Shown here: positions 1-64,000 of the stretch, piece by piece | How the letters are laid out: each line of letters starts with the position of its first letter | How positions within the stretch are numbered: the stretch's first letter is position 1 | Origin: an uncultured Anaerolineaceae bacterium | GTDB taxonomy: Bacteria > Chloroflexota > Limnocylindria > Limnocylindrales > CSP1-4 | Direction: 5' to 3' | Length of the DNA: 64,000 bases | Assembly: GCA_964475245.1 (NCBI GenBank) | Contig: CAYYVV010000002.1 | Location: 39,993-103,992, forward strand | The notes under the pieces: model-generated | Told to the model about the DNA's origin: nothing | Database searches by the model: none | The model's input: only the letters and a program-made list of their open reading frames with translations | Made by a program: the position numbers and the translations under genes

Positions 1-291
1 GACCGGCGCCATCATCGTGTACTCGAGCGTTCCCTCCCAGCGCTCCCACGTGATCGTTTCGGCGATGAAGCTGAACACGACCGACAGGTAGTTCCAGAAG
101 GTCGCGCCGATCACGAGCGAGACGATGAGCTCCTGCGAGCCCTGCTCCTTGCCGATCAGCGTCACCGACAGCGACGCGGCCACGGCGTAGATCAGGAATC
201 CGAACTCCCAGCCCCAGTAGCGCTTGACCAGGTTGAAGTTACGTTCGATGAACGCGTAGCTGCCGCGCAGCTCGCGAGTCATAACGGCCAT
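1..291 (-). CDS. ABC-2 type transporter permease, N-terminal 97 codons (gene runs off the left edge)
   Basis: Own translation from ATG 291..289 on the minus strand gives MAVMTRELRGSYAFIERNFNLVKRYWGWEFGFLIYAVAASLSV... The frame stays open to position 1. The sequence is hydrophobic and lies on the same strand downstream of an ABC ATPase. It is absent from the ORF track because it is truncated. Confidence 0.6.
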   Translation of the reverse strand, partial: MAVMTRELRGSYAFIERNFNLVKRYWGWEFGFLIYAVAASLSVTLIGKEQGSQELIVSLVIGATFWNYLSVVFSFIAETITWERWEGTLEYTMMAPV

Positions 292-333
292 GTCAGGTCT
301 CCGAGTCAGGTGGTGGAGGTTCGGGCCCGCTCC

Positions 334-543
334 CTAACGGGAGCGGGCCCTTTCACTGAGGGGGTCGGCGGCCAGACGGCTGCCGACGTCGATCATCAGC
401 CGGCCCACGGCACGACTGACGTTGTGACTGACCCCGCGACGCGCCGGGTGCTGGACCGGCACGTTGCTGTGGCGCCGGACGCCGTGGCGCAACTCCTGGC
501 GACGCTGGCGCTGCATCTCTTGGTGGTACTGATAGCTCAACAT
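334..543 (-). CDS. small hypothetical protein (69 aa) between the ABC ATPase and the permease
   Basis: Internal Met of track ORF 334..828: MLSYQYHQEMQRQRRQELRHGVRRH...RAVGRLMIDVGSRLAADPL. GAGAGGAA lies upstream of the ATG. Third codon positions are mostly G/C. It fills the otherwise empty 270-nt gap between the two ABC genes. Confidence 0.4.
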   Translation of the reverse strand: MLSYQYHQEMQRQRRQELRHGVRRHSNVPVQHPARRGVSHNVSRAVGRLMIDVGSRLAADPLSERARSR

Positions 544-562
544 CTCTTGTTCCTCTCGTCCG

Positions 563-1474
563 TTATTCGTTGTCTTCTTCTTCCTCGACGTCGTCGTCGA
601 GGGATCGACCGGTAAAGCGCATGAACACGTCATGCAGACTGGCCAGCTGGTCGGCAGTGCTGATCTGCCGGCGCAGCTCCTCGGGCGTGCCCTCGACGAC
701 GACCCGGCCATCGGCCAGGATCGCGAGGCGGTTGCACAGCCGGTTCGCCTCTTCCATGTCGTGCGTCGTGAGCACGATCGTGGCGTCGTGCGTGGCCATG
801 ACCTCCTCGATGAACGCCTGCACGTCAAGCTTCGAGCGCGGGTCGAGACCCGTAGTCGGCTCGTCGAGCAGCAGCAGAGTCGGGCTGGTCAGCAGCGCCC
901 GCGCGATGGCGACCTTCTGCTGCATGCCCCGGCTCATCTGTTCCACGGGCCGGCTGAGCCGCGACTTGTTGACACCGAGGCGGGCCATGATCCGGACCGA
1001 CTCCTGCGCCGCCCACTTGGCATCCACGCCATACAGCCGAGCGGCGTACGAGAGGTTCTCGGCAGGCGAGAGCTTCTTGAAGAACGCCGCGTCGACGCTG
1101 ACGCGATTGATCAGTCGCTTGACTTCCATCTCACGCCTGGTGATGTCGAGGCCAAAGACCTCGACCCGCCCGGAGTCGATGGTCAGCAGCGTGCTGACGA
1201 GTCGAATGAGCGTTGACTTGCCGCTCCCGTTGGCCCCCAGGACGCCGTAGATCTCGCCGCGCTCGATGCGCATCGAAACGTCGTCGATGGCGACGACCGG
1301 CTTCTTCTTCCGGCCCACGACGAACTTCTTCGTCACGTGGTCGATGACCAGCGCCGGGACCTGGGTGCTCGCCTCAGAACGCACCGCGCTCGGGTCGAGC
1401 TCGGGCTGTCGAGTCACGAGAGCCTGATCACGATCCGGCCTGTTTGCGGCCGGTCGTTCGAGCGTGACTGTCAT
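563..1474 (-). CDS. ABC transporter ATP-binding protein (ABC-2/DrrA-like exporter ATPase)
   Basis: Walker A GANGSGKST, ABC signature LSRGMQQKVAIARAL, Walker B LLLLDEPTTGLD and H-loop TTHDMEEA. AGGAG lies about 8 nt upstream of ATG 1474. Confidence 0.92.
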   Translation of the reverse strand: MTVTLERPAANRPDRDQALVTRQPELDPSAVRSEASTQVPALVIDHVTKKFVVGRKKKPVVAIDDVSMRIERGEIYGVLGANGSGKSTLIRLVSTLLTIDSGRVEVFGLDITRREMEVKRLINRVSVDAAFFKKLSPAENLSYAARLYGVDAKWAAQESVRIMARLGVNKSRLSRPVEQMSRGMQQKVAIARALLTSPTLLLLDEPTTGLDPRSKLDVQAFIEEVMATHDATIVLTTHDMEEANRLCNRLAILADGRVVVEGTPEELRRQISTADQLASLHDVFMRFTGRSLDDDVEEEEDNE

Positions 1475-1576
1475 AACGGTGCTCCTGCTTCATTGGCTTG
1501 GCTCCAACTGGACAGGGCCCCCGGATTCACGGCTTGCGGGGAGGGCTTCGATGTCCTCGTCATCTGCGAGAGGCAT

Positions 1577-1611
1577 CAAAAAAGCCGGGGGCCCGATCTG
1601 GCCCTCCGGCT
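1577..1611 (-). terminator. intrinsic terminator-like hairpin plus U6 (minus strand)
   Basis: Minus-strand RNA reads AGCCGG-A-GGGCC AGAUCG GGCCC CCGGCU UUUUUUG. This is a 10-bp GC stem with one bulge, followed by six to seven U. It lies about 100 nt upstream of the ABC ATPase start and about 220 nt downstream of the DUF2277 stop. Confidence 0.6.
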
Positions 1612-1833
1612 CCTTACGCTGTGGCTTTCGCCGGCGTCAGGTCAAAAAGGGCACAGATCTCCCGCTTGCCGGCGCGCCGAGAGGCGCGACGATCCGCAGC
1701 CGGGTAGCTGCGGTGCTGGCGAGGAAGTTGCTTGTCATCTGTGCTGAAACGACTCCTGTTGATTAGGCCGCACGGTCGGCGCGAGGCGGGATAGTAGCAC
1801 TCATTTTGCGTGCCGTCGCGGCGCGCGCGCGGG

Positions 1834-2031
1834 TCAGCTGCCGACAGCCTCGAGCAGGTGGCGCGATGCATGGGCGATCTCGTCGACCGCGGCGTTGAAG
1901 GCCTCCTCGTTCTTCTTCGAGGGCACGCGATAGCCGCTGATCTTGCGTACGAACTGGAGTGCGGCGGCGCGCACCTCCTCGTCCGTTGCTGACTGTTCCG
2001 GTCGGCGAAGGGTGATGATGCTGCGGCACAT
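1834..2031 (-). CDS. DUF2277-like small protein (65 aa)
   Basis: MCRSIITLRRPEQSATDEEVRAAALQFVRKISGYRVPSKKNEEAFNAAVDEIA... matches the pattern I recall for DUF2277 (MCRNI..L..PAT.EE..AAA.Q.VRK.SG). The track ORF (to 2121) was trimmed to the internal Met. Confidence 0.6.
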   Translation of the reverse strand: MCRSIITLRRPEQSATDEEVRAAALQFVRKISGYRVPSKKNEEAFNAAVDEIAHASRHLLEAVGS

Positions 2032-2181
2032 GCCCGGCAGCATACCAATGCCGATGGGCGCTTCGGTACTTCCAGAGGCCGACCGACGGGGTGGCCCTGG
2101 GCTATCCTGTCCGCAGGTCACCAGGAGTCTCGCGAGCGTGGTCGTCAGCCACGCTCCACTGCGGCACCTTCCCCACGGAGG

Positions 2182-3573
2182 GTGGACCGGCGAGAAGAGG
2201 GCTCGACGGCGAGGGCGCCGAATCGGCCGACTCCGCGGGCTTGCAGATCCCCCGGAGACCCTGCTTTGCTGGCGGCTTCAACGATCGGCGACTGGCGTCG
2301 TTTCGGCGACTCTCGCTTCCGCACGTACCACTACCTGGCCGTCGCCCAGGGAGTGGTCGCGGTGCTCGCCAGCTTCGATGTAATCATCCCCTTCGCATTG
2401 TCGATCGGCTGCCCGCCGTTTCTGGCCGTGCTCCTGGGCGCCATCCCGCTCGTCGGCGGCGTCGCCCAGCTGATCGTGCCGCGCCTGCTCGACCGAACCA
2501 ACGGCAACCTGCGCGGGGTGACCCTGTTCATCGCGCTCATCTCGGAGCCGCGCGGCCTGTGGTTGGCCGGTCTCGCCGCGCTCATCGCAAGCGGCGCCGT
2601 GACCGGTGCAGCCGCGCTCGTCGTCCTGATCGCGATCATCTCTCTGACCAGCATCCTGACCTCGATCGTTGGCGCGAACCTGTTGGCGTGGCATTCGGCC
2701 GTGCTGCCCGAGCCTGATCGCCGCCTCGTCGTGCCGCGCCTGCTGGCCGTATCGCTGTCGATCGGCGCGCTGCTCCTGCTGCCACTGGCCGCGGTTCTTG
2801 ACGGTCTCGTCCACGCCTTCGGCCCGCTCGCCTACGCACTGCCCTTCACTATTTCGGGCACTTTCGGCCTGATCGAGATCTACGTTCTGCGCCGGCTGCG
2901 TCATCCCGGACGAGTGATAGTTCCGCCGCGCGCGACGGCATCGCCCGCCGAGACGAGTCCGGAGCTGAGGCGCTTCCTGCGCGTCAGCACGATCAATGCC
3001 ACGGGCATGGGCCTTGGACCGTCGATGTCCGTGTTCATGATCTCCGTGCTCGGCATGACCGCCGGCTTCTCGGTCATGGTCTCGTCGATCGGCACGCTGA
3101 CCCAGGTCGTAGCGGCGGTCATCGCGGGCACGCGTCTCGAGCGCGGCTCGTCATCGCGCCTGCTGCGCTCGTCGTTCGGCATCCGCGCCCTGGCGATGAC
3201 CGCGCCGCTCTTCGTGCTGCCGGCGCCGGCCCTGGCGCCCGTGTTCCTGATCTCGTCGTCGATGCTCGGCGCTGTGGGCTTTGTATTCGGATCACTCGCC
3301 GCGAACGAGAAGATGTTCAGGCTGATCAGCGGTCCGGCCGTGATCCGTCAGCACGCCCGCTACCTCGCCTGGACCTCGGGCGCGATGACCGGAGGCCAGG
3401 TGGCGAGTGCGGCCGTCATCGCGGTGGCCGGGCCGTTCGGCTATCCCGCCTTCGGCTTGCTGTACACGGGCTCGGCCCTGCTGCGGGTCGTTGCCTATCG
3501 GCAGGCCGCACCCACTGTCATCACGGAACCGCCGACGGCGGCCGCGGAGGCTGGGGCCTCCTTGGCCGCTTAA
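2182..3573 (+). CDS. MFS-like polytopic membrane transporter
   Basis: 463-aa ORF with about 12 hydrophobic segments. A DWRRFGDSRFRTYHYLAVAQG-type N-terminus precedes TM1. The start codon (GTG 2182) is uncertain. Confidence 0.6.
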   Translation: MDRREEGSTARAPNRPTPRACRSPGDPALLAASTIGDWRRFGDSRFRTYHYLAVAQGVVAVLASFDVIIPFALSIGCPPFLAVLLGAIPLVGGVAQLIVPRLLDRTNGNLRGVTLFIALISEPRGLWLAGLAALIASGAVTGAAALVVLIAIISLTSILTSIVGANLLAWHSAVLPEPDRRLVVPRLLAVSLSIGALLLLPLAAVLDGLVHAFGPLAYALPFTISGTFGLIEIYVLRRLRHPGRVIVPPRATASPAETSPELRRFLRVSTINATGMGLGPSMSVFMISVLGMTAGFSVMVSSIGTLTQVVAAVIAGTRLERGSSSRLLRSSFGIRALAMTAPLFVLPAPALAPVFLISSSMLGAVGFVFGSLAANEKMFRLISGPAVIRQHARYLAWTSGAMTGGQVASAAVIAVAGPFGYPAFGLLYTGSALLRVVAYRQAAPTVITEPPTAAAEAGASLAA

Positions 3574-3619
3574 TCGCGGCCGCCCGATTCGCCCCCGGTA
3601 AAGCCCCCCGGGATAGCAA

Positions 3620-3651
3620 GAACGGCGGAGGCCCGCTGGCCTCCGCCGTTC
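3620..3651. terminator. bidirectional terminator hairpin between convergent genes
   Basis: Perfect 14-bp stem GAACGGCGGAGGCC / GGCCTCCGCCGTTC with loop CGCT. It sits between the MFS stop (3573) and the DoxX-like stop (3673), followed by a T-rich tail TCTCTATTT. Confidence 0.65.
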
Positions 3652-3672
3652 TCTATTTGGACTCCAAACCGA

Positions 3673-4542
3673 TCAGGCCGGCGGCGCCGCGGCCGGCGTG
3701 CTCGGCGCGCTCGGCGTATCTCCGCGGTGAAAGAGTGACCCGACGCGCCATGGCGTACCCAGCATGGGCAGCAGGTAGCGGTCGGCACCGTAGTAACCGG
3801 CCACGCGCCAGGCAAGCATGATGCCGATGGCGAACGTGAACAGGACGGGGTTCGAGGATGTCGATCCGGCGAGCAGGTAGGAGACGTTCATCAGCGCGCC
3901 GAAGAACGCGGCCAGGCCCGTCAGGATGCCGAAGATGAGGCCGATCCCGACGGCCATCTCACCGAACGTGATGAGCAGCGCGAACCAGCCCTGGGCATTG
4001 TTGTTGATGAGCAGGTTGAGGAAATCGCGATACCAGTCGTAGGTGATCGCGGCATGGCCGGTAGCAGGAATCGCGACCGCGCCCTGCCAGTACTTCAACA
4101 GCGAAGAACCGCCGTCAACCCAGCCCGTGCCGGTGAACTTGTCCCAGCCGGCGATGAAGAACGAATAGCCAACCAGGATGCGGATCGGCAGCCAGACCCA
4201 GCCGGCAGAGCGATTGCTGAACAGGAAGCGCGCAAACGGAGGTCCCTCGACCTCGACCGTTTCCGACCCGGGCGCGTTCCGAAAGTTCACGTACAGCGCG
4301 ATCACGAGCGCGATGAATGAGACCCAGAAGACCAATGTGACTAAAGTCCGGAAGTCGCCCGTCAGCCCGATGACCACCAGCAGGGCCAGACTGATCGCAG
4401 CGACTGCGCCCAGGACCCAGATGATCCAGCGCAGTGAGTTCATAGCCAGGTAATCCTCCATCTCTTCGTCGTCGCCCGCAGCTCGGGACAATCGGAATAG
4501 CGAGAGAGTGGCTGCTTTGCCAGCCCGCTCTGAGGGCCACAT
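3673..4542 (-). CDS. DoxX-family membrane protein with extra N-terminal TM helices
   Basis: The C-terminal two-thirds (WLPIRILVGYSFFIAGWDKF...GWFALLITFGEMAVGIGLIFGILTGLAAFFGALMN) looks like the DoxX/DoxD family. The start may be an internal Met (MEDYLAMNSLRW...). Confidence 0.6.
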   Translation of the reverse strand: MWPSERAGKAATLSLFRLSRAAGDDEEMEDYLAMNSLRWIIWVLGAVAAISLALLVVIGLTGDFRTLVTLVFWVSFIALVIALYVNFRNAPGSETVEVEGPPFARFLFSNRSAGWVWLPIRILVGYSFFIAGWDKFTGTGWVDGGSSLLKYWQGAVAIPATGHAAITYDWYRDFLNLLINNNAQGWFALLITFGEMAVGIGLIFGILTGLAAFFGALMNVSYLLAGSTSSNPVLFTFAIGIMLAWRVAGYYGADRYLLPMLGTPWRVGSLFHRGDTPSAPSTPAAAPPA

Positions 4543-4620
4543 GGCCTGTTGTTCGCCCCGCCAAACGGTCCCTCAGGAGTGACGGTCGAACACCGATTGT
4601 AGGTGTCGCGGCAACGAGAA

Positions 4621-4653
4621 AGGCGCCGATCCGCATTCGGCGGATCGGCGCCT
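4621..4653 (-). terminator. intrinsic terminator-like hairpin after the 66-aa ORF
   Basis: Perfect 14-bp stem AGGCGCCGATCCGC / GCGGATCGGCGCCT with a 5-nt loop. On the minus-strand RNA it is followed by UUCUCGUUG. It lies 28 nt downstream of the stop at 4681. Confidence 0.6.
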
Positions 4654-4680
4654 GTCCCAGCGCTGATGAAATAGGCTCGT

Positions 4681-4881
4681 CTAGCGCGACGGGCCGCGTA
4701 CCTCGAGCAGGTGCGCCTTCCAGCCGTCAGGCGCCGAGTCCAAGCTGCTGCCCTGCCAACCGCACGTGCACGTGACCAGCTGCTCACGGTGCTGATAGCG
4801 ATCAATCAGGTGCTTGAACGGTTCCGGCGGCGCGTCCTTGGGCACGGAGCGGCGCCAGACGGAAGAGCTTGACGTTGTCAC
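4681..4881 (-). CDS. small hypothetical protein (66 aa)
   Basis: The ORF has a non-shadow-like composition (MTTSSSSVWRRSVPKDAPPEPFKHLIDRYQHREQLVTCTCGWQG...) and its own downstream hairpin terminator. I recognise no family. Confidence 0.45.
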   Translation of the reverse strand: MTTSSSSVWRRSVPKDAPPEPFKHLIDRYQHREQLVTCTCGWQGSSLDSAPDGWKAHLLEVRGPSR

Positions 4882-5108
4882 GCGTTATCGACCTCTCGTG
4901 AAATCTCTACCCGAGTCGGTGATCCCCTTGTCGACGTCTCCGGGCGGCGACCCACAGCCAATGAAGAACCAGGGTCGCTGCGCTCGTTGGGCTGTTGAGG
5001 TGACGACCAGACTGCCTCGGGAAAGTGCCCCAATATTCTAATCGATCTCGACCAAACCGGCCAGTTCCCAGGGGCGAGGCCGTGAACGAGGCCGTGAGCG
5101 CGCGACCT

Positions 5109-5816
5109 TCAACCGGGAGCGGTACCTGTCCTAGCGGCCGGCGCAGCATTGAGCTCATGAGCGAGCCCGTCGCCGGTGCTCCACTCCGCCGGATACTGCT
5201 CCTTGAGGCGCCGCCTTTCGTCGAGCAGCACGAGCCGGCTGGGCCAGCGCCAATCGGCGCGCCGCTCGCCGGCAGCGATGGTTTCCACGCTCTCGGCGAC
5301 AAACGCGGCGTAGCGCGCGACGGGCGACATGGCGGCGAGCCGTTGCTCGAGAGTCGCGCGTGGGTCGGCCGCGGCGCGCAGGCGGCCCAGGTAGGCGTAG
5401 ATCTCCTGTGAGCCGAGCTCCCAATCCTGTGAGTGACCCCCGCGGGCCAGGATCGGTGCTTCTGAGCTGAACACGGCGACCTTGACGTCTTGGACGCGGT
5501 CGACTTCGAGCTTGCCTCCGAATGAGACGAACTCGTTCGACACGTTCAGGCGATCGACCACTCGGATCAGGCCCCACGAGAAGTCCTGCGTGTCCGCTGC
5601 GTGTGACGGCCAATCGAGAGAGGCGGCCATGCCTCGCCCGCCGAGGTTGGTCCAGTAGTCCACCCGCTCAGGATCGAAATGGTCGAGCGTGGGTGCGGAG
5701 CGCAGCGCGACGAGCAGGTACGCGTGGCCGCGCGCGAACGGGGCGCCCGGAACGAGCAGAAAGCCGATTTCGTCGAGCAGCGAACGGGCAGCGACAGGAT
5801 CCATGACATCGAGCAT
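5109..5816 (-). CDS. hypothetical protein (235 aa)
   Basis: The composition is balanced and protein-like, not Arg/Pro/Gly-dominated. It is divergent from the P-type ATPase gene. I recognise no family. Confidence 0.6.
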   Translation of the reverse strand: MLDVMDPVAARSLLDEIGFLLVPGAPFARGHAYLLVALRSAPTLDHFDPERVDYWTNLGGRGMAASLDWPSHAADTQDFSWGLIRVVDRLNVSNEFVSFGGKLEVDRVQDVKVAVFSSEAPILARGGHSQDWELGSQEIYAYLGRLRAAADPRATLEQRLAAMSPVARYAAFVAESVETIAAGERRADWRWPSRLVLLDERRRLKEQYPAEWSTGDGLAHELNAAPAARTGTAPG

Positions 5817-5929
5817 GCGCTGAGCGTGCGCCGCTGTCCACAGGCGGCGAAGGGCCGGACGGACCCTTGTTGGCGCCCGCGCGCGATGAATGTGTCACGC
5901 CCGATCGCTCTTGGGGTTAGCGTTCGCGG

Positions 5930-8482
5930 GTGACAGTCACGGCATCGCCCTCACCCGGTGCCTCCGACGCGGTATGGACGCTCGATCCTGACGCGGCGCT
6001 GGCTGAGCTGGGCTCGCGCTCGGGCGGGCTGAGTCCGGCCGAGGCGGCCGCGCGCCTGGCCAGCTATGGGCCGAACACGATCGAGCGGCGCAAGCGCAGC
6101 GACACGTTCACGCTTCTCGCGCGCCAGTTCGCCAGCCCGATAATCCTGATCCTCGTCCTCGCCACGATCATCTCGGGCGTGCTCGGCGATGTGACCGACA
6201 CGGTCATCATCCTCGCCATCATCGGCCTGTCGGGGCTGCTCGGCTTCTGGCAGGAGCGTGGCGCAGCGCGCTCGGTCGAGGCCCTGCTCGCCGTCGTCGA
6301 GGTCAAGGCCGATGTCGTTCGCGACGGCGCGACGACCTCCGTGCCGCTCGAGGACGTCGTGCCGGGCGATATCGCCGTCCTCAACGCGGGCGACGTGATC
6401 CCGGGCGACTGCCTCGTGCTCGAGTCGACGTCGTTGCTCGTCGACGAAGCGGCGCTGACCGGCGAGACCTATCCGGTCGAGAAGAAGAGCGGCCAGATCG
6501 CGGCCAGCGCACCGGTGACACAGCGGACGAACGCGCTGTTCCTCGGCACGCACATTGTCAGCGGCTCAAGCCGGTCGCTGGTCGTGGCGACCGGACTCCA
6601 GACACAGTTTGGCCGCGTCTCGGCACGCCTCGCGCAACGCCCGGCGCCGACCGGCTTCGAGCGTGGCATGACCCAGTTCGGTTTCCTGCTCGTGCGGGCA
6701 ATGGTCGTGCTCGTTGGCGTGATCTTTGTTGCCAACATCATCCTGGCGCGGCCGTTCCTCGACTCTGCCCTCTTCGCGCTCGCGCTCGCGGTTGGGCTGA
6801 CCCCCCAGCTCCTGCCCGCAATCGTGACCATCAGCCTCTCGCAGGGTGCGCGGCTCATGGCGCGCAAGCGTGTCATCGTCAAGCGCCTCGAGGCGATCGA
6901 GGACTTCGGCGCGATGTCCGTGCTGTGTACCGACAAGACCGGCACGATGACCGTGGGCACGGTCGAGCTCCAGTCGGCCCTGAGCGTCGACGGCGCGCCG
7001 AGCGATGCGGTCAAACGGCTGGGCTATCTCAACGCCAAGCTCCAGACCGGCTTTGCCAACCCGATCGACCAGGCGATCGTGAAGGCCCTCCCGGCGAGCG
7101 AGGGCGAGGGCGCCACGAGAGTCGCGGAGCTGCCCTACGACTTCAGCCGCACGCGCCTGAGCGTCCTGGTCAAGGACGGCGCCACGACCCAGATGATCAC
7201 CAAGGGCGCGCTCGACTCAGTGCTTGGCGTGTGCACGCAGGTCCAGCTGCCGAGCGGCAAATCGGTGCCGATCGACAGCCAGCGGGCGCAGATCCAGGCG
7301 CAATTCACGAGCCTCAGCGCCCAGGGCTTCAGGGTGCTCGGAGTCGCGAGCAGGCAGATGCCGGGCGCGACGAGCCTGGCGCCGACCGACGAATCGAAGC
7401 TGTGCTTCGAGGGCCTGCTCACCTTCCTCGACCCGCCCAAGGAGAGCGCCCGGCAGACGATCGCCGACCTCGGCGCGAGCGGCATCTCCGTGCGCATGAT
7501 CACCGGCGACAACCACCTGGTCGCGGCTCACGTCGCGCAGCTCGTCGGCCTGGACGGGTCCGTCGTGCTGACCGGCGAACAGATCGGCGCGCTCGACGAT
7601 GCGACGCTCGCCACGCAGGCCGCCACGACGCAGGTCTTTGCCGAGATCGATCCCGTGGCCAAGGAACGCATCATTCGCGCCCTGCGCACCACGGGCAAGG
7701 TCGTCGGCTACATGGGCGACGGCATCAACGATGCCCCTGCGCTCCACGCGGCAGATGTCGGGATCAGCGTCGACAGCGCCGTCGACGTGGCCAAGCAGGC
7801 GGCGGCGATCGTGCTCCTGGACAAGGACCTGGGAGTGTTGCTCGACGGTGTTCGCCAGGGCCGGCGGACGTTCGCGAACACGATGAAGTACGTGTTCACG
7901 ACCACGAGCGCGAGCTTCGGCAACGTGCTGTCGATGGCCATTGCGTCGCTCGTGCTGCCGTTCCTGCCGCTGCTCGCCGGGCAGATCCTGCTGATCAACT
8001 TCCTGACCGACTTCCCGGCGACGACGATCGCGACCGACGAGGTCGACCCCGAGCAGCTCGAACGCCCGCACGACTGGAACATCGGCTTCGTGCGCACGTT
8101 CATGATCGTCTTCGGCTCACTGAGCTCGATCTTCGACCTGCTCACCTTCGTCGTTCTGCCTCACGCCACCGTCGCCGACGCAACCGCATTTCGCAGTGGC
8201 TGGTTCATCGAATCGGTCGCTACGGAGCTGGCCGTGCTGTTCGTCCTGCGCACCCGCCGCCCGTTCTTCCGCAGCAGGCCGAGCCTGCTCCTGCTCGGCG
8301 CAAGCGTTCTCCTCGGCCTGGTCACGCTGGCCATCCCGTACAGCCCGTTGGCCCCGCTGCTGGGTCTCGCGGGACCGCCTCTCGCGCTGCTTGGATCGCT
8401 CGCCTTGATAACCGTCGCGTACGTGATCGCCAACGAGATCGTGAAGGTGCCCTTCTACCGCCGCTTGACCGGAACGTTCTGA
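5930..8482 (+). CDS. cation-transporting P-type ATPase, MgtA-like (probable Mg2+ importer)
   Basis: Carries the DKTGTMT phosphorylation motif, LTGETYPVEK, MITGDN and GDGINDAPAL. The C-terminal membrane segment LPFLPLLAGQILLINFLTDF...DEVDPEQLERPHDWN resembles the MgtA-specific region. Confidence 0.9.
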   Translation: MTVTASPSPGASDAVWTLDPDAALAELGSRSGGLSPAEAAARLASYGPNTIERRKRSDTFTLLARQFASPIILILVLATIISGVLGDVTDTVIILAIIGLSGLLGFWQERGAARSVEALLAVVEVKADVVRDGATTSVPLEDVVPGDIAVLNAGDVIPGDCLVLESTSLLVDEAALTGETYPVEKKSGQIAASAPVTQRTNALFLGTHIVSGSSRSLVVATGLQTQFGRVSARLAQRPAPTGFERGMTQFGFLLVRAMVVLVGVIFVANIILARPFLDSALFALALAVGLTPQLLPAIVTISLSQGARLMARKRVIVKRLEAIEDFGAMSVLCTDKTGTMTVGTVELQSALSVDGAPSDAVKRLGYLNAKLQTGFANPIDQAIVKALPASEGEGATRVAELPYDFSRTRLSVLVKDGATTQMITKGALDSVLGVCTQVQLPSGKSVPIDSQRAQIQAQFTSLSAQGFRVLGVASRQMPGATSLAPTDESKLCFEGLLTFLDPPKESARQTIADLGASGISVRMITGDNHLVAAHVAQLVGLDGSVVLTGEQIGALDDATLATQAATTQVFAEIDPVAKERIIRALRTTGKVVGYMGDGINDAPALHAADVGISVDSAVDVAKQAAAIVLLDKDLGVLLDGVRQGRRTFANTMKYVFTTTSASFGNVLSMAIASLVLPFLPLLAGQILLINFLTDFPATTIATDEVDPEQLERPHDWNIGFVRTFMIVFGSLSSIFDLLTFVVLPHATVADATAFRSGWFIESVATELAVLFVLRTRRPFFRSRPSLLLLGASVLLGLVTLAIPYSPLAPLLGLAGPPLALLGSLALITVAYVIANEIVKVPFYRRLTGTF

Positions 8483-11400
8483 GGCTGCGCGGCGCTCAGC
8501 AGAACCTCGGCAGTCGCCGGCCTGCCGACCAGGTAGCCCTGGATGTAGTGGATATCTATCTCACGCAGCGTACGCAGCTCGGCTGCCGTCTCGACGCCCT
8601 CGGCGATCAGCCAGAAACCGGCCGTACGGGCGAATTGGCGCATACCGACCGCGAGCGCCCTGCGTGCCTCATCGCGGTTGATGCCGGCGATGACGGCGCG
8701 GTCGAGCTTCACGTAGTCCGGTCGCAGCTCGACGATGTGGCGCATGCTCGCGAAGCCGGCGCCAGCGTCGTCCACCGCAAGACGAACCCTCGGGCCGAGG
8801 CGATGCATGGCATCCCGGAACGCTGCGTAGTCGTCGATCGCCTCGTGCTCCGTGACTTCGATCACGATCCTGCGTTCCGAGGCGGCGATGATGCCGGCGA
8901 GCTCCGGCGCGCTGGAGATCACGGCCGGCGAGAGGTTGACGTTGAGCCACGCGTCGCTCTGGAGCGAGTCGGCGCCCTCGATGATTGCCTTGAAGGCCGC
9001 CATCTCAAGGTCCCTGGACATGCCCAGCGCCGCGGCTAACTGGAAGCGCGTTTCGGGATCGGTCCCGTCCTCGAAGCGGGTAAGGCCCTCGTAGCCGACG
9101 ATGCGGCCGATCTCGACGTCCACGATCGGCTGATAGACGGGGTGGAAGGCGTGCAACGCGATGACCGATGCCAGGCTTGCGAGTGCGGCGTCGTTGATCG
9201 TCCGGTCGGCAAGGCGCGCGCCGAGCACGGTCGATGTGATCTCGGCGAACTCGACGAGGGCGGGGAGTGCCTCGGCGAGCTGTTGCTCGGCGTTGTCGAC
9301 GGACGAATTGATGATCAGGAAGCCGACGACATCCTTGCCGTCGCGGACGGGCGCAAAGGCCGTCGCCCTGACGCCCATGACCTCGAAGACCGTGTTGTAC
9401 GGATGGTCCGGGTTTGCGCGCCACGCCTCGATCCACGGCCCACGCTTGCACTGCTCACGCAGGTACGTGGCGCGCCACACAGGCAGGCGCAGCCTCGGCG
9501 GTTCCTGGCCGCTGGGCATGAATGAGCCGGACGGCACCGCCTCGCCATCGCTGGCGAAGACGAACAGGGCCGCGAGCTCGACCTCCGGCAGGCCAGCCAC
9601 CTGGCGGCAGATGGCCGTGGCGATCTCGTCGGCAGTGCCGTGGCTGTCGATGGCGCGAATCGTTTCCGCGATCAGCGCGCGCTCGCGCGCCTGCTGCCGT
9701 GCGGTTTCCTCGTAGCGCCGTTCCTCGGTCACGTCGCGGGCAACTACGACATAGCCGCTCGGCTCGTCGCCGGGCTCGCGAATGGGCGACACGACTACTG
9801 ATGCCTGGAAGGGCACGCCGTCGTTCCGTGTGCCCGAGATGTCGCCGCTCCACGGTGTTCCGGACCCGACCACGTCACCGATCGCCGACCAAGGCCCGCC
9901 GATCTCGGGCGCGCCGCTCATCAGCCAGCCTTCTACGCCGATCTCCCGGCTGGCCACAAAGCCGGTCATGGTCTCAAACCCTGGATTGACATACTCGACC
10001 CGCCCTTCACGGCCGACGACGAGGATTGCCTCCGAGGTGTTCTCGATCGCTGTCTGCAGCCGGACCAGATGCCGCCGGGTGGCCCGTTCGACGGTGACAT
10101 CGCGGGATACGCCGACGACGCCATACGCCTTGCCGTGGGCGTCGCGCAGAACCGTGGTGCGGATGTCGACCCAGACGTCAGAGCCGTCCTTTCGCTTGCC
10201 GCCCCATTCGCCTAGGAAATCAGCTCCGTCACCGATCGTGGCGATATCGGCGGCGAGCGCCTCCTCGCTCTGGTTTGGATAGACGCGCGCGAGCGACGTT
10301 CCGAGCATCTCGTCGGCCGCGTATCCGTAGATCGCCGTGGCGCCTGCGTTCCAGTGCGTCGTCCGGCCCTGAAGGTCGGTCGCGATCACGGCTTCGGTTA
10401 TGTTGCCCAGGATCGATGCCTGAAGACGGAGCTGATCGTCGGCCTCGTGTTCAGCGGTCACATCGTGGCCGTTGAGCACGATGCCTGCGACCGCGGTGTC
10501 GGCGGTTCGGTTCGTGGCCGTCACGCTCAGCCAGCGGTAGCTGCCATCGCGGTGACGGAGGCGGATGTCGAACATGGCCGTCCGTCCCGGCTCCTGGATC
10601 ACCTGGAACAGGACGCGGCCCCTCGTCGCTGCGTCCGCGGGATGGACGAGGCGAACCAGCTGCGTTATTCGGTGCCCCAGGAAGTCACCGGGTTGATAGC
10701 CAAGGAGGCGCTCCGACGCTGGGCTGCAGAACGTGATCAAGCCGTCGGGCGCGACGACCGCGAAGGCGTCGGAGGCGTTCTCGAGCAGGTGCGCGTAGCG
10801 GACCTTCTCGTCGAGCTCGGCACGGACCAGAAGCTGGATTCGCAGCAGCAGTGCTCCGACGACAGCGACCGACGCCACGACGATGACGATCAGCTCTACC
10901 TCGGTGTCGAACAGCTGGTCAAGGGTGACGAAGATCGGGATCGCTGCGAGCGACACGACGCTGATCATCAGCGTGCGACTCTTGCGCTTCGGCATCAGGT
11001 CGGGCATGGCCAATCGCGTCATCGACGGCACCAGCGCGGCAGCGCCCATCACCACGTAGCCGAGCATCCACAGCGCGGCGGTGGTGGCGTCGAGGGAGCT
11101 GGCTGCCGTCGCTCGGGCGGATATCAGGTCGGCCCCCAGGAGCATCGCCAGCGATGCCAGCAATAGCCGGCCAGATAGTGCTGTGCGCGTTCCCTCGTTC
11201 AACACCAGGTAAGCAGCCGCCGCGACGAGCAGCACGTCGCCAATCGGGAACGCGAGCGTGACCAGTTGCGAGCCGAAGGCCAGGGAGTGGTCCGCGACGA
11301 TGTGGTCGATGCGCACCACCCACAGAACGAGTGCACAGGCAACCCCGATGACCGTCGCGTCCAGGAGGGCTATCGACTGCTTCCGCAGGCGCTCGCGGAT

Positions 11401-11802
11401 GAGCGAGAGAACGCCCGCAGCCAGAAGTGGATACGCCAACAGGTAGCTCGCATCCGCTGCTGACGAAATGGCTGGGATACTGCGCGTCTGGTCGAGGCCC
11501 AGGATGAGATCGCCAACCAGGAAGGCGGCCTGACCGGCGGCCAGCAGATACCACGGCCGCGGACGGGCGGTGCGCATCAATCGCGGACCGGCGACCAGGG
11601 CGACGACGGGCAATGCCGAGGTCACGAGATAGGCGAGCTCCGCCAGGCCACCGGACGCGACGATGCGGAGAGCAATCATTGCTCCCGCGAGCGCGAGGTA
11701 GGCGCCGACGATCAGCCTGAGGTCGCGCTGGTGTCCCGCCACGATCGGGCCGGCAATGGGCGCCGATTGCGGGTGCACGATCGCACCGGCAGCAACGTTC
11801 AA
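8455..11802 (-). CDS. multi-TM sensor with three PAS domains, a GAF-like domain and a C-terminal EAL (c-di-GMP phosphodiesterase) domain; no GGDEF
   Basis: About 330 N-terminal residues are hydrophobic (8 to 10 TM). Three PAS-like repeats follow (LENASDAFAVV..., NITEAVIATD..., IENTSEAILVV...), then a GAF-like stretch. The EAL domain carries YQPIVD, GYEGLTRF (EGL variant), VNLS, EVTE, DDAGAG, KLD, EGVE and QGY. The 3' end overlaps the convergent ATPase gene by 28 nt. Confidence 0.88.
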   Translation of the reverse strand: MNVAAGAIVHPQSAPIAGPIVAGHQRDLRLIVGAYLALAGAMIALRIVASGGLAELAYLVTSALPVVALVAGPRLMRTARPRPWYLLAAGQAAFLVGDLILGLDQTRSIPAISSAADASYLLAYPLLAAGVLSLIRERLRKQSIALLDATVIGVACALVLWVVRIDHIVADHSLAFGSQLVTLAFPIGDVLLVAAAAYLVLNEGTRTALSGRLLLASLAMLLGADLISARATAASSLDATTAALWMLGYVVMGAAALVPSMTRLAMPDLMPKRKSRTLMISVVSLAAIPIFVTLDQLFDTEVELIVIVVASVAVVGALLLRIQLLVRAELDEKVRYAHLLENASDAFAVVAPDGLITFCSPASERLLGYQPGDFLGHRITQLVRLVHPADAATRGRVLFQVIQEPGRTAMFDIRLRHRDGSYRWLSVTATNRTADTAVAGIVLNGHDVTAEHEADDQLRLQASILGNITEAVIATDLQGRTTHWNAGATAIYGYAADEMLGTSLARVYPNQSEEALAADIATIGDGADFLGEWGGKRKDGSDVWVDIRTTVLRDAHGKAYGVVGVSRDVTVERATRRHLVRLQTAIENTSEAILVVGREGRVEYVNPGFETMTGFVASREIGVEGWLMSGAPEIGGPWSAIGDVVGSGTPWSGDISGTRNDGVPFQASVVVSPIREPGDEPSGYVVVARDVTEERRYEETARQQARERALIAETIRAIDSHGTADEIATAICRQVAGLPEVELAALFVFASDGEAVPSGSFMPSGQEPPRLRLPVWRATYLREQCKRGPWIEAWRANPDHPYNTVFEVMGVRATAFAPVRDGKDVVGFLIINSSVDNAEQQLAEALPALVEFAEITSTVLGARLADRTINDAALASLASVIALHAFHPVYQPIVDVEIGRIVGYEGLTRFEDGTDPETRFQLAAALGMSRDLEMAAFKAIIEGADSLQSDAWLNVNLSPAVISSAPELAGIIAASERRIVIEVTEHEAIDDYAAFRDAMHRLGPRVRLAVDDAGAGFASMRHIVELRPDYVKLDRAVIAGINRDEARRALAVGMRQFARTAGFWLIAEGVETAAELRTLREIDIHYIQGYLVGRPATAEVLLSAAQPQNVPVKRR

Positions 11803-11995
11803 ATGTCTTCGCCTTGTGAGCCCGCGAGGCTGGGCACGTTGTCCGCAGGACTAGAGCACTCATCGTGCGCGCTGAACGTGCTCGGCATAAGCGTGCCATT
11901 CGTACCCTTGGTCAGGTCGACCGGCTCGCCGGTCGCGCGCCACTTGACCGAGGCCGTCGGTGGGCGACGATGTGCGGCCGCCCGCCGTGGCAGGG

Positions 11996-12059
11996 CTTGT
12001 CAAGTACCTTGTCAAGGGGGTAAACTTCGCCTCTGAGCCTTGTCAAGACTTGACAAGGC
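11996..12059. promoter_or_regulatory. array of four CTTGTCAAG motifs (three direct, one inverted) including a 23-bp perfect palindrome
   Basis: CTTGTCAAG occurs at 11996..12004, 12008..12016 and 12039..12047, with the inverted copy CTTGACAAG at 12049..12057. GCCTTGTCAAG-A-CTTGACAAGGC (12037..12059) is a perfect inverted repeat. The motif embeds TTGACA (-35 consensus) on one strand or the other. Confidence 0.5.
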
Positions 12060-12096
12060 CATAAGTGTGTCCGGCTCCAAACAGACACACGCAGCC

Positions 12097-14106
12097 GTGA
12101 ACAAACGTCTCTTGCAAAAAGGCGTTACTTCGGAGGTCACACCCACGTCAGTCGGCGCTGCCGCAGAGATCAAACAGAAGGTCAACCTCGTCGACCTCAT
12201 CGGCGAGACGGTTCAGCTGCGCAAGGCGGGCACCTCGTACAAGGGGCTGTGCCCGTTCCATGGTGAGAAGACGGCATCGTTCACCGTCACTCCGTCGCGC
12301 GAAAGCTGGAAGTGCTTCGGCTGCGGCCGTGGCGGCGATGTCTTCAACTTCGTGATGGAGCGCGACTCGATCGATTTCGTTGAGGCCCTGAGGCGGCTCG
12401 CCCAGCGCGCCGGCGTCGAGCTCAGCGAACGAACCAGCCGCGAAGACGCGCAGCGCAAGCGGTTGCGCGACGTGCTCGACGCCGCCATTGCCTTCTACCA
12501 CCGCGTCCTGACCGAGAGCCATCACGGCCAGGCCGCGCTCGACTACCTGCATGCGCGCGGCTTCACCGACGAGACGATCTCGGCCCATCTGCTGGGCTAT
12601 GCGGTCGATTCCTGGGACACGCTCAGCCGCGCGCTGATCGAGAAGCGCAACTTCGCGCTCGAGGATCTCGATGCGGCCGGTCTGGTCACGCGTCGTCGGG
12701 GCGGCAGGGGCGCCTACGACAAATTCCGTGGCCGGATCATCTTCCCCATCCGAGATGCGTCCGGGAATGCGACGGGCCTCGGCGGCCGCATCGTCGGCAG
12801 CGAGCACAAGGCGCGCGAAGGCGGGCGCGACGCGGGACCCAAGTACCTCAACTCGCCCGCCACGCTGCTCTTCGACAAGAGCCGGACGCTGTACCTGATC
12901 GATCGCGCCAAGGGCGCGATCAGGAAGAGCGGCGTGGCCGTCTTCGTCGAGGGCAATACCGACGCGCTGATGGCCCATCAGCAGGGCTTCGAGAACGTCG
13001 TCGGGACGCTCGGCACGGCACTGACCGCGGCCCAGATCGAGCTCGTCACGCGCTACGCGCCGCGCATCGCCCTTGCTTATGACGTCGACGCGGCCGGGCA
13101 GGGCGCGGCCACGTTCGGTGCCACTGAGCTGTCCGCGCTCGTCGGCGAGATCGAGCGCAGCGCGCACAAGGGCCGGCTGACCGACGTGGGCGTCGTGCGC
13201 CTGCCCGATGGCCGCGATCCGGACGAGGTCATGCGCGACGACCCGGACGCGTGGCGAAGCGCCGCCGGCAACCCGCAGCCGATCGTCGAGTACCTGATCG
13301 ACAACTTCGCCAAGCGCCACGACCCGCGCACTCTCGCAGGCAAAGACAAGCTGGTCGCGGCGGTGATGCCGACGATCAGGCGCGTCACCAACCCAACGCA
13401 GAGAGACGGATACCTGCAGCTGCTGGCGCGTCGCTCCGGGGTCGACGAACGCGTGCTGCTCGAGGAGCTCAAGCGTCCGGAGGAGGTCACCAAGGTGATC
13501 GGTCGGCCGCCGGAGGCTCATGTCGGAGCGAAGATCAATCTCGAGGCCGTCCTGTCCAGCCCGGACGCGCTCGATCCCGAATCCGTGGCGCGGCTGCTGC
13601 ACAAGGCCGAGTTCAGCCTGCTCCGCCTCGTGCTCCTGCGTCCGTACCTGCGCACGTCACTCCCGGACGGCGTCGAGGTCGACTTCGTGAGCACCCCGGC
13701 ACGCGAGATCTGGGCGCGCCTGCAACCGCAGCCGATCGGCGGTTTCGACCGTGCGGCGTTCGTCGAGTCGCTCGACGCGACGCTGGCCGGCGTGGTGCGC
13801 ACGATGTATGCCGACATCGAACCGCTGTCGGACGACGAAGCAGATCTCCGCCAGGCACTCGACCAGAGCCTGCTCACCCTGCGTCGCGCTCGGCTCGACG
13901 AGGAAATCGGAGCCAAGGAGTTCGACATCCGCGAGGCGGAAGCCGCGGGCGACAAGCCAACGGCGGACAGCCTGCTCCATGAAGTCATCGATCTCAAGCA
14001 GCGCCGACTGGAGCTCGACCGGCGCCGCGACCAGACAACAGTTCTAAGCCAGAAACGACCCAACCCGACTCCGGCCGTGGCCGGCGCAACAGGAGGCACT
14101 GCCTAA
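12097..14106 (+). CDS. dnaG: DNA primase
   Basis: Zinc ribbon CPFHGEKTASFTVTPSRESWKCFGCGRGGDVFNFVM and a TOPRIM region (VFVEGNTDALMAHQ). It is immediately followed by rpoD. The track start (TTG 12040) lies inside the palindrome, so I prefer in-frame GTG 12097; TTG 12112 is also possible. The stop at 14106 is firm. Confidence 0.9.
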   Translation: MNKRLLQKGVTSEVTPTSVGAAAEIKQKVNLVDLIGETVQLRKAGTSYKGLCPFHGEKTASFTVTPSRESWKCFGCGRGGDVFNFVMERDSIDFVEALRRLAQRAGVELSERTSREDAQRKRLRDVLDAAIAFYHRVLTESHHGQAALDYLHARGFTDETISAHLLGYAVDSWDTLSRALIEKRNFALEDLDAAGLVTRRRGGRGAYDKFRGRIIFPIRDASGNATGLGGRIVGSEHKAREGGRDAGPKYLNSPATLLFDKSRTLYLIDRAKGAIRKSGVAVFVEGNTDALMAHQQGFENVVGTLGTALTAAQIELVTRYAPRIALAYDVDAAGQGAATFGATELSALVGEIERSAHKGRLTDVGVVRLPDGRDPDEVMRDDPDAWRSAAGNPQPIVEYLIDNFAKRHDPRTLAGKDKLVAAVMPTIRRVTNPTQRDGYLQLLARRSGVDERVLLEELKRPEEVTKVIGRPPEAHVGAKINLEAVLSSPDALDPESVARLLHKAEFSLLRLVLLRPYLRTSLPDGVEVDFVSTPAREIWARLQPQPIGGFDRAAFVESLDATLAGVVRTMYADIEPLSDDEADLRQALDQSLLTLRRARLDEEIGAKEFDIREAEAAGDKPTADSLLHEVIDLKQRRLELDRRRDQTTVLSQKRPNPTPAVAGATGGTA

Positions 14107-15750
<1,644 letters not shown>

Positions 15751-15789
15751 GCGGCCTTCGCACGCGATCCGGAAGCAAGGCAACGCGCC

Positions 15790-16941
15790 GTGGCTGACGC
15801 GCTGATCGGAGTCGCTGGCCTGGTGCTCCTCGGCCTGGCCCTGTGGGACGTCTTCCAGACGATCGTCGTTCCGCGGCCAACGCCAGGCTGGCTGCGCATC
15901 GGCCGTTACGTGATTCGCGGCACGTGGCGGCCCTACCGCAACGTCGTCCTCCGCTTCAAGACCGGGCTCGCGCGGGACAGCCTGCTCGGCCTGTACGCGC
16001 CCGGTATGGCGATCCTGCTGCTGGTCGTCTGGCTCGTGTTCATCATCGCCGGCTACGGCCTGATCCTGTTCGCACTGCGCGCAGATCTGAGCCCCGTGCC
16101 GCAGACGATCGGCGACGCGATGTATTTCGGGGCTTCCTCGATCCTGACCATCGGCTTCGGGGACATCGTGGCCACGACCGGCATTGCCCGGCTCGTGGTG
16201 GTCATCGGCGCAGCGACCGGCCTGGGCATCGTCGCCCTGGTGATCACCTTCCTGTTCTCGCTGTTCGGGTCGTATCAGCGTCGCGAGGTCGCGGTCGTCA
16301 CTCTCGCGGCGCGAGCCAAGGCACCGCCGTCGGCCATGATGCTGCTCATCACCTACGCCCGCCTCGGGCTCGTCGATGAGCTGCCGGAGTTGTTCCGCGA
16401 GTGGGAGGTCTGGACGGCTGAGGTCCTCGACACGCACGTGTCCTACCCGCTGCTGGGCTACTTCCGATCGAGCCACGACAACGTTTCGTGGATCAGCTCC
16501 CTGGGCGCGGTGCTCGACGCTGCGTCGCTGGTCATGACGACCATCAAAGGTGTGCCGACCGGCCATGCCAAGATCACCCACCGTGTCGGCACGCACCTGG
16601 TCGAGGACATCACGAACATCGTCGGCTTGAAAGGTGAGGGGTCGGCGGTCGACCGTGCCGAGTTCGCCGTTGTCTACACCAAGCTCGGCAAGGTTGGTTA
16701 CGAGCTCGAGCCCGAGGACGACGCGTGGCGCGCGTTCGAGCGTGAGCGAGCTTCGTATGCCGGCAAGCTCCTCGCTCTCGCCGACTACTGGGCGACACCC
16801 GCACCGGTGTGGGTCAGCCGGCCTTCGATGGGCGAGTCGCTCGCCCACATCAGGCCGTCCGAGACACCGTCAGACGATGGCGCGCCGGTCGCTGCCGTGG
16901 CAACGGCGGCAGACGTGAAAGGCGCCCGGACCCCCGGATGA
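15790..16941 (+). CDS. potassium channel family protein with a ~210-aa uncharacterised cytoplasmic C-terminal domain
   Basis: Selectivity filter TIGFGD sits in a pore loop (MYFGASSILTIGFGDIV) flanked by TM helices. I recognise no RCK/TrkA motif in the C-terminal part. Confidence 0.8.
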   Translation: MADALIGVAGLVLLGLALWDVFQTIVVPRPTPGWLRIGRYVIRGTWRPYRNVVLRFKTGLARDSLLGLYAPGMAILLLVVWLVFIIAGYGLILFALRADLSPVPQTIGDAMYFGASSILTIGFGDIVATTGIARLVVVIGAATGLGIVALVITFLFSLFGSYQRREVAVVTLAARAKAPPSAMMLLITYARLGLVDELPELFREWEVWTAEVLDTHVSYPLLGYFRSSHDNVSWISSLGAVLDAASLVMTTIKGVPTGHAKITHRVGTHLVEDITNIVGLKGEGSAVDRAEFAVVYTKLGKVGYELEPEDDAWRAFERERASYAGKLLALADYWATPAPVWVSRPSMGESLAHIRPSETPSDDGAPVAAVATAADVKGARTPG

Positions 16942-16971
16942 GCTTCGGGCGCGCACAATCGCCAGAGCAGC

Positions 16972-18444
16972 GTGGCTAGTCGAACCGAAACCCTCAACCA
17001 GGCCGGGCCCCACGTAGGCGCCAACTACAAGTGGCTGGCGCTGTCGGTCACCACGCTCGGCGCGGCGATGGCCGCCATCGACTCGTCGATCGTCGTCCTC
17101 GGCATCCCGACGATGATGGCCGACCTGCACTCGGACCTGGTGACCATGGTCTGGGTGCTGATGGGCTACATCCTGGTCAGCACTGTCACCCTGCTGCTGT
17201 TCGGGCGGCTGGCCGACATGTTCGGCCGTGTCCGCCTCTACAACCTGGGCTTCGGCGTGTTCACGTTCGGATCGCTGCTGTGCGCGCTGGCGGGCAGTGG
17301 CGAGCAGCTCGTCGCCTTCCGGCTCGTCCAGGGCGTCGGCGGCGCGATGTTGATGGCCAACAGCATGGCCATCATTACCGAGGCGTTTCCGCGTGGTGAG
17401 CGCGGCCGGGCGATGGGCATCAACTCCGTCACGTGGGCGGTCGGCGGCATCCTCGGTCCGGTCGCCGGCGGCCTCATCCTGGCCGCGGCCTCGTGGCGCT
17501 GGATCTTCCTGGTCAACCTGCCGATCGGCGTCATCGGCACGCTGTGGGGCTATTTCGCGCTGCGGGAGCTGTCCCAGCCGCGCCGCGGAGAGCGCTTCGA
17601 CATCCTGGGCCTGGTGCTCTTCAGCGGCGCGATCTCGTGCCTGCTGTTCGGCTTGTCGCAGACCATCGCGTGGGGCTGGTTCTCGGTCCCGACGCTGACG
17701 CTGTTCGGCTCCGCGGTCGCGCTCGCGGCGCTGTTCGTGGTCACTCAGCGCAGGCGCGGCTCCCATTTCATCGATCCCGCGCTGTTCCGCTCGCGCATCT
17801 TCGCTTTCAGCACGGCCGCCGGCACGCTCCAGAGCCTGAGCCTGTTCGCCGTCAACTTCCTGGTGGTGTTCTATCTCCAGGCGGTGCTCGGCCAGGCGCC
17901 GCTGTCCGCGGCACTCATGATCCTGCCGCTGCCGATCGTCCAGTCGATCGTCGGACCGATCAGCGGCCTGCTTTCTGACCGCTTCGGCTCGCGCCCGCCG
18001 GCGTCGATCGGGCTGGTTCTGCAGGCTCTCGGCTGCGTTCTCCTGGCCCGCCTCGGACCGACGTCCACGTACGTCGACCTCCTGCCCGGGCTCATCGTCC
18101 TGGGCATCGGCGGCGGCCTCTTCTGGGCGCCGAACACGAGCGCCGCGATGAGCGCCGCACCGCCGCAGCGCCTTGGCGTCGCGAGCGCCACGCTTGCCAC
18201 CTTCCGGCAGACGGGCATGGTCACGAGCTTCGCGCTCGCTCTCGCCGTGGCCGCCGCGGCGTTGCCGGCGAACGTGGCTGGCGGCATCTTCCTGGGCACC
18301 TCGGGCGCTCTCGGCGGACCCGGCATGGCCAGCTTCAGCATCGGCATGGCCCATGCCCTGGTCGTATCCGCCGCGATCGCCCTCGGCGCGGCCGCGATGA
18401 CCGTCATCGCTGGCGAGACCAGGGCGCGCTCCGCCGCGACATGA
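16972..18444 (+). CDS. MFS transporter, DHA2 (EmrB/QacA-like, 14-TM) family
   Basis: 490 aa with about 14 hydrophobic segments. Carries the motifs LGAAMAAIDSSIVVLGIP and GRLADMFGRVRLY (MFS motif A-like). Confidence 0.88.
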   Translation: MASRTETLNQAGPHVGANYKWLALSVTTLGAAMAAIDSSIVVLGIPTMMADLHSDLVTMVWVLMGYILVSTVTLLLFGRLADMFGRVRLYNLGFGVFTFGSLLCALAGSGEQLVAFRLVQGVGGAMLMANSMAIITEAFPRGERGRAMGINSVTWAVGGILGPVAGGLILAAASWRWIFLVNLPIGVIGTLWGYFALRELSQPRRGERFDILGLVLFSGAISCLLFGLSQTIAWGWFSVPTLTLFGSAVALAALFVVTQRRRGSHFIDPALFRSRIFAFSTAAGTLQSLSLFAVNFLVVFYLQAVLGQAPLSAALMILPLPIVQSIVGPISGLLSDRFGSRPPASIGLVLQALGCVLLARLGPTSTYVDLLPGLIVLGIGGGLFWAPNTSAAMSAAPPQRLGVASATLATFRQTGMVTSFALALAVAAAALPANVAGGIFLGTSGALGGPGMASFSIGMAHALVVSAAIALGAAAMTVIAGETRARSAAT

Positions 18445-19205
18445 ACAGAACCATCCGGATCGGCGACCGCGAGATCTCCCGCATCGGCCTCGGCACGAAC
18501 CGCCTCACGGAGACGCCGGCCAACATCGGCTTCATCCGCGCCGCTGTCGAGGCGGGCATCGACATGATCGACAGCGCGCACCTGTACACGGGCGGCGCGA
18601 GCGAACGGACGATTGGCGCCGCCCTCGCGGCTACGCCGCGCAGGCCGATCGTCGCCACCAAGGGCGGCTTTGCCCGCGGTGAAGGCAAGCGCGCCCTCCT
18701 TGCGGAGCAGATCGAGCAGAGCCTGCGCGCCCTGCGTGTCGATCGGATCGACCTCTACTACCTGCATCGGGTCGACCCTGACACCCCGCTCGAGGAGAGC
18801 GTCGGGCTGATCGCGGAATACCGCGCCGCGGGCAAGATCGACAACGTCGGCCTGTCCCAGGTTGGCGTGGCCGAGATCGAGAGCGCACAGCGCATCGTGC
18901 CCATCAGCGCGGTCCAGAACCAGTTCAACCTTGCCGAGCGCGGCTGGGACGAGGTCGTCGACTACTGCACCTCACAGGGCATCGCGTTCGTGCCCTTCTT
19001 TCCGCTTCGTGCCGCGCACCCTGGCCTGGCCGAAATCGCCCGCCGCCATGGCACGAGCCCGAGCCAGATCACCCTCGCCTGGTTGCTGCGCCGCTCACCG
19101 CAGATGCTGCCGATTCCCGGCACGCTGTCGATCGAGCATCTTCGTGAGAATGTCGCCGCGATCGACATTGAGCTCAGCGACGCGGAGTTCGACGCACTCT
19201 CCTGA
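18441..19205 (+). CDS. aldo/keto reductase family oxidoreductase
   Basis: The N-terminus IGLGTNRL...AVEAGIDMIDSAHLYTGGASERTIGAAL and the segment DLYYLHRVDP are typical AKR signatures. ATGA overlap with the MFS stop. Confidence 0.85.
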   Translation: MNRTIRIGDREISRIGLGTNRLTETPANIGFIRAAVEAGIDMIDSAHLYTGGASERTIGAALAATPRRPIVATKGGFARGEGKRALLAEQIEQSLRALRVDRIDLYYLHRVDPDTPLEESVGLIAEYRAAGKIDNVGLSQVGVAEIESAQRIVPISAVQNQFNLAERGWDEVVDYCTSQGIAFVPFFPLRAAHPGLAEIARRHGTSPSQITLAWLLRRSPQMLPIPGTLSIEHLRENVAAIDIELSDAEFDALS

Positions 19206-19222
19206 GCCCCCGAAATGAGCCG

Positions 19223-19825
19223 CTAGCTGCTCAGGTCGTAGGCGCGCTTCAGCCAGCCAACGACGGTGTCATCGATGTCCGCAACTGATACCAGGCCGAT
19301 CTTGTGCGTGACGGAGCTCTGGCCGAAGCTGACCGCGCGCTCGAGCTTGCCCTCGGGCTGCTGGTTGGCGGCCAGTCGGAGGCCCAGATCGGCGCGCTTC
19401 CTGGTGGTCGGCTGCAGCGCGCCAAAGGTTCGCCGCGGCGTCAGAAAGGCGACGTAGGTCTTGCGCGCCTGCACCTCGACCTCGCCCAGCTCAGGCAGCA
19501 CAGCAAGCAGCGCGTCGAGGATGGGCCGCAGGCCGGGTCGATCCGCGTACTGGCCATCGATCAGCTCGTCGGCCGTCGCGTTCAGGTAGTCCGGGTAGCC
19601 GAAGCGCTCCATGACCAGCAGCATCTGCGGATAGCCGCTCACGCCCTGCTGGTTGAGCCACGCGCGCAGGCTCGTTTCGTCGCCGAATTCCTGCCCGAGG
19701 ATGCGCGCGTTCCACGCCTCGAGGCCCTCGCCGGTGCGCTCGACGAGCCAGCGGATCTCCTGCTCGCGCATCTCCTGCCACGAACGCGGCCGGCGGTATT
19801 CAGCTGTGTCGGCCTTGTCCGTCAC
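19223..19825 (-). CDS. DUF4287/DUF5655-like protein
   Basis: WLVERTGEGLEAWNARI...SLRAWLNQQGVSGYPQMLLVMERFGYPDY followed by ...VEVQARKTYVAFLTPRRTFGALQP resembles the DUF4287 plus DUF5655 architecture as I recall it. The track ORF was trimmed to GTG 19825, which forms a GTGA overlap with the sulfurtransferase stop. Confidence 0.6.
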   Translation of the reverse strand: MTDKADTAEYRRPRSWQEMREQEIRWLVERTGEGLEAWNARILGQEFGDETSLRAWLNQQGVSGYPQMLLVMERFGYPDYLNATADELIDGQYADRPGLRPILDALLAVLPELGEVEVQARKTYVAFLTPRRTFGALQPTTRKRADLGLRLAANQQPEGKLERAVSFGQSSVTHKIGLVSVADIDDTVVGWLKRAYDLSS

Positions 19826-20664
19826 GGGTTCTCTCCACTGACGACGGGCATCCCAGAGCGGCTCCAGTCGCTGAACGAGCCGACGTAGAGCAAGGGGTCC
19901 TGCATGCCGGCAACGCGCATCGCCAGGGCGCTGTGGCACGCCGTCGTGCCGCTGCCGCACGAGACGACCGTGTCTTTGCCGACAGCCAGCAGCGGCGCGT
20001 AGAGCGCCTCGAGCGACGCGGCGTCGCGCAGCGAGCCGTCCGGGCCGAGGTTCGCAGTGGCGGGCACGTTGAGCGCACCCGGGATGTGCCCGGCGAGCGG
20101 GTCGATCGGCTCGATCTCGCCCCGGTAGCGTTCCGGCGCGCGAGCATCGAGCAGCACGAGCTTCGCGCCTCCGTCAGCGACCTGCTCGCGCGCGATCACG
20201 TGCTGCCACTGGTCGGCGAGCCGGATTTCGGCCGCCGCCAGCGGCCGTTGGCTCGTCGTCAGCTCGTAGCCGGCGGCCGTCCACGCCTGTATGCCGCCGT
20301 CGAGCACAACGCATCCCCCGCTATGGCCGAGGTTGTCGAGCATCCACCACAGGCGCGCGGCGATCATCCCGCCGGCGTCGTCGTAGGCGACGATGAAATC
20401 GTCGGAGGCGAAGCCCAGAGCGCCCATCCGATGCGCGAACTCCGCCGGCGAGGGGAGGGGATGTCTGCCCGGCGCGCCGAAGCCAGCGTGATCGGACATG
20501 TCCGTGTCCAGGTCAACGAAGGTCGCCCCCGGTATGTGGCCTTCGTCGAACGCGCCCCGGCCGGCGCCAGGTCTGTTGAGGTACCAGCGCACGTCAGCGG
20601 CGCGCAGGTGCGCGTCGCTGAGCCGAGCATGAAGTTCTTCAGCGCTGATCAGCGGTCGTGGCAC
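19822..20664 (-). CDS. rhodanese-domain sulfurtransferase (thiosulfate/3-mercaptopyruvate type)
   Basis: Two rhodanese-like halves with the active-site loop VVSCGSGTTACHSALAM. The N-terminal half carries HIPGATFVDLD. Confidence 0.88.
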   Translation of the reverse strand: MPRPLISAEELHARLSDAHLRAADVRWYLNRPGAGRGAFDEGHIPGATFVDLDTDMSDHAGFGAPGRHPLPSPAEFAHRMGALGFASDDFIVAYDDAGGMIAARLWWMLDNLGHSGGCVVLDGGIQAWTAAGYELTTSQRPLAAAEIRLADQWQHVIAREQVADGGAKLVLLDARAPERYRGEIEPIDPLAGHIPGALNVPATANLGPDGSLRDAASLEALYAPLLAVGKDTVVSCGSGTTACHSALAMRVAGMQDPLLYVGSFSDWSRSGMPVVSGENP

Positions 20665-20675
20665 TGCGGATCGGC

Positions 20676-21290
20676 TCAGTGTGAGCGGTAGTCCCAGGTC
20701 CGCTTGCGATCCTGCGCCTGCCAGTCCTCGCGCAGGATCGACATGAGCACGACGTCCTGGTATTTACCCTCGCTGTAGTGCGCGTGGCGCTGGGTGCCTT
20801 CAGCCGTGAAGCCGGCCTTCTCGTACGAGCGACGGGCACGCTTGTTGAAGTCGTAGACATCGAGCCAGATGCGCTCGAGGCGAAGCTCGCCAAAGCCGAA
20901 GTCGAGCAGCGCGCGCATCCCGTCCGTGCCGTAGCCCTTGCCCCACATCGATTTCTCGCCGATGGCGATGCCCACCCCGGCCGATCCGTTGTCACGATCG
21001 ATGCGCATCAGCGTGATCGTTCCAAAGGGTGCCCCGTCATCCAGGCGGCACATCACGAAGCCGTAGGCGTCCTTGCCCTGCGCCTCGAGCATGCGCGTGA
21101 ACCAGAGCTCCTCGCTGGCCTCGCTGAACGGCGCGCGGTTGCCGAGCAGCGAGGACATGTCGGCATCTGCGAACCAGCGCACGAACGTGGGCAGGTCGCT
21201 CCGCTCCGCCGGGCGCAGGAAGACGCGGTCGCCGCGCAGTAGCGGCGTAGCTGTAGGGCCGGCTGGCTCCGGGGCGTTGTCGTCGTCCAT
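20676..21290 (-). CDS. GNAT family N-acetyltransferase (RimJ/RimL-like)
   Basis: The VFLRPAERSDLPTFVRW... N-terminal pattern and the acetyl-CoA site WGKGYGTDGMRALLDFGF...NKRARRSYEKAGF. Confidence 0.85.
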   Translation of the reverse strand: MDDDNAPEPAGPTATPLLRGDRVFLRPAERSDLPTFVRWFADADMSSLLGNRAPFSEASEELWFTRMLEAQGKDAYGFVMCRLDDGAPFGTITLMRIDRDNGSAGVGIAIGEKSMWGKGYGTDGMRALLDFGFGELRLERIWLDVYDFNKRARRSYEKAGFTAEGTQRHAHYSEGKYQDVVLMSILREDWQAQDRKRTWDYRSH

Positions 21291-21370
21291 TGACCGACAG
21301 TATCCACGCTCGCGCCATTCGAGCGCAGTGGACGCGTTGGGCGTCCTAGCTGATCACGTCGGCCCCGTGC

Positions 21371-21547
21371 CTACCACGGATAGAGGCCGGCTCCCGGATC
21401 GCTGGTGAGGTTGTACGTATTCGGCGCGCCCGGTCCGTTGAAGATCAACGTCAGGGCCAGCGCGACGACGACGACCACCAGCGCGAGCACGAACAGTTCC
21501 AACCAGACCTCGCGCGAGCGCTCGATCGAGTGCTGGACCATAGCCAT
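21371..21547 (-). CDS. small single-TM membrane protein (58 aa)
   Basis: MAMVQHSIERSREVWLELFVLALVVVVVALALTLIFNGPG... GGAGG lies 7 nt upstream of ATG 21547. The track ORF was trimmed from 21613. Confidence 0.5.
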   Translation of the reverse strand: MAMVQHSIERSREVWLELFVLALVVVVVALALTLIFNGPGAPNTYNLTSDPGAGLYPW

Positions 21548-21719
21548 CGAAGTGCCTCCTTCGAGGGCTGCCCGTGGAGCATCGTCGCCACCGCGGCGTT
21601 GCGGGCGACCCAAGGGCGCGCGCCGTGGCTTGCCTCCCGGTGTGATGCCTTGTGCGCCACTTTGATCGGAGGCGTGAACCGGTTCAAGTGCCGTTGGTCA
21701 CTGCCGGCTCGGTGGCACT

Positions 21720-21725
21720 TATAAT
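21720..21725 (+). promoter_or_regulatory. perfect TATAAT -10 box upstream of tRNA-Asn
   Basis: TATAAT lies about 42 nt upstream of the tRNA 5' end in an otherwise GC-rich context. No convincing -35 is present (GTCACT at 17-nt spacing). Confidence 0.35.
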
Positions 21726-21766
21726 CCAGCCGCTCCCCTGATCATTGGATCAGCGAGGACGTGCGC

Positions 21767-21841
21767 TCCGGCGTAGCTCAGTGGTAGAGCGGGCGGCTGT
21801 TAACCGCTTGGTCGTAGGTTCGAATCCTACCGCCGGAGCCA
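21767..21841 (+). tRNA. tRNA-Asn (anticodon GTT), CCA encoded
   Basis: Acceptor stem TCCGGCG / CGCCGGA, D-arm TAGCTCAGTGGTAGAGC, anticodon loop CTGTTAA, T-arm GGTTCGAATCC, discriminator G plus CCA. Confidence 0.95.
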
Positions 21842-21887
21842 ATTCGTCCGCCTCGCCCAGCATGCACACAGGGACTTCCCAGCCGCT

Positions 21888-22256
21888 GTGCCGATTATTC
21901 GCAGCATGCCACGCGACGGACGCCGGTCGACCGATCCAATGCGCCTGCGTGCTGACCTGCGCGAGCGGGCGCTCGATCGACTTTCTCGCCTGACCACCGC
22001 GACCGCGATCGCCGGAACCTTCGCAACCGTTGGTTTCGGCGGCCTGGCGGCGATCACCTACTCGGGTACGCCGGTAGGTAGCGATCCGGTGACGGTCGAC
22101 GACCAGACCACGGCACCGCAAGCCAACACCACGGATCCCTCGAACACCACGGGCTCACTGGCGACGCAGCAGCCCAGCACGCACCAATTCGTTCCCGCCC
22201 AGCCACCGACCGTCACGACGCGCCGCCGAACTCACGTCTCTTCGGGCGGATCCTGA
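21888..22256 (+). CDS. single-pass membrane protein with a Thr/Pro-rich low-complexity ectodomain (first gene of the redox operon)
   Basis: An Arg-rich N-terminus is followed by the TM segment TATAIAGTFATVGFGGLAAITY, then about 75 aa rich in T/P/Q/S, ending ...RRRTHVSSGGS. The stop overlaps the apbE ATG (TGATG). The start could also be the internal Met (MRLRADL...). Confidence 0.5.
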   Translation: MPIIRSMPRDGRRSTDPMRLRADLRERALDRLSRLTTATAIAGTFATVGFGGLAAITYSGTPVGSDPVTVDDQTTAPQANTTDPSNTTGSLATQQPSTHQFVPAQPPTVTTRRRTHVSSGGS

Positions 22257-23218
22257 TGGCAATGCGCGTCGAGCGCTGGCGCCAGATCGGCACGAGCGTC
22301 GACGTGGTCGTCAGCAACGGCACGCTGGAGAAGGCGGTTGAGGTTGTCCGATCGACGATCGACGCAGCCGATCGCGCATTCAGCCGGTTTCGCGACGACA
22401 GCGAGCTGAGCCTCGTCAATCGTTCGCCCGGCCGGCGGCTGCGCGTCAGCCCGTTGCTCGTGCAGGCGGTCGAGGTAGCTCTCAGCGCCGCAGCAACGAC
22501 GAGCGGCCTGGTCGATCCGGCGCTCGGCTCGGCGATCAAGCTCATCGGCTACGACCGCGACTTCGACGAGCTGCGCGGGCGCGACATCGCCACGGTCGAC
22601 ATGGCGCCCGGCGCCTGGCGGTTCGTCGCCGTCGAAGGATGGCGCGCGGTCGAGCTCGACCGCGCGCGTGGCACGCTGCGCGTCCCGGCCGGCGTCGAGC
22701 TCGATCTCGGATCGACGGGCAAGGCGCTCATCGTCGACCTCGCGACGCGCGCGGCGGCCGAGACGCTGACCGTCGGCGGGGGCGTGCTCGTATCGATCGG
22801 CGGCGACATGATGACCGCGGGCCGGCCGCCGCGCGGCGGCTGGATCGTCCAGCTGGCCGAGGACAGCAGCGCGCCGCTCGATCCAGCGACGCCCGTCGTC
22901 GCAGTCCATGACGGTGCGCTCGCCACTTCGAGCACGACCGTCCGCCGCTGGCTCGCGCGCGGCGAGCTCGTCCACCACCTGATCGACCCGCGCACAGGAC
23001 GGCCGGCCGAAGGGCCGTGGCGCACGGCGACGGTAGTGGCCGCGGACTGTGTCACGGCCAACACGGCGGCCACGGCCGCGATCATCCTGGGTGACGCTGC
23101 CGCCGCCTGGCTTGAGCAGCGTTCTCTGCCATCTCGACTCGTCGCCCACGACGGCTCTGTCAGCTACGTCGGTGGCTGGCCTGCGGATGCACGTGCAGTA
23201 ACCGCGTCCGCAGCATGA
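22256..23218 (+). CDS. apbE: FAD:protein FMN transferase (ApbE family), no signal peptide
   Basis: ApbE-like layout: IGTSVDVVV near the N-terminus, RFRDDSELSLVN, LDLGSTGKAL, SIGGDM and C-terminal TVVAADCVTANTAATAAIILG. The reading frame has a stop at 22079..22081. No ATG/GTG/TTG lies upstream of 22256, so no N-terminal export signal is possible in this frame. Confidence 0.85.
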   Translation: MAMRVERWRQIGTSVDVVVSNGTLEKAVEVVRSTIDAADRAFSRFRDDSELSLVNRSPGRRLRVSPLLVQAVEVALSAAATTSGLVDPALGSAIKLIGYDRDFDELRGRDIATVDMAPGAWRFVAVEGWRAVELDRARGTLRVPAGVELDLGSTGKALIVDLATRAAAETLTVGGGVLVSIGGDMMTAGRPPRGGWIVQLAEDSSAPLDPATPVVAVHDGALATSSTTVRRWLARGELVHHLIDPRTGRPAEGPWRTATVVAADCVTANTAATAAIILGDAAAAWLEQRSLPSRLVAHDGSVSYVGGWPADARAVTASAA

Positions 23219-23817
23219 GCGACCAGCTCCTGTGGTTCGCGAGCCGCGGCTCGGGGATCGTTTCGCTGCTCCTGCTCACGACCGTCACCGTGCTCGGCCT
23301 GACCAGCATGGTCCGCTGGCAACGGCCCACCTGGCCGCGCTTTCTGACCAACGATCTGCACGCCAACCTTGCCCTGCTCTCGGTCGTCTTCGTTGGCGTG
23401 CACGTCACGAGCGCGATCCTCGATCCGTTCACCAATCTCGGCATCTACGCGGCGACGATCCCGTTTGCGTCGAGCTACCGCCCGCTGTGGGTCGGGCTCG
23501 GCGTCATCTCCGTCTATCTGTTCGTTGCCCTGATCATCACCAGCCTCGTGCGCGAGCGCCTCGGCCAGCGCGCGTGGCGCCTCGTCCACTGGGTCGCGTA
23601 CGCCGGCTGGCCGCTCGCGGTCGTGCACAGCATGGGCTCGGGCAGCGATGCGTTCGCGCCGTGGATGATGGGCATCGAGGCGCTGTGCATCGGCGTCGTC
23701 GCGCTCGCGCTGATCTGGCGCGTCGCTGCGGGACGGACGAACCGGGAGCAGCTGCCCGCCGTCGTCGGCGCATCGCGCCGGGTCCACGCGCCATATGCCG
23801 ATGGTGATCACCGGTGA
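23215..23817 (+). CDS. ferric-reductase-like (MsrQ/YedZ-like) di-haem transmembrane protein
   Basis: Five to six TM segments. Two His pairs sit 13 to 14 residues apart in TM helices (HANLALLSVVFVGVH and HWVAYAGWPLAVVH), the classic bis-haem b ligand pattern. ATGA overlap with apbE. Confidence 0.75.
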   Translation: MSDQLLWFASRGSGIVSLLLLTTVTVLGLTSMVRWQRPTWPRFLTNDLHANLALLSVVFVGVHVTSAILDPFTNLGIYAATIPFASSYRPLWVGLGVISVYLFVALIITSLVRERLGQRAWRLVHWVAYAGWPLAVVHSMGSGSDAFAPWMMGIEALCIGVVALALIWRVAAGRTNREQLPAVVGASRRVHAPYADGDHR

Positions 23818-25040
23818 CCTTTGAAGCCCGCCTGCTCGCAGGCCCTGCCTTTGGCGCGGGCATGGAGCCCTACGCTGCACATCGGGCGCGCCTCGGGCAG
23901 CTACCGCCGCCACGGCCCGAGCTCATCGACACGCTCGTGGCGAGCGGCCTTCTCGGTCGCGGCGGCGCGGGCTTCCCGGTCGGGCGCAAATGGCAGGCGG
24001 TCGAGTCGCGCTCGCAGGCAGATGCGCGGATCCTCGTCAACGGCGCCGAGGCAGAGCCGCTGAGCGCCAAGGACCGAGCGCTGATGCACTCGCGGCCCCA
24101 TCTCGTGCTCGATGGTGCGCTGCTGGCCGCTGGCGTCCTCGGCGCGCGCGAGATAGTCCTGTACGTCGGCGCGAGGCACATCGACGCGCGGCGCTCGCTC
24201 CAGCGCGCGATCGCGGAGCGCGGTCGACTGCGCGTGCCTGTGCGCATCGTGCTCGCGCCCGACGCATACGTGGCGGGGGAGGAGTCGGCGGCAGTTCACT
24301 TCGTCAACGCTGGCGACGCGCGGCCCACGGTCACTCCGCCACGGCCGTTCGAGAGTGGCATCGACGGCTCGCCGACCCTCGTCCAGAACGTGGAGTCGCT
24401 CGTCCATGTCGCGCTGATCGCGCGCGGCGGCGACGCGTGGTATCGCTCGCTGGGGCGCGGAGAGACCCGCGGCACGGCCCTCGTGACCGTCAGTGGCGCC
24501 CCGTACGGCGGCGTGCGCGAGATCGAGCTCGGCACGCGCGTGGGCGAGGTCGCGGCCGTGAGTGGTGTCGCGCCGGGCAGTGCGCACGCGGTGCTGTTGG
24601 GCGGCTACTTCGGCCGCTGGCTGACCCGCGAGCAGGCCTGGGCCGTGCCGCTCGACCCGCAGGCCCTGCGTGCGGCGGGCGCGACCTTCGGCGCCGGTGT
24701 GATCAGCTTCCTGCCTGCTGACCAATGCGGAGTGGCGGCCACGGCGACCGTGCTCGAGTACATGGCCGCGCAGAGCGCCGCGCAATGCGGACCGTGCGTC
24801 TTCGGCCTGCGCTCAATCGCCGACACGACGATGGCCCTGGCGACCAACAGCGCGGTCGTCCATGACCTGGATCGGCTCGAGCGCTGGACGGGCCAGATCA
24901 ACGGCCGTGGCGCATGCCGCCATCCGGACGGCGCCGTGGCCATGCTCATGTCGGCCATGGCCGCGTTCGGGCCCGACTTCGCCAGCCATGCGCGAGGCCG
25001 CGGCTGCGAGGTCGCCGCCGCACTCAGGCCGGCGGCATGA
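23814..25040 (+). CDS. NuoF-like NAD(P)H-binding FMN / 4Fe-4S flavoprotein (stand-alone Complex I 51-kDa-type subunit)
   Basis: GLLGRGGAGFPVGRKW, NGAEAEPLSAKDRALM and a C-terminal Cys cluster SAAQCGPCVFG...GRGACRHPDG parallel NuoF motifs. GTGA overlap with the upstream gene. No nuoE-like partner is in the window. Confidence 0.8.
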   Translation: MTFEARLLAGPAFGAGMEPYAAHRARLGQLPPPRPELIDTLVASGLLGRGGAGFPVGRKWQAVESRSQADARILVNGAEAEPLSAKDRALMHSRPHLVLDGALLAAGVLGAREIVLYVGARHIDARRSLQRAIAERGRLRVPVRIVLAPDAYVAGEESAAVHFVNAGDARPTVTPPRPFESGIDGSPTLVQNVESLVHVALIARGGDAWYRSLGRGETRGTALVTVSGAPYGGVREIELGTRVGEVAAVSGVAPGSAHAVLLGGYFGRWLTREQAWAVPLDPQALRAAGATFGAGVISFLPADQCGVAATATVLEYMAAQSAAQCGPCVFGLRSIADTTMALATNSAVVHDLDRLERWTGQINGRGACRHPDGAVAMLMSAMAAFGPDFASHARGRGCEVAAALRPAA

Positions 25041-25261
25041 AACGGACAGTGGAGCGGACCGTTGGGCTGCTCGTGGTCGATCCGATCGTGTGCGACGGCC
25101 ACGGCCTGTGCGCCGAGCTGCTGCCTGAGCTGATCGAGATCGACGACTGGGGCTATCCGATCCTGCGCTCGGCCGCGGTGCCACGCGAGCTCGCGGCCTA
25201 CGCGCGTCGGGCGGTAGCCGCGTGCCCGGTACTCGCCCTGAAGCTGGCACCGACGGAATAG
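25037..25261 (+). CDS. small ferredoxin (74 aa)
   Basis: MKRTVERTVGLLVVDPIVCDGHGLCAELLPELIEIDDWGYP...AVAACPVLAL shows the single-cluster C..G.G.C....C-P pattern of small actinobacterial-type ferredoxins. ATGA overlap with the NuoF-like stop. The track ORF was trimmed from 24914. Confidence 0.75.
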   Translation: MKRTVERTVGLLVVDPIVCDGHGLCAELLPELIEIDDWGYPILRSAAVPRELAAYARRAVAACPVLALKLAPTE

Positions 25262-25322
25262 CTGCCGACTTCGAACCCGCTGCAACAAGCACCGTTGGAC
25301 TATGACACCACTGCCAGGGGTG

Positions 25323-25356
25323 CTGTTGCCAATCACGTACTGTTGCCAACCACGTA
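25323..25356. repeat. 17-bp tandem direct repeat in an intergenic region
   Basis: CTGTTGCCAATCACGTA (25323..25339) is followed immediately by CTGTTGCCAACCACGTA (25340..25356) with one mismatch, then a partial third unit (ACTG). Confidence 0.8.
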
Positions 25357-25488
25357 ACTGAAACATCGCGGGACGCCGTGATCGTGATCGAGCTGGTCGT
25401 GCTCGGGCTCGTGTGTCTGTTTCGTCCGGCGGCGACCGCCTGACGACTGATGCGATAATCGGCCTTCCGACGATGATGGAGGGCTGAA

Positions 25489-25854
25489 TTGACCGCGACG
25501 GGCCTCTCGGCGACCCCGCAGGAATATCGCGAACGGCTCGATGAGCAGCCCGATGAACGGGTCGACAGCTGGGCAGCCGAACTCATGCGCGACACGTCGA
25601 TCCGCATCGGCGTGCGCCAGGTGGTCTCTGAGCTGCGCCACTCCTTCGCCACGGACGATGCCGGGTTGCGCCGGATCTACACGGCCGGGGGAGGGCCGGC
25701 TGCCGCTATCGGCGCGACCGACAAAGGCGAGCTGATGGTCCCGGCGATCTCGCTCTACTACTTCGTCAGCGGCGCCCGTGTCGTTCTGGGCGACGCGCGC
25801 AGCCGGCTGATCGACTACCTGGTGTCGAATTTCAAAGAGATCGTCTACATCTAG
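25489..25854 (+). CDS. hypothetical protein (121 aa)
   Basis: TTG start preceded by GGAGGG. The composition is protein-like. It lies 20 nt upstream of the UbiA gene on the same strand. I recognise no family. Confidence 0.5.
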   Translation: MTATGLSATPQEYRERLDEQPDERVDSWAAELMRDTSIRIGVRQVVSELRHSFATDDAGLRRIYTAGGGPAAAIGATDKGELMVPAISLYYFVSGARVVLGDARSRLIDYLVSNFKEIVYI

Positions 25855-25874
25855 GCACGGATGCTCGTCTCCGG

Positions 25875-26696
25875 GTGAGCAGCCGGCTGCGCGCCCTGCG
25901 CGTCGTCCATCCCTTCCCCTCGTTGCTCAATACAGCGCTGGTCTTCGGGCTGGCCGAGATTGCCCACGCAACGGTTACGGCAGGGGCACTGCTGGCCGTG
26001 GGCATGCTCGGCCTGCAACTGTGCATCGGCGCTACGAACGATCTCGTGGACCAGCCGCTCGACGCGCGGACTAAGCCCTGGAAGCCGATCCCAGCCGGCC
26101 TGATCAGCGCCCAGAACACGCGCTATATCGCGGCATCGGCGGCAGTGATCGGTCTGGTGGCCGCGGCCACAACCGGCATCGTCCCCGCCGTGCTCTGGTG
26201 CGTCATGCTCGCGGCTGGCTTGCTCTATGACCTGCGCCTGAAGCCAACCCTATTCAGCTGGGCGTGTTATTCGGTCGCCTTCGCGGCATTGCCGCTCTAT
26301 GCCTGGTTCGGTGCCGCCGGAACACTTCCGCCGCAGGTCCAGCTGGTCGTTCCGCTCGCTGTTTTGGCCGGACCTGCGCTTCAGCTGTCCAATGGCCTGA
26401 CCGACATCGAGTCGGACCAGGGTGCGGGAACGTCGAGCCTCGCCATCCGCCTGGGCCGGCAGCGGGCGCTGGCTGTCATCGGGTTGCTGCTGGCCGTGAT
26501 CCATGGCCTTGCCTGGCTGACGCTGGCCGCATTCTCGGCGCAGGTCAGCCTGCTCCTTGTAGGCGGGTCATTAGCCGCCATTGCCGGGCTCACCTTGTCG
26601 GCGCGGTCGCTAGTGCGCGATCGTCAGGTCGGCTGGTCGCTCCAGGCCGTCTCGATCTGCCTCGTTGCGCTGGGCTGGCTGTCGTCCGTCGCGTAG
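25875..26696 (+). CDS. UbiA-family prenyltransferase (short, 273 aa)
   Basis: Polytopic membrane protein with the Asp-rich motif NDLVDQPLD after TM2 and a second acidic patch (LTDIESDQG). Confidence 0.8.
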   Translation: MSSRLRALRVVHPFPSLLNTALVFGLAEIAHATVTAGALLAVGMLGLQLCIGATNDLVDQPLDARTKPWKPIPAGLISAQNTRYIAASAAVIGLVAAATTGIVPAVLWCVMLAAGLLYDLRLKPTLFSWACYSVAFAALPLYAWFGAAGTLPPQVQLVVPLAVLAGPALQLSNGLTDIESDQGAGTSSLAIRLGRQRALAVIGLLLAVIHGLAWLTLAAFSAQVSLLLVGGSLAAIAGLTLSARSLVRDRQVGWSLQAVSICLVALGWLSSVA

Positions 26697-27698
26697 TCAG
26701 TGCTCGAGCGGCTTGCCGCTCCGGACGACAGTGATCGCGTTCTCCAGCCTGAGCTTTTGGATCGTAAGGTACTTCGCAAGATTGGCGCGATCGATGTCGC
26801 CGATCTCACCGAGCACAGGCGACCCGAGAATCTCCGCCAGTTGCTCAACCGCCTCGGTCAGGATCTGCTTGGCCACCACCAGCGCGTTGTCGCCCGTCGG
26901 CAGCGAGCGCGGCAGGCGAGGGGCGGTGATTTCGGCGTCCGCCTCGACATCGGCGCCAGACGGATCGTCGGTCGCATGGGCGGCCGAAGCAGGTGCGACG
27001 CGGCCCTCTATCCTCTCGCGCAGCTTGACCAGGCTCAGACTTCCGTTGGCGACCTGCTCCGCCAGCCGGCGGCGCTTCTTAGGATCGTCGACCTTGAGCA
27101 GCTCATAGGCGTGGGACAAGGTGTCTTTGCGCAAAGACACGAGCTGCTTGATCTCCGTCGGGGCGCCGGCGAGTCGCAAGCGGTTCTCGATGTAGCCCTT
27201 GTCCTTGCCCAGCTTCTGGGCGAGCTTGCGCACGCTGTAGCCGTGGTCCTGCGTCATGCGCTCGTAGATCATCGCCTCCTCGAGCGGCGACAGGTCCTCG
27301 CGCTGCAGGTTTTCGATGATCCCGATTTCGAGCGCCGTCTCGTCGTCAAGCTGCTCGATCAGCGCCGGGATCTCCTTGAGTCCCGCGGCACGCGCCGCGC
27401 GCCAGCGCCGCTCGCCCGCGACAAGCTGGAAGCGGTGCAGCTCGGCGGTGGGTCGGACGAGGATCGGCTGGAGGACGCCATGCTCGCGAATCGACGCGGC
27501 GAGGTCGGCGAGTGGCTGTTCCTCGAAGTTCATGCGCGGTTGTTCGGGGTTGGGCGAGATTCGATCGAGCGGGATATTCCGGATACCCGTTGGAACATCG
27601 GTCGCATCGGGCGTGATCAGGCTCAGGATCGCCGGCGAGAGGTCGCGTTCCTCTGCTAGCCGGCGGGCGGCGGTGCTGCGGAAATCTGGTCTAGCCAA
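26697..27698 (-). CDS. parB: ParB/Spo0J chromosome partitioning protein
   Basis: ParB box GERRWRAARAAGLKEIPALI, IENLQREDLSPLEEA and an HTH region. I prefer TTG 27698, which gives an 8-nt overlap with the parA stop, over the track start at 27758. Confidence 0.9.
   Translation of the reverse strand: MARPDFRSTAARRLAEERDLSPAILSLITPDATDVPTGIRNIPLDRISPNPEQPRMNFEEQPLADLAASIREHGVLQPILVRPTAELHRFQLVAGERRWRAARAAGLKEIPALIEQLDDETALEIGIIENLQREDLSPLEEAMIYERMTQDHGYSVRKLAQKLGKDKGYIENRLRLAGAPTEIKQLVSLRKDTLSHAYELLKVDDPKKRRRLAEQVANGSLSLVKLRERIEGRVAPASAAHATDDPSGADVEADAEITAPRLPRSLPTGDNALVVAKQILTEAVEQLAEILGSPVLGEIGDIDRANLAKYLTIQKLRLENAITVVRSGKPLEH
27121..27140. repeat. 20-bp perfect palindrome GTGTCTTTGCGCAAAGACAC inside parB (copy 1 of 2)
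   Basis: The sequence is self-complementary as read directly. It shares an identical 19-mer, GTGTCTTTGCGCAAAGACA, with 30168..30186. Confidence 0.9.
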
Positions 27699-28461
27699 GC
27701 TCGATAACCTCCCGTGCCAGCCCGCGATATGCGCGCGCTGCCTCGGTATTGCTCGCATACGAAGTCACCGGTCTTCCGACCAGCGGGGCTTCGGCCAGCC
27801 GGACGGTCGGCCGGATCATGTTCTCGAAGATGTGATGGTCACTCAGGTCGCGCATCTCCTGGAGCATGTCGCGGCCCAGCACCGTGCGACCGTCGAAGAA
27901 GGTGGCCAGCAGACCGAGAACGCGCAGGCGCGGGTTGAGTCCCTTTGTTCGGATCTGGGTGATGACGTTCATCAGCGCCGTGAAGCCCTTGAGCGCGTAG
28001 TACTGGGTCTGGACCGGGATGATGACGCCGTCGGCGGCGACGAGCGCGTTGAGGGTCAGCAGGCCGAGGGTTGGCGGGCAATCAATCAGCACGTAGTCGT
28101 AGCGCGTCGCCGCGGGCGACTGGAGAACATCGCGCAGCGCCTGCTCACGGCCGATTGCGCTGAAGAGCACGTTCTCCGTTGCGGAGAGATCGATCGTCGA
28201 CGGCGCCACGTCGACACTGGGCGTCTGCGTTGGCACGATGATGTCGTCGAGCGTGACGCTCGAATCGACGAGCGCGTCGGCAATGGAGTGCTCGACGTTG
28301 CGCAGGTTGATGCCCAGGCCCACGGTCAGGTTGGCCTGCGGATCCATGTCAACGCACAGCACGCGATAGCCCTGCTCGGCCAGCGACCCAGCAAGATTGA
28401 TCGCCGTGGTCGTCTTGCCCACGCCACCTTTCTGGTTGGCGATGGCGATGATCCTTGCCAA
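27691..28461 (-). CDS. parA: ParA/Soj chromosome partitioning ATPase
   Basis: Deviant Walker A KGGVGKTTTAINLA, then VDMDPQANLT. I prefer TTG 28461, which has AGGAGG 6 nt upstream and gives 256 aa; the track start is 28494. Confidence 0.92.
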   Translation of the reverse strand: MARIIAIANQKGGVGKTTTAINLAGSLAEQGYRVLCVDMDPQANLTVGLGINLRNVEHSIADALVDSSVTLDDIIVPTQTPSVDVAPSTIDLSATENVLFSAIGREQALRDVLQSPAATRYDYVLIDCPPTLGLLTLNALVAADGVIIPVQTQYYALKGFTALMNVITQIRTKGLNPRLRVLGLLATFFDGRTVLGRDMLQEMRDLSDHHIFENMIRPTVRLAEAPLVGRPVTSYASNTEAARAYRGLAREVIELG

Positions 28462-28550
28462 TGGCCGCCTCCTCGAATAACCGTGAGCGACCACAAGCCC
28501 CCGGTCGCCGCTGCCAATCTAGCAAGAACGGGCGTCGAGCCACAGTCTGG

Positions 28551-28559
28551 TTATCCACA
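28551..28559 (+). promoter_or_regulatory. perfect DnaA-box 9-mer TTATCCACA in the parA / pccB divergent intergenic region
   Basis: Exact match to the consensus TTATCCACA. Degenerate boxes lie nearby: TTGTTCACC (28571..28579) and, on the other strand, CTGTCCACA (28585..28593). Confidence 0.45.
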
Positions 28560-28615
28560 GAAGGTCGAAGTTGTTCACCGATTCTGTGGACAGTCCTGAT
28601 TGCTACGATGGCGCC

Positions 28616-30166
28616 ATGGCCACCGAATCCGAGTTCGACCGTCTCGCCGAGCTGCGCGCCCAATCGATGTTGGGCGGTGGCGAGCAACGAATCGCGCAGC
28701 AGCATGAACGCGGCAAGCTCACCGCGCGCGAACGCCTCGAGCTGTTGCTGGATCCCGATTCGTTCGTCGAGTTCGACGCGTTCGTCACGCATCGCGCATC
28801 GGACTTCGGTCTCGAGCGCGAGCGCTACCTGGGCGATGGCGTCGTCACCGGCCACGGGACGATCGACGGTCGACTCGTGTTCGTGTTCAGCCAGGACTTC
28901 ACGGTCTTCGGCGGCTCGCTGTCCGAGGCGCACGCCGAAAAGATCTGCAAGATCATGGACCTCGCGGTTCGCGTCGGCGCGCCGATCGTCGGGCTCAACG
29001 ATTCGGGTGGTGCGCGCATCCAGGAGGGTGTCGTCTCACTCGGCGGCTATGCCGACATATTCCTGCGCAACACGCTGGCTTCCGGCGTCGTGCCCCAGAT
29101 CTCGCTCGTCCTTGGTCCGTGCGCAGGGGGCGCCGTCTACTCGCCGGCAATCACAGATTTCACGATCATGGTCGAGGGCACGAGCTACATGTTCGTCACC
29201 GGGCCGGACGTGGTGAAGACCGTGACTCACGAGGACGTTGATCGCGAGCGCCTGGGCGGCGCGTCGGTGCACACCACGATCAGCGGCGTCGCGCACCTTG
29301 CCGCGCACGACGAGGCCGAGGCCATGGCGCTGTGCCGTCGAGTACTCGCTCACCTGCCGCAGAACAACCTGAGCAAGCCGGCCCGACGGACATCCAATGA
29401 CCCGGCCGACCGGCGTGACGAGTCGCTCAATGAAGTTATCCCCGCGGAGCCAACGCAGCCGTACGACATGCACGAGGTCATCAGGCACGTTGTCGACGAC
29501 GGCGACTTCCTCGAGATCCAACCCGGCTGGGCAGCGAACATCATCGTCGGGTTTGCGCGCATGGGCGGCCAGAGCGTCGGCATCGTCGCTCACCAGCCGG
29601 CCGTGCTCGCCGGCGCGCTCGACATCGACGCGTCGGACAAGGCGGCGCGCTTCGTTCGAACCTGCGATGCGTTCAACGTCCCGTTGCTGACTTTCGTCGA
29701 CGTGCCGGGTTTCCTGCCCGGTGTCGGCCAGGAGCACGGCGGCATCATCCGCCACGGCGCGAAGCTGCTCTACGCGTACGCTGAGGCGACCGTGCCAAAG
29801 GTGACGGTCATTACGCGCAAGGCGTACGGCGGCGCCTACGACGTGATGAGCAGCAAGCACATCCGCGGCGACGTCAACCTCGCCTGGCCGACCGCGCGGA
29901 TCGCGGTCATGGGTGTGGAGGGTGCAGTCAACATCATCTTCCGCGACGAGCTGGCACACGCCGCTGATGTCGATGCCGAACGAGCGCGTCTGGCACACGA
30001 GTACGAGCAGCGGTTTGCGAACCCGTACATCGCTGCCAGCCGCGGCTATGTCGACGATGTCATCATGCCCTCTGAGACGCGGCCGCGGGTCATCGCCGCC
30101 CTGGAGATGCTCGAGGGCAAGCGTCAGACGAACCTGCCGCGCAAGCACGGCAACATTCCTCTCTGA
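28616..30166 (+). CDS. pccB: acyl-CoA (propionyl-CoA) carboxylase carboxyltransferase beta subunit
   Basis: 516 aa carboxyltransferase with [23 protein letters not shown] and [10 protein letters not shown]. The start was moved to ATG 28616 ([14 protein letters not shown]...). Confidence 0.92.
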
Positions 30167-30167
30167 A

Positions 30168-30187
30168 GTGTCTTTGCGCAAAGACAG
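30168..30187. repeat. second copy of the palindrome, at the pccB / biotin carboxylase junction
   Basis: GTGTCTTTGCGCAAAGACAG contains the perfect 18-bp palindrome TGTCTTTGCGCAAAGACA at 30169..30186. It begins 2 nt after the pccB stop. Confidence 0.9.
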
Positions 30188-31766
30188 CCCGCGAGAGGAC
30201 GTCTCGCGAGCTCTGTTCAGTCGAGTCCTGGTCGCCAACCGCGGCGAGATAGCGCTGCGCGTCATCCGCGCCTGCCGCGAGCTGGGCATCGAGTCGGTGG
30301 CGGTCTACTCCGATGCCGATGCCGGCGCGTTGCATGTCCGACTGGCGGACAGGGCCGTGCACATCGGGCCGGCGCCCGCGGTCGACAGCTACCTGCGCAT
30401 CGACCGGATCCTCGATGCCGCCGAGCGGATGGACTGCGACGCGCTCCACCCGGGTTACGGCTTCCTGTCCGAGCAGCCTGATATCGCCGAGGCGTGCGAG
30501 GCGGCCGGGATCACCTTCATCGGCCCGTCGCGCGAAGCCCTGGCCGAGCTGGGCGACAAGCTTGCGGCCCGCAAGCGCGCCGTCGATGCCGGCGTGCCGG
30601 TCGTGCCGGGCATCTTCTGGCCGATCGTCCTTTCGGGCGAGCGCGATGAGGCCGAGCTGCGCGAGCAGGCCGACAGGATTGGCTACCCGGTCCTGATCAA
30701 GGCCGCGGCAGGCGGCGGCGGCCGGGGCATGCGCCGCGTCAACGCGCGAGATGAGCTGATCGAGGCAGTCCATGGAGCCGCGCGCGAGGCCGCCGCCGCC
30801 TTCGGCGACGGATCCGTCTACCTCGAGCGCTACGTCGAAAGCGCGCGCCACGTCGAGGTCCAGCTGCTGGGCGACGGCGAAGGCCGGGTGATTGCCCTGG
30901 GCGAACGAGACTGCTCCATCCAGCGCCGCCATCAGAAGCTCGTCGAGGAGGCGCCGGCGCCCGGGCTCACGACCGAGCAGCGCCGCGAGCTGCATGAGCT
31001 CGGGGTCAGGGTCGTGCGCACGGTCGGGCTGCGCAACGCGGCGACCGCGGAGTTTCTGCTCACGCCTGGCGGTGAGTTCTGGTTCCTCGAGGTCAACGCC
31101 CGCCTGCAGGTCGAACACGGGGTCACGGAGCTGGTGAGCGAGCTCGACATCGTGCACGAACAGATCGCGATTGCCGCCGGGCGGCCGCTGTCGGCGCGCG
31201 CGCTGAGCGCCGCGGCGCGCGCCGCGGAACCCGTCCGGCACGCGATCGAGGTTCGCCTCTCTGCCGAGGATCCCGCCAATTCGTTCGCCCCCGGCCCGGG
31301 CCGGCTGACGCGCTGGCGGCCGCCGTCGGGTCCCGGCGTCAGGGTCGACTCAGGGGTAGAGGAGGGGAGCGACATCCCGGGCGACTACGACTCGATGTTC
31401 GCCAAGCTGATGGTCGTCGCTCCGGATCGGACCGCCGCGCTGAGCCGGATGCGCCGAGCCCTCGACGAGACCGAGATCGCCGGCGTCCAGTCGACACTGC
31501 CTTTCCACCGCTGGATCATTGAGCAGCCCGACTTCACGGACGAGAGCGGCGCCGGCCTGTCGACCGATCTGGTAGCACGGACGTGGGAGCCGGCGCCGTT
31601 GGTGGCCGCGGCCGCGCTGCGCGCGGCCGAGCTGACGGCCCTCGCGGCGCGGACGTCGGCGGCCCTGACGCCGTCCGAGCCGCGCGCCGGGCGAGCGACG
31701 CAACCGAAAGCCGACGACGCCTGGTGGCAGGCCGGCGTCCGCGAGCAGCTGGACGAGCGGCGGTGA
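30168..31766 (+). CDS. biotin carboxylase subunit of acetyl/propionyl-CoA carboxylase, with a ~80-aa C-terminal extension
   Basis: RVLVANRGEIALRVIRACRELGI, IKAAAGGGGRGMRRV and EVNARLQVEHGVTE. The track ORF (from 29913) was trimmed. The start is GTG 30168 or TTG 30174, just after the pccB stop. Confidence 0.9.
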   Translation: MSLRKDSPREDVSRALFSRVLVANRGEIALRVIRACRELGIESVAVYSDADAGALHVRLADRAVHIGPAPAVDSYLRIDRILDAAERMDCDALHPGYGFLSEQPDIAEACEAAGITFIGPSREALAELGDKLAARKRAVDAGVPVVPGIFWPIVLSGERDEAELREQADRIGYPVLIKAAAGGGGRGMRRVNARDELIEAVHGAAREAAAAFGDGSVYLERYVESARHVEVQLLGDGEGRVIALGERDCSIQRRHQKLVEEAPAPGLTTEQRRELHELGVRVVRTVGLRNAATAEFLLTPGGEFWFLEVNARLQVEHGVTELVSELDIVHEQIAIAAGRPLSARALSAAARAAEPVRHAIEVRLSAEDPANSFAPGPGRLTRWRPPSGPGVRVDSGVEEGSDIPGDYDSMFAKLMVVAPDRTAALSRMRRALDETEIAGVQSTLPFHRWIIEQPDFTDESGAGLSTDLVARTWEPAPLVAAAALRAAELTALAARTSAALTPSEPRAGRATQPKADDAWWQAGVREQLDERR

Positions 31767-32245
31767 CCGGCCGAAGGCGCGAGCGGATAAGCGTGCCGGG
31801 AGCACAGCTCGTTGTGCAACCGGCGCCAGACGAGGTCGACGACTTCGCACCGCCGCGGCTGGGTGAGCTCGTCGCCGAGCTGCGACCCACCACGATTGAC
31901 CTGGCAGCCGGCCGGCGACGCTACGAAGTGGTGGTCGAGGGCTGGCGCTTCGAGGTCAGCACGGAGTCGGCCGACCGCGCGGAGCTGCGTGATCGTGCTC
32001 GGCGGGCCGCGTCGGAGCACCACGTCGCCGCGGAGATAACCCTTCGCGCGCAGATCCCCGGCCGTGTCGTGCGTGTCTGGGTCAGCGACGGCGAGCAGGT
32101 TGAGCAGGGCCAACGGTTGCTGGCGATCGAGGCAATGAAGATGGAGAACGAGCTCCGCGCGCCGGTCGCGGGTGTCGTGCGCAATCTGCGCGTTGCGCCC
32201 GGCGCGCGCGTCGATCGCGAGGACGAGCTCCTTACCGTCGGCTAG
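31763..32245 (+). CDS. biotin carboxyl carrier protein (stand-alone biotinyl domain protein, 160 aa)
   Basis: C-terminal biotinyl domain [42 protein letters not shown], with the biotinylated Lys in the AMKM motif. GTGA overlap with the biotin carboxylase stop. Confidence 0.85.
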
Positions 32246-32306
32246 GCCGCGCGTGCCTGCGATGTGTCGCGCATCATCGGTCGACCGTCAAATAGACTCC
32301 GTTGCG

Positions 32307-33913
<1,607 letters not shown>

Positions 33914-33914
<1 letters not shown>

Positions 33915-34405
33915 TGACAACAGAACGTACGTTCGATATGTTCGCGCAGCCGACACGCGTGCATCACGTGGCAGTCGTCGTGCGCGACATGGACGCGGCC
34001 CTGGCCACGTACCGCGATCAGCTGCACCTGCCGCTCGATGTGTTGCTGCCGATCGAGAGTGATGGCGTGCGCATCGCGTTCCTGCCCGTGGGCGAGTCGA
34101 GCATCGAGCTCGTCGAGCCGACCGATGAGTCGACCGGCGTCGCGCGCTTCCTGGCCACGCGCGGGGAGGGCTTCCACCACGTCTGCCTGGAGATCGACGA
34201 TGTCGCCGCCGAGCTCGACCGGCTAGCGGCCGCCGGCATGGAGTTGATCGACAAGCGGCCGCGCCGCGGCGCTGAAGGACCAGTGGCGTTCATCCATCCG
34301 CGCTCGTGCCACGGGGTGCTCGTCGAGCTGATCGAAGCGCCCGGCGGGCCGGCTTGGAAGAGCCTCGGCTACGACTCGGACGGGGGACAATCGCCAGCCA
34401 AGTGA
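33914..34405 (+). CDS. mce: methylmalonyl-CoA epimerase (VOC/glyoxalase fold)
   Basis: VHHVAVVVRDMDAALATY...IELVEPTDESTGVARFLATRGEGFHHVCLEIDD...HPRSCHGVLVELIE. TGATG overlap with the mutase stop. Confidence 0.88.
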
Positions 34406-37005
34406 GCGCGCCAGTGAGCCTGCCTGAGGGCACGGTCACCTTCGTTTTCACCGACATCGAAGGTTCGACGCGCCTTCTGACGGAGTTGCGCGAGGCATAT
34501 CCGGAGCTCCTCGCCAGGCATCACGCCGTCATCCGCCGCGCGCTTGCCAACCATGCCGGCACTGAGGTCAAGACCGAGGGCGACGCGTTCTTCGCCGTCT
34601 TCATCAAGGCGGCCGATGCGCTGGCCTTCGCCGCTGAGGCCCAGCGCGAGCTGCACGCGACCGAATTCCCGACGGGGGCGAAGGTCATGGTGCGCATGGG
34701 CATCCACACGGGTGAGGGCGCACTGTCTGACGCCGACTATGTCGGGCTCGACGTCCACCGCGCAGCGCGCATCGCGGCCGCCGGCCACGGCGGGCAGGTT
34801 CTGGTATCGGATGCCGCGCGCGCGCTCGCGGGCGACTCGATGCCCGCGAGTGCGGCGCTGCGCGACCTGGGCGAGCACAGGCTGAAGGACCTTCCGGCAC
34901 CGGTACACCTCTACCAGCTCGTGCTCGACGGCCTGGACTCCGACTTCCCGCCACTTCGCTCGCTCGGGCGCGGCAACCTGCCCGCGACGCTGACCAGCTT
35001 CGTCGGCCGCAAGCGCGAGATCGCCGACCTGGAGGCGCTGCTCAGTAGCGCGCGCCTGGTGACCTTGACTGGCCCCGGCGGCACGGGCAAGACGAGACTC
35101 TCGATTGAGGTCGCGCGCAAGGCCGAGGACGATTTCCCAGGTGGAGCCTGGTTCATCCCGCTCGAGACGATCACCGACCCCGATCTGGTGCTGCCTGCCA
35201 TCGGCCGCGGGCTGGGCATCAAGGAGGACGCGTCACGGCCGGTGCTCGAGGCGCTGTCCGATGCGCTCAAATCGCGCAGCCTGCTTCTCGTCCTCGACAA
35301 TCTCGAGCAGGTTGTCGCCGCGGCGCCGCAGATCGGCTCGCTCTTGCAGGCGGCGCCGGCGCCGCGCGTGCTGTGCAGCAGCCGGGAGGCATTGCGCGTC
35401 AGTGGCGAACAGGAGTACCCGGTGCCACCGCTCGCGCCCGATCCCGCGGTGGAGCTGTTCGTCGAGCGCGCGCGCCAGGTTCGCCCGGCCTTCGATCCGA
35501 CCAGCGCGGAGCGCCAGAACATCGCGGACATCTGCCGCGCGCTCGACGACCTTCCCCTGGCCATCGAGCTCGCCGCGGCGCGCATGCGCCTCTTCCCGCT
35601 GCCGATGCTGCTTCACCGGCTCAGCGACGCCCTTGGCACGCTCCAATCAGGTGCCCGTGACGCTCCTGAGCGCCAGCGGACGCTGCGCGGCGCGATCGAC
35701 TGGAGCTATGACCTGCTCGACGCTCCTGAGCGAGAGATCTTTGCCCGGCTGGGCATCTTCGTCGGCGGCGCCGAGCTGTCCGCGATAGAGGCGATCGTCG
35801 ATCCAGGCGGAGAGGTCGCCCCGGATGTCCTGGCCATAGTCGCGTCGCTGCTCGACAAGAGCCTTGTGCGTACTGACGACGGGGCCTCTGGCGAGCCGCG
35901 GTTCGTGATGCTCGAGACGATCCGCGCTTACGCAGCGGAAAGACTGGCCGGCACGGCCGCCGAACGAGCGGTCAGGGATAGCCACCTCATCCACTATCGC
36001 GATCTCGCCGAGGCGCTCCAGCACGACTTCGCCACTGCTCGGGCACTCGCCGCGTTCGAACGTGCCGGCGCCGAACATGGCAACTTCCGCGCGGCGATCG
36101 AGTGGTCTCTCAGCAGCGACCAGCTGGAGGCGGGGTTGCGCATCGGCGGCGCACTGTGGCGCTTCTGGCAGCAACGCGGCTGGCTGGGGGAGGGCCGCGC
36201 CCTTCTCGAACGACTCATGGCTGCAGTCACACCGGACACGGAAGCCGACTCACACGCCCGCGCACTGACCGCACTCGGCGGAGTCGTCTACTGGCAGGGC
36301 CTGCCGCAGTTGGCACGCCGGTTCTACGAGCAGGCCCTGCCCCTGTACCGTGTGGCCGGCGACCGGCCCGGCGAGGCCAATGGCCTCTTCGACCTTGCGT
36401 TCACGGTAGCGATAGATGGCGAGGCGGGCGAAGCGCGCCGGCTGCTGGACGAGAGTTCCAGTATCTACCACGAGCTTGGCGACGAGGCGGGTTGGATCGA
36501 GGTGCGCCAGGGCATGTCGGTCACAGCGCTGATGGAGCGCGACCTCATCCGGGCGCGCGACATCGCCCGCGATCTGGTGCCCGATCTGCGCCGCGTTGGT
36601 CGAACGTTCCGGCTGGCCGACACTCTCTTGTTGCTGACAACGATCGAGATCCAGCTCGGCGACGCTCCGGCGGCGCGCGATTGGCTGCTGCAGGCGATCC
36701 CTATCTACCGCGTAATCGGTGATCTGTCAGCCAACATCGGCGTGCTCCAATTCAGCGCCGGGCTGCTGCTTCTCGAGGGGCGCCCGGTTAACGCGGCACG
36801 CCTGACTGGGACCGTGCAGGCGATCCGCGACACGGCTGAGCACCTGCTGACCCCGATCGAGCTGATCGGGCTACCCAACCCTGAGGACGGGGCGCGGGCG
36901 GCGCTTCCAGCGGAAGAGTTCGAGTCCGCGTTCAACGAGGGCCGGGCCATGTCGATCGAGAAGGCGATCGCGTCGCTGACGGAAGAGGGACGCGGCCCCA
37001 ACTAA
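34402..37005 (+). CDS. class III adenylate/guanylate cyclase domain fused to a P-loop (STAND-like) ATPase and TPR-like repeats
   Basis: N-terminal cyclase motifs VTFVFTDIEGSTRL, GDAFFAVF, RMGIHTGE and VHRAARIAAAGHGGQVLVS, then Walker A LTGPGGTGKTRLS, then long helical repeat regions. The start was trimmed to GTG 34402, giving a GTGA overlap with the epimerase stop. Confidence 0.85.
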   Translation: MSAPVSLPEGTVTFVFTDIEGSTRLLTELREAYPELLARHHAVIRRALANHAGTEVKTEGDAFFAVFIKAADALAFAAEAQRELHATEFPTGAKVMVRMGIHTGEGALSDADYVGLDVHRAARIAAAGHGGQVLVSDAARALAGDSMPASAALRDLGEHRLKDLPAPVHLYQLVLDGLDSDFPPLRSLGRGNLPATLTSFVGRKREIADLEALLSSARLVTLTGPGGTGKTRLSIEVARKAEDDFPGGAWFIPLETITDPDLVLPAIGRGLGIKEDASRPVLEALSDALKSRSLLLVLDNLEQVVAAAPQIGSLLQAAPAPRVLCSSREALRVSGEQEYPVPPLAPDPAVELFVERARQVRPAFDPTSAERQNIADICRALDDLPLAIELAAARMRLFPLPMLLHRLSDALGTLQSGARDAPERQRTLRGAIDWSYDLLDAPEREIFARLGIFVGGAELSAIEAIVDPGGEVAPDVLAIVASLLDKSLVRTDDGASGEPRFVMLETIRAYAAERLAGTAAERAVRDSHLIHYRDLAEALQHDFATARALAAFERAGAEHGNFRAAIEWSLSSDQLEAGLRIGGALWRFWQQRGWLGEGRALLERLMAAVTPDTEADSHARALTALGGVVYWQGLPQLARRFYEQALPLYRVAGDRPGEANGLFDLAFTVAIDGEAGEARRLLDESSSIYHELGDEAGWIEVRQGMSVTALMERDLIRARDIARDLVPDLRRVGRTFRLADTLLLLTTIEIQLGDAPAARDWLLQAIPIYRVIGDLSANIGVLQFSAGLLLLEGRPVNAARLTGTVQAIRDTAEHLLTPIELIGLPNPEDGARAALPAEEFESAFNEGRAMSIEKAIASLTEEGRGPN

Positions 37006-37021
37006 CACGGAGGAGGAATCA

Positions 37022-37369
37022 ATGGCCATCATCGCCTTCGCACTTCCGATTCTGCAGGGCAAGACGGAGGAAGCGCGGAGCTTCGGCGCCGATCTCGATG
37101 CCGCCGGCCTGCGCGAGCACTACGAGGAGCTCAACCGGTTGGCCAGGGTTGGCCGCCATTACGAGTGGGTCGAGTCGGTGCCGTCCGGCGACCTGCTCGT
37201 GGTCGTCTTCGAGGCCGACGACCCGTCTGCGGTCGCGCGCGGATTCAGCGGCGGCGACGTATACGACGACTGGTGGCGTCGTCGGGTCCAGCGCATTCAC
37301 GGCTTCGATCCCGGCGCGAGCAGTGCAATTCCCCAGCTTGCGTGGAGTTGGGAGGCGGACGAGTTCTGA
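37022..37369 (+). CDS. hypothetical protein (115 aa)
   Basis: A strong RBS (GGAGGAGG) lies 7 nt upstream of the ATG. The composition is protein-like and a terminator hairpin follows. I recognise no family. Confidence 0.6.
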   Translation: MAIIAFALPILQGKTEEARSFGADLDAAGLREHYEELNRLARVGRHYEWVESVPSGDLLVVVFEADDPSAVARGFSGGDVYDDWWRRRVQRIHGFDPGASSAIPQLAWSWEADEF

Positions 37370-37377
37370 AACGTTGA

Positions 37378-37403
37378 AAGCCTCCCGATCGCTCGGGAGG
37401 CTT
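37378..37403. terminator. bidirectional terminator hairpin between convergent genes
   Basis: AAGCCTCCCGA TCGC TCGGGAGGCTT is a perfect 11-bp stem with a 4-nt loop. It sits between the stops at 37369 (+) and 37430 (-). Confidence 0.7.
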
Positions 37404-37429
37404 CCGGTTTGACGAGCAGCGAAGGTCGG

Positions 37430-38386
37430 TCAGACCTTGTCCCACTCGACCATGAGCAGGCTGTGGTTCTGGGCCGCGTAACGCACGGGCACGTCCATGC
37501 CCTGGAAGAGCTTGTGCGCAACGGCGACGGGGACCATCGCCACTGACGCCGGCAGCTGTTGCGGGGCCTGGCCGGGGATGTTGAGCGTGACCTGGACCTT
37601 GAACTCCTTCTCGTCCCCAACGGTCTTGCCCGTGTCCTCGAGCTGGTCGACATGCGCCTTGGCCTCGAGCCCGTTCTGGCGCAGCCATGCGCGGAGCTGC
37701 TCGACGGTGAAGCTCGCCTGGTCGGGCGTCGAGAACGGCTGGGCGACCTGCATGCCGCCGGTACCAGCCAGCGATGCCTGCACCTGGGCCAGGCTCTCGT
37801 CCATCTGTGAGCCTGTGGCGGCCGGCATGCCCGCGGACCCCTGGGCGGCGGCCGCGGCCATCATCTGTTGGACACCGGCCATCGTGGCAGCCGGCGACGG
37901 CGCGATCGCGCCGGTGTTGTTCCAATCGATGACGATCTTCGAGCGGTCCATCTGGTCGACACGGACTGCGAGTGGCGAGCCGGACGACAGGCGGCCGAGG
38001 AGCATCAGCGGCACGACCTCGCGGTGTGAGGCGGCATATGGGACCTCGCCCGGCAGTTGCACGAGCAGGTTCATCGCGATCTGGGGGTTGTCATTGAAGA
38101 AGACGCCGGTCTGAGTCAGGCCGGTGATCGTGGCCGTACCCGCGATGCCGGTCTGGAGTACCTGGTTGGTGGCGCTTGCGCCGCGGCCGACGATGACGCC
38201 GACGACGATCAGGATTGCGCCGACTATGGCAAAGATGCCGCCCATGAGCAGCATTCCGCCGCCCGCGAAGGGCACGCTTCCGAGCGCAATCGCGACGCCG
38301 ATACCGACGACGAGGAAGATCGCGCCGAGGATGATCAGGTAGGCGCGGGAGTAGCTACCGAACGTTGACCCGCTGAACTGCGACAT
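37430..38386 (-). CDS. membrane protein with two N-terminal Gly-rich TM helices and two similar beta-rich soluble modules
   Basis: 318 aa. The TM region is AYLIILGAIFLVVGIGVAIALGS...MLLMGGIFAIVGAILIVVGVIVG. Two modules of similar pattern (...TG...V.V...) are separated by an Ala/Gln/Met-rich linker. I recognise no family. Confidence 0.6.
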   Translation of the reverse strand: MSQFSGSTFGSYSRAYLIILGAIFLVVGIGVAIALGSVPFAGGGMLLMGGIFAIVGAILIVVGVIVGRGASATNQVLQTGIAGTATITGLTQTGVFFNDNPQIAMNLLVQLPGEVPYAASHREVVPLMLLGRLSSGSPLAVRVDQMDRSKIVIDWNNTGAIAPSPAATMAGVQQMMAAAAAQGSAGMPAATGSQMDESLAQVQASLAGTGGMQVAQPFSTPDQASFTVEQLRAWLRQNGLEAKAHVDQLEDTGKTVGDEKEFKVQVTLNIPGQAPQQLPASVAMVPVAVAHKLFQGMDVPVRYAAQNHSLLMVEWDKV

Positions 38387-38500
38387 CTATCCCTCTGCTG
38401 TGGTCTGACACGGATGGCGAATCGCGTTATGACGTGCGCAGGATAGAGCCGGTTCCGTGGCCGACAACATGGATATTTGCGAGCGCGACCCGCGTGGCGC

Positions 38501-39384
38501 CTAGTTGGGCCGGACGCCGGCCTCGATGAGCAGGTGCGGTATCTGGCTGGGCGCCTCGGCGACCCTGACGCCAGCAGCCTGGAGCGCGTCGACCTTGCTC
38601 TGGGCCGTGCCACGGCCGCCAGAGATGATCGCTCCAGCGTGACCCATGCGCCGTCCGGGAGGTGCGGTTCGGCCGGCAATGAACGAGGCCATCGGGACGT
38701 CGCGCAGGTTCGCCGCGATCCAGTCCGCGGCGCGCTCCTCGGCATCGCCGCCAATCTCGCCGATGAGCACGACCGCGTGCGTGTCCGGGTCGTCGCGGAA
38801 CAGGGTCAGGATGTCGATGAAGTTCGAGCCATTGATCGGGTCGCCGCCGATGCCGACGCACGTCGACTGGCCGATGCCCGCCTCCGTCAGTGCCTCGACG
38901 ACCTCGTAGGTCAGCGTGCCGGAACGCGACACGACGCCGACGTTACCCGGTCGGTGGATGTTGCCCGGGATGATGCCCACCTTCGCCTGGCCAACGCTCG
39001 TTGCACCGGGGCAGTTCGGACCCACGAGGCGCGCGCCGGCCTGGTCGACGACGTGCACGACGCGAAGCATGTCGAGCGCCGGGATGTGCTCGGTGATGCA
39101 GAAGACGGTCTTGATGCCGGCGCCAACCGCTTCGAGAATCGCGTCCGGCGCGCCAGCGGCAGGGACATAGATGACGCTCGTGTTGGCGCCGGTCTGGGCG
39201 ACCGCATCGGCGCACGTGTCGAAGACCGGCACTGGCGTCGCCAGAACGCTTTGGCCGCCCTTGCCGGGCGTCATGCCGCCGACGACGTTCGTGCCGTAGT
39301 CCTGCATCTGCTGCGCGTGGAACATGCCCTCGCGACCGGTGATGCCCTGCACGAGCAGGCGCGTGTCGCGGTTGATAAGGATGC

Positions 39385-39388
<4 letters not shown>
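38501..39388 (-). CDS. sucD: succinyl-CoA ligase (ADP-forming) alpha subunit
   Basis: [28 protein letters not shown]...[10 protein letters not shown] (catalytic His loop). Confidence 0.97.
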
Positions 39389-40584
<1,196 letters not shown>

Positions 40585-40714
40585 TGGCTCCGATTGTAGC
40601 CACGGAGTGCGGCGCGCCCGCGCGGTGACCTTGTCTGCGCCGCGGTCCGAAAAACGTACACTCATGGTCCCGCACGGCAGGCACTGTGACCTGCGGCGAG
40701 GAGGATGGGAGTTC

Positions 40715-41740
40715 GTGACCTACACCATCACCCTGATCCCCGGCGATGGCATCGGGCCGGAGCTGGCGCGGGCTGCTGTGACCGTGCTCGAGGCGACCGG
40801 ACTGTCTTTCGAGTGGCGCCAGGTCGAAGCCGGCGAGTCGCAGATCGCGATCCAGGGAACGCCGCTGCCTGAGAACGTCCTCGAGTCAATCCGTGAGACG
40901 CGCGTCGCGCTCAAAGGCCCGATCACGACGCCGGTCGGCGTTGGCTTCCGCTCGGTCAACGTCAGCCTGCGCCAGGCGCTCGACCTGTACGCGAACCTGC
41001 GCCCGGCGCGCTCGATGAAGGGTGTGGAGACGCGCTACGAGGGCGTCGACCTGATCATCGTCCGTGAGAACACCGAGGACCTGTACGCGGGTATCGAGCA
41101 CATGGTCGGCCCGGACGCCGCCGAGAGCATCAAGATCATCACCCGCGCCGCGTCGGAGCGGATCGCGCGCTTCGCCTTCGACTACGCCGTCGCCAACGGC
41201 CGCCACAAGGTCACGGCCGTGCACAAGGCGAACATCATGAAGCTGTCCGACGGGCTGTTCCTGGAGTCGTGCCGGACGGTTGCCCAGGACTTCGCCGGCC
41301 GGATCGAGTTCGAAGACCGCATCGTCGACAACATGTGCATGCAGCTCGTCCAGAAGCCGGAGCTGTACGACGTGCTCGTGCTGCCAAACCTGTACGGCGA
41401 CATCGTCAGCGACCTCTGTGCGGGCCTCGTCGGCGGCTTGGGCGTCGCGCCCGGCGCCAACATCGGCATCAAGGCGGCGGTGTTCGAGCCAGTCCACGGC
41501 TCGGCGCCCAAGTACGCGGGCAAGGACATCGCGAACCCGACGGCACTGATCCTGTCAGGTGCGCTCATGCTCCGCCACCTGGGCGAGCCGGTCGCGGCCG
41601 ACCGGGTCGAGACGGCCGTGCGCGAGATCATCGCCGAGGGCCAGACCGTGCCGCGCGACCTTGGCGGAGAGACCGGGACGCAGGCCTTTGCCGCGGCCGT
41701 GGCCGAACGCGTCGCGCAGATCGGGGCGCGCGTGCAGTGA
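40715..41740 (+). CDS. icd: isocitrate dehydrogenase, NAD-type small (isocitrate/isopropylmalate dehydrogenase family, 341 aa)
   Basis: ITLIPGDGIGPE at the N-terminus and LPNLYGDIVSDLCAGLVGGLG. Its position between sucCD and sdhCDAB favours isocitrate as the substrate, but this is inference. The start is GTG 40715 with GAGGAGGA upstream. Confidence 0.8.
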   Translation: MTYTITLIPGDGIGPELARAAVTVLEATGLSFEWRQVEAGESQIAIQGTPLPENVLESIRETRVALKGPITTPVGVGFRSVNVSLRQALDLYANLRPARSMKGVETRYEGVDLIIVRENTEDLYAGIEHMVGPDAAESIKIITRAASERIARFAFDYAVANGRHKVTAVHKANIMKLSDGLFLESCRTVAQDFAGRIEFEDRIVDNMCMQLVQKPELYDVLVLPNLYGDIVSDLCAGLVGGLGVAPGANIGIKAAVFEPVHGSAPKYAGKDIANPTALILSGALMLRHLGEPVAADRVETAVREIIAEGQTVPRDLGGETGTQAFAAAVAERVAQIGARVQ

Positions 41741-42138
41741 TGCGCGTGCCGCTGACCCTGCGTTACCGCCCGCGCGCGGGCATGGTCGCCTGGGCCTTCC
41801 ACCGCATCAGCGGCGTCGGCATCTTCGCCTTCATCCTGCTCCACATCCTCGATATCTACCTCGTCGGCGCAAACCCAAACTTGTACAACGACGTACTCGC
41901 GTTCTATGCGAGCTTTCCCGGCCGGATCCTCGAGGTCGTGCTCGGCGCCGCGTTGCTCTACCACGCGCTGAACGGGCTGCGCATCGTGATCATCGACTTC
42001 TGGCCCGCGATGACCGTCTACCACCTCCAGCTGTGGTACGGGACGTGGATCATCTTCATCGGGGTCGGGGTGCCCGGCGCGCTGATCATCATGCGGCCGG
42101 TATGGCTGCCGCTCCTCCAGCAGCTGGGCCTCGCGTGA
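41740..42138 (+). CDS. sdhC: succinate dehydrogenase cytochrome b subunit
   Basis: 132 aa with three TM helices and HRISGVGIFAFILLHILD (haem ligand region). The ATG overlaps the icd TGA by 1 nt. Confidence 0.8.
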   Translation: MRVPLTLRYRPRAGMVAWAFHRISGVGIFAFILLHILDIYLVGANPNLYNDVLAFYASFPGRILEVVLGAALLYHALNGLRIVIIDFWPAMTVYHLQLWYGTWIIFIGVGVPGALIIMRPVWLPLLQQLGLA

Positions 42139-42620
42139 CCGCCGACTCGCAGCCGGCTCCGACCCAGGGCGCACAGCCCACGCCGCCGACGACAGACATC
42201 CAGGCAGGTCCGGTCACCGTCTCACGCCTCAGCCGGGCACGCGTCCGCCCGCGCGGCTCGCGCAAGGAGCTCGTCGTCTGGTACGTGATGCGCGTCACGG
42301 CCGTAGCACTCTTCGTGCTCGCGCTGGCGCACTTCAGCATCGTCCATTTCATCTGGGATCCGGCAACGCAGAACGCGGCATTCATCGCCGACGATCGCTG
42401 GAACCAGGTCTTCTGGCGCGGCTTTGACTGGCTGCTGCTGACGACCGTCATCGTCCACGCGTTCCTTGGCGTGCGCACGGTCATCCTCGATTACATCCAT
42501 CCGCGGGCGTGGCGAAACGGCACGCTGTGGGTGCTCTATGTCACCGGGATCGTGCTCTTTGTCCTGGGCACACAGGTGATCCTGACTCTTCCCAGCCAGG
42601 CATTGACGACGGGAATGTAG
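42135..42620 (+). CDS. sdhD: succinate dehydrogenase hydrophobic membrane anchor subunit with a ~50-aa low-complexity N-terminus
   Basis: Three TM helices (VTAVALFVLALAHFSIVHF..., LLLTTVIVHAFLGVRTVILDY...). GTGA overlap with sdhC. It directly precedes sdhA. Confidence 0.75.
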   Translation: MTADSQPAPTQGAQPTPPTTDIQAGPVTVSRLSRARVRPRGSRKELVVWYVMRVTAVALFVLALAHFSIVHFIWDPATQNAAFIADDRWNQVFWRGFDWLLLTTVIVHAFLGVRTVILDYIHPRAWRNGTLWVLYVTGIVLFVLGTQVILTLPSQALTTGM

Positions 42621-42626
42621 GACCTG

Positions 42627-44378
<1,752 letters not shown>

Positions 44379-44393
44379 AGAGGACCCACGCTC

Positions 44394-45095
44394 TTGCAGA
44401 TCGACATGCGCGTACTGCGGTTCGACCCCGAGCGTGACGACGCGCCCCACTGGGAACGCTACTCAGTCGAAGCCGACCCCATGGACCGCGTCCTCGACCT
44501 GCTCCACACGGTGAAGTGGGAGACTGATGGTTCGTTGACCTTTCGCCGATCGTGCGCGCACGGTGTCTGCGGGTCCGACGCAATGATGATCAACGGCCGT
44601 AATCGCCTGGCGTGCAAGATCCGCGTCGACCAGCTCGGGCGCCACATCACGGTCGCGCCGCTCCCCGGCTTCCCGGTGATCAAGGATCTGGTCGTCAGCA
44701 TGGACGACTTCTTTGCCAAGTACCGCAGCGTGATGCCCTACCTGATCGCTTCGGACGAGCCGCCGGCCGACGCGGAACGGCTCCAGACGCAGGCCGACCG
44801 AGATCGCTACGACGACACGACCAAATGCATCCTGTGCGCCGCGTGCACGAGCTCGTGCCCGTCGTTCTGGGCCCAGAAGTCGTACGTCGGCCCGGCCGCG
44901 ATCGTCAACGCCCACCGCTTCATCTTCGATTCGCGCGACGACGCTGGCGACGAGCGGCTCGAGATCCTTGCCGACCAGGACGGCGTGTGGCGCTGCCGGA
45001 CGATCTTCAACTGCGTCGACGCCTGCCCGCGCGGGATCAACATCACCAGGGCGATCCTCGAGGTCAGCAGCGCGGCCGTGGAGACAGGCGGCTGA
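44394..45095 (+). CDS. sdhB: succinate dehydrogenase iron-sulfur subunit
   Basis: Cys clusters CAHGVCGSDAMMING, CILCAACTSSCP and CRTIFNCVDACP. The start may be ATG 44406 instead of TTG 44394. Confidence 0.95.
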   Translation: MQIDMRVLRFDPERDDAPHWERYSVEADPMDRVLDLLHTVKWETDGSLTFRRSCAHGVCGSDAMMINGRNRLACKIRVDQLGRHITVAPLPGFPVIKDLVVSMDDFFAKYRSVMPYLIASDEPPADAERLQTQADRDRYDDTTKCILCAACTSSCPSFWAQKSYVGPAAIVNAHRFIFDSRDDAGDERLEILADQDGVWRCRTIFNCVDACPRGINITRAILEVSSAAVETGG

Positions 45096-45124
45096 CTCAG
45101 CCGGGGCCGACGCCGCTGCGGCGC

Positions 45125-45580
45125 GTGGTCATTCGCGCCGACGGGGCGGCACGCGGCAATCCCGGGCCGGCCGCGGCCGGCGCGGTGATCATCGACGCGT
45201 CGCGGCCCGACGCGTACAGTCCCGACGCTCCGTCAGTCGCCGCGATCGCGCGGCCACTCGGCATCCAGACGAACAACTATGCCGAGTACCACGGCGTGAT
45301 CCTGGCGCTCGAGAAGGCTGCTGCGCTTGGCGCGCGCGAGGTTGACCTCGTGCTCGACTCGATGCTCATCGTCGAGCAGCTTTCGGGTCGCTGGAAGGTC
45401 AAGCACCCGGCGATCAAGCCGCTCGCCGCGCGCGCCCATGCCCTGCTCGCCGGATTCGATCACTGGTCGATCCGCCACGAACGACGCGAGAACAACAAGC
45501 AGGCCGATGCGATGGCCAATCTCGCTCTCGACGATCCGCGCTCGGCGGCCGCGGCGGAGCGAGGCGGGGCCTCCGCGTAG
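45125..45580 (+). CDS. rnhA: ribonuclease HI family protein
   Basis: VVIRADGAARGNPGPAAAGAVI, NNYAEYHGVILAL, LDSMLIVEQL and NKQADAMAN carry the DEDD catalytic residues. The track ORF was trimmed to GTG 45125, downstream of the sdhB stop. Confidence 0.85.
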   Translation: MVIRADGAARGNPGPAAAGAVIIDASRPDAYSPDAPSVAAIARPLGIQTNNYAEYHGVILALEKAAALGAREVDLVLDSMLIVEQLSGRWKVKHPAIKPLAARAHALLAGFDHWSIRHERRENNKQADAMANLALDDPRSAAAAERGGASA

Positions 45581-45587
45581 AATCGGA

Positions 45588-45948
45588 GAGCCAGCGAGAT
45601 GGTCGGACGGTCGCGTATCCCGTCGGCGCAAGCCGTAACTGATACGAGGAAAGTCCGAGCTCCGCGACGCAGGGTAGCGGGTAACTCCCGTCCGCCGAGA
45701 GGCGAGGACCAGCGCCACAGAGACGAGCCGGCAGGTCGGGCAACCGACTGGGCCGGGTGAAACGGGCAAGCTCTACCCGGAGCAAGGCCAAATAGGAGAG
45801 CAGCCGGGCGCAAGTCCGGCGGGAGCGGCGTCGCTTCGCTCTCGGGTCGGCCGCTAGAGGCGTCGGGCAACCGCCGCCGTAGATGGATGACCGTCCCCGA
45901 CCTTCATGGTCGGGACAGAACTCGGCTTACAGACCATCTCGCTGGCAC
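45588..45948 (+). ncRNA. rnpB: RNase P RNA, bacterial type A (ends approximate)
   Basis: Universal P4 elements GAGGAAAGTCCG (45646..) and ACAGAACTCGGCTTACAG (45915..). P1 pairing is GCCAGCGAGATGGTC (45590..45604) with GACCATCTCGCTGGC (45932..45946). GGGTGAAACGGG and AAGTCCGG-type internal elements are also present. Confidence 0.93.
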
Positions 45949-45964
45949 TTAACGCCCGGCTCGG

Positions 45965-46216
45965 CTAGTCCGAATCGGCGCGGAAGATGCCCTGGTAGGT
46001 GCACGAGGCGCAGATCGGCCGCGCGCGCTCGACGTCGCCCAATGGAATTGCGCGGCGCCGATCGGGGAACATGCACGCGACCTCGTAGCCGGCAGGCTCG
46101 CTGCCACTCGCGGCCACGGCCGTGACACGCCGGTAGGTGCACCGCCGCAGGGGCGTGCCGCTTACGACGGGCAGTTGTTTTGGAGACGCGCCAAACGGAC
46201 GCGGGACGAGCGCCAT
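45965..46216 (-). CDS. small Cys-containing hypothetical protein (83 aa)
   Basis: High GC3 in this frame. Four Cys residues (C26, C48, C69, C72, including CASC) suggest a possible metal-binding ribbon. I recognise no family. Confidence 0.45.
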   Translation of the reverse strand: MALVPRPFGASPKQLPVVSGTPLRRCTYRRVTAVAASGSEPAGYEVACMFPDRRRAIPLGDVERARPICASCTYQGIFRADSD

Positions 46217-46305
46217 GCCCTGACACTACCGGGCGTCCTGCGCATCAACAATTCATCCAGCAGTACTAGACGCAAAGGGGACGCGGCGATCGTTACCATC
46301 GCGCC

Positions 46306-47037
46306 GTGAGCGAACAGGGTCAGCGCCAGGGCTGGAGTTATCTCGATGTCGCTCTCTTCCTCGTCGGCATCGCCGGCCTCGCGGCGTCGCTGACGATCCT
46401 GTGGCTGGGCATGCGTGCCGTGCTCGGAGTCGGTGGCTTCTGTGCCGAGGGCGGGCCGTACGTCATCACCCAGCACTGCCCGGAGGGAACGGCATGGCTT
46501 ATTCCGCTCGCCGTTTTCGCCGGCCTGGGCAGCGCCGGCCTGACCGGCTGGGAGGGCTCGAAGCTGGGCGCACCGTGGGGCGGCATCGTCGGCCTTGCGT
46601 GGCCGGGGCTGTTCATCAGCCTGGGCTGGAACTTCCTCGAGTTCGCGTTCTTCCCACCGGAGGGAATGGACGGCATCCAGCTCGGCTGGCTCATCCCGGG
46701 CATCCTGTTCGTGATCATGGGCGCCTTCCCGCTCATCGGCTTCCTGCCCGGTGGCAAGAGCTGGCAGAGCAACGGATCTTCGGCCACGTTCGCCTTCGCT
46801 GACCAGGAGGACAAGAACGTCGATCTCGCCGAGCGCCGCACGCGACTGCTGAACGATCTCGTCGACCACGCCGACGTTCAACCGAATGCGACGCATGCGG
46901 CGCAGAAGAACGCGGCCGACGACGACCTCGTCTCGAAGCTCGAACGGCTCGACGCCCTGCACCGCTCGGGCTCGCTGACCTACGACGAGTTCCAGAAAGC
47001 GAAGCAGGAGCTGATCAATGGCGGCGGCCCGGCATGA
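46306..47037 (+). CDS. membrane protein with a C-terminal SHOCT domain
   Basis: Five to six TM segments, then DDDLVSKLERLDALHRSGSLTYDEFQKAKQELI, which is the SHOCT pattern. Confidence 0.75.
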   Translation: MSEQGQRQGWSYLDVALFLVGIAGLAASLTILWLGMRAVLGVGGFCAEGGPYVITQHCPEGTAWLIPLAVFAGLGSAGLTGWEGSKLGAPWGGIVGLAWPGLFISLGWNFLEFAFFPPEGMDGIQLGWLIPGILFVIMGAFPLIGFLPGGKSWQSNGSSATFAFADQEDKNVDLAERRTRLLNDLVDHADVQPNATHAAQKNAADDDLVSKLERLDALHRSGSLTYDEFQKAKQELINGGGPA

Positions 47038-47138
47038 ACGGCGGCGCCGCGTCTCCCGGCAGATGGCTGGCCGTGCTCGTGATCCTCGCGATGGTGATCG
47101 GCGTGGTCCTCGGCTTCGTGCTGTTCAACGCGTTCTGA
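47034..47138 (+). CDS. candidate 34-aa single-TM micro-protein
   Basis: MNGGAASPGRWLAVLVILAMVIGVVLGFVLFNAF. The ATG forms an ATGA overlap with the SHOCT gene stop. It is below the ORF-track size cutoff. Confidence 0.35.
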   Translation: MNGGAASPGRWLAVLVILAMVIGVVLGFVLFNAF

Positions 47139-47259
47139 TCGCGTAGGGCGAACCGAGACGCCCACCTTCTGACGGCCGCCGCGGCCGCCTGCTCCCTGCA
47201 GTCGTCCGCGTGGCGACGGTCACATGCGGCTGCTGCCCACTGACCCTCCAAAAAAGGGC

Positions 47260-47287
47260 TTGACGTGGCGCCTGCGTGGCATATGAT
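47260..47287 (+). promoter_or_regulatory. sigma-70-type promoter of the dcw cluster (Pmra-like)
   Basis: TTGACG (47260..47265), a 16-nt spacer, then TATGAT (47282..47287). It lies about 130 nt upstream of mraZ. Confidence 0.6.
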
Positions 47288-47293
47288 GCCGGG

Positions 47294-47332
47294 AAGTGGT
47301 CCAAAGTGGGGCCAAGTGGGGAGCGAGAGTGG
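47294..47332 (+). promoter_or_regulatory. MraZ-box-like direct repeats
   Basis: AAGTGG occurs at 47294, 47304 and 47314 with exact 10-bp phasing (AAGTGGTCCA AAGTGGGGCC AAGTGGGGAG), plus GAGTGG at 47327. The repeats start immediately downstream of the -10 box. MraZ is known to bind phased GTGG-type repeats at its own promoter. Confidence 0.6.
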
Positions 47333-47414
47333 ACGAGGGCCGCATCGGGGAAGCGAGAGCACTCCCGGGTGGTGAACGCGTCCATGAACGCCAGGCGGAT
47401 CCAGAGGTAGCGGT

Positions 47415-47840
47415 GTGTTCACCGGCGAGTACCGGCACTCGATCGACGCCAAGGGGCGCGTCGCAGTACCAGCGCGCTTCAGAGCCGAGCTCGCCCCCGG
47501 CGCACACGTCTCACGCTGGCTGGACAACTGCCTGGCGATCTTCCCAAACCAGGCATGGCAGCAACTGGCCGATCGGGTCGGTGGGCAGCGCTATGCCGAC
47601 GCTGGAGCCCGCGCGTTTGCTCGATTCGTCTTCTCCGGCGCGTTCGACGTGGAACTCGACGGCCAGGGCCGCGTGGTCCTGCCGCCCAGTCTGCGCGACT
47701 TCGCTGGCCTCAAGGGCGACGCGGTGGTAGTCGGCGCGCTCGATCACATCGAGATCTGGGAGTCGGGCCGCTGGGCCGCCCAGAGCGAGGACATGAGCTC
47801 CGATGTGTTCGCCGAGCGCATCTCGAACCTGGGCATCTAG
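47415..47840 (+). CDS. mraZ: division/cell wall cluster transcriptional regulator MraZ
   Basis: MFTGEYRHSIDAKGRVAVPARFR, with the second SpoVT/AbrB-like half containing DGQGRVVLPPSLR. Confidence 0.96.
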   Translation: MFTGEYRHSIDAKGRVAVPARFRAELAPGAHVSRWLDNCLAIFPNQAWQQLADRVGGQRYADAGARAFARFVFSGAFDVELDGQGRVVLPPSLRDFAGLKGDAVVVGALDHIEIWESGRWAAQSEDMSSDVFAERISNLGI

Positions 47841-47893
47841 CGCACCAAATGAGCCTCCAGGGTTCGTCGGGACCGCAGCCAACGGCATTAGAG

Positions 47894-48841
47894 ATGAAGG
47901 ATGGGCACCTGCCCGTGATGGTGGAAGAGGTGTTGGACTCCCTTTCACCCGCTCCGGGGAGCCTTCAGATAGATGCAACCGTTGGCGGCGGAGGGCACTC
48001 CCGACGCATCCTGGAGGCCACTTCTCCTGATGGCCGCCTGCTCGGCCTTGATGCCGATCGGGCGGCCATCGCCAGAACGCGCGAACGCCTGGCCACTTTC
48101 GGCGGGCGGGTGACGCTGCGACAGGCGAACTTCGAGCAGATCTCCACCGTCGCCGGCGAGGCGGGCTTCGTGCCCGCCGACGGCATCCTCTTCGACCTCG
48201 GCTTGAGCTCGTACCAGCTCGCCGATTCCGAGCGCGCCTTCAGCTTTCGCGCCGAAGGGCCGCTCGACATGCGCTTCGACACCTCGCGCGGCGTTCCGGC
48301 GAGCAGCCTCATTGCCGAACTCGATGAAAGGGAGCTGGGTGACCTTTTCCGTCGTTTCGGTGAGGAACCGCAGGCTCGCCGGATCGCCCGCGCAATCGTC
48401 CAGCAGCGCCAGCGTGAGCCGATCACGACCGGCGCTCAACTCGCCGAAATCGTGGCTCGGGCGGCGCCCGTTCCTCCTCACGGGCGCCGCCGCGTCCACC
48501 CCGCCACGCGCGTCTTCCAAGCACTCCGGATCGCAGTCAACCGGGAGCTGGAGACGCTGCCCGTGGCGCTCGAGGGCGCGGTCGAGACGCTGCGCGAGGG
48601 TGGCCGGCTGGCGGTCATCTCGTACCACTCGCTCGAAGACCGGATAGTCAAGCGCTTCATCCAGGCAGAGCGGCGCGGCTGCGTCTGCCCCCCCGAAGTG
48701 CCGGTATGCATCTGCGGCCGCTCGCCGCGGCTCGCGCCGCTGGGTCCCCAGCCGCGGCGGCCGAGCGCACAGGAGATCGCCACCAACCCACGTGCCCGGA
48801 GCGCCATGCTGCGTTCCGCGCGCCGCCTGGCCGCAGCATGA
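47894..48841 (+). CDS. rsmH: 16S rRNA (cytosine1402-N4)-methyltransferase
   Basis: HLPVMVEEVLDSL, DATVGGGGHSRRILE, GILFDLGLSSYQL and ISYHSLEDRIVKRF. The track ORF was trimmed to ATG 47894. Confidence 0.95.
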   Translation: MKDGHLPVMVEEVLDSLSPAPGSLQIDATVGGGGHSRRILEATSPDGRLLGLDADRAAIARTRERLATFGGRVTLRQANFEQISTVAGEAGFVPADGILFDLGLSSYQLADSERAFSFRAEGPLDMRFDTSRGVPASSLIAELDERELGDLFRRFGEEPQARRIARAIVQQRQREPITTGAQLAEIVARAAPVPPHGRRRVHPATRVFQALRIAVNRELETLPVALEGAVETLREGGRLAVISYHSLEDRIVKRFIQAERRGCVCPPEVPVCICGRSPRLAPLGPQPRRPSAQEIATNPRARSAMLRSARRLAAA

Positions 48842-49038
48842 GCCGGCGCAACCAGTCGCACCGGCGTCGAACCTATGGCCGCCGTCAGCACGAGGTGCGC
48901 GAGCGGCAGGCGGACTCGCGCCCGGCCGAGGGCTGGCTGACTGATCCCGAGCTCGACGCGGACAGCGAGTGGCACTCATCGGACACGACTGAGGAGCGCG
49001 CGGTGTTCGGCGATCGTTATGGCGGGTTCGCGCAGTGA
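48838..49038 (+). CDS. small highly charged hypothetical protein (66 aa) between rsmH and ftsL
   Basis: MSRRNQSHRRRTYGRRQHEVRERQADSRPAEGWLTDPELDADSEWHSSDTTEERAVFGDRYGGFAQ. ATGA overlap with rsmH upstream and GTGA overlap with the ftsL-like gene downstream. GC3 is high and there is no TM segment. Confidence 0.5.
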   Translation: MSRRNQSHRRRTYGRRQHEVRERQADSRPAEGWLTDPELDADSEWHSSDTTEERAVFGDRYGGFAQ

Positions 49039-49538
49039 CCGTCCTTGGCGGAATCAGGCTCCTGCCCGGCATTGGCACCGGCCGGCCTGCGGCCGGCCGA
49101 CGCGCATCCGCGCCACGCCCGCGCTCGAATGCCGTCGCCGTGGCAATGCCCCGTGGCGCAATCTCGCCGCGTGCGGCGGCGCTACCACGTAACCCAGCTC
49201 TACCGCGGACGACCGCGCGGCCGGTGGCTGCCGTGCCGCGGCGCCGGTTGTCACGCGCGGAGCGGACGTTCGTCCGTTCGACCACTGTTCGCGCCCTGAC
49301 CGGGGCGGTCCTCGTCGTCTTCCTGATCGGGCTGATCTACCTCGCCCAGACGGTCAACCTGCAGGCGACGAATTACAACGCCGACCAGCTCGTCGCGCAG
49401 CGCGACGACCTGTATCGCCAGGCACAGACGATCGAGACGACCGTGCTCGGGTACGGCACGGAACCAACCGTCATCGGTCGAGCCCAGCAGCTGGGCCTTG
49501 ACCAGCTGCCGACCAGGACCCGCATCGCAGCCCGCTGA
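49035..49538 (+). CDS. FtsL-like cell division protein (long Arg/Pro/Ala-rich N-terminus, one TM, coiled-coil)
   Basis: Its position matches ftsL in dcw clusters. The single TM is LTGAVLVVFLIGLIYLAQTV, followed by QATNYNADQLVAQRDDLYRQAQTIE. Confidence 0.65.
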   Translation: MTVLGGIRLLPGIGTGRPAAGRRASAPRPRSNAVAVAMPRGAISPRAAALPRNPALPRTTARPVAAVPRRRLSRAERTFVRSTTVRALTGAVLVVFLIGLIYLAQTVNLQATNYNADQLVAQRDDLYRQAQTIETTVLGYGTEPTVIGRAQQLGLDQLPTRTRIAAR

Positions 49539-49541
49539 GCG

Positions 49542-51443
49542 ATGCTCGGCAGAACCGACAGCCGCATGCGGCTATTCGCGCTGCTGGCATCCTTCGCTGT
49601 CGTCGCCGGCCTGCTCGGTGTTCGTCTCGCCTACTGGCAGCTCGGCCAGGGGCCCGACCTGCGCCGCGTCGCCGCGGCGCAGGTCCAGTCGGCGCCCGAT
49701 CTGGCCGAGGTCCGCCGCGGTGACATCACCGACCGCAACGGCACTGTCCTTGCCACGAGTGCCTACCGCGACCTGCTCGCGGCCTATCCGAACCTGATGA
49801 CGGGCAACGGCCAGATAACGGCAGATGTCCAGAGACAGCAGGTCGCGGCGAACCTCGCCCAGATCCTGGGCATGGACAGCCAGCAGCAGGCCAGCCTGCT
49901 CTCGTCATTCACCGACTCGGACGGCAATCCTGTCTCCTACGTCGTCGTCGACCGCGAGCTGACCGAGACGCAGTCGGATGAGGTGCGTGGCTTGAGCGCT
50001 GGCACCCTGGCCGTGCTCGATCTCGAACCGCACGCCGTGCGCGTCTACCCGACCCAGGGAGGGTCGCCTGACACCACCCTCGCCAGCCAGCTGCTGGGCT
50101 TCGTGACGGCCGACGGCCAGGGCCGTTACGGCATCGAGCAGGCCAGCCAGACGACTCTCGAGGGCACGGGCAGCGCGACGGCGGATGCGGGCGGGAGCGC
50201 GCCACTGCCGCAGACAGGCGGTACGGTCCAGCTCACGATCGACTCCAGTCTCCAGCTGCGGCTCGAGAAGGAGCTCTACGCGGCGTGGGTCGCCGACCGA
50301 GCGCCGCGCGTCTCCGGCGTCGTCATGGACGCCAAGACGGGTGCGATCCTGGCCTGGGGCTCCGTCCCCGGCTACGACGAGAACGACTACGCGGACGTCG
50401 CCGAGAGCGACCCGGACCTGTTCAACGATCCGATCGCGAGCGAGGTCTACGAACCTGGCTCGGTGATGAAGATGTTCACCGCCGCGGCCGCGATCGATGA
50501 GGGCGTCGTGTCGTTGACCACGCCTGTGCATGACCAGAAGGCGCTCGTCTTCGGCACCGACATCGTCCAGAACTTCGACAAGAAGAGCATGGGCACGCTG
50601 TCTTTCGAGGACGCGATCGCCAACTCGCGCAACGTCGTCGCCGGCAAGGTTGCCCTCGAGCTCGGCAAGACCCCGGACGATGCCTCGAGCGTCCTATATG
50701 ACATGTGGCAGCGCCTGGGCATCGGCGAGAAGACGGGCGTCGAGGTCGGCAACGAGTCGGCCGGCCTGGTGACCGATCCCGCGACGCAGCCGTGGCAACC
50801 GATCGACCTCGTCAACCATTCGTTCGGCCAGGGCGTGGCCGTCACTGCGCTCCAGCTCGTGCGCTCCTTCGCGGCGATGGCCAACGGCGGACTGCTCGTG
50901 CAGCCGCACGTATACACGGCTGACGATGCCGCCGCTCAGGCGAACATCCAGCAGGTCATTTCGCCAACCTTGTCCGACACGCTCCGCCAGCTGATGATCC
51001 ATGTCGTCGACGCCGGCCCGAGCTATGCCGTTCAGACCAAGATCCCGGGCTACGTCGTCGGCGGAAAGACCGGCACCGCCCAGATCTGGGATGCTCAGTC
51101 CGGAGCCTGGCTGCCCGACACGTACAACCACACGTTCGTCGGCTTCGTGGGCAACCCAGATCCGCAGCTGATCGTCCTCGTGCGCATCCACGACACGATC
51201 CCGCGCGTGAAAGTGAGCTGGGGATACACGCTCGAGCTGACCTCGAACGAGCTGTTCCGCCGCGTTGCGCTCGACGCGATCTCGGCGCTCGACCTGCCGC
51301 CGCTGCCCGGCTACGACAACACCTCGATCGACCCGTCCGAGCCGCCCTACCCGACGACCGATTCGGCGAGTCCAAGCGAACCGCCCGCGAGCCCCGAACC
51401 GCACAGCCAGACGTCTGCCGCCACTGCCTCGGGCAGGCCCTAG
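49542..51443 (+). CDS. ftsI: penicillin-binding protein 2 / peptidoglycan D,D-transpeptidase FtsI
   Basis: N-terminal TM anchor, then SVMK (SxxK), SRN (SxN) and KTGTA (KTG). There is a Pro/Ser-rich C-terminal tail. Confidence 0.93.
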   Translation: MLGRTDSRMRLFALLASFAVVAGLLGVRLAYWQLGQGPDLRRVAAAQVQSAPDLAEVRRGDITDRNGTVLATSAYRDLLAAYPNLMTGNGQITADVQRQQVAANLAQILGMDSQQQASLLSSFTDSDGNPVSYVVVDRELTETQSDEVRGLSAGTLAVLDLEPHAVRVYPTQGGSPDTTLASQLLGFVTADGQGRYGIEQASQTTLEGTGSATADAGGSAPLPQTGGTVQLTIDSSLQLRLEKELYAAWVADRAPRVSGVVMDAKTGAILAWGSVPGYDENDYADVAESDPDLFNDPIASEVYEPGSVMKMFTAAAAIDEGVVSLTTPVHDQKALVFGTDIVQNFDKKSMGTLSFEDAIANSRNVVAGKVALELGKTPDDASSVLYDMWQRLGIGEKTGVEVGNESAGLVTDPATQPWQPIDLVNHSFGQGVAVTALQLVRSFAAMANGGLLVQPHVYTADDAAAQANIQQVISPTLSDTLRQLMIHVVDAGPSYAVQTKIPGYVVGGKTGTAQIWDAQSGAWLPDTYNHTFVGFVGNPDPQLIVLVRIHDTIPRVKVSWGYTLELTSNELFRRVALDAISALDLPPLPGYDNTSIDPSEPPYPTTDSASPSEPPASPEPHSQTSAATASGRP

Positions 51444-51451
51444 GCGATCGC

Positions 51452-52912
51452 GTGCGAGAATGGCCGGCCGTGGCTCACCGCGCGCTCCCGGCCGGTTCCC
51501 CATCCTTCGATTCGGAGTCGCTCGCAGCGGCCGTCGGGGGTGCCTTGGTGCGCCCTGCAGCCCGTCCGATCCGCGGCGGCGCCGTCGATTCGCGACTCGT
51601 CGAGCCCGGCAACGCGTTCTTCGCCCTGCCTGGCGAGCGCACCGATGGCCACCATTTCGTGCTCGACGCTGCGCGCCGCGGCGCGGCCGCGGTTGTCGTC
51701 AGCAAGCGCCCGGACAGCGCGGAGATGGACGATCTCAAGAGTGCGGGCGACGTGGCCGTCGTGCTCGTCGGCGACGGCCTCCTGGCCCTGCGTCGCGCTG
51801 CCGCCGCGTGGCGCAGCCGGTTCACGCCACTCGTCGTCGGCATCACCGGCTCGCTGGCCAAGACTTCCACGAAGGAGCAGACCGCCGAGCTGCTCGCCGC
51901 GCGCTGGCGGGTGCTGCGCAACAGGGCCAACGAGAACAACGAGATCGGGCTGCCACTGACCGTGCTGCGCCTGATGCCGGAGGATGAGGTGGCCGTGCTC
52001 GAGATGGGCATGTACCAGCCGGGCGACATCGCCATCCTGAGCGAAGTGGCACGGCCACAGATCGGCATCGTCACCGCGGTACGCGGCACGCACCTCGCGC
52101 GCGCAGGTTCGATCGAGGCCATCGAGCGCGGCAAGCGCGAGCTGGTCGAGACACTGCCGGCCGGCGGGACGGCAATCCTCAACGCGGACGATGTCCGCGT
52201 GTCGCGCATGGCCGACACCGCGCCACCCGGCGTGGAAGTGCTTACCTACGGCTTCGACAGCGGTGCCGACGTCCGTGGCGCGGACGTCGAATCGCTCGGC
52301 GACAGGGGCATGCGCTTCCGCCTCGTCACTCACCGCGGCTCGCGCGACGTCGCCATCCCCGCCCTGGGTCGCCACTCGGCCCACAACGCGCTCGGCGCCG
52401 GCGCGGCGGCACTGGCCGCGGGCATGACGCTCGACGAGGTCGCGGCGGCGCTGGTGCGGCCGTTCAGCGCACCGCACCGCAGCACGCTCATCGAGGCCGG
52501 CGAATGGCGCATCCTCGACGACACGTACAACGCCGCGCCGGACTCGATGGCCGCCGCGCTCGACCTGCTCAGCGGCCTGTCCGGCCGTCACGTGGCGGTG
52601 CTGGGTGAGATGCTCGAGCTGGGCGCGGAGAGCGACGCGGCTCACCGACGCGTTGGGACCCGCGCGGCGCGTACCGCGGACGTGCTCGTCGCGGTCGGCC
52701 GGCCGGGACAGATCTACGCCGATGCGGCTGAGGCTGCGGGCATGGATGCTCGCGCGGTTCACATCGTCGGCGACCGGGACGAGGCCCTGGCCGCGCTCCA
52801 GAGAATCCTAGAACCGGGTGATGTGGTTCTCTTCAAGGCCTCGAACGGCGAGCGCTTCTTCGATCTCGTCGACGACCTTCGCGCGCTCGCCAGCGGACAG
52901 CCCGTCGCATGA
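51452..52912 (+). CDS. murF: UDP-N-acetylmuramoyl-tripeptide--D-alanyl-D-alanine ligase
   Basis: VGITGSLAKTSTKE, NNEIGLPLTVL and DDTYNAAPDSM are MurF-type rather than MurE-type motifs. Confidence 0.88.
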   Translation: MREWPAVAHRALPAGSPSFDSESLAAAVGGALVRPAARPIRGGAVDSRLVEPGNAFFALPGERTDGHHFVLDAARRGAAAVVVSKRPDSAEMDDLKSAGDVAVVLVGDGLLALRRAAAAWRSRFTPLVVGITGSLAKTSTKEQTAELLAARWRVLRNRANENNEIGLPLTVLRLMPEDEVAVLEMGMYQPGDIAILSEVARPQIGIVTAVRGTHLARAGSIEAIERGKRELVETLPAGGTAILNADDVRVSRMADTAPPGVEVLTYGFDSGADVRGADVESLGDRGMRFRLVTHRGSRDVAIPALGRHSAHNALGAGAAALAAGMTLDEVAAALVRPFSAPHRSTLIEAGEWRILDDTYNAAPDSMAAALDLLSGLSGRHVAVLGEMLELGAESDAAHRRVGTRAARTADVLVAVGRPGQIYADAAEAAGMDARAVHIVGDRDEALAALQRILEPGDVVLFKASNGERFFDLVDDLRALASGQPVA

Positions 52913-53904
52913 CCAACGCCGCCGCAATCGTGCAGGGCATCCTGCTCACCTTTGCCCTGGTCGTGATCCTCATGACGCCATTCATCGCGCTCTTGCGCCG
53001 GCTCGGCTTCGGCAAGCGCATCCGCGTCGAGGGGCCCCAGACGCATTACATCAAGGAAGGCACGCCGACGATGGGCGGGGTGCTGATGATCGCCGTGGTC
53101 TCGATCTCGGCCGTCGTGTTCCATTTTGTCGGCGGCCGCAACGACTTCCTGGGGCCGCAGACGATCGCGCCGATCCTGACGCTGCTGTTCATCGGCGGCC
53201 TGGGCGCCTTTGACGACTACCTCAACGCGACGACCGGCGAGGGCATCCGCATCCGCCAGAAGCTGCTGTGGCAGGTCGCGGCCAGCCTGTTCATCGCCTA
53301 CCAGGTTCAGACGACGTACAACATCCGGACGCTGACCGTGCCGTTCCTGGGCGATGTCGGCATCGAGCCTTGGGCCTGGATCCTGTTCGCGGCATTCACG
53401 ATCGTGGCCACGACCAACGGCGTGAACTTCACCGACGGGCTCGACGGCCTTGCCGGCGGCACGCTGATCTTCTCGTTCGTCGCCTACATGATCATCGCGC
53501 TGCTCAGCGGGCAGACCAACCTGGCGATCCTGTGCGCGCTGATCATCGGTGCCCTGCTCGGCTTCCTGTGGTTCAACGTGCATCCGGCGCAGGTGTTCAT
53601 GGGTGACGCCGGCGCGTTGGCCATGGGCGCGACATTAGCCGTGGTGTCGCTCATAACCGGGCAGATCCTGCTGCTGCCGCTCATCGGCATCATCTTCGTC
53701 GTCGAGGTCGTGTCTGACGTCATCCAGATCGGCTACTACAAGATGACCCACAAGCGCGTGTTCAAGATGGCGCCGCTGCACAACCATTTCGAGCTCTCGG
53801 GCTGGGACGAAGAGAAGATCACCATGCGCTTCTGGATCGTCGGCGTGCTGGCCGCGATGCTCGGCGTGACGTTCTACTTCTCGACCCTGGTGGCGACTTC
53901 GTGA
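52909..53904 (+). CDS. mraY: phospho-N-acetylmuramoyl-pentapeptide transferase
   Basis: [25 protein letters not shown] and [12 protein letters not shown] overlap with murF. Confidence 0.97.
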
Positions 53905-55394
53905 GCGCGCTGGGCGCCGCGGTGGCGCCGATCGATCTGGAGCAGCTGACGCTCAACTCGTTCAACGGCCGGCCAGTGGCCGTGCTCGGCCTCGCGCGCA
54001 GCGGCATCGCCCTGGCTCGCTTCCTGGCCCGCGTCGGCGCGCAGGTCACCGTCTACGACGGGCGGGGCCGCGATCAGCTTGGCCGCGAGCTGGCGCAGAT
54101 CGAGGGCACGGGCGCCCGACTGATGCTCGGGCCCGAGGTCGATCCCGGTTCAGCGCTCGTCGGCCAGGCACTGATCTGCACCTCGCCATCGGTCAGCAGC
54201 CGCTACCCGACGACCGAGCCGCGCCTGCGCGCCGCTCTTGCGGCCATCGAGCAAGCCGGCGTGGTGCCCGTCGTCAGCGAGATCGACCTCTTCCTGCGCC
54301 TGTGCCCGGCGACGACCGTCGGCGTGACGGGCACGAAGGGCAAGACGACCACGTCCGCGCTGACTGCCGCGATTCTTGCCGCCGGCCCCGCGCCGGCCGT
54401 GCTGGGCGGCAACATCGGCATCCCGCTCGTCGAGCGGCTGCCCGAGCTGACCGCCGCCCATCGCGTTGTCGTCGAGCTGTCGGAGCTGCAGCTGCCGACG
54501 CTGTCGCGCGGCACGGACGTGGCTGTCTACACGCACGTCACGAGCGACCATCTCGACCGCCACGGCAGCGTCGAGGCATACCGGGAGGTAAAGCGCCGTC
54601 TCGCTGAGCTGCTGCCCGCCGACGGACGGCTGGTGCTCAACGCCGAGGACCAGGTGACGGCCGAGTTCGCGCGGGCAACCGACGCGCAGGTCGTGCGCTA
54701 TCAGCGCGCGCAGCCGATCGATGGCGGCGTGGGTGTCGTCGACGACTGGATAGTCGCGCGTGATGTCGAACGGCTCGACGGCGGGACGGCGATGACCGGT
54801 CCCGGCGGACGGATCATGCCCACCGGCGAGATCCAGCTGCCGGGCTGGCACAACGTCAGCAACGTCCTGGCGGCGGTCTCGGTCGGGCTGCTTTTCGGGC
54901 TCTCGCCCGACGCCATTCGCGAGGCAACGGCGGAGTTCACGGGCGTTGAGCACCGCCTCGAGCGTGTCGCGCTCATCGACGGCGTGCTCTTCGTCAACGA
55001 CTCGCAGGGCACCCAGCCCGACGCGGTCATTGCCGCGCTGCGCAGCTTCGACCCGCCGATCGTGCTCATCGCTGGCGGGCGCACGAAGAACGTGCCGATC
55101 GACGCGCTCAGCGCTGAGGTCGCGCGGCGCGCGGCGGCGGTCGTCGTCCTGGGTGAGACCGCGGCCGAGTTCGCCGCCGCCTTCTCCGCCGCCGGTGCGC
55201 AGCGCATCGAGCGCGCGGCCACGCTCGACGAGGCCGTCAGAACGGCCGATGCCATCGCGCACGAGCTGGGCGGCGGCACCGTCCTGCTCAGCCCGGCCGC
55301 GACCAGCTTCGACATGTTCGTCGACTACGCCGCGCGCGGCGCCGCGTTCAAGGGGATCGTCGGCCGGCTCGCGGCGGAAAAGGGTAGGCGCTGA
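53901..55394 (+). CDS. murD: UDP-N-acetylmuramoylalanine--D-glutamate ligase
   Basis: N-terminal Rossmann region VAVLGLARSGIALARFL, then VGVTGTKGKTTTSAL. GTGA overlap with mraY. Confidence 0.92.
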   Translation: MSALGAAVAPIDLEQLTLNSFNGRPVAVLGLARSGIALARFLARVGAQVTVYDGRGRDQLGRELAQIEGTGARLMLGPEVDPGSALVGQALICTSPSVSSRYPTTEPRLRAALAAIEQAGVVPVVSEIDLFLRLCPATTVGVTGTKGKTTTSALTAAILAAGPAPAVLGGNIGIPLVERLPELTAAHRVVVELSELQLPTLSRGTDVAVYTHVTSDHLDRHGSVEAYREVKRRLAELLPADGRLVLNAEDQVTAEFARATDAQVVRYQRAQPIDGGVGVVDDWIVARDVERLDGGTAMTGPGGRIMPTGEIQLPGWHNVSNVLAAVSVGLLFGLSPDAIREATAEFTGVEHRLERVALIDGVLFVNDSQGTQPDAVIAALRSFDPPIVLIAGGRTKNVPIDALSAEVARRAAAVVVLGETAAEFAAAFSAAGAQRIERAATLDEAVRTADAIAHELGGGTVLLSPAATSFDMFVDYAARGAAFKGIVGRLAAEKGRR

Positions 55395-56713
55395 TGGCGC
55401 GACTGGGCAGGAAGGTCGCCACAAGCCGGCTGCGCGACGGTGCGACGCCGCTGTCCGCGCAGCGCGGCCCGGGCGCGGCGCCAGTCCTGCGCGGGCCGCA
55501 GCGCGAGCGCCACGACCCGGATTGGGTGCTCCTGTTCACAGTCGTTGCCCTGGCCGCGCTGGGCATCCTGATGGTCTACTCGAGCACCGGTGTCTCGTCG
55601 CTCATCGATGACCAGCCGTTCGCGGTCGTCGGTCCGCAGGCCTTCTGGGGCGCGCTCGGTGTCGTGCTGATGCTCCTGATCATGCGTACGGACTACCGGT
55701 ATCTGCGCGTCATCTCCGTGCCGCTCTTCATTCTTGCGCTGGTCCTGCTCGCGGTCGTGCTGACCAACGGCATCGGACCGATCCGGCCGATCACGGCCGG
55801 TGGATCGCAGCGCTGGCTCCAGATCGGCCCGCTTCCACAGATGCACCCGGCCGAGTTCGCCAAGCTCGCGATGGTCATCTACCTGGCCCACTGGCTGGCG
55901 CGCCGCGGCGGCCGGGTTGCCTCGTTCCGTGATGGGATCGTGCCGTTCATGGTCATCCTCGGCCTCATCGTTGCCCTCGTCCTGCCTGAGCCGGACCTGG
56001 GCACGACCGGCGTGCTGGCGCTCACCGGCCTGGCCATGTTCTTCGTCGCCGGCGGCCGGCTGAGCCATTTCGCGCTGCTCGTGCCGGCTGGCATCGCCGG
56101 CGTCGCCGTGGCCGTCAGCCTGAGCAAGTACCAGATGGACCGGGTCACGGCTTTCCTCGACCCATGGGCGAACGCCCAGGGCGTCGGCCACCAGACGATC
56201 ATGGGCCTGCTTGCGCTGGGCGCGGGCGGCACGACCGGCATCGGCCTGGGACAGGGCCGCCAGCCGGGGGCGCTGTCACTGCCCCAGTCGCAGAACGACT
56301 TCGTCTTCGCGCTGGTTGGGCAGGAGCTCGGCTTCATCGGCGCCATGGTCGTGATCGGGCTCTACCTGCTCCTCGCCTACCGCGGGCTGCGCATCGCGCT
56401 CGGCGCGCCGGACACCTTCGGCGCGCTGCTGGCGACAGGCATCACGGCCTGGCTGGTGTTCCAGGCGTTCATCAACATCGCCGTCGTCGTCGTCCTGCTG
56501 CCCGTCACCGGCATCACCCTGCCGTTCGTGTCGGCGGGAGGCTCGTCGCTCGCCGTCAGCTTCGCGGCGATCGGTATCCTCCTTTCGATCTCGCGCGAGA
56601 CCATTTCCCGAGGAGCGTGGAACGATGCGGATTCTCATCGCGGCCGGTGGCACCGGCGGCCACGTCTACCCGGCGTTGGCCGTCGCGAGGTCCCTGCGCG
56701 AGCGAGTGCCTGA
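55394..56713 (+). CDS. ftsW: FtsW/RodA/SpoVE (SEDS) family peptidoglycan polymerase
   Basis: Ten TM helices. QRWLQIGPLPQMHPAEFAKL, QSQNDFVFALVGQELGFIG and GITLPFVSAGGSS. The ORF's 3' end overlaps the murG start by 89 nt. Confidence 0.92.
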   Translation: MARLGRKVATSRLRDGATPLSAQRGPGAAPVLRGPQRERHDPDWVLLFTVVALAALGILMVYSSTGVSSLIDDQPFAVVGPQAFWGALGVVLMLLIMRTDYRYLRVISVPLFILALVLLAVVLTNGIGPIRPITAGGSQRWLQIGPLPQMHPAEFAKLAMVIYLAHWLARRGGRVASFRDGIVPFMVILGLIVALVLPEPDLGTTGVLALTGLAMFFVAGGRLSHFALLVPAGIAGVAVAVSLSKYQMDRVTAFLDPWANAQGVGHQTIMGLLALGAGGTTGIGLGQGRQPGALSLPQSQNDFVFALVGQELGFIGAMVVIGLYLLLAYRGLRIALGAPDTFGALLATGITAWLVFQAFINIAVVVVLLPVTGITLPFVSAGGSSLAVSFAAIGILLSISRETISRGAWNDADSHRGRWHRRPRLPGVGRREVPARASA

Positions 56714-57767
56714 CGTCGAGTTCCGCTGGCTCGGTGGCCATCGTGGGCTCGAATCGAACATCGTTCCGGCCGAGGGCTTCCAGCTCGACCTGCTCCCGGC
56801 GCGCTCGCTGCGCACGGTCGACATGAACCAGCACGTCGTGCTCGATCCGCTCCGACTCGGAGCCTCGTACCCTGCCGCGCTGGCGACGCTCGCACGCTGG
56901 CGACCGAACGCCGTCTTCACGACCGGCGGCTACATCGCGATTCCTGTCGTCAGCGCGGCCGCGACGCTGCGCATTCCGAGCGTGATGTGGGAGGGCAACC
57001 TCGTCGCCGGTCGGAGCGTGCGTGCCACGGCGCGCCTGGCGACCGTGCTTGCGGTCAGCTTCGCCGAGACCGCCAAGCGGCTGCCCGGGCAGTGCTACGT
57101 GACCGGCACGCCGATCCGCTCGTTCGCGGGCCACGACCGCGCCGCTGCGCGCGTCGCGCTCAAGCTCGAGCCGGACACGCCGGTGCTCTTCGTCTTCGGT
57201 GGCTCGCAGGCCGTCCGGCGCCTGAACACGGCCGTCGCCGAGGCACTGCCCACACTGGTCGAGACGATCTCCGTCATCCACATGACCGGCGAAGCTGGCT
57301 ACGGCGAGGCCCTCAAGCGGCGCAGCGCGCTGCCGGCCGACAAGCGCGCCAGGTACCGCCCGTTTCCGTTCCTGCGCGCCGAGATGACCGATGCGCTGGT
57401 CGCCTCGGACCTGCTCGTCGGCCGCGCCGGGTCGTCGACGCTCGCCGAGGCCAGCGCGCTCGGGCTGCCGATGGTCGTCGTCCCGTACCCGCATGCCAGT
57501 GCGCACCAGGTTGCCAATGCGCGCGCGCTGGCCGAGGCGGGAGCGGCGCGCATCGTCGCCGACGCGGACTTCGACGCCGAATCGCTGCGCGACGCAGCGC
57601 GGCTGCTCAACGACGAGCAGGCGCTGGCGACGATGCGCGCCGCGGCACGCGGCTTCGGCCGCCCGGGAGCCGCGGCCGCGGTCGCAGAGCTCGTCATTGC
57701 CCTCGCCGAGAAGGCCAAGCTGCCGGCGCAGGCCGCGATCGACCGCCTCTCGCGGGCGGCCGCGTGA
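56625..57767 (+). CDS. murG: UDP-N-acetylglucosamine--N-acetylmuramyl-(pentapeptide) pyrophosphoryl-undecaprenol GlcNAc transferase
   Basis: MRILIAAGGTGGHVYPALAVA, VFGGSQAVRRLN and GRAGSSTLAEASALGLP. Confidence 0.95.
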   Translation: MRILIAAGGTGGHVYPALAVARSLRERVPDVEFRWLGGHRGLESNIVPAEGFQLDLLPARSLRTVDMNQHVVLDPLRLGASYPAALATLARWRPNAVFTTGGYIAIPVVSAAATLRIPSVMWEGNLVAGRSVRATARLATVLAVSFAETAKRLPGQCYVTGTPIRSFAGHDRAAARVALKLEPDTPVLFVFGGSQAVRRLNTAVAEALPTLVETISVIHMTGEAGYGEALKRRSALPADKRARYRPFPFLRAEMTDALVASDLLVGRAGSSTLAEASALGLPMVVVPYPHASAHQVANARALAEAGAARIVADADFDAESLRDAARLLNDEQALATMRAAARGFGRPGAAAAVAELVIALAEKAKLPAQAAIDRLSRAAA

Positions 57768-58771
57768 CGGCCGCCACACCCGCCGCGGCCGTGCTGAGCG
57801 AGGAGGACCTTACCCGTCTCGGCACGGACATCCAGCGCCGTATCGGCGTCAAGACCTCGCGTCACGAGCCACTCGCGCGCTTCACGACGATGCGCGTCGG
57901 CGGCCCGGCCGACCTCTTCGCCGAGGTCCACAACCTGTTCGAGCTGCGCGCCATCGTCCGCTTCGCGCGCTCGCGCGAGCTGCCCCATTACATCCTCGGC
58001 CGCGGCTCGGACCTCGTCATCAGCGACAAGGGCATGCGCGGCCTGGTCATCTACAACCGTGCTCAACAGCACCGCTTCGAGGGCAACATCCTGACCTGCG
58101 ACTCGGGCCTGCCAATGGCCCGCGCGGCAACGCTGTGCCGCGCCGAGGGCCTGACAGGATTGGAGTTCGGCCTCGCCATCCCGGGCACGATCGGTGGTGC
58201 GGTGTGGGCCAACGCCGGTGCGCACGAGTCGGACATCCGGGCCGTGCTGCAGCAGGCGAGCGTCATGCGCGCCGACGGCAGCGAAGAGTCGCTCGACGCC
58301 GACGGCCTGGAGCTGACCTACCGCGAGAGCGCGCTCAAGCACGCGCTGCCAGGGAGGCCAGAGGTGGTCACCTGGGCCTCGTTCGACCTGGGCCGCGCAG
58401 ATCCGGACGTCATCGGCGAGCGGCTCGACGAGATCCGCCGCTGGCGGCAGCAGCACCAGCCGCTCGGCCTGCCCTCGGCCGGCAGCTGCTTCCGCAACCC
58501 GCCTGGCCATTCGGCCGGTGCCCTGATCGACGGCCTGGGCATGAAGGGCCTGCGCGTCGGCGGCGCGACCGTCAGCGAGAAGCACGCCAACTTCATCGTC
58601 AACGACCGCAACGGGACGGCGAGCGACGTGCGCCGCCTGGGTGAGATGGTTCGCGAGCGCGTGCGCAGCGAAAAGGGCATCGAGCTCGTCTTCGAGATCG
58701 TGTTCGCCGGCGACTGGTCCGGCTGGGGCGAGGCCGCGGACACGGACACGGAGGCCCAGAGCCCAAGTTGA
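57764..58771 (+). CDS. murB: UDP-N-acetylenolpyruvoylglucosamine reductase
   Basis: PLARFTTMRVGGPADLF, ILGRGSDLVISD and GSCFRNPPGHSAGALID. GTGA overlap with murG. The track ORF was trimmed from 56987. Confidence 0.93.
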   Translation: MTAATPAAAVLSEEDLTRLGTDIQRRIGVKTSRHEPLARFTTMRVGGPADLFAEVHNLFELRAIVRFARSRELPHYILGRGSDLVISDKGMRGLVIYNRAQQHRFEGNILTCDSGLPMARAATLCRAEGLTGLEFGLAIPGTIGGAVWANAGAHESDIRAVLQQASVMRADGSEESLDADGLELTYRESALKHALPGRPEVVTWASFDLGRADPDVIGERLDEIRRWRQQHQPLGLPSAGSCFRNPPGHSAGALIDGLGMKGLRVGGATVSEKHANFIVNDRNGTASDVRRLGEMVRERVRSEKGIELVFEIVFAGDWSGWGEAADTDTEAQSPS

Positions 58772-59907
58772 AGAACCGCCTGCCGCCAACGTCCATCGCA
58801 GTCCTGCTCGGCGGAACGTCGGCCGAGCACGACGTGTCGCTCGTCTCCGGCCGTGCCATCGGGGCCAGCCTCGCGGAGCGGGGTCACGAGATCAGCGGCT
58901 GGCTGATCGATCTTGACGGCGCCTGGTGGCGCCTGCCTGACGAGGCGATGGACCGATCGCATCCGGCCACGGCCTATGACGACCCTCGGGCGCTGGGCGC
59001 GACCGGGCCGCTGACTGCGGCACACGCAGTTGAGGAGCTGGCCGCGCCGGATCCGCGGCCGATCGTGTGGATTGCCCTGCACGGCCCTTTCGGAGAGGAC
59101 GGCACGGTCCAGGCACTGCTCGAGTCGGAGGGTCTCGTGTACACGGGCGCCGGTGTCGCCGCGTCCGCGGTGGGCATGGACAAGGCGCTCTTCAAGCGTC
59201 TCGCGATCGGCCTGGGCATGCCCGTCGTGCCCTGGATCGAGGTCAGCGCGGCCGAATGGGCGGCCGATCCGCCCGCTACGCAGCGGCGCATCGAGCAGTT
59301 CGCCGCCGGCCTGGGTGACCCGCGCGTGATCGTCAAGCCGACGCGCCTCGGCTCGTCTGTCGGCATTGCCATCGTCCACCACCCCGACGATCCCGAGTAC
59401 GCCGGCGGCGCCATCGTCAAGGCGCTGGCCTACGACGACAACGTTCTCGTCGAGGCCTATCTCGACCATCCGCGCGAGCTCGAGATGAGCGTCGTCGGCA
59501 ACTCTGCTGACGACCTCGAGTCGTTCGGGCCAGGCGAGATATTTCCCGGTCGCGAGTTCTACGACTACGTCGCCAAGTACGCCGACGGCGTCTCGCGCAC
59601 GACCGACTCGCCCGACCTTCCGCCTGCGCTGCGTGAAGGCCTGCACGCCATCGCGCGCCAGGCGTTCCTGGCCATCGGTGGCCAGGGCTTCGCGCGCGTC
59701 GACTTCCTGCTCGACAAGGCGTCGGGTGATGTCTACCTGAACGAGATAAACACCATCCCGGGCTTCACCCCGATCAGCCTCTTCCCGGTCCTGTGCCGCG
59801 CCGGTGGCTACGAGTTCGGCGACATCGCCGAGCACATCGTCGAGCTCGCGCTGGCGCGGGCCGCGGCACGGCCGAGGCGCGTGCTGACCCGCGCCGACCT
59901 GCCCTGA
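58768..59907 (+). CDS. ddl: D-alanine--D-alanine ligase
   Basis: IAVLLGGTSAEHDVSLVSG, ALHGPFGEDGTVQALLE and YLNEINTIPGFT. The TTG start overlaps the murB stop. Confidence 0.95.
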   Translation: MKNRLPPTSIAVLLGGTSAEHDVSLVSGRAIGASLAERGHEISGWLIDLDGAWWRLPDEAMDRSHPATAYDDPRALGATGPLTAAHAVEELAAPDPRPIVWIALHGPFGEDGTVQALLESEGLVYTGAGVAASAVGMDKALFKRLAIGLGMPVVPWIEVSAAEWAADPPATQRRIEQFAAGLGDPRVIVKPTRLGSSVGIAIVHHPDDPEYAGGAIVKALAYDDNVLVEAYLDHPRELEMSVVGNSADDLESFGPGEIFPGREFYDYVAKYADGVSRTTDSPDLPPALREGLHAIARQAFLAIGGQGFARVDFLLDKASGDVYLNEINTIPGFTPISLFPVLCRAGGYEFGDIAEHIVELALARAAARPRRVLTRADLP

Positions 59908-59969
59908 GCGCCCGGCCGCGCTCGTCGGCGCGGGCATACGGCACGAGCTCGGGCAAGCGCGGCAGCGTC

Positions 59970-60785
59970 GTGCGCTACATCACACCGACGCGCATCCTGG
60001 GCGCGCTGCTGATGGTCGCCACGGCCGCAGGCATGCTCTTCATGACGACGAGCAACGCATTCCGAATGGACGCCGGACCAGAAGGCGAGTTCAGCGTCAG
60101 CTATGCGGACGTGGACCAGGTCCTTGCCGCCGCGGGCCTGGTACCGGGCGCGCATCCCAACGTCGTGCTGCTGCGGACGGACCAGATGCGCCTCCAGATG
60201 ATGTCGTTCCCGGCGATCGCTGACGCCAGTGTCCAGGTCGTTCTGCCCGATCGGGTGATCGTCTCGCTCCAGGAGCGCCAGCCAGTCTTCGCGCTCCGCA
60301 GGCCGGATGCCACGTACCTCGTCAGTGAAGATGGACTCGTGCTCGCGGTCGTCGATGCCGCCCGGCCGGCGGAGCTCGGCCTGCCATCGATCGAGGACGA
60401 CCGCACGCAGTTCGCTCCCGACGTCAAGGTCGGTGGCCAGCTCGACGCGATCGACCTTGCGGTGATGCTCGAGCTCGGCGCGCTCACGCCCGCGCTGGTC
60501 GATTCGAGCGCCAGCTCGCTCGCGCTTTCGGTCAGCGACGACAACGGCTTCGTCGTGGACGCTCAGCCCGGAGGATGGCAGGCGATCTTTGGCGAGTACA
60601 CGCCAACGCTCCGGCCACAGGATTTGATCCCGCGCCAGGTGCAGTGCCTGCGCTCGCTCGTCGGCGCGTCAGAAAGCGATCTGCGCACGATCTACCTCGC
60701 GCCGCTCGACGAACGCTGCGGCACGTACCTGCCGGTCGCGACGGCCGTGCCGGTCGTGAGCCCCGCTCCCTCCCGGTCGCGTTAG
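59970..60785 (+). CDS. ftsQ: cell division protein FtsQ (POTRA domain)
   Basis: The TM segment ILGALLMVATAAGMLFM is followed by a POTRA-like region (...VQVVLPDRVIVSLQERQPVFALRR). Its position lies between ddl and ftsA. The start GTG 59970 is uncertain. Confidence 0.8.
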   Translation: MRYITPTRILGALLMVATAAGMLFMTTSNAFRMDAGPEGEFSVSYADVDQVLAAAGLVPGAHPNVVLLRTDQMRLQMMSFPAIADASVQVVLPDRVIVSLQERQPVFALRRPDATYLVSEDGLVLAVVDAARPAELGLPSIEDDRTQFAPDVKVGGQLDAIDLAVMLELGALTPALVDSSASSLALSVSDDNGFVVDAQPGGWQAIFGEYTPTLRPQDLIPRQVQCLRSLVGASESDLRTIYLAPLDERCGTYLPVATAVPVVSPAPSRSR

Positions 60786-60799
60786 GCCAGAATGTAGGC

Positions 60800-62035
60800 G
60801 TGGAACGGGAGGCAGTACTGGTTGCCCTTGACGTGGGCACCAACAAGGTCGTGGCGCTCATCGGCGAGGTATCGCGCGACGGCGCGGTGACGGTCATCGG
60901 CAAGGGCGCGCAGGCGTCGTCGGGGCTCAAGAAGGGCGTCGTCATCAACATCGACCAGACGGTCAACTCGATCAAGCAGGCGCGCGAGGCCGCCGAGCGG
61001 CTGTCGGGCTACCGCATCGAGTCGGCCATCGTCGGGGTCGGCGGCAGCCACGTCGAATCGCAGAACTCGCGTGGCGCGGTCGCGGTCAGTGGCGCGCGGC
61101 GCGAGGTCACGCGCGAGGACATCGAGCGCGCGACTGAGGTCGCCCGGGCGGTCAACATCCCGTCGAACCGGGAAGTGCTGCACGTCTTGCCGCGCGGCTT
61201 CGTCGTCGACGGCCAGGAGGGCGTCAAGGATCCGCTGGGCATGAGCGCGGTCAGGCTCGAGGTCGAGACGCACATCGTCCACGGCTCGGCCACGGCCGTG
61301 CAGAACCTGTCCAAGTGCGTCCAGCGTGCCGACATCCGCATCGACGAGCTCGTCGCGGCGTCACTGGCGTCTGCGGACGCGGTGCTGACCGAGACCGAGA
61401 AGGAGCTCGGCGTTGCGATGGCCGACTTCGGTGCGGGCACGATCGACCTCGCGCTGTTCATGGACGGCTCACCGTTCTTCACCGGCGTTCTGCCGCTGGG
61501 CGGCAACAACGTGACCAACGACGTTGCGATCGGGCTGAAGACTTCGCTGATCGCCGCCGAGGACCTCAAGATCAAGCACGGCACGGCCAATCCGATCGAC
61601 GTCGCCGACGACGAGATGGTCGACGTCCAGGGCATCGGCGAAGGCGACGCCACGACCGCCTCGCGCAAGGAGCTGGCCGAGATCATCGAGGCGCGCATGC
61701 GCGAGGTGTTCGAGAAGATCGGCGACGAGATCGAGCGCGCCGGGTACAAGGGCATGCTGCCCGCGGGCCTGGTGCTGACCGGCGGCGCATCCCAGCTGAC
61801 CGGCGCGGCCCGGCTCGGCAGGGAAGTGCTCCAGATGCCCGTCCGCGTAGCCGGGCCGTCCGGCGTCAGCGGGCTGACCGACCATCTCTTGACGCCGGCC
61901 TATTCGACCTCGCTCGGCCTGCTCATCTGGGGCGCCCAGGCAGTCCACGGCTACGAGCCGCTGCGCTACGAGTCGGCGCCGGCGCCCGGTGTCCTCAACC
62001 GGATGCGCGACTGGGCGCGCGGCCTGCTGCCCTAG
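60800..62035 (+). CDS. ftsA: cell division protein FtsA (actin-like ATPase)
   Basis: VALDVGTNKVVALIGE, DFGAGTIDLALF and LVLTGGASQLTG. The start GTG 60800 was trimmed from the track start at 60575. Confidence 0.93.
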   Translation: MEREAVLVALDVGTNKVVALIGEVSRDGAVTVIGKGAQASSGLKKGVVINIDQTVNSIKQAREAAERLSGYRIESAIVGVGGSHVESQNSRGAVAVSGARREVTREDIERATEVARAVNIPSNREVLHVLPRGFVVDGQEGVKDPLGMSAVRLEVETHIVHGSATAVQNLSKCVQRADIRIDELVAASLASADAVLTETEKELGVAMADFGAGTIDLALFMDGSPFFTGVLPLGGNNVTNDVAIGLKTSLIAAEDLKIKHGTANPIDVADDEMVDVQGIGEGDATTASRKELAEIIEARMREVFEKIGDEIERAGYKGMLPAGLVLTGGASQLTGAARLGREVLQMPVRVAGPSGVSGLTDHLLTPAYSTSLGLLIWGAQAVHGYEPLRYESAPAPGVLNRMRDWARGLLP

Positions 62036-62249
62036 GCGGCGCGCGCTGCCGGTTCGGCACGGCGGTTTCGCCGAACTTCAACCACGGCGGTCTTATCCAC
62101 CCATCGATCCGATTTCTTGCCGATGTTCAGCGTCGCCCTCGTTAGGCAATACGCCTGAGCGTGGGCTGTCGCAGGCTGCCGGCTAAGCGATGCTTAAACG
62201 CGGCGTGGCTGAAATCCGGCAGGCAGTGGGTTTGGCTTAGCCTCGGACC

Positions 62250-62654
62250 ATGAAGCACGCCGAGATCACTGTCCACACCGGCGACCGGCGCGGACTGTTC
62301 GACATCACCCGCGAATGCGCCGCGTTCGTCGCCGGCGAAGGCGACGGCCTGCTGAGCGTTTTCGTGCCCCACGCCACGGCCGGCGTCGTGATCATGGAGC
62401 TGGGCGCAGGCTCCGACACGGATCTCATGGCGACACTCGACAGGCTCCTGCCGCGCGACGATCGCTGGCGCCACCGCCATGGCTCTGCCGGTCACGGCGC
62501 CGACCACGTCGTGCCCCTTCTCGTGGCGCCATCGCTGACCGTGCCTGTCATAGGCGGCGAGCTTCAGCTGGGCACCTGGCAGTCGATCGCCGTGCTGGAC
62601 CCGAACGCAGACAACGCCACGCGACATGTCCGGCTGAGCTTCATCGCGGGTTGA
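62250..62654 (+). CDS. yjbQ: YjbQ/UPF0047 family protein (secondary thiamine-phosphate synthase-like)
   Basis: 134 aa. ...DITRECAAFVAGEGDGLLSVFVPHATAGVVIMEL...HGADHVVPLLVAPSLTVPVIGGELQLGTWQSI fits the UPF0047 pattern. Confidence 0.8.
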   Translation: MKHAEITVHTGDRRGLFDITRECAAFVAGEGDGLLSVFVPHATAGVVIMELGAGSDTDLMATLDRLLPRDDRWRHRHGSAGHGADHVVPLLVAPSLTVPVIGGELQLGTWQSIAVLDPNADNATRHVRLSFIAG

Positions 62655-62853
62655 CCAACCTATCCACATTTCGTCCACACACCGGTGCGATCAACTCGAA
62701 ATTGACCCCCTCGCGGCAGCAAGTCGGCCGGCTGGAAAGGAGGGTCGCGGGCTATACTCGGCGGCAATCGAGAGGGCCCCGCGTGAGCGCCCGCGCCGGG
62801 TCGGGAGAGCTGTCCAAGCCTGATCTTTCTTCCTGTTGGGAGGGGTTTTTGAA

Positions 62854-64000
62854 ATGCCGCTGAGGTCCGACTCGGAGAACTTCGCCCTTATCCGAGTCAT
62901 CGGAGTCGGCGGCGGAGGCAGCAACGCGGTCAACCGCATGATTCGCGCCGAGCTGATGGGCGTGGAGTTCATCGCCGTCAACACCGACGCACAGGCGCTG
63001 CTCCAGTCGGACGCCCCACACAAGATCCGCATCGGCGACAAGATCACCCGTGGTCTCGGCGCGGGCGGTGATCCCGGCATCGGCCAGCGCGCTGCCGAAG
63101 AGGACGCCGAGAAGATCTACGAGGCGCTCAAGGACTCGGACATGGTCTTCATCACCGCCGGCATGGGCGGCGGCACCGGATCGGGCGCTGCGCCGGTCAT
63201 CGCCGAAGTTGCTCGCGACCTGGGTGCGCTGACGATCGGCGTCGTGACCAAGCCGTTTTCGTTCGAGGGTGCTCGGCGTCGTTTGAATGCCGAGAAGGCG
63301 ACAGAGGCGCTGCGCGACAAGGTCGACACGCTCATCACCATCCCCAACGACCGGCTCAAGGACGTCGTCAACAAGGAGACCTCGATCCTCGATGCTTTCC
63401 GCGTCGTCGATGACGTGCTCCGCCAGGGCGTCCAGGGCATCAGTGACCTGATCACGGTGCCCGGCCTGATCAACCTCGACTTCGCCGACGTGCGCACCGT
63501 GATGAAGGACGCCGGTTCGGCATTGATGGGCATCGGCCGCGCCAGTGGCGAGGGCCGTGCCGCGGCCGCGGCCAGGGAGGCCACGGCGAGCCCGCTGCTC
63601 GAGCTCAACATCGCCGGCGCCCAGGGCGTGCTGTTCAACATCACCGGCGGCCCGTCACTCGGCCTGTACGAGGTCGACGAGGCGGCCGAGATAATCAAGC
63701 AGACCGCCGACCCGGAGGCGAACATCATCTTCGGCACGGTCATCGACGAGCGCATGGGCGACGAGGTCGCGATCACGGTCATCGCCACCGGCTTCGATGC
63801 GTCGCGCAAGCGCGAGATTGCACGCAGCCAGACCTCGGCACCGGTCGAGGTGGCGAGCGCGCTGCGCATGGCCCGCGATCGAGAGCAGTTCGGGAGCGAT
63901 CGCACGCCGACGGCGATCCCGGTCAACCCGATGCCGTCGATGAACGGCTCGCAGGCCGGCGAGGAGCTCCAGCCGGCAGCGACCGTTCAGCCACGCAGCG
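62854..64000 (+). CDS. ftsZ: cell division protein FtsZ (3' end beyond the window)
   Basis: Own translation from ATG 62854, with GGGAGGGG upstream: [29 protein letters not shown]...[22 protein letters not shown]...TKPFSFEG...NDRL. The frame stays open to position 64000. It is absent from the ORF track because it has no stop in the window. Confidence 0.97.

What the first reader, a model, noticed from the sequence alone, without database searches (positions are those of the whole stretch)
21888..25261. Five-gene translationally coupled operon: membrane ORF, ApbE, di-haem ferric-reductase-like protein, NuoF-like flavoprotein, ferredoxin
All four gene junctions are start/stop overlaps: TGATG at 22254..22258, ATGA at 23215, GTGA at 23814 and ATGA at 25037. 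This implies fixed stoichiometry.

The parts suggest a self-contained transmembrane electron conduit:
- An NAD(P)H-oxidising FMN/4Fe-4S NuoF-type module without NuoE or the rest of Complex I.
- A small ferredoxin.
- A membrane protein with two His pairs positioned for two b haems.
- A flavin transferase that normally installs covalent FMN on a redox partner.

ApbE with MsrQ-like or FMN-binding proteins has been linked to extracytosolic electron transfer. A dedicated NuoF-like plus ferredoxin input fused into the same operon is not a textbook system. The acceptor here is unclear.
Basis: partly seen in the sequence, partly recalled or inferred. Interest (0 to 1): 0.7.

Follow-up and report, generated by a model that had tools for sequence, protein, structure and literature searches.

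The report
Membrane electron conduit with flavin-tail protein
This is a real five-gene operon for moving electrons from the cell interior across the membrane, of a kind already noted in genome surveys, but its overlooked first gene belongs to an unannotated family of tiny membrane proteins whose conserved tail looks like a natural attachment site for a flavin.

Summary
Five co-directional genes (21906-25261) have start/stop overlaps at all four junctions. HMM matches confirm ApbE, a four-histidine Ferric_reduct/MsrQ-like membrane protein, a NuoF-like flavoprotein and a three-cysteine ferredoxin.

The order ApbE–MsrQ-like–NuoF-like–ferredoxin recurs in 36 of 80 related genome loci (41 have the MsrQ-like gene) from Chloroflexota and Actinomycetota. 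The window looks like a Limnocylindrales-type Chloroflexota MAG.

The architecture is not new. Méheust et al. 2021 listed "MsrQ-like" flavinylation clusters, 31 of them with a NuoF-like gene.

The new part is ORF1.
- It belongs to an unannotated family (523 representatives at E≤1e-3).
- Members have an Arg-rich N-terminus, one TM helix, a Thr/Ser-rich linker and a terminal [H/Q]-[V/A]-[T/S]-[T/S]-G-G-S.
- That tail matches, in register, the seven-residue ApbE motif D-x-x-[S/T]-G-A-[S/T].
- No FMN_bind gene is present in the annotated loci.

I propose ORF1 is the flavinylated subunit, a natural "flavin tag" on a tether.

Two problems remain. The ApbE has no signal peptide, although the tail is predicted outside. 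It also carries Asn where the conserved catalytic-centre Asp should be.

The acceptor is unknown and nothing has been tested experimentally.

The parts
21767..21841 (+). tRNA-Asn (GTT) immediately upstream of the operon. It is context only and is also present upstream of ORF1 in the syntenic relative L087.
   Evidence: ARAGORN; Rfam RF00005, 73 bits; a tRNA-like pseudo-translation upstream of ORF1 in L087.
21906..22256 (+). ORF1: a small single-pass membrane protein (116 aa from ATG 21906). Alternative starts are GTG 21888 (122 aa) and ATG 21939 (105 aa). It has an Arg-rich N-terminus, one TM helix, a Thr/Ser/Pro-rich linker and a conserved C-terminal heptapeptide. Proposed role: the flavinylated subunit.
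   Evidence: - No Pfam or NCBIfam family.
- Family of 523 representatives at E<=1e-3.
- Directly upstream of ApbE/FRD in 29 of 36 testable loci by script, 31 after adding by eye L008 and L012, which the regex missed.
- 4/4 independently sampled family members lie upstream of the same cluster.
21987..22058 (+). Predicted transmembrane helix of ORF1 (LTTATAIAGTFATVGFGGLAAITY). It is preceded by the conserved juxtamembrane motif R-x-R-A-x-x-R-L-x-x-L-T.
   Evidence: Alignments A2/A4. Positive-inside statistics: K+R 4.56 on the N-flank against 0.34 on the C-flank, with N>C in 99.6% of 235 members.
22233..22253 (+). C-terminal heptapeptide H-V-S-S-G-G-S-stop of ORF1. It is a candidate ApbE flavinylation site, with Ser116 (codon 22251-22253) as the predicted FMN-phosphoester acceptor.
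   Evidence: - Read from the sequence.
- Motif G-x-[AG]-[HQ]-[VA]-[TS]-[TS]-G-G-S-COOH in 107/120 and 115/127 family members.
- Published minimal motif D-x-x-[S/T]-G-A-[S/T], and terminal flavin-tags work best (PMC12052999).
22256..23218 (+). ApbE-family protein (320 aa). It has no signal peptide or lipobox: the domain begins at residue ~10. Ser225 and His240/His241 are conserved. Asn269 (codon 23060-23062) replaces the conserved Asp.
   Evidence: PF02424, 162 bits; PDB alignments to TM1553 and T. pallidum Ftp; N-termini of 35 homologues; column counts in 34 homologues.
23215..23817 (+). MsrQ-like / ferric-reductase-domain cytochrome b (200 aa). It has five predicted TM helices and four invariant His: H49, H63, H125, H138 (codons 23359, 23401, 23587, 23626). 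The loops DPF..LG..A..PFAS.YRP and G-S-G-S-D are strongly conserved and predicted to face outward.
   Evidence: PF01794, 37.3 bits; alignment A3 of 30 sequences; AF2 model with pLDDT 79 and helices 3-31, 42-69, 90-113, 118-141, 149-187.
23814..25040 (+). NuoF-like flavoprotein (408 aa). It contains an FMN/NAD(H)-site domain and an Fe-S domain. Invariant Cys are 305, 325, 328, 368 and 398. No NuoE partner is present.
   Evidence: - Pfam PF01512 + PF10589.
- TIGR01959 scores 212 bits against a cut-off of 559.
- PDB hits to HydB/NuoF at E about 1e-44.
- AF2 pLDDT 80 and Foldseek TM 0.75-0.84 to NuoF/HydB.
- Alignment A1.
25037..25261 (+). Single-cluster ferredoxin (74 aa) with three Cys only: C19-x2-H-x2-C25 ... 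C62-P. It is probably a [3Fe-4S] type.
   Evidence: PF13459 Fer4_15, 50.9 bits. It sits adjacent to the NuoF-like gene in 80/80 loci. The residue between the first two Cys varies (H/Y/F) among homologues.

Best explanation
The operon encodes a five-part, NAD(P)H-fed transmembrane electron conduit of the 'MsrQ-like flavinylation-associated' type.

**Proposed path**
1. NAD(P)H reduces the FMN of the cytoplasmic NuoF-like protein.
2. Electrons pass to its Fe-S cluster.
3. They move to the small [3Fe-4S]-type ferredoxin.
4. They reach the inner haem b and then the outer haem b of the five-helix MsrQ-like cytochrome.
5. They end on a flavin on the outer face.

**Proposed identity of the outer flavin (new here).** It is not held by an FMN_bind domain. 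It is FMN phosphoester-linked by the operon's ApbE to the last serine of ORF1. ORF1 is a single-pass membrane protein whose Thr/Ser-rich disordered linker ends in a conserved heptapeptide ([H/Q]-[V/A]-[T/S]-[T/S]-G-G-S-COOH). That heptapeptide mimics the minimal ApbE recognition motif. The flavin would either dock on the conserved outer loops of the cytochrome or swing on its tether to reach an acceptor in the cell envelope.

**Timing of flavinylation.** The ApbE has no export signal, so flavinylation would have to happen in the cytoplasm before the short tail is translocated.

**Shown:** gene content, order, conservation, motifs, the predicted folds of the NuoF-like and MsrQ-like proteins, and the absence of an FMN_bind gene.

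**Inferred:** every cofactor, the direction of flow, flavinylation of ORF1, its topology, and the acceptor, which is unknown.
For: **Domains**
- Domain assignments.
- NuoF fold.
- Four invariant His in five TM helices.

**Conservation**
- NuoF-like+Fdx in 80/80 loci, MsrQ-like upstream in 41, ApbE upstream of that in 36, across Chloroflexota and Actinomycetota.
- The NuoF-like+Fdx pair recurs with unrelated partners in mycobacteria (putative amidohydrolase/Rieske cluster, read by eye). It therefore behaves as a portable reductase module.
- The published survey reaches the same conduit inference for MsrQ-like clusters with NuoF-like genes (PMC8238504).

**ORF1**
- The same architecture lies directly upstream of ApbE/FRD in 29 of 36 testable loci by script, 31 by eye.
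- In L024, L031 and L032 it sits next to FRD with no ApbE between them.
- 4/4 family members sampled by ORF1 homology alone lie upstream of the same cluster.
- The C-terminal motif is present in 107/120 and 115/127 members, with the final Ser essentially invariant and 0-1 residues after it in most.
- The background for such an ending is 1 in about 990 unrelated gene calls.
- The motif matches the 7-residue ApbE motif in register: S/T at 0, G at -2, S/T at -3, and a conserved polar residue at -6.
- Engineered terminal flavin-tags are fully flavinylated, and D->A at -6 has only minor effect (PMC12052999).
- No FMN_bind gene lies within about 9-10 kb in the window or in three annotated relatives.
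- Méheust et al. note that orphan apbE genomes imply unidentified substrates.
- Positive-inside bias places the tail outside.
Against: - The ApbE here and in about 35 homologues has no signal peptide, TM helix or lipobox. The ORF1 tail is predicted extracytoplasmic. Enzyme and substrate would therefore meet only before export, and I know of no precedent for that among ApbE substrates.
- One of the three residues said to be conserved in ApbE catalytic centres (Asp285, V. cholerae numbering) is Asn in 33/34 members of this subfamily. Transferase activity cannot be assumed.
- The ORF1 motif has G/S where canonical sites have Ala, and H/Q where they have Asp.
- The NuoF-like protein lacks the NADE Asp, the NADH-site Lys and the first N3 Cys. 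NAD(P)H use and cluster type are unproven.
- No acceptor gene (MsrP, iron transporter) is nearby.
- Foldseek could not significantly place the MsrQ-like model.
- No experimental data exist for any member.
Confidence: 0.45

Rival explanations
1. The conduit is the same (NAD(P)H -> NuoF-like -> ferredoxin -> di-haem MsrQ-like -> outside), but ORF1 is not flavinylated. ORF1 would be a structural, anchoring or assembly subunit, or a glycosylated envelope protein. The ApbE would modify a conventional FMN_bind or other substrate encoded elsewhere in the genome.
For: - The ORF1 tail deviates from the canonical motif: Gly/Ser instead of Ala, and His/Gln instead of Asp.
- The ApbE is predicted cytoplasmic and the tail outside.
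- ORF1-like paralogues sit next to GtrA and PMT_2/YkcB_C glycosyltransferase genes, away from any ApbE. The family may therefore have an envelope role independent of flavin.
Against: - The extreme C-terminal heptapeptide is the most conserved part of a 500-member family and matches the ApbE motif in register.
- ORF1 and ApbE are adjacent, and often overlapping, in about 30 loci.
- No alternative substrate gene lies within about 9-10 kb in any annotated locus.
Confidence: 0.25
2. The system is an inward-facing, membrane-bound NAD(P)H:quinone (or ferredoxin:quinone) oxidoreductase. The NuoF-like protein and ferredoxin would deliver electrons to the MsrQ-like haems, which reduce menaquinone, or run in reverse from quinol. 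The ApbE and ORF1 tail would act on the cytoplasmic side.
For: - E. coli MsrQ is described as the quinone-linked haem subunit of MsrPQ (cited in PMC8238504).
- The ApbE has no export signal.
- No extracytoplasmic acceptor gene is linked to the operon.
Against: - The positive-inside bias of ORF1 is extreme: 99.6% of 235 members.
- Its Thr/Ser/Pro-rich linker is typical of exported regions.
- A two-haem transmembrane relay is unnecessary for a same-side reaction.
- The most conserved loops of the cytochrome are on the predicted outer face.
Confidence: 0.12
3. The ApbE-like protein is not a flavin transferase in this subfamily because of the Asp->Asn change. It would act instead as an FAD-binding or FAD-processing factor that supplies flavin to the NuoF-like protein. 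The ORF1 tail motif would then serve another purpose, for example binding to the cytochrome or to a metal.
For: - Asn269 replaces the Asp that aligns with the AD motif in the TM1553 and T. pallidum structures, in 33/34 members.
- The review lists Ser241/His257/Asp285 as the only conserved catalytic-centre residues.
- ApbE-family FAD pyrophosphatases are known in T. pallidum (titles and abstracts).
Against: - Ser225 and the HH(I/L)(I/L)DPxTG motif with the proposed general base are invariant.
- Asn can still ligate Mg2+ (my own knowledge, untested here).
- The mycobacterial NuoF-like+Fdx pairs work without any adjacent ApbE. The NuoF-like protein therefore does not generally need one.
Confidence: 0.1

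Closest known systems
'MsrQ-like' flavinylation-associated gene clusters (Méheust, Huang, Rivera-Lugo, Banfield & Light 2021, eLife; PMC8238504)
   Same: Both have a PF01794 di-haem membrane protein clustered with apbE and a cytosolic NAD(P)H module. The paper explicitly lists 31 clusters with a NuoF-like (PF10589) gene and finds them mainly in Actinobacteria. It infers the same transmembrane electron transfer.
   Different: [quoted passage not shown] Here there is no FMN_bind gene and no signal peptide on ApbE.
- A small tail-motif protein occupies the substrate position, and the ferredoxin is an obligatory fifth part.
- I could not see the paper's cluster table because the supplement was cut. 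I therefore cannot say whether its 31 clusters are this same subtype.
E. coli MsrPQ with the flavin reductase Fre (a two-component NOX-like system) and eukaryotic NOX/STEAP
   Same: Both use a ferric-reductase-domain cytochrome b with two His pairs that relays electrons from a cytosolic NAD(P)H-oxidising flavoprotein to the other side of the membrane. In both bacterial cases the dehydrogenase is a separate soluble protein rather than a fused domain.
   Different: - The donor here is a NuoF-type FMN/Fe-S protein plus a ferredoxin, not Fre or a fused FNR-like domain.
- No MsrP (molybdoenzyme) partner is present.
- The model has five TM helices rather than six.
- Structural similarity to STEAP was not significant.
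Listeria monocytogenes flavin-based extracellular electron transfer (FmnB/PplA/EetAB/Ndh2)
   Same: Both occur in monoderm-type cells, use an ApbE-family enzyme, and have a membrane-tethered flavinylated carrier as the last protein-bound redox centre outside the membrane.
   Different: - PplA is a lipoprotein with folded FMN_bind domains, and FmnB is an exported lipoprotein.
- Electrons in Listeria cross via quinone and EetA/B, not via a di-haem cytochrome fed by ferredoxin.
Engineered 'flavin-tag' (Tong et al. 2021, as summarised in PMC12052999), and the C-terminal flavinylation extensions of ApbE-associated FMN_red proteins (Huang et al. 2024, PMC11334425)
   Same: In both, a seven-residue motif ending in Ser/Thr, placed at a protein terminus or on an unstructured C-terminal extension, is enough for ApbE-dependent FMN attachment.
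   Different: - The flavin-tag is synthetic.
- In FMN_red proteins the tail folds back onto a flavin-binding domain.
- ORF1 has no folded domain at all, and its motif differs at two positions (G/S for A, H/Q for D).
NuoF / HydB / NfnB family (complex I 51-kDa subunit and relatives)
   Same: Both share the fold (TM-score 0.75-0.84), the GRGGAGFP flavin loop, and the GEE and NVE(S/T) motifs. Three of the four N3-type Cys positions are kept.
   Different: - The protein stands alone, with no NuoE or 2Fe-2S partner.
- It scores far below the NuoF equivalog cut-off.
- The NADE Asp, the NADH-site Lys and the first CxxCxxC Cys are missing.
- Cys305 and Cys398 are invariant additions.

Membership tests
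MsrQ-like flavinylation-associated cluster (operational definition of Méheust et al. 2021) | A PF01794 gene in the same cluster as an ApbE, FMN_bind, DUF3570 or DUF2271 gene | tested here: met
   PF01794 (37.3 bits) is adjacent to PF02424 (162 bits).
MsrQ-like flavinylation-associated cluster (operational definition of Méheust et al. 2021) | A signal peptide or lipidation site on at least one of the flavinylation genes (the extracytosolic criterion) | tested here: not met
   The ApbE domain starts at residue ~10, and no hydrophobic or lipobox segment is present in the window or in about 35 homologues. No dedicated signal-peptide predictor was available, so this was read from the sequences.
MsrQ-like flavinylation-associated cluster (operational definition of Méheust et al. 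2021) | An FMN-binding-domain (PF04205) gene, described as typical of these clusters | tested here: not met
   No FMN_bind hit among the five proteins or among genes within about 9-10 kb in L001, L087, L088 and L089.
MsrQ-like flavinylation-associated cluster (operational definition of Méheust et al. 2021) | A cytosolic NAD(P)H module, either fused PF00175 or NuoF-like PF10589 | tested here: met
   PF01512 + PF10589 in the gene overlapping the MsrQ-like stop codon.
ApbE FAD:protein FMN transferase | An ApbE domain above the curated Pfam threshold | tested here: met
   162.4 bits against a cut-off of 25.6. The E. coli-type equivalog NF007774 scores only 54 bits against a cut-off of 498.
ApbE FAD:protein FMN transferase | Conserved catalytic-centre residues Ser241 / His257 / Asp285 (V. 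cholerae numbering) | tested here: not met
   - Ser225 and His241 are invariant.
- The Asp position, which has the same 16/28 spacing and aligns to 'AD' in 1vrm and 4xdt, is Asn269 in 33/34 subfamily members.
ApbE FAD:protein FMN transferase | Mg2+-dependent transfer of FMN from FAD to a Ser/Thr of a target | not testable with these tools
   This needs an enzyme assay.
ApbE substrates (flavinylation motif D-x-x-[S/T]-G-A-[S/T]) | Ser/Thr acceptor at position 0, Gly at -2 and Ser/Thr at -3 | tested here: met
   In ORF1 family representatives, S is at position 0 in 114/115, G at -2 in 113/115, and T/S at -3 in 115/115.
ApbE substrates (flavinylation motif D-x-x-[S/T]-G-A-[S/T]) | Ala at -1 and Asp at -6 | tested here: not met
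   Position -1 is Gly (106/115). Position -6 is His or Gln (93/115). Published mutagenesis shows D->A is tolerated and A->V halves flavinylation.
ApbE substrates (flavinylation motif D-x-x-[S/T]-G-A-[S/T]) | Covalently bound FMN demonstrated | not testable with these tools
   This needs in-gel fluorescence or mass spectrometry.
NuoF (complex I NADH-binding subunit) | Full-length match above the NuoF equivalog cut-off, and a nuo operon context with NuoE | tested here: not met
   TIGR01959 scores 212.5 bits against a cut-off of 558.65. No NuoE or other nuo genes lie in the locus.
NuoF (complex I NADH-binding subunit) | FMN loop GRGGAGFP, plus the GEE and NVE(T/S) motifs | tested here: met
   These are invariant in alignment A1 and align to HydB/NuoF.
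NuoF (complex I NADH-binding subunit) | Four N3 cluster ligands, CxxCxxC...C | tested here: not met
   The first Cys is Ala322. Cys325, Cys328 and Cys368 are kept, and Cys305 and Cys398 are invariant extras.
Ferric reductase domain / MsrQ (YedZ) family | A PF01794 match with two His pairs in two TM helices | tested here: met
   37.3 bits against a cut-off of 28. H49/H63 and H125/H138 are invariant in 30 sequences and lie in helices 42-69 and 118-141.
Ferric reductase domain / MsrQ (YedZ) family | An MsrP (molybdopterin) partner gene | tested here: not met
   None lies within 10 kb or in relatives.
Single-cluster ferredoxin (Fer4_15) | CxxXxxC...CP cluster motif above the Pfam threshold | tested here: met
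   50.9 bits against a cut-off of 22.4. There are three Cys (19, 25, 62), and the X position varies H/Y/F among homologues. The cluster type ([3Fe-4S]) is inferred from the literature on such motifs, from my own knowledge.

The most novel reading that the evidence does not exclude
ORF1 and its roughly 500-cluster family would be a new, domain-less class of ApbE substrate. Each is a membrane-anchored, intrinsically disordered Thr/Ser-rich tether that carries a single FMN on its very last serine. The FMN would be installed by a signal-peptide-less, Asn-variant ApbE in the cytoplasm before the tail is exported. The flavin would then work as a tethered, swinging electron shuttle between a di-haem MsrQ-like cytochrome and acceptors in the cell envelope of soil Chloroflexota and Actinomycetota.
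Probability: 0.35. Interest if true: 0.75.

Novelty: new variant of a known kind. Interest (0 to 1): 0.55.

Why it matters
- **A new kind of flavoprotein.** Flavinylation by ApbE underlies Nqr, Rnf, N2O reduction and Gram-positive extracellular electron transfer. All natural substrates known so far hold the flavin in or against a folded domain. If a bare C-terminal heptapeptide on a disordered membrane tether is a natural substrate, it would widen what counts as a flavoprotein.
- **Orphan apbE genes.** It would explain some of the 'orphan apbE' genomes.
- **A link to biotechnology.** It would give a natural counterpart to the biotechnological flavin-tag.
- **Order of events.** It would raise a mechanistic question about whether modification precedes export.
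- **Ecology.** The system is common in abundant, mostly uncultured soil lineages (Limnocylindrales-type Chloroflexota, Solirubrobacterales, Gaiellales, Acidimicrobiia). Their envelope redox chemistry is essentially unknown.
- **Annotation.** Gene callers often miss ORF1 or call the opposite strand, so the family is invisible in annotation.

Tried and rejected
1. **A Rosetta-stone fusion.** P0018 (605 aa, Ferric_reduct + NuoF-like) looked like a fusion. Its middle section is the +1-frame translation of the MsrQ-like C-terminus, so it is a frameshift artefact.
2. **A Tat signal-anchor on ORF1.** This would reconcile a cytoplasmic ApbE with an exported, cofactor-loaded tail. Only 93/235 members have RR near the helix, and 1/235 fits a Tat-like consensus.
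3. **ORF1 as the N-terminal anchor of ApbE, joined by frameshifting.** In relatives the ORF1 stop lies 15-80 nt before the ApbE start. ORF1-like genes also occur without an adjacent ApbE.
4. **The C-terminal motif as a sortase- or CTERM-type sorting signal.** No TM helix or basic tail follows the motif, which sits at the very end of the protein.
5. **An integrated mobile element at the tRNA-Asn with ParAB.** The synteny DnaG-RpoD...tRNA-operon...UbiA-ParB-ParA-carboxyltransferase is conserved in relatives at 59-72% identity.
6. **An FMN or other riboswitch upstream.** None was found.
7. **Promoter and terminator consensus scans.** They found nothing.
8. **Flavinylation motifs in the other proteins.** NuoF-like 'VSGAP' is not conserved and ends in Pro. 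MsrQ-like 'GSGSD' is out of register.
9. **Missing NADE Asp in the NuoF-like protein as a link to ApbE.** The change is family-wide, including the mycobacterial pairs without ApbE.
10. **Foldseek of the MsrQ-like model against the PDB.** STEAP1/2 came top but were not significant.
11. **The cluster table of Méheust et al.** The stored supplement is truncated, so the 31 NuoF-like clusters could not be inspected.

Full report
**1. Observation**

The region 21888-25261 contains five co-directional ORFs. I verified the four junctions base by base:
- TGATG at 22254-22258
- ATGA at 23215-23218
- GTGA at 23814-23817
- ATGA at 25037-25040

A tRNA-Asn lies just upstream at 21767-21841.

HMM scans confirm four of the five identities:
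- ApbE: PF02424, 162 bits.
- Ferric_reduct: PF01794, 37.3 bits against a cut-off of 28.
- NuoF-like: Complex1_51K plus NADH_4Fe-4S.
- Ferredoxin: Fer4_15.
- ORF1: no match in Pfam or NCBIfam.

Start/stop overlaps are frequent in this genome. By my crude gene calls, 15 of 41 same-strand junctions overlap. The overlaps are also not preserved in relatives. They support an operon with translational coupling, not 'fixed stoichiometry'.

**2. Origin and conservation**

The identical NuoF-like protein occurs on metagenome contigs of up to 89 kb. The closest genome loci are MAGs labelled uncultured Chloroflexia, Chloroflexota or Candidatus Limnocylindrales, at 55-62% identity. A second tier at 38-48% identity comes from Gaiellaceae, Solirubrobacterales, Acidimicrobiia, Acidothermaceae, Mycobacteriaceae and Nocardia.

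Across 80 genome loci:
- NuoF-like and ferredoxin are adjacent in all 80.
- The MsrQ-like gene is directly upstream in 41.
- ApbE is upstream of that in 36.

In mycobacteria and Nocardia the NuoF-like+ferredoxin pair sits in a different cluster. By eye from the sequences, this cluster holds amidohydrolase-like, Rieske-like and DUF35-like genes; I did not confirm this with HMMs. The pair therefore behaves as a portable reductase module.

The window's operon lies in a conserved chromosomal context: DnaG-RpoD ... tRNA-operon ... 121-aa ORF-UbiA-ParB-ParA-carboxyltransferase. It is not a mobile element.

**3. What is already known**

Méheust et al. 2021 (PMC8238504) defined 'MsrQ-like' flavinylation-associated clusters: 1797 clusters, mainly in Actinobacteria. 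They state that 31 of them include a NuoF-like (PF10589) protein, and they infer NAD(P)H-driven transmembrane electron transfer.

The overall architecture is therefore a published bioinformatic category, with no experimental characterisation that I could find.

[quoted passage not shown] They were also filtered for a signal peptide or lipobox on a flavinylation gene.

**4. ORF1 is the interesting part**

The ORF immediately upstream of ApbE (or of the MsrQ-like gene) has the same architecture in both phyla:
- an Arg-rich N-terminus with the motif R-D-R-A-x-x-R-L-R-x-L-T-x-G
- one TM helix
- a low-complexity linker (Thr 28%, Ser 17%, Ala 16%, Gly 8%, Pro 7%)
- a conserved extreme C-terminus

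*Family size and motif*
- A profile search of 1.84 billion representatives finds 523 proteins at E<=1e-3 and 184 at E<=1e-10. The profile end nearly always coincides with the protein end.
- None of the 120 hits listed from the annotated collection has a Pfam domain, and the source names are 'hypothetical protein' apart from one 'RodZ' label.
- The C-terminal logo is G-x-[A/G]-[H/Q]-[V/A]-[T/S]-[T/S]-G-G-S-COOH. It is present in 107/120 and 115/127 members, and the last Ser is essentially invariant.
- Among 996 crude gene calls in the fetched loci, only eight end this way. Seven are ORF1-like and one is a call on the opposite strand in a different locus.

*Linkage to the cluster*
- The architecture lies directly upstream in 29 of 36 testable loci by script. 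By eye the count is 31, because L008 and L012 were missed only by the regex.
- In L024, L031 and L032, ORF1 abuts the MsrQ-like gene with no ApbE between them.
- Four family members chosen only by ORF1 homology on long contigs all sit upstream of ApbE-MsrQ-like-NuoF-like, and the ferredoxin was also detected in three of the four.
- Gene callers often miss ORF1 or call the opposite strand.

**5. Why the tail looks like a flavinylation site**

The 2025 JBC review (PMC12052999) gives these facts:
- The minimal ApbE motif is seven residues, D-x-x-[S/T]-G-A-[S/T], and the last residue is modified.
- An engineered seven-residue 'flavin-tag' works best at a protein terminus.
- D->A has a minor effect.
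- G->A and A->V reduce flavinylation to about 50%.

The ORF1 tail matches in register at position 0 (Ser), -2 (Gly) and -3 (Ser/Thr). It has a conserved polar residue (His/Gln) at -6 and Gly/Ser instead of Ala at -1.

Huang et al. 2024 (PMC11334425) confirmed by SDS-PAGE that ApbE-associated FMN_red proteins, which carry flavinylation motifs on an unstructured C-terminal extension, are flavinylated.

No FMN_bind gene lies within about 9-10 kb in the window or in three annotated relatives. None of the other four proteins has a conserved in-register motif. Méheust et al. themselves note that orphan apbE genomes imply unidentified substrates.

**6. Two real difficulties**

*No export signal on ApbE*
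- The ApbE here and in about 35 homologues begins roughly nine residues before the first β-strand of the ApbE fold. It has no signal peptide, TM helix or lipobox.
- Yet ORF1 is predicted N-in/C-out with an extreme positive-inside bias. K+R is 4.56 on the N-flank against 0.34 on the C-flank, and N>C in 99.6% of 235 members.
- Cytosolic ApbEs do exist, for example in K. pneumoniae.
- If ORF1 is the substrate, modification must precede translocation of the tail. The protein is only about 110 residues, so insertion would be largely post-translational.
- Cytoplasmic modification before export has precedents among glycosylated adhesins (my own knowledge). I know of none for flavinylation.
- A Tat signal-anchor would have solved the conflict, but it is not supported.

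*Asn in place of the conserved Asp*
- Of the three residues the review calls conserved in ApbE catalytic centres (Ser241/His257/Asp285), the Asp is Asn269 in 33/34 members of this subfamily. The spacing is identical, and the position aligns with 'AD' in TM1553 and T. pallidum Ftp.
- Cys265 is also nearly invariant.
- Transferase activity is therefore plausible but unproven.

**7. The other parts**

*MsrQ-like protein*
- Four His are invariant, and the loops D70-P71...P83-F84-A85-S86-x-Y88-R89-P90 and G141-x-G143-S144-D145 are highly conserved.
- AF2 predicts five TM helices with pLDDT 79.
- By positive-inside reasoning and by analogy with NOX helices 2-6 (inference), the N-terminus is outside, the C-terminal tail is inside, and the conserved loops face outward.
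- Foldseek placed STEAP1/2 top, but not significantly.

*NuoF-like protein*
- It has the NuoF/HydB fold, with TM-scores of 0.75-0.84.
- It keeps the GRGGAGFP, GEE and NVES motifs.
- It lacks the NADE Asp (Ala78), the Lys aligned with the 'GTK' motif of NuoF/HydB (Ala222) and the first Cys of CxxCxxC (Ala322).
- Cys305, 325, 328, 368 and 398 are invariant.
- It scores far below the NuoF equivalog cut-off and has no NuoE partner.

*Ferredoxin*
- It has only three Cys in a CxxHxxC...CP pattern, and the middle residue varies among homologues.
- By published work on such motifs (my own knowledge), this indicates a [3Fe-4S] cluster.

**8. Mechanism proposed**

The proposed path is:

NAD(P)H -> FMN and Fe-S of the NuoF-like protein -> ferredoxin -> inner haem -> outer haem of the MsrQ-like cytochrome -> FMN on the ORF1 tail -> unknown envelope acceptor.

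Every step is inferred from homology and gene linkage. None is demonstrated.

The acceptor is not indicated by the neighbourhood. There is no MsrP, VIT1 or iron-transport gene nearby.

**9. Verdict**

The system type is already catalogued.

The specific subtype has four features:
- no FMN_bind gene
- a signal-less, Asn-variant ApbE
- an obligatory ferredoxin
- a conserved unannotated tail-motif protein

I rate it a new variant of a known kind, with a testable and moderately likely novel element.

Noticed in passing
L008/L089 10620-12509; L009-L011, L014, L016, L017, L029, L036, L053 downstream of fdx; L034-L043, L049, L052, L064 divergent upstream; L013, L015, L030, L085, L086 upstream on the same strand: An OmpR-type response regulator plus histidine kinase lies next to the ApbE-MsrQ-like-NuoF-like-Fdx cluster in 28 of the related loci, nearly all of the 41 that carry the MsrQ-like gene. 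It occurs in three different arrangements across two phyla, which suggests dedicated regulation. The window's operon and its closest syntenic relatives (L087, L088) have no such pair adjacent.
   Followed up: partly
L089 13072-16092; L014 5638-8012; L016 9568-12456; L093 5877-6637: In several Chloroflexota loci a second ORF1-like paralogue with the same C-terminal ...H-A-[ST]-T-G-G-S tail follows the two-component system. Where Pfam annotation was available (L089, L093), a GtrA-family gene comes directly after it, and in L089 a ~690-aa PMT_2/YkcB_C mannosyltransferase-like gene as well. This hints that the Thr/Ser-rich linkers may be O-glycosylated outside the membrane.
   Followed up: partly
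L089 6090-6842 (-); L091 5348-5920 (-); L092 3192-3806 (-): A membrane-anchored DM13-domain protein (PF10517) is encoded divergently just upstream of ORF1 in three relatives. From memory, DM13 has been associated with DOMON and cytochrome b561 redox proteins, so it could be a candidate extracytoplasmic partner. It is not present next to the window's operon.
   Followed up: no
L045, L047, L050, L062, L074 (about 1700-9100): In Mycolicibacterium, Mycobacterium and Nocardia the NuoF-like+ferredoxin pair sits among genes that look, by eye from the sequences, like amidohydrolase-2-like, Rieske-like, alpha/beta-hydrolase-like and DUF35-like proteins. These were not checked with HMMs. The cluster looks catabolic, and the pair probably serves there as the reductase for an oxygenase.
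   Followed up: no
window 25489-26696: A 121-aa ORF with no family match and a 273-aa UbiA-family prenyltransferase (PF01040; no specific NCBIfam equivalog) lie downstream. The pair is syntenic with ParB/ParA in L087 and L088 and follows the ferredoxin gene in L012. In L087 and L088 other genes separate it from the ferredoxin gene, so it is probably not part of the operon.
   Followed up: partly
L087 7140-7439 (-) against 6964-7455 (+); L088 7153-7482 (+): Public gene calls miss ORF1 (L088) or call a spurious ORF on the opposite strand of its low-complexity linker (L087). The family is therefore under-represented in protein databases and neighbourhood analyses.
   Followed up: yes
protein P0018 (605 aa, from a 1.79-Mb contig): This is an apparent Ferric_reduct+NuoF-like fusion protein. 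It is a frameshift artefact: the C-terminal third of its MsrQ-like part is the +1-frame translation.
   Followed up: yes
window 45595-45945 (+): A bacterial RNase P class A RNA (RF00010, 211.6 bits).
   Followed up: no
window 21371-21613 (-): A small ORF (80 aa as listed here; 58 aa in public gene calls) with a hydrophobic stretch and no family match lies between the acetyltransferase gene and the tRNA-Asn.
   Followed up: no

Follow-up and report, generated by a model that had tools for sequence, protein, structure and literature searches.

The question that this locus raises is why a perfect 18-bp palindrome should lie once inside a parB-like gene and again at the junction of two carboxylase genes. 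The palindrome, TGTCTTTGCGCAAAGACA, forms the core of a 19-mer (GTGTCTTTGCGCAAAGACA) present at 27121-27139 and 30168-30186 of the window, by which we mean the whole 64-kb stretch of DNA that was analyzed (Table 1). The exact 19-nt recurrence with a self-complementary core, placed by the original prediction at 27121 and 30168, is confirmed, and its surroundings are as described there: the first copy lies in a parB-like gene on the minus strand, and the second starts 2 nt past the pccB stop codon. When mapped genome-wide, the palindrome has exactly two copies in the 2.72-Mb assembly, counting up to two mismatches. The claim that such a pair is not expected by chance is also borne out: the shuffle expectation is 0.01 matches with up to three mismatches allowed, and the pair is present in all 36 genomes of the family. 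A literature search found no prior description of the palindrome or of a Chloroflexi parS.

Table 1. Features of the parAB2 locus, in coordinates of the window
Feature	Coordinates	Strand	Description
parB2	26697..27698	-	ParB/Spo0J-family, CTPase-type, 333 aa; invariant TTG start preceded by GGGAGGTGA
parS2 copy a (candidate)	27122..27139	.	18-bp palindrome TGTCTTTGCGCAAAGACA in the DNA-binding domain of parB2, codons V-S-L-R-K-D-T
parA2	27691..28494	-	Short Soj-type ParA ATPase, deviant Walker A KGGVGKTT, 267 aa; exact start uncertain
DnaA-box trio, parA2/pccB divergent region	28551..28593		TTATCCACA 28551-28559, TTGTTCACC 28571-28579, TGTGGACAG 28585-28593
pccB	28616..30166	+	Propionyl-CoA carboxylase carboxyltransferase subunit; Pfam Carboxyl_trans; passenger between sites
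parS2 copy b (candidate)	30169..30186	.	Identical palindrome, pccB/pccA junction
pccA/accC-type biotin carboxylase	30168..31766	+	Start inside parS2 copy b; Pfam Biotin_carb_N, CPSase_L_D2, Biotin_carb_C

The par genes in the window are a second, paralogous ParAB (parAB2), far from dnaA. The window holds no canonical parS, as had been observed before; the closest match has three mismatches. The accompanying picture of a genome whose only parAB lacks its parS has to be corrected, since the chromosome that bears ParAB2 also has a canonical ParAB1 with a canonical parS, close to dnaA and gyrBA. In this genome a single canonical parS (TGTTCCACGTGAAACA) lies outside the window, at C11:10852, about 140 bp upstream of another parAB; a canonical site elsewhere was named beforehand as a possible refutation of the parS-like reading, which it is not, because a separate ParB1 exists to read it. 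The canonical parS is 20-55 kb from dnaA, and ParB2 is 0.32-0.42 genome lengths away (nine genomes, two families), so that the palindromes, whose placement relative to the replication origin the original prediction proposed to map, do not cluster there. The origin was placed by dnaA, the canonical parS, and gyrBA only, because GC skew sampled in a closed relative (G002; 40 pieces of 20 kb) is flat, with no usable switch for origin or terminus, and a search for an oriC found no DnaA-box cluster near dnaA. The only DnaA-box cluster is a weak one of three boxes upstream of an rsmG-like gene (contig C10).

A comparison suggested by the original prediction found the same palindrome near parB in relatives. 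Across class Limnocylindria, 130 of 151 genomes contain a near-copy, versus 4 of 151 for the control, and the consensus across relatives is yGTCTTTGCGCAAAGACr. Genomes of the class carry two to five copies; among the matches listed, from 29 genomes, every site is on the contig that carries ParB2 and no more than 8 kb from it. The sites at the parAB2 locus are located within parB2, 5′ of parA2, 3′ of pccB, and 3′ of pccA. The ParB2 signature itself occurs just once per genome in 146 of the 151, and protein and site covary: SHAY-type ParB2 with an adjacent parA2 has sites in 31 of 31 loci, SAAY-type ParB2 in none of five. In the SAAY-type clade and most Limnocylindrus, ParB2 is kept without a recognizable site, and in Limnocylindrus parA2 is not adjacent either. 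At the loci of both groups, no common motif emerged when alternative palindromes were sought de novo.

Selection on the palindrome acts on the DNA and not on the protein. Across 18 genomes, the six palindrome codons in parB2 have a mean codon entropy of 0.08, compared with 0.97 for 123 other codons of invariant residues. The rare codons TCT, TTG, and AAA are used there, and synonymous sites nearby vary freely. Lineages without the internal site have ordinary GC-rich codons and variable residues at that place. It is this combination, six codons frozen in rare forms where the site is present and both residues and codons free to vary where it is missing, that points to the DNA level. At the junction the palindrome is again nearly invariant between unconserved flanks; it lies 0-30 nt from the pccB stop, and the spacing between it and the conserved ANRGEIA motif changes in steps of whole codons. 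The pccA start codon of this genus, either GTG at 30168 (-1) or TTG at 30174 (+5), belongs to the junction copy, which stays in frame with pccA in 15 of 16 genomes even though the spacers differ by whole codons; this explains why VSLRKD can be read at both copies. In other genera the junction site is out of frame or purely intergenic.

ParB2 has the Pfam domains ParB_N (2e-34) and HTH_ParB (2e-19), the latter scoring 70 bits against 122 in ParB1. No match to the ParB_C dimerization domain was found in ParB2; ParB1 has one. The CTPase motifs of ParB2 (NPEQPR, GERRWRA, and ENLQREDL) are intact and do not vary within the class. In the PDB, ParB2 is matched best by Caulobacter ParB and Noc, and KorB is a detectable but distant relative (E about 1e-15). 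An AF2 model is confident at residues 57-250 (pLDDT ∼88 over the HTH region), with a disordered linker and a helical C-terminus. Jalal et al. in 2020 reportedly described four positions that switch specificity between ParB (R/T/A/G) and Noc (Q/K/K/R). In an alignment with ParB1, Caulobacter ParB, and Noc, the specificity residues of ParB2 are K/R/G/S, and those of ParB1 R/T/D/G. The recognition helix of ParB2, which likewise departs from canonical ParB, is GKDKGYIENRLRL (pattern GKDKGYxENR); the exact GKDKGY pattern occurs in none of 222 other Chloroflexota, and a GKDKSY variant is common on their plasmid-type loci. The Arg-rich N-terminus, M-ARPDFRSTAARRL, lacks the canonical ParA-binding motif (L/F/I)G(K/R)G(L/F/I) (as defined in PMC12704722), which is present in ParB1. 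Because both this motif and ParB_C are missing from ParB2, clamp formation and coupling to ParA2 have to be assumed.

The stop codon of parA2 overlaps codons 2-3 of parB2, so that the two genes are translationally coupled, and parA2 adjoins parB2 in 36 of 38 class loci. ParA2 (domains AAA_31/CbiA, containing KGGVGKTT) is 48% identical to ParA1 and ∼40% to plasmid-type ParAs. The DnaA-box element upstream, TTATCCACA-N11-TTGTTCACC-N5-TGTGGAyA, is kept in 21 of 21 family loci, including one without pccB. Of 36 loci from across the class, 30 have a DnaA box with at most one mismatch (28 exact TGTGGATAA) ∼30-370 nt 5′ of the position where the parA2 alignment begins.

Since the sites track parAB throughout the class, are held at the nucleotide level, and accompany a ParB with changed specificity residues, we consider it probable (roughly 75%, judged from sequence comparison) that ParB2 is the DNA-binding CTPase of a second ParAB system (ParABS2) and loads at the palindrome, its cognate parS-type site. 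The noncanonical parS-like site of the original prediction is therefore well supported by comparison, as a site of this second system and not of a sole parAB. We count against the parS2 reading that the sites are away from the origin, unlike nearly all chromosomal parS, and that the SAAY-type clade and most Limnocylindrus keep ParB2 in their absence. ParB2 dimers would recognize the palindrome, bind CTP, and close into sliding clamps that may spread a few kilobases around parAB2. ParA2, presumably activated by the Arg-rich N-terminus of ParB2 (M-ARPDFR...), would then position or segregate this origin-distal locus independently of the origin system, and the conserved DnaA boxes within the parA2 promoter region could couple its expression to the replication cycle. 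The source of ParABS2 was probably the partition module of a plasmid or second replicon, and this module became fixed in the chromosome of the class ancestor; simple integration of a plasmid does not give a clean account, since ParA2 is closer to ParA1 of the chromosome than to the ParAs of plasmids. A more tentative proposal, which we think possible but would not favor, is that chromosomes across the class have two orthogonal functional centromeres: a universal origin-proximal ParABS1 and a plasmid-derived ParABS2 at roughly three quarters of the origin-to-terminus distance, the latter of which would actively position the origin-distal part and be timed to replication by its promoter DnaA boxes, the locus being the surviving module of an ancient replicon fusion. 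That the ParABS2 locus still marks a second active origin is highly improbable.

Other explanations of the palindrome can be weighed against these data. ParB2 might bind it mainly as a KorB-like local transcription regulator, autoregulating parA2-parB2 and controlling pccB-pccA, rather than as a centromere protein. Most genera have sites where the parA2 and pccB promoters diverge, sites also occur at the pccB/pccA junction and after pccA, and one covers the pccA start codon in this genus; the distant relationship to KorB, the missing ParA-binding motif, and the ParB2 of Limnocylindrus with no parA2 beside it would all fit. We nevertheless regard this as unlikely: parA2 is conserved class-wide and translationally coupled to parB2, the sites are unchanged in genomes without pccB, a site is kept inside parB2 at a cost in codon usage, as is typical of centromeres, and no KorA-like partner is seen. 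Autoregulation and centromere function can, moreover, go together. An operator for a separate dimeric transcription factor of the propionyl-CoA carboxylase/methylmalonyl-CoA operon, the alternative offered by the original prediction, would account for sites on both sides of pccB and pccA. The inner TTTGCGCAAA also resembles the half-sites of the Rhodobacter PccR operator, which are said to be TTTGCAAA. This alternative is not supported, and we reject it as very improbable. Three genomes lacking pccB at E ≤ 1e-50 (G035, G204, and G205) still have sites at parAB2, in loci where pccBA is not adjacent (L033, L073, and L075), and a copy is held within parB2 throughout the family. The ScfR/PccR family (PF09856) is missing from all four genomes searched, although control genomes gave matches; the neighbors at the locus are UbiA and a mutase, with no regulator gene conserved alongside, and the second acyl-CoA carboxylase beta gene of this genome (C7) has no site.

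The symmetry of the sequence could also reflect an RNA hairpin (a terminator, an attenuator, or translational control of pccA) or a DNA cruciform, given that the perfect palindrome can form a 7-bp stem and would sequester the pccA start codon in this genus. Its fold energy is ordinary, however (z = 0.17), there is neither a U-tract nor a terminator, and copies occur on both strands with respect to transcription, some of them within probably untranscribed promoter regions. Variation breaks the pairing: a tally over 40 distinct variants of the site gives 48 one-sided inner changes and two compensatory ones; the hairpin or terminator reading is accordingly rejected, with little probability left to it. 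Two identical, inverted-symmetric sites 3 kb apart at a locus distant from the origin could finally be recombination sites bracketing a cassette, used for inversion or excision by a site-specific recombinase or in a dif-like manner. Gene order and orientation between the sites are constant in 21 family and 38 class loci, and hence no inverted or excised form is seen among them. Each locus has two to five copies and no adjacent recombinase gene, the palindrome is perfect over 18 bp with no asymmetric spacer at its center, and a XerCD-type dif consensus has no match in the organism's own genome, all of which makes recombination extremely unlikely.

ParABS2 can be set beside several known systems. 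With the canonical chromosomal ParABS (Bacillus subtilis, Caulobacter, and Thermus) it shares the pairing of a ParB with a Soj-type ParA in one operon, the ParB_N CTPase motifs, the ParB HTH, and a few 16-18-bp palindromes clustered at the operon, and parB2 holds a palindrome just as B. subtilis spo0J holds a parS. It differs in that canonical parS, TGTTNCACGTGAAACA, has only the TGT...ACA outline in common with TGTCTTTGCGCAAAGACA, all four specificity residues are changed, and ParB2 lacks the LG(R/K)GL ParA-binding motif and Pfam ParB_C. Canonical systems are also origin-proximal, whereas ParABS2 is distant from dnaA and shares its chromosome with a canonical ParABS1.

The plasmid-type ParABS of Chloroflexota, represented by Ca. 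Chlorohelix allophototropha plasmid NZ_CP128402.1 and by metagenomic Chloroflexia/Roseiflexaceae loci, offer a second comparison and an independent parallel that speaks for the parS2 reading. Five such loci with GKDKSY-helix ParBs have two or three copies of GTCTGTAyrTACAGAC (or GTATGTACGTACATAC) 10-120 bp after parB; on a complete 241-kb plasmid there are exactly two by parB and none elsewhere. The recognition helix GKDK(G/S)Y(I/V)xxR is common to both systems, the GTCT-N8-AGAC frame of these sites (5/5 loci) is fitted by the Limnocylindria site, and in both cases the sites are found at the par locus and nowhere else. By score, ParB2 matches these ParBs slightly better than it matches ParB1. 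The inner bases, however, are GTATATAC-like in the plasmid-type sites and TTGCGCAA in ours, and the plasmid-type sites are in tandem, immediately 3′ of parB. Plasmid-type ParAs are long with an N-terminal HTH, whereas ParA2 has no HTH and is nearer to ParA1, and their context is one of replication, phage, and IS genes, in contrast to the conserved core-metabolic synteny of ParABS2 on closed main chromosomes.

Multipartite and fused genomes provide another parallel. Vibrio cholerae ParABS1 and ParABS2 reportedly have two ParB paralogs with non-cross-reacting sites, both carried on one DNA in naturally fused-chromosome strains, and Burkholderia cenocepacia is said to have replicon-specific parS. 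These cases resemble ours in having two ParB paralogs with separate site sequences in one cell; ParABS2 differs in being fixed and syntenic across a class, at a conserved origin-distal place, with no second initiator at the locus. Noc/NBS and KorB/OB are also ParB-fold CTPases with specificity changed via a few HTH residues, and KorB works at palindromes located in promoters. Noc sites, however, are dispersed over the chromosome and Noc has no ParA partner, while ParABS2 has two to five sites at one locus and a coupled ParA2; KorB sites are spread over the plasmid and KorB works with KorA, while those of ParABS2 are only local.

In bacteria the near-universal centromere is ParB-parS, whose sites nearly always lie at the origin. 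If our reading is true, Limnocylindria would have added a centromere rather than replaced theirs, and would have a natural, class-wide orthogonal ParB/parS pair on one chromosome, at a conserved origin-distal position, which raises the question of what role a second centromere plays on a single chromosome. With all four known specificity positions changed and a site within the gene's own DNA-binding domain, ParABS2 would be a test case for the rewiring of ParB specificity, and ParB2 with its palindrome could serve as a ready-made orthogonal ParB/parS tool for labeling DNA loci. Because Limnocylindria, which abound in soils and lakes, are uncultured, their genome biology is otherwise out of reach.

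Allowing up to two mismatches, the 19-mer GTGTCTTTGCGCAAAGACA has two copies only in the entire assembly (2.72 Mb in 152 contigs, 67% GC; the window is part of contig C2), and its 18-bp core is perfectly palindromic. Dinucleotide-preserving shuffles give an expectation of 0.01 matches even at three mismatches. Both copies of the identical palindrome are thus confirmed and exceed chance, and genome-wide mapping places the two at a single locus, that of the partition genes parA2 and parB2 (parAB2).

Coordinates of the palindromes and associated features (window positions unless a contig is named)
Feature	Position	Context	Remarks
Palindrome copy 1	27121-27139	inside ParB-family gene (parB2), minus strand	
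parB2 start	27698	overlaps parA2 stop	invariant TTG behind GGGAGGTGA
DnaA-box trio	28551-28593	parA2/pccB divergent region	TTATCCACA, TTGTTCACC, TGTGGACAG
Palindrome copy 2	30168-30186	first base two bases past pccB stop	
pccA (biotin carboxylase) start inside palindrome	30168-30230		own genus
parA1-parB1 and canonical parS	C11:9055-10867	outside window	gyrB, an unknown ORF, and gyrA come next
Cluster of three degenerate DnaA boxes	C10:30546-30617	outside window, just upstream of rsmG/gidB-like gene	~31-nt spacing
ParB_N-domain ORF, ~387 aa	C15:50629-50883	outside window	weak ParB_N match (53 bits), sole match

The same palindrome recurs near parB in related genomes, as the original prediction had proposed to check. 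All 36 genomes of the family have the pair, spaced 3.0-3.2 kb apart. Across the class Limnocylindria, 130 out of 151 genomes have copies at up to two mismatches, two to five each; the reversed pattern, used as a control, matches in four of the 151. Matches were listed for 29 genomes; in these, no copy is more than 8 kb from the ParB2 signature, and all share its contig. Among 38 class-wide loci the sites occupy four positions: within parB (25), in the parA/pccB divergent region on the upstream side of parA (27), directly 3′ of pccB (25), and directly 3′ of pccA (4). The consensus is yGTCTTTGCGCAAAGACr, with an invariant core GTC..TG.(G/A)CA..GAC. We found no earlier description of this palindrome, or of a Chloroflexi parS, in the searchable literature.

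Two groups depart from this pattern. In a clade in which ParB2 reads ...RYDTLSAAYELMK, with SAAY replacing SHAY (loci L078, L079, L080, L084, and L085), parA2-parB2 is present and none of the five loci has a recognizable palindrome; a common alternative motif was sought in these loci and none was found. The half-site GTCTTTGC alone is retained upstream of parA2 in L084 and L085. Most Candidatus Limnocylindrus genomes also have no recognizable palindrome. In these streamlined freshwater genomes (L087 and L088; 1.0-1.4 Mb) a ParB2 orthologue is retained at 44% identity with no adjoining parA2, as is a canonical parS ~20 kb from dnaA.

At the palindrome inside parB2, it is the DNA that is under selection. 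When 18 genomes are aligned by codon, GTG TCT TTG CGC AAA GAC stay essentially invariant, with a mean codon entropy of 0.08 versus 0.97 for the 123 other codons that encode invariant amino acids. TCT, TTG, and AAA are rare codons in this GC-rich genome, and other lysines are AAG in 15-17 of the 18 genomes. The parB lineages that have no internal site show variable residues (V-[SAGT]-x-R-x-D) at the same positions, encoded by ordinary GC-rich codons; the constraint therefore runs from site to protein. At the junction of pccB and pccA, the propionyl-CoA carboxylase genes beside parAB2, the palindrome is nearly invariant and its flanks are unconserved. The earlier observation that both copies can be read as VSLRKD is accounted for here by an in-frame pccA start: The palindrome is in the pccA frame in 15 out of 16 genomes of the genus, with spacers of 23-59 nt that vary in whole-codon steps, and the N-terminal extension up to the conserved ...VANRGEIA motif likewise differs in length by whole codons. 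In some genomes the only ATG, GTG, or TTG starts available are the GTG at -1 and the TTG at +5 (L050; L041 has the same choices, with CTG as one further candidate), so the palindrome supplies the pccA start codon. In other genera the junction palindrome is either not in the pccA frame or not followed by pccA, and pccA has its own ATG farther downstream.

The alternative offered originally, that the palindrome is the operator of an acyl-CoA carboxylase regulator, is rejected. In three genomes (G035/L033, L073, and L075) pccBA does not adjoin the locus and a pccB homologue is absent at E ≤ 1e-50, yet the palindromes remain with parAB. A regulator of the ScfR/PccR type was not detectable in four genomes, control genomes being positive; the neighbors of the locus are a UbiA prenyltransferase and a methylmalonyl-CoA mutase, with no regulator among them, and no palindrome accompanies the genome's second acyl-CoA carboxylase beta gene, on contig C7. 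The palindromes belong to parAB, not to pcc. An RNA hairpin or terminator was considered and discarded, the fold being unexceptional (z = 0.17) with no terminator. A structural element likewise fails: Of the inner changes seen in 40 distinct site variants, 48 affect one side and disrupt complementarity, versus only two that are compensatory. Such one-sided variation is the pattern of a dimeric protein site in which one half-site can be weak. ParB2 may also have a KorB-like regulatory role, which could exist beside a centromere role.

In alignments, ParB2 retains the motifs NPEQPR, GERRWRA, and ENLQREDL but has no ParA-binding motif of the GLGRGLAALI type, no canonical-type specificity residues, and no Pfam ParB_C domain; HAR is changed to HAY. 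It has K/R/G/S at four aligned positions, which we take to be those where residue changes reportedly interconvert ParB (R/T/A/G) and Noc (Q/K/K/R) specificity (Jalal et al. 2020). From the TTG start the N-terminus is Arg-rich (M-ARPDFR). AlphaFold2 models the N-terminal and HTH domains with confidence, the linker as disordered, and the C-terminal part as all helix. The helix signature GKDKGYxENR is single-copy in 146 out of 151 class genomes and as such was not found in 222 other Chloroflexota. In two relatives parB2 is frameshifted (L040 in G028, and L046 in G003); long-read indel errors are more likely than pseudogenes, since the single-contig G028 assembly has an estimated completeness of only 65%.

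A second parAB adjoins gyrB and gyrA on contig C11 (tblastn; ParA1 48% and ParB1 43% identical). ParB1 has the motif GLGRGLAALI, a Pfam ParB_C domain, and specificity residues R-T-D-G, which we call canonical-type after the ParB consensus R-T-A-G. The search for canonical parS elsewhere in the genome yielded a single site, TGTTCCACGTGAAACA, ~140 bp upstream of parA1. Such sites (up to one mismatch) are present in 38 out of 61 high-quality class genomes, 20-55 kb from dnaA wherever measurable. In single-contig genomes ParB1 lies 28 kb (G002) and 103 kb (G028) from dnaA; ParB2 lies 0.94 Mb (G002), 1.19 Mb (G028), and 0.80 Mb (G145) away, and across nine genomes from two families it is separated from dnaA by 0.32-0.42 genome lengths. 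The two systems thus share a chromosome, with ParABS2 as an origin-distal addition to the canonical system, which it does not replace. The reading of the palindrome as a non-canonical parS is thus supported in part: The site is tied to parAB2, is selected as DNA, and accompanies changed specificity residues, but parAB2 is not the sole parAB and a canonical parAB1-parS is co-resident.

For these distance statements we infer the position of the origin. GC skew along the 2.43-Mb chromosome of the closed relative G002 (40 samples of 20 kb, L133-L172) is flat with no origin/terminus switch, a dif site was looked for in the present assembly and not found, and a DnaA-box cluster search there gave no clear oriC and no box cluster next to dnaA (contig C33). 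The sole cluster of three degenerate boxes in the assembly, on C10, is a possible oriC candidate. The third ParB_N-domain ORF, on C15, probably encodes a ParB-like nuclease or an orphan ParB.

Upstream of parA2, the DnaA-box trio has the arrangement TTATCCACA-N11-TTGTTCACC-N5-TGTGGAyA and is kept in all 21 family loci, one of which has no pccB. A box at up to one mismatch is found there in 30 out of 36 class loci, 28 of them with an exact TGTGGATAA; perfect TTATCCACA boxes number five in the whole genome. These boxes suggest that parAB2 is probably under DnaA-dependent control, or are possibly a relic of a replicon origin.

Plasmid-type par loci in other Chloroflexota commonly encode a helix variant, GKDKSY. 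ParB2 shares 43% identity with the ParB of the Ca. Chlorohelix plasmid NZ_CP128402.1, on which GTCTGTATATACAGAC occurs twice directly after parB and nowhere else in its 241 kb. Four further plasmid-type loci, with long, HTH-bearing ParAs in replication, phage, or IS contexts, have GTCTGTAyrTACAGAC or GTATGTACGTACATAC in two or three copies, 10-90 bp beyond parB. We regard these arrays (L175-L179; two or three 16-bp palindromes immediately 3′ of parB, spaced by 37-38 or 84 bp) as candidate parS sites for a plasmid ParB subfamily, apparently undescribed, whose ParA partner is long and has an HTH. They share the frame GTCT-N8-AGAC with the Limnocylindria site, and no other computational evidence supports the pairing of ParB2 with its site as strongly as this independent association of a ParB subfamily with a palindrome. 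ParB2 has a slightly better score with the plasmid ParBs (167 bits) than with ParB1 (135 bits), but ParA2 is nearer to ParA1 (219 bits) than to plasmid ParAs (~160 bits); descent from a domesticated plasmid or second-replicon module is therefore no more than plausible.

We infer that the palindromes would act as loading sites at which ParB2 dimers load as CTP-dependent clamps and from which these would spread locally. ParA2, acting on the ParB2 complex, would then position this origin-distal locus in the cell.
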